This document shows, in pieces, positions 1-64,000 of a DNA stretch of 64,000 nucleotides. A program made the position numbers and the translations under genes. Every line of letters begins with the position of its first letter. Position 1 is the first letter of the stretch. The notes beneath the pieces are model-generated. The model saw nothing but the letters and a program-made list of their open reading frames with translations, searched no databases and was not told the origin of the DNA. Location of the stretch: contig JBHGNT010000004.1 of the NCBI GenBank assembly GCA_043228905.1, positions 10,106,001 through 10,170,000 on the forward strand. Reading direction: 5' to 3'. Source of the stretch: Azolla caroliniana (Eukaryota; Plantae; Polypodiophyta).

Positions 1-1562
1 AGTTTGGTGTCCAATTGGGCGAAAGTACCCGAGGCTTGTCGAGTACTAAGGAGGGAGCTAAGGATGGAGGATGGCTATGACAATAGAATAATGATAACAA
101 CCAAAGAACATCCAAAACAAGAATCGGGAACCCGAACGGATGTTGGCAAAGGAAAGGAGCCAAAATCTGGGATTGATGAACTGATAAAGGGAATGCGGGA
201 TCTACAACTCAAGTTCACAAAGCTTGAGAAGGGTGAAAGCTTGGGTGTGAGACAAAAGCCCAATGAAGGAGAAAAGGGTGAATTCATCCGTTGATGCATA
301 TGGTGCGATAGCACGAAGCACTAAAAAAGGGATTGTCAGAGCCATAAGGAAGCATTAGAAAGAAATGTTATCTTCTATCAAAATGGGAGAATACACTTCT
401 CGGAGACCCGAAAACCCCTAAAAACCCACTTTGGCAAAGGTGGGATGAAGAAAGTGATGGAGGACAAAGAGTCGATGAATGTTCAGGCAATGTACTATTT
501 CCGGATTGAAGGTTGATGATCCCCAAATTGGATCAGAATTCTGGGGGAAAGTGATAAAGTCTACTAACGACAAACGAGTCCAACCACAGGACTTACGGAA
601 GGTCGACGATGAGATCAGGAGTAGAACTGGGTGGAATGACCCAGTAGAGTCACTCAATGCAATCACCAAGATAGCAGGGGTGAATGCCCACGAAGTGACA
701 ACAGAAGAAAAGAGAAGGAGAACTGAGGAAGCGGGACTTTTAAGAAAACCTGAGACCCGAGAGCAAAAGACACGGGAAATGGAACGAGTTGCTGCGGAGG
801 CAATGAAAGAAGACAAAGGTAAGTAGAAGGTCGCCCCGTCATTCAAACTCGCCTCCGACATAGAAACATCCACCAACCTAAAGCATGCACTTGAATCTAG
901 GATTCTCGATAGTAAAGTTGAGTTAACACTCCGAGAAGTACTAGGGATCGCGAAGGTGGAATTTCATGAAGTGATCATTGATGTGATTCGTAGAAAAAGA
1001 CAAGTGATTTAAGAAATGGGTGGAGTAAATACCGTCACAATATGGGAGGAAGATGAAGATATGGAGACTGCATTGTTAGCCGGGGTATGGAGAGCTGACA
1101 TACAATGTAGTCATGAAGAGGAAAGTAGCCATTACACCCGCACACACTAGGATCGGGCGACAACCCAGGCTCCAGTCAGAATTGGTGATCAGATGGAACC
1201 GTGTGTGGCACTCATCGACCACGACTCCGAGATTAACATCATATCATCTGATTTCTACAATCCGGGGAGATGACCAATAGAAAGAAACCACGGGTGGAAG
1301 GTCAGAGCAACGACTGAGGTCGTGGAGGATTTATGTAGCGCATGCCCCAATATTAAAGTTACAATTGGGAACGTGTTGTCATGATGACACTTACATACGA
1401 TTTGGATTTACAAGGAATAGAACCCACAACCTTATTATATACGTGTGAAGTTCTTAACCATTGTAATGATATATTTATGTGTAAAGAATTTATAAACTAT
1501 ATAGAATATCATAAAGTATTCTAAAGTACTCTATGTTCTAGAATATTCGAGAGTGCTCTATA

Positions 1563-1585
1563 TTCTAGAACGTTCTAGAATATTC
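1563..1585. promoter_or_regulatory. Perfect 5-unit heat shock element in element B LTR (equivalents in C, G, H LTRs)
   Basis: TTCtaGAAcgTTCtaGAAtaTTC, ~50 bp upstream of TATAAATA at ~1634. Confidence 0.75.
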
Positions 1586-1746
1586 TAGCATAATCTTTAC
1601 TCTAAGATTTTCTAGAATACCCTAGTAAGACTTATAAATATGCATCTAATAATAAGGGATGAACCAATTTGGTTTAACGCCATTCTAGAGCTCCCTTGTT
1701 GTTTATTGTATTCCATCTTCTAGTGCAATACATTATCTTTACAATA

Positions 1747-1781
<35 letters not shown>

Positions 1782-1947
1782 TCTCTCAGTCTTGACAATA
1801 TCTTCTAGTGCAATACATTATCTTTACAATATACTCTCTCTCTCAGTCTTGACAGTTTGAAGCAAAATTTTCTTTCCTCCCTCATTTCTTTCTCTTCCAA
1901 GAACCTTAATAAGCTTCTTTCTTTCTTTTTCTCTTCCCTGGTAAGAT

Positions 1948-4900
1948 ATGGAGTCCGTGATCAAACAAGAATATATGCACGTCCTTTCTGAGCTCGACAT
2001 GCTCACGAATAAATTTGTGGCACTAGAGCAAGAAAATCAAAGGCTACTCGGGGACCTACAACATGTGAGTACCAAGAAAGCGCAACAATATGAAGAGTTC
2101 TCACAACGGGTTCGCCAACTCGAGGCGACTATATTATCATTACGAGAACAAGCGTCGGGGGTTCAAAACTACCCCAAAGAACCGAAGATTAGCCTCCTTG
2201 TTAAGTTTGATGGTACGAGGTCTCTATTTCGAGGCTTTTTGAATCAAGTAAGTTTGGTTACTCAGTTACATCCCAATCGATACCCAACGGAAGCTGCTCG
2301 TGTGGGATTAGTAGGAACCTTGCTAAGCGGTACAACACTAGCATGGTTTGCACCACTCTTCGAGAAGAAATCACCATTGTTGGAGGATTTTGAGGCGTTT
2401 GTTAAGGAGTTTCAAGCTAGCTTCGGAGATACCGACAACACTAGGACGACAATAAACAAGATTTGAAGGCTCCGACAAGGAGATCGTCCTGCATCGGCTT
2501 ACGTTGCCGATTTCCGTCTCTTGGCATGAGAGATATACCTTTGGATGAGGCGGCTCTGATGGATCAATTCCGTCAAGGTTTGTGTAATGATGTTAAAGAT
2601 CTTCTTCTTACCTTTCATGAAGATCCAAAATCTCTTACAGAGGCGATTAGTTGAGCTGCGCGATGTGATAATTGCCTATTTGAGCGACGCTCGGAGCGCC
2701 AACAAATGTTGCACTGTCAACCGGAACAAATGTACGCTTCTTTAATCGCAACACCCCCTAAACCCTACTTCAAGGTCCATTATTACTTCTAATAACATAA
2801 GTAAGCCTAGTAGTCCATGCCATGAGAATAGATTCAATGTCTTGAGCCAATTAGAGGATGTGTTAAACAAGTAAGTTCGGCCAAAATAGGAGCCATTTGG
2901 TTGGACAACCCTAGATATGTAGAGTTAGTTCCTAGTCGTGGTTCCATTTCATCAAATCAAGTTAGTCGAGTTTTTTCTTCACAAGTTGAGTTTAGCACAT
3001 CTACTTGTCATCGAGTCCTAGCCTCTGCCCTCTTCAATTCTGGAGCCAACTCTTGTTTCATGGATCGTGAGTTTGCATTAACACAAAAAGTCCTCTTGAA
3101 TAGCCTCCCTAACCCAGTATCCGTAGAAGTCATCGATGGTCGTCCCATAGCATCAGGTGATATAGTCGAAGAGTCCGAGCCAATTCGTGTACTTCTTGGT
3201 GATTTGGCAAGCATAATCTCATTCAACATTATTCGTAGTCCAGAACACCCATCAGTTCTAGGTCTCCCTTGGTAACTACATAACCCGAAGATTGATTGGA
3301 TGAAAAGAACAATTGAGGAATCCCAAGAAAAAAGAACTACACCCACATCTCTCAACACTCCAATATTTGATACTAGATCCCATAAGTTATCAACCATCTC
3401 TCTCCATCAGTTACGTGAGGATGGGGGGGAAAGAGGACATGTTCGTATTTGCAATCGTAGCAACTCCATCAAGCCCATCACCCATCTTACGAGAGCCGGA
3501 CGTCCAATTACCAAAAGAATATAAAGAGTTTTTAGACGTCTTTGATAAGGTGAAGGCAAATACACTGCAAGAGAATAGGCCATACGACTACCCTATTGAC
3601 TTACAACTAGGGAAAGAACCGCCATGGGGGCCAATTTATAATCTCTCACCCGTAGAGCTAGAGACTTTGAGGGAATATATGGATGAGAATCTGGCAAACG
3701 GATTCATCCAGCATTCTAGATCCCCTGCTGGTGCACCTATCTTCTTCGTTAAGAAGAAAAACGGGTCTCTTCGGTTGGTCGTGGATTATCGAGGGCTGAA
3801 CAAAGTGACTATCCGGAATAGATATGCTCTACCATTGATCTCGAACCTTTTGCAGTGCATACAATCTTAGTTCGGATTCATCTAGGGGATGAATGGAAAA
3901 CTTCTTTTCACACTCGTTATGGACATTTCGAGTATACCGTGATGCCATTCGGTTTCATAAATGCACATGCAGTGTTCCAGCATATGGCGAATGATATTTT
4001 TCGAGATTTTCTCGATATCTTCACTATAGTTTACTTGGACGACATTTTGATCTACTCGAAGACTAAAGAGGAGCATGATACACATGTTCGTCAGGTATTA
4101 CATCGACTACGAGAATATGGTCTCTACACAAAATTAGAAAGTGCAATTTTGCCTAGAATCAAGTGGAGTTTTTGGGGTATGGTGTATCATCAACTGGTAT
4201 CTCTATGGACCCAATGAAGGTTCAAACAATTTTAGATTTGTAAACACCCCTTTCAGTGCGTGATCTACAATGTTTTCTCGGGTTTGCAAATTTTTATCGA
4301 AAATTCATTAAAAATTATTCCAAGGTCGTGCTTCCACTCGCCCGACTCACACACAAAAATCAACCGTTCATATGGAATTCAAAGGCGACCGAGGCGTTCG
4401 AAAGTTTAAAACGAGCATTTACAACAACGTCTATTTTGGCTCATGTTGATCCCAAGAAATGCTTCATCCTTGAAGCTGATGCGTCCAACTTTGCATTAGG
4501 AAGTGTTCTATCGCAAACTGGAGATGACGGGCAACTACATCCTATTGCTTTTCATTCCCGAAAATTCGAAGCTGCAGAGATTAACTACGAGATCCATGAC
4601 AAAGAGCTTCTGGCAATTGTGGATTCTTTTCAACAATGGCGACATTTTCTGGAAGGTTCTTCTCAGCAGATCATTGTCTACAATGATCACAAGAACCTAA
4701 CATATTTCCAAAATGCTCGAGTCTTAAGTCGGCGACAAGCTCGTTGGGCGCAATTTTTGACTCACTTCGACTTTGTAATCATATATCGCCCAGGGATGCA
4801 GCAAGGAAAAGCGGATGCTCTTTCTCGACGCTCTTATATGGAACTTCGTCCAGGAGAACCAACTTTTGAGCATCAAAAACAAATCCTTTTGGGTTCAAAT

Positions 4901-6430
4901 CGCCTACGATTAATGACGGTTAATTCCATAACCACACCCAAGGATTCCACTCTTCTTGATTCCATTTGAGATCATATGGCTACTGATGTGTTCGTGAAAG
5001 ATGTTTTGGATCATATCATCCTGGATCGTGCTTCTTGCTCGAAGTCGCAAAACCCTCGTATTGAGTATAGGAAGTTCTATTGGCATGGTGGTTTTCTGTT
5101 TCGACAAAACCTACTGTATGTTCCTGATGGTCCCCCACGCTTGCAAGTCTTACAACATTGCCATGACACACCAATGGCTGGACATTTTGGAGTCACCAAA
5201 ACCCTAGAATTAGTTTCTTGGCAATATTGGAGGCCTCGATTTCGTCATTTTGTGGAGGAGTATGTCCGAAGTTGTGATACATGTTGTCGATCAAAGAGTG
5301 CTCAACACCGATCATATGGGTTACTACAACCACGTCTAATTCCTGAAAATCCTTGGAAGTCTATATCCTTGGATTTCATTACCGATCTCCCAGTTTCAAG
5401 GGGTTTTGATACCATTCTGACTATGGTCGATCGACTTACCAAAATGGCACATTTTTTGCCATGTACAAAGTCTATTACTAGTCAAGAGACAGTGGATCTA
5501 GTTATGCGGGAGGTGTTCAAGCATCATGGTCTCCCAGACGATATTAATAGTGATCGAGGTCCACAATTCATCTCAAAGTTCTGGAAGCACATGTTAAAAC
5601 TTCTCCGAGTTTTGGCTAAGCTTTCTTCGGGCTACCATCCAAAGACTAATGGCCAAACCAAGCGTACCAACTAGACTTTGGAGCAATATCTTCGTTGTTT
5701 CATCAACTATCAACAGGATGATTGGGTTGATTTTCTACACTTGGCGGAATTCACTTATAACGACTCAGTCCATTCGTCTACAGGATATTCGCCATTTTTC
5801 GCAAATACGGGTTCTCATCCTCGTTGGACGATGATTGAACACCCCGGAGTTCCTATCAACCTTGCTGCTACGGATCGTCTTAGTCGTCTCCAAGAAATTC
5901 ACGCTACCATTCTCTACAATTTGCGTGATGCTCAAAGTACATACAAGAGGATTGCAGACCGTCATCGCCTAGACTCCTCAGAAACGTTCCAAGTCGGGAA
6001 TCGTGTATGGCTTCTACAACACAACATCAAGACCACTAGGCCTTGTGGTAAATTAGATTACCAATGGTTTGGCCCGTACGAGATCACTAGTAAGATAAGC
6101 GATGTTGCATTTCGTCTTGGCCTCCCTCCTCACCCCGTGTTTCATGTCTCCCTTCTTGAACCTTACACCACAAGTTCAATTCCGGGACGTCTTACAACTC
6201 CCCCACCACTTGTAGAGTTTTTGGAAGAACCAGAATTTGAGGTTGTTGCCATTCTCGATTCCAAGATCGTGCGCAACAAGTTGTATTACTTGGTTAGGCT
6301 ATACACCCAATGATCAAACTTGAACCTGGAACAAATCTTATCAATGTTGCGGGCATGGTCACCGAATTTCATCGACAATATCCTCATAAGCCAGGTCCTA
6401 GTTCAACCCATACAACCCGTGATACGGGTC
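1948..6430 (+). pseudogene. gag-pol pseudogene of element B (gag, PR, RT, RNase H, INT, chromodomain)
   Basis: ORF fragments 1948-2466, 2901-3275, 3313-3870, 3855-4217, 4256-4969, 4976-5674, 5678-6313; gag zinc knuckle and a short RT stretch are missing relative to element C. Confidence 0.9.
2862..2914 (+). promoter_or_regulatory. Predicted -1 ribosomal frameshift signal (G TTA AAC + 6-nt spacer + stem/pseudoknot) at gag/pol junction of B; equivalent in C at 12888-12943 (-)
   Basis: pol is in the -1 frame relative to gag in both elements; 11-bp stem GUUCGGCCAAA/UUUGGUUGGAC; loop UAGG can pair with downstream CCUA. Confidence 0.75.
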
Positions 6431-6787
6431 GTCGAAGAAGGGGGTAAGTGTCATGATGACACTTACATACGATTTGGGTTTACAAGGAATCGAACCCACA
6501 ACCTTGTTATATACGTGTCAAATTCTTAACCATTGTAATGATATATTTATGTGTAAAAAATTTATAAACTATATAGAATATCATAAAGTATTCTAGAGTG
6601 CTCTATTTTCTAGAACGTTCTAGAATATTCTAGCATAATCTTTATTCTAAGATTTTCTAGAATACCCTATTAAGACTTATAAATATGCATCTAATAATAA
6701 GGGATGAACCAATTTGGTTCAACGCCATTCTAGAGCTCCCTTGTTGTTTATTGTGTTCCATCTTCTAGTGCAATACATTATCTTTAC

Positions 6788-6827
<40 letters not shown>

Positions 6828-9479
6828 CTTGATAGTATCTTTTAGTGCAATACATTATCTTTACAATATACTCTCTCTCTCAGTCTTGACACATGTCAGT
6901 AGATCAAAACTTCTTCGTCCAAGAGAATTCATTTTATCCAGTAATCCTAGGGCAACCGTACATGACAACAATACGAATAGAGACTAAAGTGATTGATAAC
7001 GGAGTGGCATTTGCCAGGATTCGGAGTCAGGACGGGAAGAGGTCGGTAAAGTTCCTTACTGTTCGACCAAATCATGAAAGGAATAAGGAGCATTTACGAG
7101 ATCATCCACTACGAGATGTGAGGGAGTTCGTACAGGATTTCTAGAGTAGGCCCTTACAAAAAGGGGCTATGATGGCCCAAGGGAGGTAAGAAGCCCCATT
7201 CATAGCATTCAAGATAAAGGTAAATTATATGTTGCGTTGGTAGATGGTGCAACTATAATAGAAGATTTCAAAGGAAATAAATTCTGAAAAATAGAAAAAG
7301 AATTACAAGGTAGAGGCATGATAGATTTAGAAGAAAAATTAGTGAATATATTTGAAGAATATTGTTTTAAAGATACAATAGGAGAGTTGGAGTCTCTAAC
7401 GATGGAAGATGATGAAGTTGACGTTATGGTAAACTCCATTGAGATGTTCAAAACCATCAAGGAGTATCTTCAAAATGAAGAAGCTCGAATAAACACAAAG
7501 TACAAAACAGTGGAGAAGAAGGTTCGGCCAACAACAACACCGCTTCCAGAAGACAGTGAAAAGATAATGAAGGAGGTGTCGACCGAGCCAATTCTTCGGG
7601 ATCCAAAGAGAATTGGGCACAAATTCACGCAAGAAACAATTAAGGAACTAAGAACGGGAGGGGGGGACTTCCTAATGCCTACGGAAGAAGCATAATTTAG
7701 AAAAATGCTAGGGCGGCATGGGAAAGCATTCTCCTTCAACCCTGAAAAAATTGGATGTGTGGATCCAAAAGTAGTTGAACCAATGGTCATCTTCACGATC
7801 CCACACATTCCACGAAATCTGAAGCCAATCCCAGTGCCAAGAGCAAGGATTCTACAATTAATCGAGATTCTAAAAGAGAAAGTGAAGATGGGCATCTTGG
7901 AACCATCAAACACTCCATACTCGAGTAGATGGTTTACGGTGCAAAAGAAGGATGGGTGGTTTCGATTCATTCAAGACATGCAACCTATGAATCAAGTTAC
8001 TATCCGGAATTCAAGAGTGGGGCCGATAGTAGATGAGTTTGCAGAGATCTACTCCATGTGTGATCTCTATTCCGGCTATGACCAATTCCAACGTGCAGTC
8101 GGTAGTCGAGATATCACCTCCATTAGGACACCTATTGGATTACTTCGGATGTGTACCCTGCCTCAAGGTGCGACCAACTCGGTCACTCACATGATGAATG
8201 GTATGCACAAAGTTCTCTGAGATTTTATTCCTCACATAATCATGCCTTTCTTGGATGATATACCCATTAAAGGATGTGAGGAAAGAATGAAGAATGAAGA
8301 ATTCGATAGTGGTAGATGTTGGAAGTTCGTTCGGGATCACATAGAAGATTGTGATAAAGTGTTTTCAAGACTAGAGGAGGTACACCTAACACTTTCGGCT
8401 CCAAAATCAATATTCGGGGTTCAAGAAGTACTAGTGGTAGGACATATGTGCGGGTCATATGGAAGGAAGCCAGCACCAGCGAAGATCAACGCAATACAGA
8501 ATATGAAAGAGGAATGCAACTTTGTATCTGAAGTTCGAGGTTCTTGGGTGCATGTGTCTTCTATTGTAGGTGGATTCCACATTATGCCCACATATCAGAT
8601 CCATTGTATCGACTATTAAGAAAAGGGGAATCATTCGAGTGGACAGAAGAACACTCAAATGCAATAAGATGACTGAAGGAGAATTTGGCAAAAGCTCCTG
8701 CTTTGAAACAACCTGACTACACCTGACTAATAATCCTATACCAGGCCGGATATTGGATACGTCGTTAGAGTGGTAAGCCGATATATGAGCAATCCCGGGG
8801 AAGAGAATTGGGCTGCCATGAAATGGATATTTCGGTACCTGAGAGGCACCACGAGCGTGTGTCTTTGTTTCGGCTCAGGTAACCCCACATTGGAAGGCTA
8901 CATGGATTCAGACATGTTGGCTGATGCAGATATCAGCCGATCCATGTCCGGATACATAATGACATATGTAGGGGGAGCTGTCTCATGACAATCGAGGTTG
9001 CAGAAGGCCGTGCCGTTGTCGACCGCGGAAGCTAAGTACATGGTGTCAGGAATAGTACTAAAGCAGAGATGGAATTAGTACTCAGAAGAGTAGTACTATT
9101 AGTACTAAGAGGACAGGACTGCGTAAGATTCCCGAGAGAGAGGAAGTGAGAAGAGTAGAGAGAGAGATAGGATGATGACAGCAACTCTTATATTATATGA
9201 AAGATAAGTACAAATCGGCTAAGAGTCTTAAGACTGGTGTTAAACCAATTTGGTTCAACATAATGTCTAGTGCCTTCTTTTATAGTGTTTTCAGGAGTAA
9301 TCCTGAAACTTCTAGAATGTTCCAGAGAAATCTGGAATATACATTACTTTCTTATAATAAAACATAAATGAAAATAATATCCTATGAATTACAATAGAGG
9401 GTGTGATGGTTAAGAGCTCGACCCATATACCATAAGGTAATGGGTTCGAGTCTTGCCATATCATGACAGTATCTCCCCC

Positions 9480-12400
9480 TTAAAGACGACGAGTGGAACG
9501 AGTCGGTGCTGATTGCGGACCGGGTTTGTCCGGATACTTTCGGTGGAAATCAGCAAGTAGATCCTGAGCATTGACAACATGCTCGACGGGTTCCCAAGTG
9601 CGTTCACTCGGACTATAACCAAGACAATCGACCAAATAATAAAGTTTGTTGCGAATAAGTTTGGAATCGAGGATGGCATCAACTTCATACTGCGGGCCGA
9701 CGTCCAACTCGAGTGGGGGCGGCGGTGGTGTAACACGATCGGGAATGGTGTTGGCTTTATAAGGTTCAAGAAGAGAACAATGGAAAACTGGATGTATTTA
9801 AAGCTGCGGAGGGAGATCAAGGCGGAAGGTGACATCATTAATCTTACCCGTAATACGGAAGGGACCGAGTCGTCGATAATCCAACTTGTCGCACGGTCGA
9901 GTAGTCTTGATGTGACGACGTAAGAGCCATAGTCGATCTCCGATGGCAAAAGAGGAGGGAATCCGATGACGATCCGCATAAGTCTTCTGTGTGTGTTGAG
10001 CATGACGAAGGTGAGTAGAGAGATCCATCTGGATCTTGCGTAGCCTCTCCAAATGATCCTCGGCACGAGGGTTGGTAGGTAGCTCCGGAGTGTCGATCAC
10101 CGACCATCGAGGATGGAAACCGGTATAAGCGAAAAATGGGCAGACCCGAGTCGAGGAGTGAATAGCATTATTATACGCAAACTCCGCAAAGTGGAGAATC
10201 TCGGCCCAATCGTCCTGTTGATAACTCAGGAAACACCAGAGATATTGACCCAGCGTTTGGTTTGTTCGTTCCGCCTACCCGTCGGTCTAAGGATGGTAGC
10301 CGGAGGAGAGGTTGCAGGAGACCTTGAGCATCTTGAAGAGATGCTGCCAAAATTTGGAGACAAATTGCGGGCCTCGGTCACTGATAATACTATCTGGGAG
10401 GCCATGATGCCGAAATACCTCACGCATAACAAGAGCGGCGGTCTCCTCGCTAGTGATGGCTTTAGTACACGGCACAAAATGTTCTTCAACAAGCCATATG
10501 GATGGTGTCGTGGCATCTTTGCTCGGCAGCAAGCATCACAGGTCCGAACGTAGTTGTCGACAAAACGATGCATGTGGGGCCACCAAAAAGATCGTTGCAC
10601 TAGCTCCAACGTCTTAGTACTACCGAAATGTCCCGCCGTATGGGTATCGTGACAATGTTGGACGATTTGAAGGTGACAGGAGCAATCGGGGACATATATG
10701 CGCTTTTTAAAGAATAACAAACCATCATGATATTCAAATTGTCGGTAGTCAATACCTGGTTGTTGAGACCGAGAACAAGATGCCCGAGAAGTATCAATGT
10801 GCGCCAGGATGTCTTGAGTAAAACTATCCGTCTTCAAGGTTGCACGTATGTCATCGGTAATCCGTGAATCCATCGGGGTGTGAAAAATCCGCGTCGTGTG
10901 CAATCGTGTTGGTCCCAAGATTACTTGCTTTTGATTATCAAATGTTGCGTCACCAGGACGAGGTGCAAGATATGAACGCCGTGATAGTGCATCTGCTTTT
11001 CCTTGCTGCTTCCCCGGTCGATATGTGATTTTGAAGTCGAAATGCGTGAGGAATTGCGCCCACCGAGCTTGCCGTCGATTTAGTACGCGAGCGTTCTGAA
11101 AATAAGCAAGATTTTTATGATCGCTAAAGACAATGACCTGATGTGGAGAGCCCTCTAAGAAATGCCACCATTGTACAAATGAATCCACGATGGCTAATAA
11201 CTCCTTGTCATGTATTTCGTAGTTGATTTCTGCGACATCGAATTTGCGCGAATGGAAAGCCACCGGATGCAACTCTTCTTTATCGCCTTGTTGAGAAAGG
11301 ATGCTACCAAGGGCGAAATCTGATTCGTCGGCCTCCATGATGAATGGTTTGCTTGTATCCACATGAACTAGAATCGGTGCTGATGTAAAGGCTTTCTTAA
11401 GATGCCGAAAAGCCATATTTGCTTCTACGGACCAAAGAAATGCTTGGCCCTTCTTTGTAAGTTGTGTGAGAGGTAAAATAATCTTCGAGTAATCCTGTAT
11501 AAACTTACGGTAGAAGTTAGCAAAACCTAGAAAACATTGTACATCTCGTACTGACCGTGGAATTTGCCACTCTAGTACAGTTTGGATTTTAGCTGGATCC
11601 ATGGCGATGCCCTTTGAGGAGATGACGTAGCCTAGAAATTCCACTTGCTTGCAGTCAAAGCTACATTTTTCTAGCTTGGCATAAAGACCATTCTCGCGGA
11701 ATTGCTTTAGTACTAATAGTACATGAGAATCGTGCTCTTCTTGGGTCTTCGAATAAATCAATAGATCATCCAGATAAATGATCAAACAGATATCCAAGAG
11801 ATCTCTGAATATATCATTTGCCATGTGTTGGAAGACTGCGGGTGCATTGGTTAGGCCAAATGGCATAACAGTATACTCGAAATGCCCATACCGCGTGCGA
11901 AAGACGGTCTTCCACTCATCTCCCGGTCGGATCCGCACGAGGTTATACGCTCCTCGTAGGTCGATTTTAGTAAAAAACTTGGCACCATTAACTCGCTCTA
12001 AAAGACTTGATATAAGAGGAAGTGCATACCTATTCCGGATGGTGACTTTATTCAATCCGCGGTAATCAACGACAAGATGAAGTGAGCCATCTTTCTTCTT
12101 GACAAAGAAGATGGGTGTACCGGCCGGAGATTTCGAATGGCGGATGAACCCGCTTGCCAAGTTCTCCTCTATATAGGCTCAAAGGACTTCTAACTCGGTG
12201 GGTGACAAGTTGTAAATTGGTCCCCATGGTGGCTCGGTTCCTGGTTGTAAATCGATGGGACAGTCATAGGGACGGTGATGAGGAAGGGTACCGGCTTTTA
12301 CCTTGTCAAATACATCGGCATAAGGATGATATTTTGCTGGAAGTTGTACTGAGGAGTCCTTCTTAATAGTGCTAGAAGGATGTACTGATATTGCAAATAG

Positions 12401-14088
12401 GAACATTGCCTCCTTGGGTCCTTCTTCGCATAGTTGATGGAGTGAAATGGTCGAAACTTGGTGAGTTGATTCTTGGGGTGGTCGATATCGGACTTCTCTT
12501 GTTCTCCAATCTATGGCTGGATTATGTAATTCAAACGAAGGTAATCCTAGGACAATGGGATGGTCTGGACTACTAATTATATTAAATGATATTACACACA
12601 CAAAACTACCTAGGACAACTTGAATGGGTTCTGATTCTTCTACAATATTCCCGGAAGCAATGGGACGACCATCAATGACTACTACAGATGCGGGACAAGG
12701 AAGTTTTCTTAAGGATATCTGAGAAGCTTGGGCAAAATTTCGATCCATGAAACAGGAATTAGCTCCGGAATCTAAAAGTGCTAGGACGGGTACTGGGGGA
12801 GTACTTTTAGTACTAACAATGACTTGGGCTAGGAACACATTGCTAACTTGCTTGGAAGGAATGGAACCACTAATGGGCTGTACAGATCTAGGGCTGTTGT
12901 CCAACCAAACGGCTCCTATTTTGGCTGGACTCAATCGTTTAACTCTTCATCTAATTGACTAAGGATTTCAAATTTATTTGAGATACTTGGGCTATTAGTA
13001 CTATGAATACTATCAAACACTCTATTAGTACTATTAATACTATCAGACACTCCTAAGGGAAGAATTGACTCGGATTTAGTACAGGCTACAATTTGATTTA
13101 CCTGTCTTCTTGGCCTATGGGGACAATTGATTGCGATATGCCTTGGTCCACCGCAATAAAGACATAATCGATTTGCACGTTGTCGTTGCTTTTCTTCTTC
13201 CGATAACGGGCTGCGTCGACGCATGGTATCGATCTCCATCGGTGTCGAAGTATTTGCTTGAGGTATATCTCGTGCAAACGGTCTAGCCGCCACTGCGGCG
13301 TAAGTGGGCTCCGGCCTAGCGCGTGGTATCTGTAATTGACGTTCCGAACGCCGTTCGAAAAGGCGGTTGTCACATCGGACCGCTCGACTGATTGCCTCCG
13401 TAAGAGACTTTGGTTCTTCGGGGAAGGTTAGAAGTAGATCTTTGACATCATTTCACAGGCCATAGCGAAACTGCTCCATTAGTGCTTGATCATCCCAGGG
13501 TATGTCGGAAGCGAGTAGGCGGAAATCCGCCGCGTAGGCAGAGGCTGGACGATCGCCTTGACGCAATCGCCGGATCTTGTTGATCGCCGTCCTGATGCTG
13601 TCGGTGTCTCCAAAGCAGGCTTTAAACTCACTAATAAAATCTTCAAAGTTATTAAGCAAGGACGATTGTTTTTCTAGAAGCGGAGCGAACCATGCTAAGG
13701 CTGAGCCGCTAAGCAACGTGCCTATTAAGCCGACTCGGGATGCATCAGTGGGGTATCGGGAAGGATGCATTTGGAGGACTAATCGTACCTGATTAAGGAA
13801 TCCCCTGAATTGCAATCGTGTTCCATCAAATTTCACAGGAAGTCCAATCTTCGGCTCTTTATGAAATCCTTGGGGACTTGATCCTTGTTGTTGCAATGCC
13901 GCTTCGAGTTGTTGCACCCGTAACACTAACTCCCCATGTTGTTGCTGCGTTTGTTGCTTTTCTAGAGCGATTTGTTGCAGATCCCCTATCAGCCGTTGGT
14001 TTTCTTGTTCCAGGGCAACAAACTTTTCTTTTAGGCACTGTAACTCGGAGAAAACGGATTGATATTCTTGGGCGCTAACAGTAGCCAT
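9480..14088 (-). pseudogene. gag-pol of element C (few stops, internal integrase deletion near 10480)
   Basis: ORFs 13453-14088, 12931-13293, 12179-12934 (LLDSGAN protease), 10226-12160, 9798-10100, 9480-9707. Confidence 0.9.
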
Positions 14089-14519
14089 AGTAGAGGGAAA
14101 AGGGTAGGAGGATGAGGGAGAACAACAAGTAGGTTGGAGGAAAGAGCAAATTGGTTCAAACTGTCAAGAATAGTACTAAAGCAGAGATGGAATTAGTACT
14201 AAGAAGGGTAGTACTATTAGTACTAAGAGGATGGGACTGCGTAAGATTCCCGAGAGAGAGGAAGTGAGAAGAGTAGAGAGAGAGATAGGATGATGACAGC
14301 AGCTCTTATATTATGTGAAAGATAAGTACAAATCAGCTAAGAGGCTTAAGACTGGTGTTGAACCAATTTGGTTCAACATAATGTCTAGTGCCTTCTTTTA
14401 TAGTATTGTCAGGAGTTATCCTGAAACTTCTAGAATGTTCCAGAGAAATCTAGAATATACATTACTTTCTTATAATAAAACATAAATGAAAATAATATCC
14501 TATGAATTACAATAGAGGG

Positions 14520-14573
14520 TGTGATGGTTAAGAGCTCGACCCATATACCATAAGGTAATGGGTTCGAGTCTTG
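14520..14573 (+). promoter_or_regulatory. tRNA-like Pol III A-box/B-box module, antisense in U3 of element C LTR
   Basis: GTGATGGTTAAG..AAGGTAATGGGTTCGAGTC with G18-G53 spacing of 36 nt; same module in B, G, H LTRs. Confidence 0.65.
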
Positions 14574-15169
14574 CCATATCATGACACATGGCCGCAGTAG
14601 AAGCCGGCAAGGAAATCGTATGGATGAAGGAGTTTATCAATGAGCGGAGAATTCGGCAAGAAGAATTCCGACTCAGAGTGCCATCCACCTTGTAAAAAAA
14701 TGCCGCCTACCACTCGAGGACAAAGCACATCCAACGGATGTATCATTGCCTCCGAGAGAGGGTAGAAGAAAGGGTGTTCGCTCTAGTGAAGGTCTGTGGG
14801 TACGAGTGCTATGTGCGGAAACGTGTATGGATCTCTAGTCAGTACTAGACAGCAAACAACACATACAGAAAATAGAATTGGCGTGGAGCCTTACGCTGAT
14901 GGAGCTTTAATGGAAAGCTTCTTATTACTTTGTACTTTCTCAGAGATACAATACTATGCTCGTCATCACTCATTACAATGTTAGGTATTCGCTTATATAC
15001 TAAGCCCTAACTTATTAACAAGTTCACACTCGGACGGATACAATTTGGAAGGAGTCGGCCTTTTTTGCCAACAAACTCCCCCATAAAAGGACTACTCTTT
15101 CTTGCATGTACAGATGTTTGGGGTTATCTCCCCCGTAAACCTAGATTACAAATTTAACTAGATCTTATG

Positions 15170-18100
15170 TGACAGGAACACACGCTCCCGATGAACAACG
15201 CTCGGCCACAACCGAGCTTAGAATCATAAAACACAGAAAAAAATGGGGATAGAAGGTACGGCACTGTGAGGAGAAGAGTACACAGGATGTTTACGTGGAA
15301 AACCCAAATATGGGAAAAAACCACGGCAGCCCACTGACTGCAAACTATCACTATGTCAGAATGTACAAAATGGTAAAGCACCGAGGCAACGACCTCGAGC
15401 TTTCTATCTTCGCCACAGGCGGTGGTTACAACAGATGCAATGACCTCTTCCTCTCTCTCTCACTCTCTGTGTACACAGTTGCGCGCTCTAATCTTGCCCC
15501 AACAATAACAACAACATCACAGACGTCAACAACATTTTGCCCTAAGTCATATTTATACTAAAATGACTTTTCGGCTATTTACAAATATAGCCCCGATGGA
15601 CTCTCAGAAACATATTTACGAATATGTCCCTTCATCCGGTGAGCACTCTTCACCGGGCCTGCATCATCCGGCGCTTGCCGAGTACTCGTCATCCAGTTCT
15701 CACCGGGTCATCCGTAACCGGGTACTCTTCATCCGGTTCTCACCAGGTCTTCACCATCCGGAGGGACCTGTTTCCTAACAAACTCCCCCTTCACTCCAAC
15801 ATGGGAAGTCTTACTACTCCGACCCGCTTCTGACATGCATCCAGCTTGTCAGGTGTCAGTACTTTGGTCAGCATATCTGACCCGTTCTCGGCCATGTGGA
15901 TCTTCGTCAACACGAACTCTTGGTCATCTACTCTTTCCCGGATCCAGTGATACCTTTGCTAGATATGCTTTGTCCGGGAATGGTAGGCCGCATTCTTAGC
16001 AAGGTGGATGGCGCTTTGACTATCGCAGTAGAGCCGGTATTCATCTTGCCGGATACCGAGCTCTCCGATGAAGTCCTTCATCCATAATATTTCCTTGCCG
16101 GCTTCCACAACCGCCATGTACTCCGCTTCCGTAGTTGACAGCGCAATCGTCTTCTGCAACCTCGACTGCCACGAAACATCTCCCCCTGCATATGTCATTA
16201 CATACCCGGATGTAGATCGGCTGGTATCCACATCAGCTGACATGTCCGAATCGGTAAAGCCGTTAAGTTGAGGTTTACCGAAGCCGAATCGGAGACAGAT
16301 ATTCGAAGTGCCCTTCAAGTACCGGAGTATCCATTTGACCGCGTTCCAGTGCTCCTTGCCGGGATTGCTCGTAAACCGGCTCACCACTCCGACTGCGTAT
16401 CCTATATCCGGTCGAGTACACACCATTGCGTACATTAAGCTCCCGACAACAGAGGCATATGGAACCTTCATCATATCCGCCTTCTCTGCTTTCGTCTTCG
16501 AGCTTTGCTTACCGGATAACCTGCAATTTGCCAGAAGTGTCGATCCGACCGGTTTCACATCTGACATGTTGAACCGTTGAAGCACCTTTGTCACGTACTT
16601 CTCCTGTGATAGCCACAATTGCTTCGTTGGCCGGTTCCGGATGATATGCATCCCCAGCATCTGTCTTGCCGGATCCAAGTCTTTCATTGAGAAGGTCCGG
16701 TTGAGAGCCTTCTTCAGCATCCATATTTTGGCTTGGTCCCGTCCGACGATCAACATGTCGTCCACGTACAGAAGGAGTATCAGGAAGTCGCCTCCTTCGA
16801 ACTTCTTCACAAACACGCAGTGATCGGCCTGCGTCTTGTGGTACCCTTGATCGGTCATGAAGGATTCGAACTTCCGGTACCATTGTCGGGGGGCCTGCTT
16901 CAACCCGTAGAGGCTCTTCTTCAACCGGAAAACCAGGTGCTCCTTCCCTTTCTCCACGAATCCTTCCGGTTACTGCATGTAGATCTCCTCTTCGAGGTCA
17001 CCGTGAAGGAATTTCGTCTTCACGTCTAACTGCTCTACCTCAAGGACCATGCTTGCCGCTATACTCAGCACCGTCCGGATGGAGGTCATCTTTACTTCCG
17101 GGGCAAATATCTCGTCAAAGTCCACGCCCTTCTTCTATTGGAACCCCTTCACCACGATCCTAGCTTTGTATCTCGGGGGGTTACCGGCATCTCCCGGTTT
17201 CAACTTGTACACCCACTTGTTTCAGAGTGCCCGCTTTCCTTTTGGCAACTCCACCAATTCGTACGTATGGTTCTCATGTAGGGAATCCATCTCATCCTGC
17301 ATGGCACTTAACCATTTTCGGCTGTGGGTGTCATCCTTTGTTTCTTCAAAGCTTTCTAGCTCCCCCTCATCGGTTAGCAGCACATGCTCTGCATCCGGAA
17401 ATCTCCGGGGGACCCTTCTCTCTCTGAGAGGATATCTCCGTCTTTGGGCTTCAGTAACCGGTTCCTCCATTTGCTCTTCATCCGAATCTGATTCGGGGTC
17501 TTGGCCGGTTCCGGTTTCAGCTTCCTCTACTTCTTCTTCTGCCGGTTCGGTATCCTCACCGTAACCGGCTGGTTCCTCGAGTGCTAACCAGTCTCTTGCC
17601 GGTTGGGTCTGCTCATCGTGGAATCGATCCTTACATGTCGACCTGAAGTTCATTATCTTCTTCTCCGACTCCCAGTCGGCTAGCGTCTTGTCCTCCATGA
17701 AGATAATATCTCGACTCCGGAATACCTTCTTGTCGACCAGGTCCCACACTCGGTAGCCAAACTCATCGTCGTCGTAACCGAGGAATATGCATGGCCGGGT
17801 CTTTGGATCCAACTTTCCTCTCCGGTCCTTAGCTACATGCACGTACGCGAGACACCCGAATACCTTAAGATGCAGGTAGGATACTTCCTTACCGGTCCAT
17901 ACTCTCTGTGGCGTGTCTCCGTCCAAGGGTATTGAGGGTGATTTGTTTATCACATATGTCGCCGTCGACAGTGCCTCAGCCCAAAAATTCTTGGGTAGTT
18001 TTGCATGCGCCAGCATACTCTGGACCCTCTCCATTATGGTCTAGTTCATCCTCTCGGCCATCCCATTTAGTTCCGGCGTCTTCGGCACGGTAAATTCGAG

Positions 18101-20640
18101 CCAGATTCCCTTCGAGCGACAATACTCCTCGAACTGCCCCCGGTATTCACCTCCATTATCTACTCGAACCGCCTTCAGCTTCCGGCCGGTTTCTCTTTCC
18201 ACTCTCGCGTGGAGCTCTTTGAAGACGGATAACACCTGATCCTTCGTCTTCAACGGTGTGGCCCACAGCTTCCGGTTGTGGTCATCTATGAACATCACGA
18301 AGTACTGCAATCCTGCATGTGACTTCGTGTCCACTTGACACACATCAGTATGCACCAACTCCAGTGGTGCATTACGTCTCATCGGTGGCCTTGGTCGGAA
18401 GCAGGTCCGGTTTTGCTTTCTGGCCAGACAATCAGTGCACTTCTCCAAGTGCACGTTCTTCACTGGAATGAGGTTGTCGTCTGCAAGCCTCTTCATCCCC
18501 TTCTCGCTCATGTGACACAGCCTCTTGTGCCACAGCTCACCGGCAGTGTCGGATGTCACGTTCAATTCCTCTGGACATAACCGGGCATTCATGAGGTACA
18601 ACGTGTTTACCTTCCGGGCCCGAGCCACAATCAGGCTCCCTTTGCTAAACTTCATAACACCGTTTCGGATGCTACCTGTGTGGCCTTCATCATCTAGCCG
18701 ACCTGCTGATATCAGGTTCAGACGAACCTCCGGAACGTGTCGGACATCCTTCAGCAGCATCTTGCATGCGGTTGGTGTTGTCAGCCACACATCTCCTATG
18801 CCGACAATTCAGCATGTACCTTCATTCCCCATCTAGACACAGCCGTGATCACCGGTTGAGTAGGATGAGAAGCATTTCCGGTACAGGGTAAGGTGGAACG
18901 ACGCTCCGGAGTCGACCACCCAGGTCATCTCGTTGCCGGCAAGGTTTATCTCACTCTCCTCGGTGATGAGCATCAACTCTTCTTCACTTGCCGCGATTGT
19001 CGTCGTTCCCTTCCGGTCCAGCCCCCTTCGGTCTTTACCGTTCTGGTCCGGTGTCCGCTTTGAATCGGTACCATCGGTTTCCTTGTCTTTCCGGAAATGC
19101 CGACAGTTCTTGTGGAAGTGTCCCGGCTTGCCGCAATAGAAGCAAGTAGGCCTCCCCCTTGACTTTGACCGTGTCCCTGGCTTCTCCCAGTTCTGGGAAC
19201 TACAGTTCCTTTGTCTTCCGCGTTCCGATTCGGTAAGGAGCGCTTTGGAGTCGGAGCTCGTATCCTTATCTTTCCGACGCGGCTCCTCATCTAGCAAGCT
19301 CGACTTTACTCTTGCTAGGGATAACCGTTTCCCTTCCGGCCCGGCGTTGCCCAAGGTGACAACCAACGTCTCCCAGCTATCCGGGAGGGAACCGAGCAGG
19401 AGTAGCGCTAGTACCTCATCGGCGAGAGGTACTTCCAATGATGTTGCCTGGTGGATCAGCCCCTGGAAGGCATTCATGTGCTCCGCCATGCTGGAGCCAT
19501 CTTGGTACCGGAGTCTTACTAGCTTCTGGAATACCGAAACCTGATTAACAACATTTTTGTTTTGAAACTTAATGTCAATCTTCTCCCAGAGCTCATGAGC
19601 CTTGCTCTCTTCATTGAAGTTGTTGTATAGGCTCATGTCGATGAAGCACCGTATGTACGCCGTTGTCTTCATGTGCATCACCTCCCATATCGTGGCGTCG
19701 ATTTTGTCCGGTCTCTTGTCCCTGAACTAAACCGGCAACCAAAGATCTTTAACCACGAGCATGTCCCTCATCTTCGACTTCCACACCGAATAGTTGGAGC
19801 CGGTGAGCTTCAACATGCCTCCCAACGAATCGTCCATTTTCTGTGTCATTTTGCTCTGATACCACTTTGACAGGAACACACGCTCCCGATGAACAACACT
19901 CGGCCACAACCGAGCTTAGAATCATAAAACAAAGAAAAAAATGGGAATAGAAGGTACGGCACTGTGAGGAGAAGAGTACACAGGATGTTTACGTGGAAAA
20001 CCCAAATATGGGAAAAAACCACGGCAGCCCACTGACTGCAAACTATCATTATGTCAGAATGTACAAAATGGTAAAGCACCGAGGCAACGACCTCGAGCTT
20101 TCTATCTTCACCACAGGCGGTGGTTACAACAGATGCAATGACCTCTTCCTCTCTCTCTCACTCTCTCTGTACACAGTTGCGCGCTCTAATCTTGCCCCAA
20201 CAATAACAACAACATCACAGACGTCAACAACATTTTGCCCTAAGTCATATTTATACTAAAATGACTTTTCGGCTATTTACAAATATAGCCCCGATGGACT
20301 CTCAGAAACATATTTACGAATATGTCTCTTCATCCGGTGAGCACTCTTCACCGGACCTGCATCATCCGGCGCTTATCGGGTACTCGTCATCCGGTTCTCA
20401 CCGGGTCATCCGTAGCCAGGTACTCTTCATCCGGTTCTCACCGGGTCTGCACCATCCGGCTCTCCATAGCCGGGTACTCTTCATCTGGTTCTCACCGAGT
20501 CTGCACCATCTGGCTCTCCGTAGCCGGGTACTCTTCATCCGGTTCTCACCGGGTCTGCACCATCTGGCTCTTCGTAGCCGGGTACTCTTCATCCGGTTCT
20601 CACCGGGTCTTCACCATCCGGAAGGACCTGTTTCCTAACA
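15170..20640 (-). mobile_element. Element E: Ty1/Copia, full length, inserted in the 3' non-coding region of D
   Basis: LTRs 15170-15780 (611 bp) and 19868-20640 (773 bp), perfect TSD TTATG, iMet PBS 19853-19864, gag ATG at 19849, CFYCGKPGHFHKNC knuckle, WVVDSGAS protease, INT, RT (YVDD), RH ending ~15791, PPT. Confidence 0.96.
20413..20625. repeat. 54-bp tandem array in U3 of element E 5' LTR
   Basis: Unit starts TAGCC at 20413, 20467, 20521, 20575; LTR length difference 162 = 3 x 54. Confidence 0.9.
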
Positions 20641-23600
20641 TTATGTTACAAGTCTATCGGCAAGTAGCCGAGTCGGCAGAGGTATAATATGAGTGTCTGT
20701 CAGCTCTTACCTTCTACTCCTCGTTCGACTTTCTTCTGCTCGGTCGCTTGTTGTAGCCCCATCTTTGTCCTTAGCGTTCCGAAGCATTGATCTAGGAGTG
20801 GCTTCGTCAAGCAATCGGCAATGTTCACCTCGGTGTCAATCTTTCGGACTTCGAGTTTCTTCTCGGTCACGAGCTCCTAGATATGATGATACCGCAGCTC
20901 AATGTGCTTCGTCTTCGCATGGTAGACGGGATTGTTGATGAGGTGTATTGCGCTCTGTGAGTTGCAATAGATAGTCGGCGTTGGTCGGTCTATTCGTTTT
21001 GCAATTCCGAAGTTGGCAGTCAATCCGTGCAGCGAGATCGCTTCCTTCACTACTTCCGATGCTGCTGTATACTCGGCTTCTGTGGTAGTCAGAGTTGTGC
21101 ACTCTTGAAGTTTTGACCTCCATGATATCGCACCGCCACCATAGGTGAAGATGTAGCCCGATGTCGATTTTCAATTGTCCGTGTTCCCGGCATAGTCGGA
21201 GTCGGTGTAGCCTTCAATTTCGGCTGAGATTGACAGTCCGAAAGTTAGTTGTGCATCCGTGGTTCCTTTTAGATACCTAAGGATGTGCTTGACGGCCTCC
21301 CAATGCTTCTTTCCTGGGTTTGACATGTACCTGTTGACCACCCCTACGGCACAGGCTAGGTCGGGTCAGGTCACCACCATTGCGTACATGATACTTCCTA
21401 CTGCCGATGTGTAGGGTATCTTTCCATTAAGCTCTCTCTCCTTGTCTGTTGCAGGAGAGTCTCTATCCGATAGTCTGATCGACATCGGAAGCGGTGTCGG
21501 TGTTGGCTTCGCATTCTCCATGTTGAAGTGCTTCAGTACCTTGCGGATGTATTCAGACTGGGAGAGTCAGAGAGTTTTGGTTGTCTGATTTCGATCTATC
21601 CTCATGCCCAGTATGTGTCGGGCTTGTCCAAGTTCCTTCATCACGAACTTTTCATGAAGGCTCCGCTTCAGCTTACCAATCTCTGCTTGATTGCTCCCTG
21701 CAATCAACATGTCATCGATGTATAGGATCGGATAGATCCTTGACTCGTTGGTCAATTGCCGAACATACATGCATGGGTCAGAGTCTGATCTGTTGTATCC
21801 AAGCTGGCGTATGTAGGAGTCAAACTTCTCGTACCACATTCTCGGCACTTGTTTTAGGCCATATAGACTTTTCTTTAGTCGACATAAGAGGTGACTATCC
21901 TCCCCCGTCACCGTGAAACCTACTGGTTGAGACATGTATATGTCTTCTTCCAGATCTCCATGTAGGAATGTCGTCTTTACGCCCATCTGCTCGAGCTCTA
22001 GATCCTCTGTCGCCATGACTCCTAGTAGGAGTCGGAGGGTGGTCATCTTGACTACTGGTGAGAATATCTCGTCGTAGTCGACCCTATATTCCTGTTTCAA
22101 TCCTTTCGCGACAAGACGAGCTTTGTACTTGGGTTTCTCTGAGTCGGATACATACTTGTATCGGAACACCCATTTGCAAGGTAGCGGTTTTCTTCCTGCT
22201 GGTAGTTCGACCAGGTCCCATGTCTGATTCTGATGAATCGAGTCCATGTCGGATTTCATGGCCTGCAGCCATGTTTCGGCGTTCGGTGTGGCCATAGCTT
22301 CGTCATACGTGCGTGGTTCGCCTACATCCGTGTAGTGGACATAATCTAGGCCCGGTTGATAAAACTCGGTTTGCCTTTGAGCTCGTCCACATCTCCTAGG
22401 TGCCGTAATATCTGGTTCGGATTGACGATCGGTATTTGTTGAACCAATTGTGTCAGGAGTCTTGTTAGGTGTCCCGCCCTCGGTTCGGGATTTTAGAAGT
22501 GTCTGGTTGTTGTCGACTCGATTCTGACTGGCCTCTTAGCGACTCTGCCTTTGTCGACTCTTGTCGATTCAACTGTGTCTTTGATTGCTTGGTCTTTGAG
22601 TTTGACGTTAGGACTTGTTGCCGATTCGGTGTCGGTAGGGAAGTTGGCAGTTTGTTGGAGTTCGACTATTTGTCGAGTCTCCGATTCGGCCGGTTGGGTC
22701 GGTCCTTCTATGATAGTGCTGTCATCTTTGAAGGATACCTTCTTACCAACTATTTTCTATTGGTTTCATTGAGAGAAGATAGAGTCTTTATTGAAGACTA
22801 CGTCACTACTCCGGATCAATTTCCGGTTCTAAGGGTCCCATAGCTGGTAGCCGAAGTCCCCATCGGTTCCATAACCGAGAAATATGCACTTTGTTGCATG
22901 GGGTGCCAACTTCGTCCTTTTGTCCCTGGGGATGAACGCGTAAGCTTCGCATCCGAATATACGGGGCCTATTGTAGGTCAGTTGTTTGCCTGACCATAGT
23001 GCTTGTGGCACTTCGAGCCTGATTGCTCTTGATGGCGCTAGATTTATCAGGTACACTGTTGTCTGCAATGCCTCATCCCAGAATTCCAGCTTCAGTCCGG
23101 CTTCCTGGAGCATTGCCATCACCCTCTCGTGGATCGTTCGGTTGATCCGTTCAGCCACCCCATTCTGCATGGGTGTGTAAGAAATGATCTTTTGATGTCG
23201 GATCCCTTTTTCGGATAGGTACTGTTTGAAGGCTCTAGAGGTGTACTCACCTCCGTTGTCGGATCGGAGTGTCTTCACTCTGTGTCCCGACCGGTTCTCC
23301 ACTTTAGATATCCATCGAGTGAAGACCTCGAGCGCTTCATCTTTGGACTTGATGGAGTATGCCCAAACTTTCCATGTACAATCATCTACGAATGTGATGA
23401 AGTACTGGGAGCCTCCTAGTGATCGCTTTGGCATGGGCCCACATATGTCTGTGTGCACGAGCTCTAGGGGTTGTCGTACCGTCTTGTAGTGGAGAGATTT
23501 CGGACTTCGGGTCTGTTTCCCATATCGGCAGTGCTCGCAGAAGTTCTTCTTTGGCTGGAGTTTCGGGATGTAGCCGACCGACATTAGCCGATCAAGTCCA

Positions 23601-23721
23601 GCTTGAGACATGTGGCCAAGTCGGCCATGCCATAAGTTCGGGTCGGTTTTCTCGACTACGTTCACGGCCCCTTCAGGGTTGATCGCCATCAATCGGTATA
23701 GATTATTATACTTATGCCCAC

Positions 23722-24551
23722 CAAGGTTGTTAGGTACATTAGGTACAGTACGAATACCATACGTATTTAACGTAGTAATACCCGTATAGTACCTCCCAAT
23801 TTAAAAATACGTTAAATACGTTTTCTTAATATGTTAAATACTTATAAAATACGTATTTTACGTATAGTATGTTAAATACTTCTAGAATTTGAAATTTATC
23901 TACCTTTCTAAAAAATATCTATAATATTGTAAAAAACATCTATTGTTTATACAATTTTGTGATGTACAATATAGTTCTACATCCTAAAATGCATATAAGA
24001 CATTTGAAGATTTCACATCCTAAAATACTTGCAGTAATATGGATGTTGTCATTCCCTAATTGTATAAATCAGTGTTAGTGTGTATCACAATGTTCTACTT
24101 CAAATTTTAATTATTCACAATTATGCCTTCATAGATTGAGGAATCGTCTACGATTATCACACTCATGATAGATTTCTCTTTTCTTCGTTTTCTTCTTCTT
24201 CTTCTTCTATCTACTGCGATTATCACACTCAGGATAGGTTTATGTCTTCTTTTCTCTCTTCTTCTTCTTCTTCTTCATCTTCTTCATTATCGTCTCTTCT
24301 ATTCTTCTTCCTTCCTTCCTTTGGCTTCTTTTTCACTATTTTTTTTTTCCCTTTTGCTTTTTGATAGGGTTTTACTTACATTTTCTTTATAAATATGTAT
24401 TATACCAGTTTTTTTATAAATACGTTAAATACAGTATTGGACAAATGTACATGATATTTGACTGGACAACATTGAGGTATAGTATGTACTATACAAATGA
24501 TGAGGTACTATACGTATTTAAACATTAGATACGGGTATGTAAACAACCATG
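23722..24551. mobile_element. Non-autonomous hAT-like DNA element (MITE) inserted in D pol
   Basis: Termini CAAGGTTGTT / AACAACCATG (10-bp TIR, 1 mismatch), flanking direct repeat (ATG)CCCAC, AT-rich interior with TACGTATTT subterminal motifs; D reading frame GSGH|KYNNLY rejoins across it. Confidence 0.75.
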
Positions 24552-26854
24552 CCCACTACCGATTTTGAGGTTTCCTCGGCTGATCACCCATGTCGACTCA
24601 TGTAGAGTCGTTCGATACCCGTCTTCGGCTAACATGCCGATGGAGACTAGACTCCTCTTTAGATCGGGTACATGCCGAACTCGGGGCAAGGTTATTGTGT
24701 TGCCATTTGGCAATCTGATGGGAACCTCCCCGGTTCCGGCTATCTTGCACTCATGCTCGTTTCCCAGTCAGACTATGTCGTTGGCGTCAGCTGAATAGTT
24801 CGAGAACCATTCAACGTTGGGGGTCACGTGAAATGTGGCACCATAGTCTAGTAGCCATGTGTGTGCAACTTGTACACTGTAGAGGACTTCTCCGATCATC
24901 GAATCGTCTAGGGAGAGGATTTCTCCGGATCGGGTGTCGGCAACATTGATCTGGTTGCTGACTGGAGAGTGGTCCAAGTCGAAACATCCCCGATTCCGCT
25001 CGGATCGCCGACCCCTCTCTTTTCTTTTTATTGACCAGCAGTCGGAAACATTGTGGCCAGCTTTCCTGTAGTGTGTGCGATACTCACTTGTTCGACTCGT
25101 TCTCGACTTCGACTATCGTCGGTCACCCCTTGTTTTCGATCGACTGTAGCATCGACCGGTTCTGTCAGCTTCTTCTTTCGTTCGACTCTGTCAGTCGAAC
25201 GACTCGGTCAAGTGATGGGCTTCTACCAACTCATCGATGGTTAATCCCATCGATTTTCGCCTAATGTTCTAAGTGAGGACTTGGCCAATTGTTTCGTCTA
25301 GATTTAGGATCGTTCGGCTATTGGCGTAAGTCGTACAAAATACCTCCCAACTCACTAGCAAGCTCGATCATAAGAGTGCAAGGGCTTTCACTTCTTCTTC
25401 GAAGTTGATTCCTTGTGACGAGAGCTCTGACAACACCCAGCTGAAGGTGTTGATGTGGGAGGTTGCCGGATCAGTCTCTTTCATCTTCATGTTGAACAAC
25501 TGTTTGATCAAGATCAGTTTTGAAGATGAGGACTTTTCTCATAGACGGCATGTAGCTTCTCCCACAATGAGAACGTTGTTGTCTCTTTCGCCATGCTGAA
25601 ATAGACATTTTCGCCAGATGCATTCAGATGGTGGAGCGTGCGATTTCGTCCGTTGATCTCCACTCCTCGGTTGTCATTGAAGCAGGTTTTTCGCTGTGTT
25701 GAATGGCTTTGACCTGTCTTCGAATGATCAGCACATCCTCAATCATCTCCTTCCACAAGGCAAAGTTTTTGCCGTCAAATTTTTTGATTTCAACTCCTAT
25801 TCTGGATGTTGAAGCGATATTCTGTTTGTGAACTTGAGGTTTCTGACCTGGTCTTTTCTTTTAGCTTCTTTTGTTTTCTGTTGCCACCGAACAACAAAGA
25901 TTTGGCTCTGATACCATATGTGGGTACGAGTGCTATGTGCGGAAACGTGTATGGATTTGTAGTCAGTATTGGACAGCAAACAACACATACAAAAAATAGA
26001 ATAGGCGTGGAGACTTACATAGATGGAGCTTTAATGGAAAGCTTCTTATTAGTTCTCTTCTTTCTCAGAGATACAATACTTTGCTCATCATCACTCATTA
26101 CGATGTTAGGTATTTGCTTATATACTAAGCCCTAACTTATTAACAAGTTCACACTCGGACGGATACAATTTGGAAGGAGTCGGCCTTTTATGCCAACAAG
26201 GTCCACACGGCCGAAAATGGATCAGATATGTTGACTAAAGTGTTACCAACTGAAAAGTTGAGCGCGTGCCGACGGAAGATAGGATTGGTGCAGTACCCCA
26301 TGCTAGAGTGAAGGGGGAGTTTGTTAGGAAACGGGTCCCTCCGGATGGGAAGAGAAGAGCCTCGGCCGAAACTGAAATCGTGTAGACATCCAACTAGGAA
26401 GACTATACTTATAAATAATCTAAATATGCCCTTATGGCTATACTTGTAAATAACCCAAAAGGTGTACTAGTATAAGTACTTAGGGCAATCATAATGTGAT
26501 TATGATGAGTCATTGTAAAAGTTACTTAGAAGGTCGTTGCCTCTGTAACTGTGTAACAGTAAGTGAGTGAGAGTGAGAGAGTGTGCAACTCTGTAGTCGT
26601 CTGTTGACGAAGTAGAATCTCGAGGTCGTTTCCTGGGAGCTTCTAGTTGTACTCCTCCTTTTAGCATAGGGATTCTGTTTCTCAGGGTTTGTGGACCCCC
26701 GTGGTTTTCCCATTACGGGTTTCCAAGTTAAGATCGTGTGTCTCTGTCTCTTGTGTTCTGTTTTCGTACTCTATTTGAGTGCATTCTACTCTATGTTCCC
26801 TGCACCCAAACATCCGAACGATAAGCCGGTTGTGGCCGGTCACGATTCTTGACA

Positions 26855-27392
26855 GTTTCTAATGCTGAAGCTCTTGTCGACGACTTCCATCACCGCTATC
26901 CAAACAAACCGGGCACTACATTGTTAACGTCGACTTCCACTCGTCGTTCTCGAAGGGGAGATAGTGTCATGAATACATAAACATCATGGCTTCACCTGTG
27001 CTTGAACCCAAGACCTTGTAATACATAATCAATAACCCCACCAATAAGATAACCCACGATCATATGAGATGATAAAAGCTACTTCTTGTAATACACTGAT
27101 TATTGTAAATACTCTGGAACATTCTAGAACATCTTAGAATATTCTAGGTGAAGAACATTCTAGAACATTATAGAAATCTCTAGGCTATTCTATGGGAACC
27201 TATAAATAAGGGCATAAATGAACTCTCAAATCAATTCGAATCAAAACCAGTCTTAAGCTCTCATCGCCTATGTTGTATCCATACTCATTATACTTTAATA
27301 CATTTATTCTTATCTTATCATTTCATTCCTCTCTTCTTGTGATCTCTTTATACCTTTATTCTGTCACTCTATCTTCTCTCTTGGTTGTGACA
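26855..27392 (+). mobile_element. Element G: 3' remnant of a Tcn1-like chromovirus (chromodomain tail, PPT, LTR 26965-27392)
   Basis: VSNAEALVDDFHHRYPNKPG, PPT GAAGGGGAGA, LTR TGTCATGA...TGTGACA, directly followed by element A integrase. Confidence 0.85.
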
Positions 27393-28431
27393 GTACCCAA
27401 CCTACTTGCCGGCTATACATTACAAGTGGATGGTAGATATAGTGGCAATGCCAATGGGGGTAGGTCAAAAGAAGTTCTTGGTACTTGTTAGAGAAGACCT
27501 TACAAATCAAGTTGAAGGAAGAGCACTAAGATCAAAGACCACGTCGCTAGTATGTCAATTCATATTAGAGGATATAGTATGTAGATATGGGTGTATAGGA
27601 AAGATAGTGGTTGATAGAGGTGAGCTCAATTCTGATGAAGCAAGGGAGTTCTTTGATAGAATTGGAATTCGGTTATCATTAACAACAACATATAATCCTA
27701 AGGCAAATGGAAAGATAGAAAAATGTCATAGCCCGATAGTTAAAGCACTTGCAAAGGCGTGCAAAGGTAAAGTAGGTAATTGGCCGAAGGTCTTGCCATA
27801 TGCATTGTGGGTGGATAGGACCACACACAGTTCGGTGACAAGATATATGCCTATAGAGCTCATGACATGACAAAGGCCGATGATGCCAATTGAAGAGAAG
27901 ATTGCTACATGGGCAATGCTACCATGGGAGTCGGAGATGAGTAGAGAAGACTTGCTAGCTGTTTGTATCCGACAACTACAATGTCAAGCAGAAGATGTAG
28001 AAAAGGCTGCTGAGAAATTGAAGGAAGCTCGGATAAAGAACAAAGCAAGATTTGACAAAGTAAACAGATTACGACCACGAAAGATTCAAGAAGGAGATTG
28101 GGTGTTGGTACTAGATAGTAGCCTTGAGAACTAGTACAGTATAATGAGGAAGTTCGCAAAATGGTGGTTTGGGCCTTACGAAGTACAGAAGGAGACTGAT
28201 AAGGCTACCTACTACTTGAACAAGTTGGATGGGACTGAGGTACATATGCCGATTGCGGGAAAAATAATAAAAAATTTTAAAAGAAGAGAAGACACCGAAC
28301 CTAATCTCATAAGAAATGAGGATGAAGAATTTTTCAAAGACAATCAAAATGGTGTGGTGTGAACTCACCCACAGGTGTGCAAGTTCAACGGGGGTGGGTG
28401 TCGTGAAGTTGTTACTTCACGATGTCAAAAC

Positions 28432-29149
28432 TGACGGGAACCCAACGCTCCTTATGCGCAACGCTCGGCCACAACTGAGCTTAGAATGATACACAGAAAA
28501 CGGGAAATAAAACACGACACAAAGAAGAGAAAGATACACATGAGGTTTACGTGGAAAACCCCAAACTAGGGGAAAAAACCACGGCAACCCACAGGCTGCA
28601 AACTGTCACTATGTAAGAATGTACAATAGTGAGTTCACTGAGGCAACGACCTCGTGCTCACAGATCTTCGCCATAGGCGGCGGTTACAATAGAGGCAACG
28701 ACCTCTTTCTTTCTCTCTCTCTCTGTACAGTTACGCACTCTCTCTTCTCTTGCACCAACAAGTGAATAGCAACAACAACAACAGTTACTAAAAGTTTGCC
28801 CTAAGTCATATTTATACTAATATGACTTTTCGGCTATTTACAAATATAGCCTCGATGAACTCTCAGAAAACATATTTACGAATATGTCTCTTCATCCGGT
28901 TCATACCAGGTCTGCACCATCCGGCTCTCCGTAGCCGGGTACTCCTCATCCGGTCTTCACCGGGTCTGTATCATCCGGCTCTCCGTAGCCGGGTACTCCT
29001 CATCCGGTCTTCACCGGGTCTGTATCATCCGGCTCTCCGTAGCTGGGTCCTCCTCATACGGTTTCGGCCGAGGCCTATCGGCCTCGGCCGAGTTCGTTCA
29101 TCAGCACTGTTCTTCTCCCTTCCCATTCGGAGGGACCTGTCTTCCAACA
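28432..29149 (-). mobile_element. Copia solo LTR related to element E
   Basis: TGACGG...CCAACA, perfect TSD AAAAC, clear similarity to E LTRs including the 54-bp repeats. Confidence 0.92.
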
Positions 29150-29776
29150 AAAACAATGTCAAAAATCTATAGAAGTACATTTCCCATATGGAGCTTATGA
29201 CGAGGAGCATATGCAAATTTTTGTTTCATGAATCGGATTTCAAGAGCCCAAGATACAAGCTTCGGAAGGATTAATGTTACTTGGGACACAAATGTAATTA
29301 TGTCAAAAGGGGGAGTCAAAATTAAATGAGGGTTATTTCTATAATTTCTCAAATTTACAACTACAAAATCGAATTTGTAGAATCAATAAATAAATAAAAT
29401 ATATATATATATATAAATACAACCGCCTACATGAGGCAGTTTGTCAACCGCCTCAAGAGGGTGGTAGGGCGGTTGACCACCCTATATAAGCCACGCCCAC
29501 GGTGGCTAAAGGGAGAGCGGGGAAAAGAGGAAGAGAAGGAAGAAGGAAGAAAAAGCGAGTGAGGAAGCTCGTATGGGTGTGGGATGCACAGCTCACCAAA
29601 GAAGATGGTGGCTTGCATGAACAAAGAAAAACTTAAAGAAAAGAAACTAAAAAGGAAAGGAAGAACTTGAAGTGGTGTGTCACAAATGCTTCTCTACAAA
29701 TGCTTCTCTCAAAACAACTTCTTTCGGTAAACAAATTTTGTAATATAAATTTGTTTTATATAAGGGTGAAAGCATG

Positions 29777-29857
29777 CGAAAAAGCTACCATTGATAAATT
29801 AGCTATGCAAAAAGCTACCATTGATAAATCAGCTATGCAAAAAGCTACCATTGAAAA
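29777..29857. repeat. 30-bp tandem repeat (~2.7 copies)
   Basis: GCAAAAAGCTACCATTGATAAATYAGCTAT repeated. Confidence 0.8.
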
Positions 29858-30040
29858 TAGTAGAGAGTTTTAATTATATAAATGAGCACCATAAATGTGC
29901 AACATAAATTGATATGTGCACCATAAATTATATACCGAATTCCTAGGTCCATTATGCATGATCCTTTGCCACATCACGTGGGCCATCTTTGGTTGAGTAT
30001 TCTAGCTTAGATTACTACCACTATTGGTAAACCCTATTGA

Positions 30041-30670
30041 GTCCACTCCTCCATTGTCGCCATTCTGCACTCAGTTACCGGCACTGTGTGGTCCAAGTAT
30101 CATCTGACACTGTTCGATCCGACAGAGTTCACTCCTCCATTGCCGCCACTGTACACTCAATTGCCACTATTGTGAAGATCGTATATTGCTGCCACTTTTC
30201 GCTCCGACGGAGTTAACTCCTTCTCCACTGCCTCCATTCTACTCTTAGTTGTTATCATTGTGCGTTCCAAGCATCATCTGCCACTATTCGATCTGACGGA
30301 GTTCACTCCTCCATTGCCATCATTCTACACTTAGTTGCCGCTACTATTCGACGACCGGTCCTGGATTGCTGCTACTTTTCGATTTGACGGAGTTCACTCA
30401 TCCATTGCCATCATTCTACACTTAGTTGTCCCTATTGTTCGGTCGTGTATTGCTGCCACTTTTCAATCCGAAGGAGTTCACTCCTTCTCCATTGTTGTCA
30501 TTCTACTCTCAGTTGTCGTCATTGTGCGTACCAAGCATCGTCTGCCACTGTTCGATCCGACGGAATTCACTCCTCCATTGTCATCATTCTACACTTAGTT
30601 GCCGCCATTGTTCGGTCCTGGATTGTGAAAATTGTTCGATCAAATGGAGTTTACTCCTCCATTGCCTTGT
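30041..30670. repeat. Diverged ~87-bp tandem array (~7.5 copies) upstream of transposase-like ORF
   Basis: GAGTTCACTCCTCCATTG core recurs near 30044, 30131, 30216, 30305, 30396, 30480, 30569, 30654. Confidence 0.8.
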
Positions 30671-30826
30671 GTATTGTTGTGTATAATCTTGTGTATTGCG
30701 GAATATTTTTGTGTATTGTTGTTGCCCATAGCCATCTTTAATACGTGTCTTTTTTTTGGGGAAATTAGGGTTTAAACTCGTCAAGCCAAATGGAAGGGGA
30801 AGGAGGGTGTTTAGAATTACCCCTCA

Positions 30827-32555
30827 ATGATCATTAGGAAAGGGATGACGCTATTAGGACACAACAAGCGATACGAAAGTATCGGACAGAAAAAAAAAAA
30901 AAAACATCGTCAATTGTTGAAGGATACGAAAGCCACACTCACTAAAGGCAAAGATAGTATTGGTTGGTATATAGGTCTAAATATCACTGAGAATGAAAGT
31001 AATGAGACTACTATCATAGAGAGAAAGGTTGTAGACTATTTCAATGTTCAAACCAAGCACATCAGTAATGAAGACAAGAAGGTAGTACTTTATGGAATAT
31101 TAAATTATCCATCAATAAAGGAGTTAGTTGATTGTGATGGTCTTAATGCAAACATAACATCTGTACTAGTAAATAATCTCCGTAACAGTTTCGTATCCAT
31201 GAGCAGGTCAGAAGATGATCTTGTCTTAAAAAGGTCTAGTCTAATGATGTTACTTAATAGTGACGTTGACGATATTAACATCATTGTGCTATCCAAGGTA
31301 ATTGGTGTTAGTAGAAAAAGTGTGTACAATACATTGAACCGGATAGTTTCCTCAAGTGAAGGAACTAGTCTGCTAAAGCTAACAACAAGATGTAAGCCAA
31401 TGACACCCATAACATCAGAAATCAATGATATAATCACAATATTTTGGACTAATGAGAGTAGGGTTTCACCCAATAAGAAGGATTTATGTAGGAAACGTGT
31501 TGGAAGGAGTCAATACGAGGAGCATCCCATTCATCTTCTTGATGTACCTCAGGTATTTACATTTATCTCAACATTTGTTTTGACTATTGAGCTTAGTTAG
31601 TTAGCTTATTAGCTACCTCTGAATATGATCATACCCGAATAGCTAATTACCTACCTTAGAATATGACCATAGCTAACTAGCTACCAGTAATAGCTAATTA
31701 GCTACCAAAATAGCTAATTAGCTCCCTAAGTATATCGAACATAACTATTTAGCTACCATAATAACTAATTAGCTACCATTCATAGCTATTTAGCTACCAC
31801 AATAGCTAATTAGCTGCCTTTAACAATAGCTAATTAGCTACTAGAATTGCTAATCCTCTATTGGAATAGCTATTGTACTAAACTATGATAGTAGCTAATT
31901 AGCTACCATTTAGCTAATTAGCTATTGTATTAAACTATGGTAGTAGCTAATTAGCTATCACTTAGCTAATTAGCTACTCAACTAAAGTATGGTAGTAGCT
32001 AATTAGCTAAGGTTTAGCTAATTAGCTATTGTACTAAATTATGGTAGTAGCTAATTAGCTAAGTGGTAGCTAATTAGCTACTGTACTAAACTATGGTAGT
32101 AACTAATTAGCTACCACTTAGTCATAGAGCTAATCAATATGTCCATTTTATTACGCAGGTCGATTTATTTATTAGGTTCAGGCGAAATGCATCCAAATAT
32201 CAAAGTTCAACTACGAACATTTGAGTCTCTTAAGCCACACTTTGTGAGACGCTTGAAGGATCGATACACATGTTGTTGCATTTACCATGTACAAATGGGT
32301 TTTCTCAAGGACTCTGTTAATCTACTACGTCACCATAGCACCTCCCTAACAAATGCAGTTTGCACTTGTGTGTGCCCAATTTGTCGATTGAGCCCGCATG
32401 AGCACTGTAAATCATCTAAGCATGTTATCTCTTCCATGAGTTGTCTTTTAGATTTAGTATTGTGTCCGACAGAAACTGAGGCCATCTTCCACAGTCATAA
32501 ATGTGTCATGGGTTTATATCAAGATTGTGGCCCTAGTAGATTTAGGTGGTGTCCA
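30827..32555 (+). pseudogene. Truncated DNA-transposase-like gene with one intron (31553-32158), superfamily unresolved
   Basis: HTH-like LSKVIGVSRKSVY, GT..AG intron, then (after a 1-nt frameshift) HPNIKVQLRTFESLKPHFVRR..RYTCCCIYH and further Cys/His clusters; cut off by a LINE fragment at ~32556. Confidence 0.55.
31595..32135. repeat. Array of palindromic TAGCTAATTAGCTA units forming an imperfect fold-back inside the intron
   Basis: Many copies of the 14-bp perfect palindrome; left half units end ..AGCTACCA, right half units begin TGGTAGTAGCT.. (inverted arrangement). Confidence 0.85.
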
Positions 32556-33428
32556 AATTATGGGTTTATTTGGCAACAACTACAAAATATTGCATTGATG
32601 CAAGGTCACTTACCTCTACAAATAGGAGAACAACCATGGCTTGATTGGTGTTTAAAGTGTCAAACGTCATTGTTACAAGTGACTACTAATCTTTTGTATC
32701 ATTGCTCTGTTGAGTCTCTTGGATGGTTATCATCTAAGGCTGAAGAAGAATGGAGATTACACAAATCTGATCATGGGTGGTGGCAAATCATACAATGTAG
32801 TTGGCATTCTAAATTGCCACTTGTGGCAATGGTCTTCATTTGGAGAGTTTTGATTGGAGGATTGCCTTTGGGACTAGCTCTAAAGCGTCATGGATTAGCA
32901 ATGGGTGATTGTTTCTTTTGCACTATTCAAATGGAAGATAGTACTCATTGATTTATACAATGTTTGATTGCTTGTTAAATTTGGAGTTACATTTCTCAAA
33001 TTTGGCAAGTTTTATCACAGTGTTCTTTGACACCGTGTCAATGGGTGTTTGCACAATTTACACAGGTTGACCCAAAATCAAAGATGGAGATCGTTTTTCT
33101 ATTTCTGAGATATTGGGGATTGCGTCATAATTGGATTATGCACAACATTTTTGTATTCGACGGTAGACATGGAGTGAAAGCATATTTAAGAAAATTGAAG
33201 GGAGTACTAATGTGGCAATTTTCTTTATTGGAGCAAGTGGAAATTCTTTCCTTGGTGGAGTGTTCGTCTTGCCTATTGGCAATTCAACATGTTCCACTAC
33301 CCGTGTAGTGTAGTTAATGGGTGACCATACTCCATTGTCACACCTATTGTAAGTAGTGTTTTTTACACACATTTATTAATATAATTGTGTGTTTTCACCA
33401 AAGAGAGAGAGAGAGAAAGAGAGAGAGA
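32556..33428 (+). mobile_element. 5'-truncated copy of the L1/Tx1-like LINE (zf-RVT end, 3' UTR, (GA)n tail)
   Basis: Near-identical to the reverse complement of 51396-52262; ends CACCAAA(GA)n. Confidence 0.9.
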
Positions 33429-34215
33429 AAATGAGTGCAGACAACCAAAAACTCTATTACAGTAATGCTTAGTACATTACACACAACTTAAGTGCACTTT
33501 ATATATACATGCCCTTCTGTCAAGGTTGTTATGAAGTACTGACATGTACTTCAATGTTCTTAAAGTAGCATCTGACACGGATTGCCTACGTTGGACCTAT
33601 TTAATAAAATAGGTCTACATGACACATGTGACGTTTCAGACAACTTCCTTAGCTGCTCCATCATCCGGATTCGACATTCACTCTGGCATGCAGATCCGAT
33701 ATCCGGCATATGTTCCAGAAACTTGGCCTAGCAAATCGGATCGATTCCAGTTTGACCTACCGGCTTGTCCAACCGATCCGGCCCATGTTGATCGTGCTCG
33801 ATCAACAATTATAAATCATACTCCTAGAATTTATGGCTGACTTACAAGTGTTTTCTAATGTAGGACCAAACCCTACGAGATGTATACTTATAAAACTTGC
33901 TAGCTTTAGATGATTACAAAACTAATATTCTTAGATCATATCATAGATATTGTTCTGAGATTTGAATCAAGCCATAGAGATGGTGTTAGAGTCTAACTAA
34001 TTAAGTAAGAAAAAGATAAGGAATTATTGACCAAAGACCGTAAAGATGGGTGCCAAACCACCCATCCACCCCCTAGCAATGACATGAGACAGACCTAAAC
34101 CTCCTCGATATCCCATACCATTGAGGCTAGATGTGAGCCGTACCTTGGGTCCTGCGAGGATCGCACGTGCTTAGCTAACAAGATCCATAATCATAGAAGT
34201 GTAGAAGGAAAGATG

Positions 34216-34940
34216 TGATAGATAGATAGATAGATTATATTATCATCTTCAGAGGTCAAATATGACCAATGAGACCAAAAAAATTACATTTCACGTGATA
34301 CGTGTGAAAGTGAGTAGCGACTCTCGATGTTCAAGAACTTTACCAATGAATGTTTGCAATTGAGAGTGCACATTGTGGTTGTGAGAGAAATTCATGCAAG
34401 GATTGGGCTTGGTCAAAGATGTGTGGAAAGGATGGTCGAATATGATCAAAGGCAGAGCATTGTATCAAAATGTGATACTCAAACTCTCGAACTTGTTTAG
34501 GGCAAAGAGTGCATAGTCGACCACTCTCATCACTTGTGCCCCAACGCCCCATCTCACATCGCAATGCATGAGAGCTAAGTCGCATGGAAGCAATGGTTCG
34601 AATGGAAGCCATCATGGGTTCTAATATGTATCGATGTGTACGGTTTCCCTGTTCCGTGAAGAATATGGTTTTGTAGTTAGGTGCAACATGTGTAGTATAA
34701 TGTATGAAGCGTGAGCCTCCACATTTTCCCCATGTCATGATACATTTACGTTGCAATAAGGCCTCATTTACAGAGGAATCTAGTGATGCATCATGAAGTA
34801 AATGTGTTGCATCCCATCTACCAAACCAATTTTTCATATCTTGCATCCAACCGGAACACAAAATGTGAGAAGCAAATGTGAGAAGCCCAAACGGAGAGAC
34901 GATCCCAAAAAAAGGATGTAATGTGATTGAGATAGTGGGA
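34216..34940 (-). mobile_element. 3' fragment of a second non-LTR retrotransposon family with (ATCT)n tail
   Basis: ORF 34340-34861 RLSSHALRCEMGRW..RLCTLC..EYHILIQC, typical C-terminal CCHC region of LINE ORF2; GATA microsatellite at its 3' end. Confidence 0.7.
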
Positions 34941-34946
34941 TGGAAA

Positions 34947-34982
<36 letters not shown>

Positions 34983-34989
34983 GGATTCC

Positions 34990-35192
34990 ATACTCCCGTT
35001 GGTAAGGTTGCCCAATGGAGACCATGTGGTCATGGGTTCAACCCCTACATTCCAGAGTGGCATCTAGTGAATTAAGAGATATATAAGGATTATATAATAG
35101 AGAGGTGAGGAAGTTGGGTTTCAAACCCACAATGTAGTGCTTATAGTGCTAACAACTTACCACTAGGGTAAGGTAATTACTATAAAAAAAAA
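34990..35192. mobile_element. Putative tRNA-derived SINE-like insert with two convergent A/B-box modules
   Basis: TGGTAAG..35 nt..GGTTCAA on +, TAGTGGTAAG..35 nt..GGTTTGAA on -, poly(A) 35184-35192, flanking direct repeat (GA)n-GATTCCMTACTCC at 34984 and 35203. Confidence 0.45.
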
Positions 35193-38100
35193 GAGAGAGA
35201 GAGATTCCCTACTCCAATAATAAGCTTTAAAAAAGTCAAAATCAAAGTTTGAACAATAGGAACTTGGGAAGAAAGTGTATGAAAAATGAGTGGGAAATTT
35301 TTAAGTTTAAAATTACACCTAAGGTAGCGTGCAATTTCAAGTAATAAGCAATTTTCTATAAAAACTAGCTAGCTTTCTACATATTGTTAGGCCAAGAATA
35401 GTTAGTTTGACAACGATACTCGCCTAACTTGCCATGGATAGGGTATACAATGGTGTGGATTCTTTGACAAATGATATTGTCATTGAGACATAACTCTGTC
35501 AATACAAAAATGTGCGCTTAATGAGAACACCTAGAGTCTAAACAAAGAACCTCAAAAGATTTTTGTCATTGACATGCCACTCGGAAGCTTCAACGAAGAG
35601 GGATGAGTATCAACAATCATACCCCCTATTGCACTTGAATCAAAGAAGGATTATGTTATAGTTGCCACCACGATGTTGTTGACTACATTGCTCTAATTTT
35701 TCATTGTAAACACATACTTTATGTACCACCTTTACATGCTCCACTCCTTCACAAGAATGCACATTGTTTATCGATACATGGTGTATAAGTATCAAGAGCA
35801 TCAAAGAAAGGGACAAACTAGAGCTATTTTAATTTGATAGAGTACTATCGCAACCTTAAGGTTTCACATTTGACTTATACAATACAATTCTAATGGATGT
35901 GATGTATGCACATAATGCATGTTGATTCTTGTTCAAAAGGAATCAATATGATTTTATAATAAAGGACAATACACACATGCTAAATCATCACATGGAAGCT
36001 TTAGGTTTATAATCGTGCATGAGAAGTTTGAAGGCTCAAGGACTCCTTGCATAGCCCTCGGACCCTCATATGGGTTTACTGAAATTTATCACGATCACCC
36101 TTCATGGAGCTAGATTCACATTAATCATTCACAATAACATTTGGCACCTAAAAGAATGGCTTTACAACATTCACATTTATTTCTTGTGACATGAGTAAAA
36201 ACCAGAATAGTGATAAATTATAATATGTGTGCACCAAAGCATCTATTAAACTTTATCTTAATTTGAATGTTCAACCATTTAAGATAGGTTGGTGCGTGTT
36301 GGCCAAAAGTTTGTTGAAAAACAAGTTTCGTCATATTTCAATTCCATATTCTAATGAGATTGTGTAATCATTTATTTACATTGAATTCTATTAACACATG
36401 TAGTAGGTGGTCGCAAATTCCTTTTTTGCCCATTTCATCTTTGGGTACATCATGAGAAAAACCATCGGCTATGTTGAAATGTTTTTTTGTGAGTAATCGA
36501 TTCCAAACACTTGACCAAATGCATGATTAGTAAAAAATCAGGGTGGATTGAGCAAACTTTCATCGATCCTATTTTCTTCTTCTACATATGTGTATTATAT
36601 TTCATACTTACGTCTACATATATGAACATAACGGGCATTAACAAAGTTGATTGGTAATCAATAATTCCAAATTTCTGCATTTATCAATAGTGTACATTTT
36701 AGTGAGAGTAGAGTTATGAATGGAGAGGGGGGATGACATCTAGAGAGCAATGTTATTTGTTTAATCAAATTGAGAGTATATCACTAAAGTGCATTGTCTA
36801 CATTACTTCTTCTTTTAACCAAGGGTAGTTTTGAATTACCGCTAAGATACGATGATTATTTTTCATATTGAGTCACTTGAATACGTGCATCATGAACATT
36901 GAACGTAGATGCCAACTCTACACATTGCATATGTCAAATACATGGATATTTACGTAGAAAGAAAATGGTGCACAAATATTTGGCATCTATTCTCTATTTT
37001 GTACTTCAAACCTTTTGCAATAAGACGATGTCAATGTGTCATGGACGTGCAAATCATTCGGCAAATTAGTTACAAAGTCATCTAAAAGTAATACTTATTG
37101 ATTGTGATGCCAACATCTTCTTATACATAGTTGATCACGCTCACCAAGTTGAATATTTCTATTGCATTTTGACTACAACATATAATTTCCTCCTTTTGAT
37201 AACCACATGGAAGACGCACAATCCCAATACATACTTTTTGATAGCATGCATTAGCATGTGAATCATAGCACTAAAGAGAGTAGTGTGTTGCCTATAATTA
37301 ATGGTGAAATTATATTTAATGTTTAAAACAAATAGGGATGAGACCACACATTTCATTTTCTTTTGTAAATTAATAATCAATTATCATGAGTGTTGATATA
37401 TATTAGAAGTTACAACTGGGTCATGTGCTTAGAAATAAATTATGATATTCTTTTGATCTTTTCTACTGAAGATAAACGGTTGTCTTCAAATAGACACCCT
37501 ATATTGGGAAGATTGACAAATTCCCTCTTGTCTTTGTCCAAAGTAAGTGATAGGCGATAAGCATGCATATGTTCAACACATGCATACAACCATTGGACAT
37601 TAGTCATTGACTAAGATTTGTGTTGGGTGTCCAGCGGAAAACTCATACAAGATGGCACTTTTAGGTTATTAAAGTAAAATCACACAAGCATACATTTAAT
37701 ATATTTGAAAATTTGTATATAGAAAGATCAGTTGCTAATTCTCTCTTCAAAGAAGGTTGGCCGAATAGTTTAAAGTGTGGCATTAGAAATGCTTGTGTTT
37801 GCATCCCCCCCTTCCTTCCCATGATTACCTCATCCACTATTTGATGAAAAAAAAGCTAAAGCCATTGCCTTTCATAACAAGTAAGTAGACAAATTAAATT
37901 GGTTTAACAAACTCACGATATTTAGCAAAAATACTTTCACATGCGTTGATTGATTGGCTCGGTTGAAAACAATGGACTTCGCAAATCTTTCAAGTGATGC
38001 AAGCATAATCATAGACATATTGGATAAACAAGCCCACAATACAAAGTGGATGAACTTCACTACTAAGTTATTAGGTTATATATAGGAAGTCGTGGAATCA

Positions 38101-39245
38101 ACTTCTTGCATGTATCATTGTTGCACCATACATTGCTTCTACTAAAAACTACATGCCACCTCTAAGTCTCCAAACAATTGACTTGGTCTCTCTCTAGCCA
38201 TTGAAGGGTGTTACAATTTCAACATCTTTGCCACCACCTCTGTCTAGGTGTCTCTCTCGCCTTTGAGGATGTTAAAATTTCAACATCATCTCTCTCTCTC
38301 TCTCATGTTAGAGCATCAATGTCAACATTAACATTAACAAGAGTATTGCCTTTGTGGGCATTTCGGTCTTAGAAGACGTTAATCTCTTCAGTCTCAGTCT
38401 CTCTTGGATGTTAGAGCATCAACCTCAACATTAACATTAACAATAGTACAACATTCGTGGGCTTATAAAACCCCACAAGAAATCACTCGTCTGTACCAAG
38501 AGGCCACTTAGAAGAGTCTACACGAGAGTTGTGTCACACTCGCTCACTCACACATTAAGCAGGGAGGCCATGGGTATATATATATATATGCACCCACGAG
38601 TACTACTGCTGGGACAGGGTGTGTGTGTGTGTTGGCCCACGTCTCTTGATTGAGTGAGAGAAAAAACCAATGAGAAGAGAGAGCAGAGCAACCCATCCAT
38701 CCATCCATCCATCCATCCATCCATCATGTTAACACAAGAGAAGTAGAAGATGTTTGTCTCATTTTGTGGGGAAAAAAGAAGGAGAAGATGAATGAAGGTA
38801 GCTAGTAGCTATTGTGATTGATGATGTTAAAAAAGAAAATTGAGTGTCTTTAAGTCTCCTGCATGCTGCAAGTGAGACAGAGAATGTAGAAGAAGAGAAG
38901 AGAAGAGAAGAGAAGAGAAGAGAAAAGAAACGCAAAGTTGTGTGAATGAAGAACTCCCACAGACAGACGCATCAGAGAAGGGCGAAGGGAGAGATAGAGA
39001 GGAATGAAGGCAACCCTCGTAAAGAGCACAGAGCCTTTGTGGCTATGGCGCTTCCCATTTCATACCTCCTCACATACCCCCCTCCCTCATCCCCCATCAA
39101 TATAAGCCGACCCTCTCGTAAAACAAACTGACACACACGCTTAAGCGCCTGGTCTCTAGACAGATCGATATTTGAACTAGGGTTTTTTTGAAGAGTAGGC
39201 ATCTTTTATATGTTTTGTTTATAAATCATACTGTGATGATACATT

Positions 39246-41067
39246 ATGCGAAGGGGGAAATCTTTCAAAGACTCTCTCAAATGTCTAGAAGCAGATATTC
39301 AACATGCCAACACTCTGTAAGTTCCCCATTAGTATGTATAGCTATATTCCCTATTTCTATGTACATCTTTGTTCCGTAGCTTCCTCCTTCAAATTTTTTT
39401 ATCCTTTTCCTTGTTTTATTTCCCTGGCTTTGAGTTATTCATAGATAAACAATCTACTAAATGAAATTGTATTGAAAAAAATTATTTCGATTCATTGCAA
39501 GTTGCAACCTTCTTGGTTCAAATGCTTGTGGGCTGATTTAAATTTTCAAAATTGACTGGTTTTTTCTTTTGTACTATTGAACTTTATTGTTAAAGACTGC
39601 CTATCTGAACATTCAAACGTGAAGGAGAAATGCAGTGTATGGTTAAATGTGTATATCAAATTCGGAAACACGTGACAAGAGAAACAGTGGATGGTTATAC
39701 AGAATATTTGATGTATAAGAAATGTTGGATGGGATAGGGCCTTGGAGTTCCCGAGGGATTACGATGGAGCATGTCTACAAATGAGGCTTTCATATAGCCG
39801 AGCTGCCCGCTTTTTCCTGTTTTTGGTTCGTTGGACTGATTGTAGCCTTGCTGGTGCACTTGGTCTTCTCCGCATTCTCATATACAAGGTATATGTTCAT
39901 ATTTTGAACACATTCTACAAGTCTATACTTGCCTACATGTTTGTCTGTCATCATAGTCTACAGCATTCTCTTCATAAATAAACACATGCTATGTTTTTTT
40001 AAGGTATACAAAGATGGAACAACTACAATGTCTATATATGAAAGGAAATTGAGCCTTCGAGAGTTTTACGGTATGAGTTCTGTTTCTCTCTTGTCTTCCC
40101 CCTTCTTTCATGAGTTTTGTGCTGTTTTTTTCTTTGAATTTCATTATCCTAAGAAGGCGACACTTTTTTGAATAATTCGTCCCACGTCTTGAATCGTGGC
40201 AGCCTACGTTTTACCTTCATTACAGCAATTACAAGGAGGTCTAGCTGAAATGGAAGTATTGAGACAGAAGGCAAGTTGTGTGGAGATGTACAAGAAAAGT
40301 TCAGGTATGAGGGTGGATTTAGATGTGGAATGGGAGAAAGAGTGTGGGATTTGTATGGAGAACAATGCCAAAGTTGTCTTGCCAGATTGCAACCATGCAA
40401 TGTGTCTCGAATGCTTCCGAGATTGGTAAGTCGACAGTTTTGTGTTTGAGCCCTAAATCCTAAATCATCAACCAGAAAAGGCCTAGAAGACCATCATCAT
40501 AATTCTATTCCGTCCAAGGGATTTTAGCTATTACTTTTGGGTTTACCATTGCAACTCTAAATCTTTAATGCAACCCTAAACCTGATAGTTCTAATGAACA
40601 TAATTTTGTGACATATTTTCCATGTCTTGTAAATTTCATACTTGTAAGCGGCTTTAATCCCCAATGTACCTATTTCTCTGTGATCTTGAACCTGAACCTA
40701 GAGACCCTAATTTACGAATCCACACCTAACCTTAACTCTAAAACACCCTAATTTTATAAAAGATCATAATGATAGATTTCTTTATCACTTGCTAAAATTT
40801 GAGGACTTTGAAGTTGAAACATGCCAATGATTTCATGGCAGGCACTCTCGTTCACAGTCATGCCCTTTTTGTCGTGACAACTTGAAGCGAGTGAATTCAA
40901 GGGATCTTTGGGTTTTCACGGAGTTGTCGGAGGTCCAAGACACTTCCACATTGACAAAAGACAACCTAAAGAGGCTTTTCATATACATCGATAAGTTACC
41001 TCTCTTAGTGTCAGAAAGTGTCTTTGCAATATATGGTTCAAACAAAAAAACATTGGATTGTAGATAA
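39246..41067 (+). CDS. AIRP2: C3HC4 RING E3 ubiquitin ligase, AIRP2-like; exons 39246-39316, 39738-39888, 40004-40070, 40203-40425, 40842-41067
   Basis: Spliced protein MRRGKSFKDSLKCLEADIQHANTLALEFPRDYDGACLQMRLSYS..WTDCSLAGALGLLRILIYKVY..CGICME..LPDCNHAMCLECFRDWHSRSQSCPFCR..DLWVF; all introns GT-AG with consistent phases. Confidence 0.93.
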
Positions 41068-42145
41068 TTTTATGTGAAATGAGATATACACAAAACAGAG
41101 TAAGAGAAATCCTCTTGATAGTCTGTTTGTTTGTTGCCACAAATGTAAATGAAAAAGACATTGGTAAATGCAACCCATGGAGTGATACAGTATATGGTAA
41201 TATTTGATGATTCTTAAAGTCAATTTTCACACAATTATGTAAATGTCAATAACCACCTCTGTGAAGCTTTCTATATAGTTTTTGGGTTTGGATCACTTCT
41301 TGTATTAAAAATAAATTTGTCTTTAAGTTTTTTACCTTGTTAAGGGTGGCTCATCCTTTTAAAGGATAACTATATCAAAGGTTGTGAATGAACTGGAGAA
41401 TATGATGTAATGTTAAAAATGAGATTGAGCTTCCTATGTGTATTTGATGCTGTGCAAATAGGCTATAGACGCATCCCTTATAGTGAACAGCATTAGATCT
41501 ATTAGATCCTTTTGTTTTGTTTGTTGATTGAGTCTATTAGATCTATGTGTGCATTGTAAACCTTATCTATTCTTTTGTTTATTGATGGTATCAAGTAGCT
41601 CTATGGTATATGCCTTGTGCACCTTGGCATATTCTTTCACTGTTCATGGCCTTTATTTTCTAGATCAACCACCATTTTGAAGGAATTAATTAGTGTTGTG
41701 TGTAGCTTACTTATGGTTGCATTCTTATATGCTGGCACATTTCCATTTCCAGAGTTTCCTACTATACTTGCAACTATTTTCATTACTAGAATATATATTC
41801 GCTACTTGATTATAAATCAAATGTTAAGTTGCCAAAAGTTAGTGAAACCAATTACTAATACCAGAGTACAAACATAGATCAGCTTCATAACTAAAAGACT
41901 ATAAGAACTTCTCAAGAGATGTAGTTGTGATTTTTTTATCTCCATAGTCCTATTGGAGTTTATTAGTCATATCGGCAACAAAATCTTCTTCATTAAAAAA
42001 ATGAACAATCACCTCCTTTATTATCCAAAGTGAATATGCATCAATATCACCAACTTTTTAGCTACACATTTGAGGTCATGCTGTTGTGTAGCAGACTTGA
42101 GATTTTTCATTTTGTCTATGCTACATAGACAAAATGAACACATAT

Positions 42146-42647
42146 GTGTGATAAGTACATTATGCTTATACATTGTGTATGACAATGTTATAGACTTGTT
42201 TACACAAACTTTTGCATACATGCATGCATGCATAGATTAATAAAGCCAAAACCCTTTTGACAAAATAATAGGTGTGATAAGTACATTATGCTTATACATT
42301 GTTTATGACAATGTTATAGACTTGTTTATGCAAACTTTTGCATACATGCATGCATGCATAGATTAATAAAGCCAAAACCCTTTCGACAAAATAATAGGTG
42401 TGATAAGTACATTATGCTTATACATTGTGTATGACAATGTTATAAACTTTTTACACAAACTTTTGCATACATGCATGCATGCATAGATTAATAAAGCCAA
42501 AACCCTTTCGACAAAATAATAGGTGTGATAAGTACATTATGCTTATACATTGTGTATGACAATGTTATAAACTTTTTACGCAAACTTTTGCATACATGCA
42601 TGCATGCATAGATTAATAAAGCCAAAACCCTTTCGACAAAATAATAG
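42146..42647. repeat. 125-126-bp tandem repeat, 4 near-identical copies
   Basis: Units start at 42146, 42272, 42398, 42523; each has CATGCATGCATGCA. Confidence 0.95.
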
Positions 42648-44352
42648 AAGGATTACGGCTAATGGATTTAAAACATATTACGACATGTATATATTATAAA
42701 TATACGTAATATGCTTTAAATGCATTTGCCATAATCCTTATATTAAATTGTACATATTGTGAAATGCACAAAGACATGCACACCACAATATGCATAATAC
42801 AATGTAAATGCATTGGCCATAATATTGTGAAGAAAGAAATTTCTTGTATTGCCAATGTTTGTAAGCCATAAATAATCAAATCATTACCCTTTGTATAACA
42901 ATTCTATTGAATTCATAACCCTTATGATATCTTTGACTCACACACATTACATGTAAATGCACAAGACTAACGTGAATGTTAAGTTTTGAGAACACCTAAG
43001 CTTGAAATAAAACATCCCAATTATAATAGTTTCATTACAATGTTCTCAAAGATACACAAGTAAATAGCAAAGTCCTCAATTGTACACGATAAAGAAATGT
43101 TTTCTTTTTTTTCAAAAAAATGATAAAGAAATGTTATGATTTGAAGAGAGATTGATGCGTCAATATTCCTCAAACAAAATGTAGTTGGTATAAAAACAAT
43201 GCATGCATTATTCTAATAATGTAAATTGTAGGATAAAAGTTGGTAATCTTATGTTTCACAGGATAAAAAGCTAGTCTATTGTGATTGTCTTGCTTGTGGG
43301 AAGGTTAAACCCCTAGATTCTTCTACTTGAACATTCAAGCCTCCTTTTAGCAGATATAATGAACAAGGATTCTCAACCTCCTTGACCTTTCTTCCATGAC
43401 ACTTCATTAAGCTCTATATAGGAAAACTTCTATGAAACAAAAAGTATGTTGATATTTGAGAGTGAGTTAGGATAGGGTCATGCTCTTTAAAGGGAGAGAT
43501 AAAGACAACATCAAGAGGTTGAGTTATAACACACTTGACAAGAAATCGTTAACATGAATACCATACATATTTCTCACTACTATGATGCCTTCTTGACAAA
43601 CACTCTTATACCAAACAAAAATAATAACACGCATAAGTCAATAGAACCCTAACACATTGTAGTGACTATAGTTCACAAAATATCTATAAAAGTATGCTAC
43701 CCACATGTTGGTCTTAGCTTTTGGGCCCCACCGTCTTCTTTAACCCTACTTCATGGTTTACTTGTGCTCTTTCACATTCATTATGCTATGAAAACCCTTA
43801 ATTTATAGGTATCTTGCTTTATGACCCCAAGAAAATAACTTCATTTTTTTTCCACATTTCCCAAAATGCTCTAAATTTCCAAAGATTTATCTTTTTCTTT
43901 CATACTACAATCTCCACACACATCTTACTATGTTTCTTTTCTTATCCTCATCGATATTATTGCTTTACATTCGTGCAAATGTTTATCTTGGATATCTTAT
44001 CAATGTTTGATCACCTTCTGAAAAAAGTTTTTCATCACTATTGAAATTAGAAATTATCATGGCTGAAAATGTATTGAAAGAGACATGCCAATGGAGGTTG
44101 GTGAATTTTGTATGCACATCCATAAGACATGCTTGAGCGAGTGTTGGTAGAAAGAGACATCATACCCAACTTATATAGCAGCCAAAATCAAACAATATAT
44201 TGTCAATAAACCCCGCATTCTTTGCAAGTTCATATATTTCAAATATTCTTGTCAGAAAATGAAAGCATGGAATTCCATGGTTCCCATAGTACTTTTAAAA
44301 ATTATACATAACGTTGAGCATGTAAATCCCAAGAGAATGTCAACTTGTAAGG

Positions 44353-45573
44353 AAACAAATAGTTTGTGCCACTGTTGAAATGGGGAAGAATGTGGCTTTT
44401 GTAATAGAAAACCTTGTAATGATCTTTGTAGTTAAAACCGTCTTATGCTAATTGAAGTCTTGTTAGAGAGAAAGATAGCCCAAAAGAGCCATAGTTAAAT
44501 ACTTGTCACTATGTTCTTCAATCTAATATACCATGAACAACAGATCTATGTTCAAAAGCCACATGCACGAAGGTTTACTTGGATGTGTGTAATCATTTGA
44601 TAAAATGTTTTTGGCGTGTTTATTAAATTTCGCATTTTAATTCTGCCTACAGGTATTGTGTTGAAGTCCCTTCTATCATAGTTCACTCTCTTTTATGTTT
44701 CAAATTTGTTGTACACCAAATCTCATGTTTTTCAATTTGAGTGGGTGTAGGCCCTTCTTACATTTCCGCTCTTGTGCTTAAGCTCTCTCAGTAACTTAAA
44801 AAGCCATATACCAAGTGTCCGTAGTATTGGGCTGTACATTGAAAGTTTGTCTATAGTATTGGGCTGTACGTTGAAAGTTTGTCTGTAGTATTGGGCTGTA
44901 CATTGAAAGTTTGTCTATAGTATTGGGCTTTACATTGAAAGTTTGTCCGTAGTATTGGGCTGTAAATTGAAAGTTTTGAAGACTTCATGTACATGATTTT
45001 CTAATTCATGTTCAATTGATGATAAGGCACCAATATGTCAATGCAAAAACTTGTCCAACATTCAATGATGACCCATAGAAATTAACAATAGCATCAATGA
45101 TACTGAATTTTAGTAAATTAGATGTGTTACATGATCCATATATAGTGATTCCAAGCCAATAGACAGCGAAGATTCATATGATACATACTGATTTCCATGA
45201 ATGGGAATGCTAAATTCACGGAATTGACCATAAGTGATGGATATATTACAACCTCTTTCACATCCTATAGTGTGAAGCCAATGTGGAGCCTTGAAGTTAA
45301 GGAGATAGATCCTATAAAAGGTGATGCTATGCTTGTAACAATCTCCATTGATTTCAATTTCTTTCTGATGCCTTCAACGTTAATCTCATTCCCTACAAAC
45401 TATTTGTTCGAAGTAACACTTTTCTACAACAAAACAGATATCTTTCAAGTGGATGAGACAATGAAATCCAAAGCTTAACATAAGACGGTTTTAACTACAA
45501 AGATCATTTCAAGGTTTTCTATTACAAAAACCACATTTTTCCCCATTTCAGCAGTGGCCCAAACTATTTGTTT
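44353..45573. repeat. ~95-bp inverted repeat pair (44353-44447 / 45479-45573)
   Basis: AAACAAATAGTTTG..AAACCGTCTTATG versus CATAAGACGGTTT..CAAACTATTTGTTT; no TSD seen. Confidence 0.85.
44821..44976. repeat. 32-bp tandem repeat, ~5 copies
   Basis: RTAGTATTGGGCTGTACATTGAAAGTTTGTCY at 44821, 44853, 44885, 44917, 44949. Confidence 0.93.
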
Positions 45574-46772
45574 GAAATAAAGCTTTTCTACAACAAAACA
45601 AAACTTTCAAGTAGATGAGACAATGAAATCCAAAGCTTTTTGCATACAAATGCATCTTCATTTCACTTAATGTTCTTACTTGATTCACTTAACCATCTTT
45701 TTTATGTAAAAACATTCCTATAAAGAAAAGCTTGCAACAGCAATACAAATACCCAAGTCAATGAAACAATGAAATCCAAAGTTTTTTACATAGCAATGTC
45801 TTCTCGCGATAAGGCATCCTGAATATTGGCATGTGGATATATATTCAGTTTAATCCTCCTGCATTGACCCCCAGATTTTAATCAGATAGCGGAGGCACTG
45901 ATTATACATTGAAATCATCATAGTTCATGGCATTGAGATCTTAATGTAGAGATCATATCAATAATGAAATTCTCCTCAGATTACCAATTTAACAAAAGAA
46001 GGGTTTTAAAATAAAATAGGGCTGGGTTTTTTTAATGTACAAGAGTTATTTATTGCAACATGCTCCAACAGCTAGCCACCATAACTGAAATCGCAAGGAT
46101 ACTGAAAATAAATGAATTTCCAAAAAACAAGTTAGGGAGAGAATTAGGTTATATATAAACAAATATGATCAAGTTGTTCCTTGTTTCCTCAGAGAGAAAC
46201 ATGTTTTACATAAATAAATATGATGAAGTTGTTCCCTGTTTCCTAAACTTAAAATTATATAGGCATTTAGAAATCTATTAAGGACACGAATTAAATGAAG
46301 TGAATGACAAGGAAATCAACAAAAAAATGTTCACACCATTCCTATGGATATTATCAATGTCCAAAAGTAGGTGCATGTGCATAAAGAAAATGCAGAACAT
46401 GATTTCTTCATAGAACACATTATATTAACAGAAACTGGCCAAGAAAGTGAAGTGTGTTGTGAATAAATTAAAAGCACAACAGAAAAGTGACATGCAGACA
46501 TTGATAACCATTACTCCTTTCTAGCCTTACAAGTACAGGGTTACATGTCATCAATCCAGAACATTGTGATACAGACGGCATCATAGCCTTTTCATTCAAT
46601 CATATGGCTACCATCTCTAAGAACATTGAGACTTTAAAAGTACAACTTGGGAATGAAAATTAGTGCCATCTTGCCGATCTATAATTTTATTCTGGCAGAA
46701 TCAGGCTTCTACCGATAAATTAAACAGTCTAAAAAGAATAAGCTTATTACCTGGAATGTGTCCAAAGCAAAT

Positions 46773-49700
46773 TCAAAATTTGAACTTCTTGAATTTCTTG
46801 AACTTTAGGCCCTTGAACTTTTTGTGCTTATATTTCTTAGAATGTTTATGTTTCTTATGATGTCCAGAATGCTTGGAAGAATGTCCGACAGAGTGGCCAA
46901 CATATGCACCTGCAGCAGCTGCCGCAGCATAGCCTAAGGCATGTGGCACTTGATGACCTCCAAGATGACTACTCCCATGAACTGGTGGTGCTGGATAACC
47001 TGGGAAAATAGTTCAATGAAATTTTAAAAATGTGTACAAGAGTATAGTTCCAGACTTAAAGTAGCTGTGCATTAATCATATATGGTCTTGGAAAATATAA
47101 TTTTCTGCAGCAATCAACCAAGCTTTCTTTTCATGCGTGAAATATCAGAAATTATGACAGAAATACCATAAAATTGAAAGGGAATTTAGCTGCAAAATTC
47201 AAATATTTCTATCGGATTATAAATATGTCCAACCAGAAAGTTAAAAAATTCAACGGTTTTTGCTAAATAAGAACACCTTTCTCATGAACATTGGTCATAT
47301 GATTTCAGAGATAATAGAATGTCAATGGAGAGATGATCAAATGATGCTTACCATGTTGGGGATATGTGCCTGCAGGGGGATATCCATAGGGGGGTGCTGG
47401 TGGGTAGCCAGATGGGGCAGGAGGATAGCCATGTGGAGGAGCTGGAGGGTAGCCATGTGGAGGAGCTGGAGGATAGTTTGGTGGATAGCCATGTGGTGCT
47501 GGAGGATAGCTTGGTGCATACCCATGTTGTGGTGCTGGAGGATAGCCTTGAGAATACCCATATCCACTCTTATGACCTTTCTCGTTAGCTCCATAATCAG
47601 GTGGAGGGTATGATTCTGGTGGGTAACCAGCTGGAGGCTTATCACCTTTATGGCCTTTCTCTGAAGTTCCGTATCCAGGCTGAGGAGGATATGATGCTGG
47701 TGGGTAACCAGCTGGAGCGTTATCACCTTTATGGCCTTTCTCTGAAGTTCCATATCCAGGCTGAGGAGGATATGATGCTGGTGGGTAACCAGCTGGAGCG
47801 TTATCACCTTTATGGCCTTTCTCTGAAGTTCCATAGCCAGGCTGAGGAGGATATGATGCCGGTGGGTAACCAGCTGGAGAATTATCACCATAACCTCTCT
47901 CTGAAGTTCCGTAACCAGATGGAGGATACGAAGCTGGTGGGTAGGCATCTGGATGCTGATCACCATAGCCTTTCTCTGAAGATCCAAAGCCTTTTTCCAA
48001 CACTGCAGTGGGTGGGTTCTCACCGTAATGAGATGGTGGGTATGCAGATGGTGGATAGTCAGATGGGTATCCACCACCAGTGTAAATTGATGTTTCACCC
48101 GGTTTTGTCCATGGTGAGCTTTCATCATCTTTATTTGGAGGATAGGTTGGAGGTATATCACCTGCGGGTGGTGGATAGCCTCTTGAATACACTGATGAGC
48201 TCACGCTGATTTTTTCTTCAATTCCTCAATAGTCCAGTTAAATATAGGACATCAGAAATATGGATCTTCAAGTACACATGCACAATATACTTGTTTAATT
48301 ATGCTCATATTTGCTTACCTGTTTCAATGATTTTGCTGGGATAAGATGGTGCAGAGGGATCAGTTCTTTGCTGGTTCACAGAGAGATTCATCAAGGCATC
48401 GCTAACACTATCCAACTTGTTATATTCATATGAATCTCTGCTTTGATGAGGATCCTGATCACATGCAATATATGCTTTTACACATTTCATCTGATGCTAC
48501 AAATAAATTAGCGCCAAGAGTTTTTTCTACAATGTTACTGCACCTATGTGTGTATGTGGTAAATCACTATCTTATATTATGATGTCCAAATTGATATTTA
48601 CAGATGACAAAGCTCACACCTGAGTAAGTGGCTTCCATTTCCAGGAAGCTTTCAATTTCCCTGTTTCACCCTTGCTTGAGCTAATCAGAGGACAAAACGT
48701 TGTATCTTCTTTCCCAATAACATCAAAGATTGAAATCCTACATTGCATGACGCCACCAGATAACTTAAACTTAATTCTACTCTTTCTAAATCTGTCAGTC
48801 TAAATAATACAAAATTCATTCCCCACACTTTGAGTAGACATACCTGGCCACTCCCAAGAGTTCATCACTGTTATACACTTGCACATAAATGTCTTGGGAC
48901 TGATCTTGTTCTTGAAGGTCAAATGTTAAGGTCTCATTCCATATTGGGTATCTCCCATGGTCTTCACATTAAAAAGTTACCATACCATCAAAAAATCAAT
49001 GTAGATTCTAGTCTATATATCTTTCGACTTTGAAGACTCACCTTCGGCAGTTTTGGTGCGTATCTGTTGCTTGCTGAAACTTGCAACAGCAAAAACATTT
49101 CTAGGCTCTGAAAAAAAGTGGATTAAAAATGAAAGGAACATGAAATGGGTTCAATGGAAATAAAGAATCATAGCCAAAAAGCAAAACAAGATGGAACCAA
49201 ACCAAGAAAAAAGCCATATGAATCAAATATTCAATCTTCAGTTCATGACATTAGTAGAAACAGAAATGATTAATGGCAGAAGTTAAAAATGCAGAAAACA
49301 TTGTCCACATAAACAAAACCACTGTAAGAAATTGATTTATTACAACTGTTACAAAATTTAAATACATTCTTCAAAACATGAAAAGGGCAAAGCGCCTCAA
49401 ATTAGATTTTACTGAGGACATGGCCACAGCCAAATCCTATACACATGAGCAATGCTTTTACACAGCGAGTGCTTAGTGTGACATAGATGAAAGGAACATG
49501 CTATAAAGAAATTGAAAAGAAACGAGACACTACATGCAAAGTGTAATGTGCTGCATTTGCTTTTCCTAGACTCTTTTTTACAAATATAATAATAAATTGG
49601 CTTTTAAAAAAACTAATCACAATCACATGATAGAAGAGATTGAGAAAAGAAATGAAGGAACAAAGAATGTAAAAATAAAGGGAGTCTGGGAAGTGTGAGA

Positions 49701-51013
49701 AAGGGTAAAAGTTTATTAAAACAAAACATAAAAAATGGATGCCAAAAGAAAAGACAGAGGACCTAAAATAAATAAAAGTAGGGAGACGAAGGAGAAGGGG
49801 AATAGGGTGAAGGAATTAAGCAAGCAGGGGAAAAGAATTCGGTAGAAAATGATAAAACGCCTTGCAATTGTTACATTGAAAAATGCTTCACTTTGCCTAA
49901 TAGCAATTGCATGAAGACTTGAGGTAATTGTTTGTTATATCAAAATTTGAAGAATATTGATAAAGTTATGTACAAGCTCACCAGCTAGAATGCTCTATTA
50001 TTTCAAGGACTGAGGAAATCAACAAGGATAGGCAAGACCACAAATTGTCCATGAATTTTATATCAACGCCTGAAGAGCTAAGCAGAAAAACTTTACAAAG
50101 AGTTCTGGTATTTTCACTTGTTTGAAAGAACAAAGAAGCTTGATAGCTTATAAAAATGATGCCACCACATTAAAGATCTAAGAAAACTTACATATGATCT
50201 AGCATTTTCAGTTGATTTACCATACCAATGCAAAGATCTTTGCAAAATCATATCTCTGGTATTTTCTACTTGATTTGAAAGTCTAAATCAGCTTGATAGC
50301 TTATAAATTGATGTTAGCTAATGTCCCTACCAATGACTGAAGTGATGCAAATTTACGACTTCAGATGAGATCTAGTATTTTCCAATTGAATGCAAAATCT
50401 CAATCAATCCGATGGCTCAATTTAATCAACACCACCATCACAAGGATCTAAGAAAATCTTTACACATGATCTGGCATTTTCTGTTTGAGTTAAAGATTCC
50501 AAATCAGATTCAGAATCTCAGAAACAGATGTCACCACAGTGAGAATCTAGGCATCCTCAGTTGGTTTGATGCTAAAAACAACGGGTAAATTGATGTCACC
50601 ACATCAAGGTTTTAAGGCAAAGAATCAGACATAAGATCTGGAATTTTCAATCGACCTGAAAATCCAAATGAATTAAGATCTTGATAATTATATCACCACA
50701 GACAATCTCGAAGCAAAGAAGAGGTAAGAACAGATCCGGCGAGATGAATAGACCTAATATGACGCAGGAATGACATAAGGGAAAAGAACAAACGACAAGC
50801 ATGGATACATGAAAAACAAATGTCTCTCTTTTTTCTTTCTTTCTTTTTTCTGAATGGTGAGAATGAATGAATCGATCTCAATCCATTTCAGGGAAAATGG
50901 AACTCTCACAATATTTCTCTCTCGCAGAGAAAATCTGCACATAATTACCTCTCTCTCTCTGTCGAAACTGGAACGGTCTCACTGCTTCGATCACTCAGAG
51001 AAAAGGGAACTCA

Positions 51014-51048
<35 letters not shown>

Positions 51049-51147
51049 TTTCAGAGAGAAAAAAGGGGGGAACATACCGCTATCAAACCGAACGTCAGGG
51101 GAGATGGAAGCGGAGACAATGGTGAGCTCGAGCGATGAGCTCGCCAT
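46773..51147 (-). CDS. C2-domain protein with GYPP-rich repeat region and His/Lys-rich C-terminus (SRC2-like N-term, glycine-rich protein A3-like C-term); exons 51147-51078, 49107-49042, 48961-48844, 48737-48620, 48454-48319, ~48215-47352, 46999-46773
   Basis: Spliced frame MASSSLELTIVSAS..EPRNVFAVASFSKQQIRTKTAEDHGRYPIWNETLTFDL..IYVQVYNSDELLGVARISI..GKLKASWKW (C2 motifs RTK, PxWNE), then GYPP repeats, AAAAAAGAYVG, and HKKFKGLKFKKFKKFKF-stop. Exon 6 acceptor ambiguous (48215 or 48224). Confidence 0.85.
47600..47920 (-). repeat. 81-bp (27-aa) coding tandem repeat GYGTSEKGHKGDNAPAGYPPASYPPQP
   Basis: CTGAAGTTCC recurs at 47661, 47742, 47823, with more diverged copies on both sides. Confidence 0.9.
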
Positions 51148-51200
51148 TTTCTTTTCTTTCTCGTCTGTCGTCTGCAAACGCAAGGCAAGGAAGAGGAGCG

Positions 51201-51237
<37 letters not shown>

Positions 51238-51368
51238 AGATAGAAAATATATTCACGTGAAGAAGGCGAAGAAGAAAGAAAGTCGTGAAGCCCCAAGAAG
51301 AAGAAGAAGAAGAAGAAGAAGAAGAAGAAGGAAGCAAGAAAGTCTTGGACATGGACATTGGGCCCCCT

Positions 51369-51399
<31 letters not shown>

Positions 51400-52960
51400 G
51401 GTGAAAACACACAATTATATTAATAAATGTTGTGTGAAAAAAAACACTACTTACAATAGGTGTGACGATGGAGAATGGTCACCCACTAACTACACTACAC
51501 TACATGGGTAGTAGTGTAACATGTTGAATTGCCAATATACAAGACGAACACTCCACCGAGGAAAGAATTTCCACTTGCTCCAATAAAAAATAAATTGTCA
51601 CATTACTACTCCCTTCAAATTTTCGTAGATATGCTTTCACCTCCATGTCTACCGTCGAATACAAAAGCGTTGCGCATATTCCAATTATGACGCAATATCC
51701 CCAATATCTCAGAAATAGAAAAACGATGTCCATCTCTGATTTTGGGTCAACCTGCGTAAATTGTGCAAACACCCACTGTCTAGGTGTCAAAGAACACCGT
51801 GATACGACTTGCCAAATTTGAGAAATGTAACTCCAAATCTGACAAGCAATCAAACATTGTATAAATCGATGAGTACTATCTTCCATTTGAATAGTGCAAA
51901 AAAAAGCAATTACCCATTGCTAGTCCACGACGCTTTAGAGCTAATCCCAAAGGCAATCCTCTAATCAAACCTCTCCAAATGAAGACCTTTGCTACAAGTG
52001 GCAATTTAGAATGCCAACTATATTGTATGATCTGCCACCACCCAGGATCAGATTTGTGTAATCTCCATTCTTCTTCGGCCTTAGATGATAACCATCCAAG
52101 AGACTCAATAGAGCAATGATACAAAAGATTAGTAGTCACTTGTAACAATGATGTTTGACGCTTTAAACACCAATCAAGTCATGGTTGTTCTCATGTTTGT
52201 AGAGGTAAGTGGCCTTGCATCAATGCAATATTTTGTAGTTGTGGCCAAATAAACCCATAATTAGACAGAATGCATAATAATTGTCACGCTTCAGCAAACC
52301 CCAAAATTCTTTGAGATGGAGCCTCAACTATATCTCCCACCTCTTTGACCCCCAAATGAAACAAACGATTAAATTGAGAGTGCAATCTCTCCTTACTTGG
52401 CCAACATAATAACCAAGAAGACACAAGCAACTCTTTTTGCAAAGAATTACAATGCTCTCTACTAGATGATGGTTTCCATACACATAACAAGAGTGCTTCT
52501 TGCCATGAGGTAACCAAGTGTTGAACACATGTAGAGCCTGGAATCCTAAGTGAAATACATCTATTCAGTAATTGTCACCATGAAACCTTAATCGTTGTCC
52601 TCCCATGTGTTAAACCCTTGTTCTTAATGAAATATTGAACAATAGATATCCATGGTTGTGAGTTTGAACACATATCTTGTAATAATGAAAATCTACGAGC
52701 CATCATATGCTTAGATAAGTTCAATATTCCAGCTCCCCCCAAGCGCTTAGGGGTTGCTAGATGATTCCATGCAACCCAAGTGATTCCCATCTTATCCCTC
52801 TTCTTCCACAATAAATATCGAAGAGGTTGCAAAATAGAATGCAAAGCCTCCTTTGTCCATGGCAACAATGGCAAATAATATAATATCATGGGTTCCATAA
52901 TACATTGTACAACCTTCAAGCGTACAAGAAATGGCCAAGATTGTGACTTCCAATACATGA

Positions 52961-53122
52961 TTTGTTAAGGAAATGTCCGTTGCCTTAATAGAGAACAGTG
53001 CAATCCTGGATTGGCCGTCTTTGTATTAACCGCTAAGGTCTATGTCGTCACTATGAGCGAGGTCTCTGAACTCTTCAAGGACGCCATCAAAGAAGAGGAT
53101 GATTGGCCCCGACTTCTGAAAC
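52961..53122. other. 162-bp foreign insert in LINE ORF2 flanked by 7-bp direct repeat TACATGA
   Basis: TACATGA at 52954-52960 and 53123-53129; LINE frame KFM|YWKSQ rejoins; no TIRs or poly(A). Confidence 0.8.
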
Positions 53123-54644
53123 TACATGAACTTATCCCTCAACTTACTAGACATCCATTCAATCAATTGACCGTTTGTAACATTCATTCCTAATGGATAG
53201 CCCAAGTGTCGAAAAATAGAGCCTTTCTTCACCACGGATCCTTGCCATCCTAAACATTCCAAATCCCTTTCAGTACATGATATGAGACTAGACTTCCTCC
53301 AATTAATATGTAATCCGGAAGCCAGTGCAAATTGGTTCCATACAAACATCCCTTTCTCAAGATTCTCTCGTGAGGCTTGTAGAAACATGAAAGAATCATC
53401 AGCCAAAGCTTGTGCTACTAGTTGTCCTCCAGACGGAAGGTGTAGACCCACAATATCACCATTTGTTGCAAGCCTGGATAACATCACTAACAAGGGATGA
53501 GTAACAATAACAAACAACAATGGACTAATAGGTCATCCTTGACAAACGGATCTTGTGAGGGCAATATCTGATGTAACTCCCCCATTAAGCATTACTCAAG
53601 ACACCACATCTTGTCCTAATAAAAATATGAGGCGAGACATACGAGGTCCAAAGCCCATTGTATGCATTAACCTAGAAACAAAGGACCAATTAACATGATC
53701 ATAAGCTTTCTCCAAATCTAATTGCACCATAATCAATTCTTGATGAGTGTTTCGAGCATAATCCATGGCCATTTGAACATTCAACACATTATGCAATATA
53801 TTCCTACCTGCAATAAAACCATATTGGGTGGGATGTATCAACTTTGGCAAATACTTTTGTAATCTATTTGTCAAGACCTTTGTAAATATCTTATACAACC
53901 CCCCCATCAAAGAAACAGGTCTCCATTGGTGAAATGACTCTAGAGATGTCACCTTTGGAACTAATTTAATTAGACCAACTTTCCAAGCTTGGGGCATACG
54001 ACCAGAATCCCAAGAATGTTGAAGCATCAAAGTTAAGGGCCCCTTAAAAATGTTTGAATATTGCTTTAAAACTTCATTTGTCAAGCCATCCCAACCGGGG
54101 CTCTTACCACTAGGAAGATGCCTTAAAACTTTCTCCACCTCATCCTCAGTGAAATGCGCATCCAATTCATGAGTAATGAGGTCATGCACAATACATCCAA
54201 CCACATCATAAAACTCATGACGTGCTCTACTCACCTCATTTGTCATTAACAATTGTGGGCCAATCAACTCCTTAAAGCAACGAACACATATGTCAATTAT
54301 TGTAGTAGGATCCACTATCCATTCATCCCCTTGCTTCACATGTACCACATTAGATCTAGTATAAGTAGGATGTAACGCTTGGAAAAACAAACGAGATTGA
54401 CATTGATTATCTATGAGCCCATCCCTCAATTGTCGCACCTTCGCATAACGATAACTTTGGCATTGCAATTGACTTTGGATATCCAAAAGCTCCTCATTTA
54501 ATGGTGCATGTATCAATAATGCATTACACCTAGAGAGAACTTGTGAGAATCATCGAAGAAAACCTCTTCTTCGTAGAGCATTAGTTACTCCATACATACG
54601 ATGAATGATCTTGTTGAGAATCAAGCTCAACTTGGTCTAGTGTG

Positions 54645-57600
54645 TGTCGAGACTCGTGGGTAGAAGATAGAGTGAGAGCGAGAGCGAGAGCGAAAGAGAG
54701 AGTGTGTGTGTGCGTGTGCGTGAGAGAGAGAGAGAGAGAGTGAGAGAGATAAGACTTGAAATAGAAATGAGATTATATTATGATGAAACAAGATTACAAT
54801 GAGTAGGCTAAGGGCTAAAGACTGGTGTTGAACCGAATGAGTTGAACCGAATGTATAGACAGTTATTTATAGGTCCTTGTGGAGTAATCTAGAATGTTCT
54901 AGAATATTTTAGATTTTATGATAAGAAATATAATCATGAAATATTAAAGGATGTTCTAGAATAATCTAGAATAATCTAGAATGTTCTAGAATGTTCTAGA
55001 ATATTCTAATATCTTGTAATAACTAGAAACATAATTATTATAATCACACAACATATATGTTATTACAATGGTTAAGGGTTCAACACATAGACCAAGAAGT
55101 CGTGGGTTTGATTCTTGATAACCAAAATGTTGTCTTCATGACATTATCTCCCCCTTTTGACGATGAGTTCCACGAGTCGGAACACAAGAGTTCGGACTTA
55201 GTTTATGGGGATATTTGTCGTGAAATGCAACAACCATGTCGGAGGCATTAGCAAGATGCTCGGCAGGCTCCTATGTTCGATCATTAGGTGTATAACCTAA
55301 CCAATCAACCAAATAATATAGTTTGTTGCGGATGATCTTGGAGTCGAGAATAGCAGCAACCTCATATTCAGAGCCATTGGAAACTTTGATTGGAGGTGGG
55401 GGAGGTGTAAGACGACCCGAAATAGAGCTTGTTGTGTAGGGCTCCAAAAGTGAAACATGGAAGACCGGGTGAAGACGCATATGAGGGAGATCAAGACGAA
55501 ATGTCACATCATTGATCTTACCAGAGATCACATATGGGCCAAAACGTTGATAATCCAATTTGTAACAAGGTCGAGTGGTTTTAATGCTACCTTGTAAGAG
55601 CCATACACGATCTCCTACTTGAAACATAGTCGATGAATCACGCCGATGACGATCAACAATCTTCTTTTGAGTGTTTTGGGCACCACATAAATGATGCAAA
55701 AGTATATCTTGAATTTCTTGGAGTCGAGTGAGCCAATCTTCAGCAGCCGGGTTTTTTGGGAGTTCGGGATGTTCAAGCATCGTCCAACGAGGATGGTACC
55801 TAATGTTAGCAAAAAATGGGGAATAGCCAGTAGAAGAATGTTTAGAGTTGTAAGCAAATTCCGCAAAATGTAATAAATCCACCCAATCATCTTGTTGATA
55901 GTTGACAAAACAACGTAGATATTGTTCGACTGTTTGGTTGGTGCGCTCACTCTGCCCATTAGTCTCTGGATGGTAGCCGGAAGAGAGTTTACAAGAAGTA
56001 TGTAAGAGTTTGAACATGTGCCGCCAAAATTTCGAGATGAATTGGGGACCCCGATCACTGATAATATCATCCGGAAGACCATGATGGCGAAACACCTCCC
56101 GCATGAGTAAATCGGCTGTCTCTTGACTAGTAATGGTCTTCGTGCATGGAAGGAAATGCGCCATCTTCGTAAAACGATCGACTACCGTGAGAATAGAATC
56201 AAATCCCTTGGAAGGTAGAAGATCCGTAATAAAGTCCAAGGAAATAGATTTCCATGGGCTCTCCGGAATAGGCATTGGCTGTAATAGGCCATATGGATGA
56301 TGTCGAGGCTTTTTTGATCGGCAACATGTATCACAACTACGAACATAATCCGTAACAAAATGGCGAAACCGTGGCCACCAATATCGGCGAGAAATCAACT
56401 CAAAAGTCTTGTGGATGCCGAAATGTCCAGCCATTGGCGTGTCATGACATTGTTGCACGACTTTGAGTCGAGAAGGACCGTCAGGCACATACAAGAGAGT
56501 TTGTCGAAAAAGCAAACCATCATGCCAATTGAACTGGGTGTAGTCTAGACGAGGATTTTTAGATTGAGAGCTGGAAGCACGATCTGGGATAATATGACTC
56601 AAAACCTCTTGGGCGAATGCATCTGTCGCAATCTGCTCCCGAATGGAATCAAGAAGCCTCGAATCTCCTGGTGTGTTGATAGTATGTATTGCCATTACTC
56701 GTAGACGATCAGGACCTAAGAGGATTTTCTTTTGACTTTCAAATGCGGCCTCTCCTGGTTGAAGTTCCATATACAAACGTCGAGATAAAGCATCTGCTTT
56801 TCCTTGTTGCATCCCAGGGCGATATAGAATTACAAAATCAAAACGAGTTAAGAACTGCGCCCAACGAGCTTGTTGACGATTCAAGACTCGAGCACTTTGG
56901 AAGTATGTTAGATTTTTGTGATCATTGAAGACAATAATCTGTTGAGAAGAACCCTCCAAAAAATGACGCCATTGTTGAAAAGAATCCACAATGGCAAGAA
57001 GCTCTTTGTCGTGAATCTCATAGTTGATTTCTGCAGCTTCAAATTTCCGTGAGTGAAAAGCCACAGGGTGCAGTTCACCATCTTCACCAATCTGGGATAG
57101 TACGCTTCCAAGTGCGAAATCAGATGCATCAGCTTCAAGTATAAAGCGCCTCATTGGATCAACATGCATTAAAATTGGTGCAGATGTAAACGCTTGCTTT
57201 AAACCCTCAAATGCAGAGTTCGCATCTATACCCCATACAAATGGTTGATTCTTGCGCGTTAGTTGAGTGAGGGGCAATACAATCTTTGAATAATCTTTGA
57301 TGAACTTGCGATAAAAGTTTGCGAACCCCAAAAAACATTGTACATCTAGCACAGACTGTGGTGTTTGCCAATCCAAAATTGTTTGAACCTTTGATGGATC
57401 CATAGAGATGCCATTTGAAGAGATTATGTACCCCAAAAATTCCACTTGACACTGGTCGAAACTACACTTCTCCAATTTTGCATAGAGACCATACTCTCGT
57501 AACCGCTGCAAAACTTGGCGAACATGTATCTCATGCTCCTCTTGAGTTTTTGAGTAGATCAAGATATCATCCAAGTAAACTATGATGAAGATATCGAGGA

Positions 57601-58806
57601 AGTCTCGAAAAATGTCATTCGCCATATGTTGGAAAACTGTTGGTGCATTCGTGAGACCAAATGGCATCACTGTATATTCAAAATGACCATAGCGAGTGCG
57701 GAATGCGGTCTTCCATTCATCCCCAGGACGAATGCGAACAAGGTTGTAGGCACCTCGAAGATCTAACTTCGTGAAAAACTCTGCTCCACTGAGGCGTTCT
57801 AGAAGGCTTGAGATCAATGGTAGAGCATATCGGTTTCTAATAGTTACTTTATTCAAGCCCCGATAATCCACGACCATACGAAGCGTACCATCTTTCTTCT
57901 TAACGAAAAAGATGGGTGCACCAGCAGGACATCTTGAATGTTGGATAAAACCATTTGCCAGGTTCTCATCTATATATTCTCAAAGAACCTCTAACTCCGT
58001 GGGCAAAAGGTTATAAATTGGTCCCCATGGAGGCTCTTTTCCTGGCTGCAAATCAATTGGGCAATCATAGGGTCGATGCTCTGGTAATCTTGACAGTTTG
58101 AACCGAATATTTCTATTTCCTTTTCCAATAACCCTAGCAAGCTTTCTTCTTTTCCCTTCTTTCTTTTTCTCCCTCGGTTATGGAATCCATCAACAAGCAA
58201 GAGTATATGCGTGTCCTTTCTGAGCTCGACATGCTCACAACTAAGTTTGTGGCATTAGAGCAAGAAAATCATAGGCTACTCGGGGATTTACAACAAGTGA
58301 GTACCGAGAAAGCTCACTTGTATGGGAGAAAGAGTGGATTTAGATGTGGAATGGGAGAAAGAGTGTGGGATTTGTATGGAGAACAATGCCAAAGTTGTCT
58401 TGCCAGATTGCAACCATGTGAGTACCGAGAAAGCTCACTCGAGGATTATATTATGATGAAACAAGATTACAATGAGTAGGCTAAGGGCTAAAGACTGGTG
58501 TTGAACCGAATGAGTTGAAACGAATGTATAGACAATTATTTATAGGTCCTTGTGGAGTAATCTAGAATGTTCTAGAATATTTTAGATTTTATGATAAGAA
58601 ATATAATCATGAAATATTAAAGGATGTTCTAGAATAATCTAGAATAATCTAGAATGTTCTAGAATATTCTAATATCTTGTAATAACTAGAAACATAATTA
58701 TTATAATCACACAACATATATGTTATTACAATGGTTAAGGGTTCAACACATAGACCAAGAAGTCGTGGGTTCGATTCTTGATAACCAAAATGTTGTCTTC
58801 ATGACA
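54645..58806 (-). mobile_element. Element H: rearranged Tcn1-like chromovirus (intact RT-RH-INT-CHD ORF, gag-PR deleted, PBS/gag start inverted, 5' LTR truncated)
   Basis: TSD GTGTG, 3' LTR 54645-55143, partial 5' LTR 58444-58806, 868-aa pol ORF 55271-57877, plus-strand U5 end/PBS/gag start at 58088-58318. Confidence 0.92.
58318..58443 (+). other. Patchwork filler DNA including an 85-bp exact copy of AIRP2-like exon 4
   Basis: 58334-58418 is identical to 40313-40397 by direct comparison. Confidence 0.93.
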
Positions 58807-61752
58807 GTGTGTGAACTCACCTTGAGAGAGAATAGACACTCCAACGGTCAAGAGTCACCATTATGTCACCTCTTTGTATTCTAGCATTTACTATGAGCCA
58901 TAAAATCATATTCTATGACACATAACTTATGAGCTTTCACATTCCCCATGCTCCATGAGTCTTGTCGTTAATGAAGAGAGAGGGTGACTATATAAAGCAC
59001 CCTCCTCCCACCTTGTATGGAGTTGAGTCTTTCTCCTTTGTTAATATACTTACCTTGCGTATACTCTGTGTCTTACTCCTTGTCTCTCTCTCTCTCTCTC
59101 TCATACACACACACACACACAGTTCACACCTATTACGCTACACAAGAATCATACACGATTCTTTACAGATCTTAATGTTTCGTAATGTGATTTCCCATGC
59201 TTTAACTCCTTTAAGATTCACTTCTTGTGAAAAATTTACCAAAATTTGCTTCATGAGAGAATCAAAGTGAGGTTGAAGCAAAAGAGAAGAGTTAAAGCGT
59301 AATGGAGGCTTTACAAGTAAAGACTTATACATGTCAATTGCATTACCACAAACCTCCAAACAAATAGGAAAGTGATCTGAAGTTCCTACATCTTGTAAAA
59401 CTATCATACGAATTGATGTCTGTAAAAAAGAATCATTGTCCATCACATACATTCTATCTAACCGACTCCATGTTTGTCTGTATTGAGGGTATTGGAAAGT
59501 AAAACCTGAATCATTCTCATGCAACCATGTCCAAACATCCAACTTTAGAACCTCCATAGTCAATGAATCCCAAGCAAGTTGCTCAAGATCATCCATGATT
59601 GAATGTTCAGACGTAGATTGAGATGCATCAACACACATGTTAAAATCACCCATAAGTAATCTTGGACGACCCACACATAGGGTTTGACGGAGTGAGCCCC
59701 ATAATGCAATGCGTTGTGTGGCTTGGTTAGGGGCATAAATCCCAACCACCCACACAACCTCGCCAAAAAAAGTGATTTCTACAACCAAAAACCGATCATA
59801 AGGATCATTATGCACCACTTGAGGATAATATTTATCCCACACGATTAATACCACACCTGAATAATGATTATTAAGATGTCCTGCATAGAATGATGAATAT
59901 CCATGCAAATGAACTGTGGATCCTGCTAACTCATGACACTTATGCTCAACTGCACATAATACATCCCATTCTTTATTTAACAAAGTTTGCCATAATATAT
60001 ACTTCTTATGAGGAGAACATGCCCCTCTCACATTCCATGTTACCACTTTCATTCAATCAACAATGTTATGGGCACACTTGCCCATTCAAAGAAACCGATG
60101 TCATGAAACTAGTCAAAGCATGTTCCAATGCTGCATATGGATTTTCATGCACCACATCCTTAGGGCTGTCTATTGAAATCTTTTGTTTAGGTTCTCCCGC
60201 TTGATGAAAACCTTGAGAATTCAATGAGTTTACAACTCATCCCAATGAATCAAACTGAAGGTGAATGGGTAATCCCTTATCCCTAAATTGTCTTTGCAAA
60301 GGAACTTTTCAAGGACCCTCCCTAGTTCCTAAATTACCTTTCCAAGTAGTTTCACGAGTAGTGGGCAAACTATTACGTTGCATATTTATTGCTTTCCCTT
60401 TCGACTTGCCCTTAACATGATGCCAATCCTTTTCAACAACATCACTACTAATTCTATCCAATGGGTTTTTTCCCTTATAAATAACCACCAAACTTTGTTT
60501 TTCCATATCCATAGATTGAGCTCCCTTATTCTTAGGGCCCAAACCTTCAAGTGAAACCTCTTTATAACCCGCTCTAGATGATGTTCCTTCATCCATAACA
60601 ACCACAATATCTTACACACCAACATCTCTCCCAACTTCTTCCTTACCATTCCCTTCATTAGGAACCTCTATAGTTGAAGGACAATGACGATGACATTCCG
60701 CCATAAAGTGACCCCATTCACCACATCCAAAACAATGACCTGCAAATGTCTCCCACTTCAATTTAAAACAAAGTCTTTTCATACCAGGTGTGTTCATACG
60801 CACCCATCCTGGCCTCTTACGACTTGTATCCCATAACACACAAAATCTACACTTATTTGTAGCATTTGCATGTGGAGATACCAACACTTTACCCATTTGA
60901 CTCATCAACTCTAGTAAAAGTGGCCATAAAAAAACATGGTTACAATCCACTGTTAACCAAACGGGGCATTCTTGTTTTAACGAAGCATAGTCCACAACGG
61001 GGGACCATTGCATTACATGCACCAATCATTTATAAAAAAACACACGAACTTCAATCAACAATGCACTTCTATGTTCCGATGAATGAAACACTACATCATA
61101 AAACCCTCGAGGTCTTGCATATATATTTTCAACGCAATTTGGTGACACGATTGTGTTCAACCATTGTTTAATCCAATTAATGTATGGGAGTTTCCCGGTA
61201 AAAAACAATATAACCGCACGATCATAGAATACATCTAAAGATTGCAAAACTGCCTTAGCATCAACTTCCACATCGTGCACATCCTCATCAATGCATTCTT
61301 TTGTTGCATTTTCATTTTCTTCCACAATATCAGACAACAAGGTATTGGCAATTCCCCATAAATTATCCCAATTACAATGATCCTTGTCAACCTCATTTAC
61401 ATGTATTACTTTGGCATATGTCGCTTTTTTCTCATAAATTTCCTCAATACCCTTAAACCTCTTAGAGCTTCCAATGTCTTCCCTTTCACAATTACATTCA
61501 ACCATCACATTACTCTATTTTGGATCAATTGTGTCCATATCGATGTCCCCCACAATTTGAGAGGAATTCATGTTCATATCCATTATTCTTGATGTGATAG
61601 CGATCCGGGATAAAAACAATTTTCCATGAACAAGAAAGATAACCGAAACTCACAAGATTAAAGAGGTTGAAGATGATGAATACAATAGAAGACCCCCACT
61701 GTGTGTTGAGTATGTGGATGCCAACAACACAAGATTCCTTATTTCTATCATT

Positions 61753-61830
<78 letters not shown>

Positions 61831-61834
61831 CCCT

Positions 61835-63284
61835 TGTCCACAATCTTGACTCGGGCGGGCATATCTTGTCTGTGTTTGTGTGTGCGGAATAGAGTTCGGC
61901 CACAACTGAGTCTTACTTACTCAATGGAAGAAAACAGAAAATAGAAATAAGACAGACACAAGATGTTAACATGGAAAGCCCTAATAGGGAAAAACCATGG
62001 GAGCCCACAGACTCCAATTATCTCTATGAGACGAGGATACAATGCGACACTCAGAGACAACGACCCCGAGCTCTATGTCTTTGCCAACTGGCAGTTACAA
62101 CAGAAAAGCTTTATGTATCTCACACGCTCTATCTCTCTCTCTCTCATTGTGTCTATACAACATCTCTCGAGAAGTGATTGCCCTAAGTCATATTTATACT
62201 TATATGAATTTAGGATTATTTACAAATATGGATATGACAGGCACACTAGAAACATATTTACAAATATGTCCCTAGATCCGGTTCACACTGGATACCTTAT
62301 GGTTCCTTCCTTCGGCTAGTTCAATCTGGCTCCTCCAGATCCCATCTAGAGGGACCGAATTCCCAACAAGCACCCCCTTCACTGCGGCATGGGATGTCTT
62401 GTCAATCTGATCTGTCTCCTACACACGTCCAGCTTGTCGAATGACAACACCTTGGTCAGCATGTCCGACCCGTTCTCCTCCGTATGGATCTTCGTCAACA
62501 AGAACTCTTTATCTTCTACTGTCTCCTGGAGCGAGTGATATCTCCTCTGGAAGTGCTTGGTCCGGGAGTGGTAGGCCGCATTCTTTGCGAAGTGGATGGC
62601 ACTTTGAATGTCGCAGTAGAGCAGGAATTCCTCCTTTCGGATTCCTTAGAGGATATCTCCATCCTTGGTTTTCGTCCACCCGTTCCTCCGTCTATTCTTC
62701 ATCCGAATCTGATTCGGGATCTTGTCCGGTTTCGATGCCCGATTCTTCTTAGGTTGGTCCAGTTCTTTGTCTGAATCCGGCCGGTTCATCATGCTCTTTG
62801 GTTGACATCCAGTTTCCGACCGGATGTATCCTTGCATCTTTTGACCGATCTTTGTCGGTCGACCCGAAGTCCATTATCTTCTTCTCCGACTCCCAGTCAG
62901 CAATGTTCTTGTCTTCCATGAAGACTATGTCTCGACTCCGGAAGACCTTCTTGTCAACCAAGTCCCATACCCGGTAGCCGAACTCATCATTGGCATATCC
63001 AAGGAATATGCATGGCCTGGACTTCGGATCCAATTTCTCTCTCTTGTCCTTTGCAACATGCACGTGAGCGAGACAACTGAACACCTTCAAATGTCAGTAA
63101 GACACGTCTTTACCGGTCGATACTCTTTGTGGTGTGTCTCCGTCCAAGGGTGTTGAGGGTGATTTGTTAATCACGTACATTACCGTCATCGATGCCTCAG
63201 CCCAAAACGCCTTGGACAACTTGGCATATGCCATCATGCTCCCGACTCTCTCCATCACAGTCTGGTTCATCCGTTCAGCTCCGG
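61835..63284 (-). mobile_element. Element I: Copia remnant (3' LTR 61835-62368, PPT, RNase H end joined to integrase; RT deleted)
   Basis: LTR similar to E/F LTRs; KLDPKSRPCIFLGY integrase C-term 62749-63090; junction near 62645 skips RT. Confidence 0.8.
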
Positions 63285-64000
63285 TGTCTTCGACACGGTG
63301 TCGGGGTAGTTGTGGTTCGTGCGGCGAAGTCGCAGGGATGAAGGTTAAGGGGAGTTGAAGGAACTTAAATTTTAATAAGGCTTGTATGGTGATGTTAGAA
63401 AGGTTAAGAGTAGCAAGAAGAAGAGTTACGAGTAATGTGTGTGTGAGAGAGAGATGAGAATAGATAGAAGATAGAGACAATATATGATTCAAGACGCAAG
63501 ATAGAGACAAAGTATGATTTAAGACAAAAAAGTATATGATATGAACATGATGTATATTATGAATACAAGATTTTACCAACTTTACAATGTTTGGTAGCAA
63601 GATGAACCCTTTCTCTACCGACCCTTGATTCGAACTCTTGACTCCAACTTGGAAACAGGAGCCTCTTCACCAACAAGCTAACTTGTTTATTTCTTTAATT
63701 ATCTTATTTCTCTAACTTTCTCTTGATTCCTTTGTTTTCCCTTTCCCCTCTTTATATAAGTGTTGCCATGCATATGGTAATGTATGGGAGCATGGCATGC
63801 ATGCAATGCATGAGTTACATGTAATGCATGATCGCCATTTGGCGCACATGCATTGCATGTGATGAATGATGGCTATGTATGAAAATAGATATGGGATAAG
63901 TATAATGATGAAAATGCATTCTAAAATAATTAACCTAGCTTAGTGGTGTATGCTTGGTGCTTGGTATACAAGGTTGAGGGTTCAAGTCCATCAATTTTAC
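63285..64000. mobile_element. Start of an LTR-like insertion into element I (runs off window)
   Basis: Abrupt switch from Copia integrase to TGTC-starting non-coding sequence with TATA-like motif, CATG repeats and two tRNA-like A/B-box modules. Confidence 0.5.

Follow-up and report, generated by a model that had tools for sequence, protein, structure and literature searches.

Every Tcn1-like chromovirus of the 64-kb window (the window being the whole stretch of Azolla caroliniana DNA analyzed here, 64,000 nucleotides) carries a tRNA-like A-box/B-box module at approximately nucleotides 17-95 of the LTR, that is, at the outer edge of U3 and antisense to the element. There are four such elements, B, C, G and H, and the count is 4/4, since tblastn and blastn searches of the window found no Tcn1-like pieces besides them. 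The first-pass annotation of this DNA had placed the module at seven stretches, and all seven were located at the coordinates it gave, each antisense to its element (Table 1). The boxes and their spacing are conserved compared to the flanks, and the cloverleaf and terminator have been lost; consequently, the boxes look like sites that are selected as DNA. Judged from the letters alone, it is very probable that the boxes are under selection of some kind. The explanation that we tentatively favor, at somewhat less than an even chance, is that the head of a tRNA gene or SINE was captured and then kept as a candidate TFIIIC boundary beside the Pol II promoter of the element.

The LTRs are built in one order. 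From the outer end, TGTCA is followed by the antisense module, an AT-rich tract, TTCTAGAA-type repeats, the TATA box, the start-site motif, R and U5. The TTCTAGAA-type repeats, which we take to be heat-shock-element-like, form arrays between the module and TATA at 1519-1620, 6591-6662, 14428-14455, 27122-27175 and 58567-58664. Element C codes for gag, protease, RT, RNase H, integrase and a chromodomain in broken reading frames, and a polypurine tract lies immediately upstream of its 3' LTR.

Table 1. Positions of the elements, their LTRs and the A/B modules in the window. G18 and G53 are tRNA position numbers.
Feature	Position	Strand	Module stretch (strand)	G18	G53	Remarks
Element B	1377-6891	+				~5.5 kb; gag-pol domains
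B 5' LTR	1377-1854	+	1411-1465 (-)	1459	1423	One B-box mismatch
B 3' LTR	6449-6891	+	6483-6537 (-)	6531	6495	
Element C	9044-14586	-				Full-length Tcn1-like chromovirus; ~5.5 kb; 5-bp target-site duplication
C 3' LTR	9044-9468	-	9402-9455 (+)	9408	9444	96.7% identity to 5' LTR
C self-priming site	14147-14159	-				13 nt complementary to LTR 14358-14370
C 5' LTR	14162-14586	-	14520-14573 (+)			TGTCA end, module, AT-rich tract, TTCTAGAA-type repeats (14455, 14435), TATA (14402), start-site motif near 14360
A box, C 5' LTR	14517-14527	+				11-nt form, T8 to G19; antisense to element
Variable-loop/T-stem-like stretch, C 5' LTR	14553-14561	+				
B box, C 5' LTR	14562-14570	+			14562	G53 to C61
G chromodomain tail	26855-26964	+				Only remnant of G besides the 3' LTR
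G 3' LTR	26965-27392	+	26995-27048 (-)	27042	27007	Truncated element
Element H	54645-58806	-				
H 3' LTR	54645-55143	-	55066-55120 (+)	55070	55106	C-to-T change in B box
H 5' LTR	58444-58806	-	58729-58780 (+)	58733	58769	U3 and R; 3' part interrupted at 58444
Fifth LTR (probable)	63393-64000	-	(+)	63945	63980	Antisense module with full A box; cut by window end

The spacing from G18 to G53 is 36 nt in B, C and H and 35 nt in G, as reported earlier. Counted from the LTR start, G18 lies at nucleotide 83 in B, 61 in C, 78 in G and 74 in H, and G53 lies at nucleotides 47, 25, 43 and 38, respectively. A strict scan of the window for both boxes returned 5 matches, compared to a mean of 0.03 (maximum 1) in 30 shuffles; 4 of the 5 are inside the B, C, G and H LTRs, and the remaining one is at 35001. 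The motif originally written for the module, TGGT(TAAG) followed by AGGTnnTGGGTTCRA, is present but idealized, as G reads TGGTGGGG and H has AAGTC replacing AGGT. GTTCRA is intact in 5 of the 7 window LTR copies, with a single B-box mismatch in the B 5' LTR (1423) and in the H 3' LTR (55106). The A box is in turn fuller than had been noticed: across seven LTRs (B, C, G, H and three loci from outside the window, L009, L011 and L012), position 9 is a purine in 7/7, position 11 is a pyrimidine in 7/7, and A14 is present in 6/7. In the 11-nt register, G10 is kept in just two of these seven, with its loss seen in B, G, H and L011. It should also be mentioned that the families, described previously as four divergent ones, are four in number but are not independent: the B and H LTRs are 70% identical over 177 nt including the module, and the B-C and C-H pairs align at 77-78% across it.

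All four elements are of the chromodomain-bearing Ty3/gypsy type, as judged from pol in B, C and H and from the chromodomain tail and 3' LTR only in G. The domain order in H is RT, RNase H, integrase, SH3 and Chromo, the last with an E value of 0.00048, a match below the curated cut-off; PF00385 is present in close relatives. When the aromatic-cage positions of the chromodomain are presumed to be Y-W-Y, H keeps the cage, element C has its W replaced by C, and B is degenerate. No tRNA primer site was found after the 5' LTR. The bases following the 5' LTR are the complement of an LTR stretch approximately 30 nt behind the TATA box, with an exact match of 13 nt in C, 12 nt in L009 and 11 nt in L011; in B, no exact match of at least 6 nt was found. 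According to the accessible text of PMC6317226, the Tcn1 clade is marked by self-priming and by an aromatic cage in the chromodomain. Our tree took in no named Tcn1 reference, so the label "Tcn1-like" is based on self-priming, the chromodomain cage and the layout. Read by eye from supplement S3 of PMC2864245, Selaginella SM-Tcn1 has its TATA box, start-site motif and post-LTR sequence laid out alike. In the part of that paper available to us, self-priming is described as not evident in SM-Tcn1; by eye, within its nucleotides 395-510, the bases after the 5' LTR complement the LTR behind the TATA box, as they do in C, L009 and L011.

The earlier annotation was confined to the window, and the module recurs beyond it, in 3/3 further LTRs to which protein similarity, and not the motif, had led. 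A protein search gave 4074 relatives. Scanning 3 of the 64 parts of a metagenome collection with an integrase alignment contributed the best 80 of its 595 loci, and protein scans added 10 further loci (5 distant ones from viral contigs and 5 from prokaryote genomes), for a total of 90. The LTR start could be read by eye in 20 of the 90 loci, and LTR-start scoring covers these 20, with the other 70 outside it. The module lies at the same place and on the same strand in L009 and L011 (68% to H) and in L012 (56%), with spacings of 35, 35 and 36 nt, respectively. None of the 10 loci from viral contigs and prokaryote genomes has it. Scored against the published consensus TRGYnnAnnnG / GWTCRAnnC (PMC4333407), the LTRs of B, C, G, H, L009, L011 and L012 reach 12-14 of 14 positions, and for none of them did more than 2 of 100 shuffles equal the score; none of 17 other chromovirus LTR starts, 4 of which are short (61-121 nt) and several of which are related, reaches at least 12. 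The B box GWTCRAnnC has 7/7 positions in six of the seven LTRs and 6/7 in G, and the A box TRGYnnAnnnG, located 35-36 nt from it, has 5-7 of its 7 positions. When whole loci were scanned for the motif (85 loci, 584,579 bases), 3 of the 6 matches were at the LTR starts of L009, L011 and L012. A profile made from B, C, G and H and run over 13 loci with filters off placed three LTR starts on top, those of L011 (44.2 bits), L009 (12.5 bits) and L012 (8.9 bits); with default filters and all 90 loci, L011 was its sole find. The E values in the unfiltered run (0.015 for L009 and 0.2 for L012), together with the 13.2 bits scored by a module at 34997, outside the Tcn1 LTRs, count against the boundary reading.

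A FastTree phylogeny of 92 sequences (3 window elements, 29 loci and 60 proteins), rooted on L004, places B, C, H, L009 and L011 in one clade (support 1.0). L012 falls in a separate clade (1.0), which is sister (0.95) to L010/L028/L044/L046. In LTR-start scoring, the latter four loci have a tandem-repeat U3 without the module, and the U3 of SM-Tcn1, inspected by eye in supplement S3 of PMC2864245, is a tandem array without an A/B module. The module is not general to Tcn1, as SM-Tcn1 and the L010/L028/L044/L046 clade are without it. Since it is present in both module-bearing clades and absent from the sister clade and from SM-Tcn1, it is either ancient and was lost upon U3 replacement, or it was gained twice.

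Across the families, the alignment of the seven LTRs bears out the view that the boxes and their spacing are kept rather than a tRNA structure. In mean column identity, the B box (0.78), the 3' half of the A box (0.71) and the variable-loop/T-stem stretch (0.68) stand above the spacer (0.41), the downstream flank (0.39), the 5' half of the A box (0.39) and the upstream flank (0.34). The mean of just 0.39 for the A-box 5' half is a point against the boundary reading. The anchor columns owe their conservation to the way the alignment was built; when they are left out, the mean is 0.69 for 14 tRNA-consensus columns and 0.38 for the 62 others (0 of 20000 permutations), and in the five less related LTRs the values are 0.71 and 0.35, where the 14 columns were picked after the identities had been seen, the families are related, and the columns are not independent. 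The distance from A box to B box (35-36 nt) is as tight as that from the TATA box to the start-site motif (43-45 nt); A58 lies 19-41 nt from the LTR end, and the LTR start lies 185-263 nt from the TATA box. Indels are found on either side of the module, but between the boxes the length shifts by 1 nt only. The TTCTAGAA-type repeats occur in B, C, G, H, L011 and L012 and not in L009, whose U3 has an E2F-like site; in L009, the enhancer has thus been swapped and the module retained. E2F-like, like MYB-type and W-box-type below, is a motif name that we have given to U3 words by presumption.

Variation within family C is compatible with the boundary reading, yet it does not set the boxes apart, the B box being no more invariant there than the LTR end or 14470-14500. 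Contigs of five sequencing runs (four organisms) were aligned to the C LTR at 80% identity, a cut-off that favors conserved pieces, and contig depth is not taken here as a measure of copy number. Counting sites that vary at 2% or more, the near flank has 10 of 16, the A box 6 of 11, the five positions past the A box 1 of 5, the spacer 6 of 20 and the variable-loop stretch 3 of 9. None was counted in the B box (0 of 9), at the LTR end (0 of 16) or in positions 14470-14500 (0 of 31, with two in another alignment). No indel at 2% or more was found in 14470-14600 in four runs. The common variants T8 (14517), A14 (14523) and C48 (14557) are in the direction of the tRNA consensus, from which the window copy is further away. 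At 14517, where the window copy has G, T makes up 1.00, 0.92, 0.46 and 0.25 of the depth in four runs, A14 makes up 0.36-0.62, and C at 14557 makes up 0.94-0.98.

The module is not a real tRNA gene: ARAGORN returned 0 genes in the window, and no tRNA was among 20 Rfam matches with E up to 10. The tRNA model gives the L009 module 15.8 bits, compared to a gathering score of 29, and finds no match in the L011 module. No tRNA gene that might name the donor was found in 93 loci. The annotation had further described the cloverleaf stems as unconserved. This is true of the cloverleaf as a whole, in which 46.9% of cells pair and 470 of 500 shuffles pair at least as well, but less so of the T-stem, in which 68.6% pair, largely as G-U. 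The first T4 after A58 comes at 16 nt in L009, 44 nt in H and 74 nt in L012; in B, C, G and L011 (4/7), a search extending 120 nt beyond the LTR end found none, and the T4 is inside the LTR in 1/7. A Pol III terminator is not common to the families.

In family C (14524-14577 and 9406-9459), the spacer is approximately an inverted copy of the B-box side, so that one long hairpin can form on either strand, with z values of -4.6 antisense and -6.2 sense. Its paired spacer bases at 14535-14542 are invariant in four runs. Pairing between the A side and the B side was matched by 1 of 300 spacer shuffles in C, 9 in H and 10 in L009; there was no excess in B (89 of 300), G (292), L011 (143) or L012 (106). 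The long hairpin was rejected as a general feature, excess pairing being present in 3/7 LTRs only.

The origin and action of the candidate TFIIIC boundary may be envisaged as follows. The head of a tRNA gene or SINE would have inserted backwards just after the polypurine tract, in U3 of the 3' LTR, once or twice. In each replication cycle, the 3' LTR is the template for both copies of U3, so that reverse transcription would have carried the module into both LTRs of every descendant. Selection would act on the transposing lineages, since inserted copies decay. TFIIIC would recognize the double-stranded boxes with no need for an RNA product; that the boxes and spacing are kept while the fold, spacer and terminator are lost points to recognition of DNA rather than to an RNA product. 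TFIIIB would occupy the AT-rich tract between the module and the enhancer, and the boundary would separate the flanking DNA from the Pol II enhancer and TATA box of the element, each new copy bringing its own. The backwards orientation would turn any Pol III away from the TATA promoter. In addition, the chromodomain may steer the element into heterochromatin, where an outer boundary at the 5' LTR would be a gain. A Pol III complex can also damp an adjacent Pol II promoter, and the effect on the promoter of the element may be either protecting or damping.

In yeast, TFIIIC sites act as heterochromatin barriers, and insulation is stronger with TFIIIB (PMC3395662, accessible text). Such TFIIIB-boosted blocking may be the reason why the A box and the spacing are kept. 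Strict spacing is not demanded by a barrier, however, since yeast barriers need the B box alone and the Pol III boxes of Alu work at 50-bp spacing (PMC4333407). Another point against the boundary reading is that Tcn1-type elements persist without the module, namely SM-Tcn1 and L010/L028/L044/L046. A literature search found no report of TFIIIC barrier activity in plants. The wider claim would be that heterochromatin-seeking autonomous plant chromoviruses of two Tcn1 lineages bear a portable TFIIIC/TFIIIB insulator, made of A and B boxes, at each LTR edge, retained even where the neighboring enhancer is exchanged, and that their thousands of LTRs and solo LTRs seed boundaries throughout a large non-seed-plant genome; this may be so, but we regard it as doubtful.

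Both boxes are kept at the tRNA spacing, which would suit initiation better than bare TFIIIC binding, and AT-rich DNA lies at the position expected for TFIIIB. These features, together with the family C hairpin, the excess pairing in C, H and L009, and the precedent of simian foamy virus LTRs that hold A/B-box Pol III miRNA genes (PMC3993851, accessible part), would fit an outward-firing Pol III promoter whose RNA matters. The transcript from the 3' LTR would cross the polypurine tract in the antisense direction and reach into the end of pol, and in some families a hairpin would yield small RNAs that tune the element or the host. From the sequence features at hand, we consider such a promoter unlikely: neither the terminator nor the fold is common to the families, the spacer is near saturation (0.41), and antisense RNA from the 3' LTR should promote silencing of the element itself.

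If the module were the remnant of a SINE or tRNA copy that entered U3 long ago in antisense and still awaits erasure, or the outcome of separate insertions in a host where such heads abound, a neutral relic of this kind would lose the boxes and the spacer equally; here, the boxes stand at 0.68-0.78 and the spacer at 0.41. The flanking indels on both sides, set against a 1-nt change between the boxes, also argue against a neutral relic, as does the agreement in place and strand between two clades with ~56% integrase identity, and we hold it to be quite improbable. Several observations are nevertheless in its favor. Additional modules are found away from Tcn1 LTR starts, both in the window (35001, 35161 and 63671) and within L011, which suggests that donor heads are common; the B box has decayed in 2 of the 7 window copies; related clades are without the module; and the variation in family C does not set the boxes apart.

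A role in integration would have TFIIIC sit on the cDNA, 25-47 nt from its U3 end, and tether or orient the integration complex, or would make the integrated boxes landing pads for elements with a preference for Pol III sites. The module invariably adjoins the U3 end, and Ty3, DGLT-A and Skipper-2 target their insertion via Pol III factors (PMC5006619, accessible text). The distance to the LTR end is, however, variable (19-41 nt), and a foreign insertion between the A box and the TATA box was seen in 0 of 10 LTR copies (7 in the window and 3 loci, a small sample read by eye), so that a sequence-based case for integration has little chance of being right. There is likewise a slim probability that the module consists of Pol II enhancer words of MYB type and W-box type, its likeness to a tRNA promoter being due to ancestry or chance and another factor doing the selecting. 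The sense-strand word WAACCA overlaps the A box in 5 of 7 LTRs, and stress-type repeats are also present in U3; but G and L012 have no WAACCA at that place, TGAC[CT] lies inside the module in just 2 of 7, and the invariant GTTCRA, the A44-G45-G46-T47 context and the 35-36 spacing are left unexplained. The B-box word resembles the primer-site word, and its use as a second self-priming site was rejected, as the A box and the spacing would remain unexplained.

The nearest precedent is Helenus (TRIMp3; Kojima 2024, PMC10886601), which the first-pass annotation had overlooked. Our literature search found no report of A and B boxes in the LTRs of autonomous Tcn1-type elements or other chromoviruses, with most subscription papers and the Repbase reports lying outside its range. 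As far as the accessible text of PMC10886601 goes, Helenus is similar in having tRNA-derived boxes A and B in both LTRs (here in B, C and H), with conservation centered on the boxes and mostly without a working tRNA. Its origin is proposed to be a SINE inserted into an LTR, and one family is known from Selaginella (PMC10886601, same text). On the other hand, Helenus is non-autonomous, 311-1263 bp long and mostly tRNA-primed, whereas the elements described here are ~5.5 kb long with gag-pol, self-priming and a TATA promoter. The boxes of Helenus, where three LTRs could be compared, are on the sense strand and are thought to transcribe the element, whereas here they are antisense at the U3 edge and point outward from the 5' LTR. 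By size, autonomy and orientation, the present elements are not members of Helenus. The same source expects the autonomous partners to use Pol II and remarks that "not a few" Repbase LTRs have tRNA-like pieces, its analysis being of TRIMs alone; in view of this remark, the phenomenon may have been seen but left undescribed.

Other systems are alike in part. The Cassandra and Ajax TRIMs have long kept the Pol III promoter of a small-RNA gene in their LTRs, as described in the accessible text of PMC10886601, but that promoter is of the 5S type (A, IE and C boxes), the elements are non-autonomous, and the promoter makes the RNA of the element, as shown for Cassandra. Elements of the Tcn1 clade share with ours the non-seed-plant type of Ty3/gypsy, the chromodomain, self-priming and the lack of a tRNA primer site, whereas Pol III boxes go unmentioned in the accessible portions of PMC2864245 and PMC6317226. 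Yeast ETC/COC loci and tDNA barriers, as far as they are covered in the available text of PMC3395662, are TFIIIC sites that act as barriers or insulators with or without transcription. In contrast to our modules, which belong to mobile elements and are known from sequence, these are host loci, mostly with a B box only, for which binding and barrier function have been shown. The miRNA cassettes of foamy-virus LTRs are A/B-box Pol III units in the LTR of an autonomous retroelement, and they have terminators, conserved hairpins and defined RNAs (PMC3993851, accessible part), whereas here a terminator and a hairpin are not common to the families.

It is an open question how a promoter stays usable in LTR elements inserted into heterochromatin, and a built-in TFIIIC boundary, if true, would offer one concrete answer. 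The range of LTRs with Pol III boxes would then reach from tiny non-autonomous elements, which copy themselves by means of the boxes, to full elements, in which they are pointed outward, and Tcn1-like LTRs would be a large extra source of TFIIIC sites in the plant genome. Even as a relic, the module would serve as a clade marker and would be a likely cause of false tRNA pseudogene calls.

Further modules and repeats were noted in and around the material. Two facing A/B modules (35001 on the + strand and 35161 on the - strand) lie amid GA-repeat tracts at 34990-35175, outside the Tcn1 LTRs; they may be the heads of SINEs or the two ends of a small element. The LTR-like stretch at 63393-64000 has a second module on its own strand behind the TATA box (G18 63671, G53 63635), perhaps a SINE insertion, and it has an E2F-like site in common with the L009 LTR. 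In L011, a weak antisense A/B-like match is found within gag-pol in both pol copies (1019-1053 and 6332-6386, - strand), which may be due to chance. Among the prokaryote genomes, L089-L093 are chromovirus integrase matches (38-53%) in contigs of five genome bins and are probably eukaryotic DNA that was binned in. When viral contigs were scanned for a polypurine tract joined to an LTR start, the 3 loci obtained had no pol match and were dismissed as chance. Beside the break in the H 5' LTR, 88 bp (58331-58418) are 98.9% identical to 40310-40397, 18 kb away. An inverted pair of a piece of ~880 bp (32556-33431 and 51368-52262; 92% identity) overlaps a zf-RVT (LINE-type) frame. Finally, a palindromic tandem array of ~52-bp units at 31632-32137 can form long hairpins and has weak matches to miRNA families below the cut-off.
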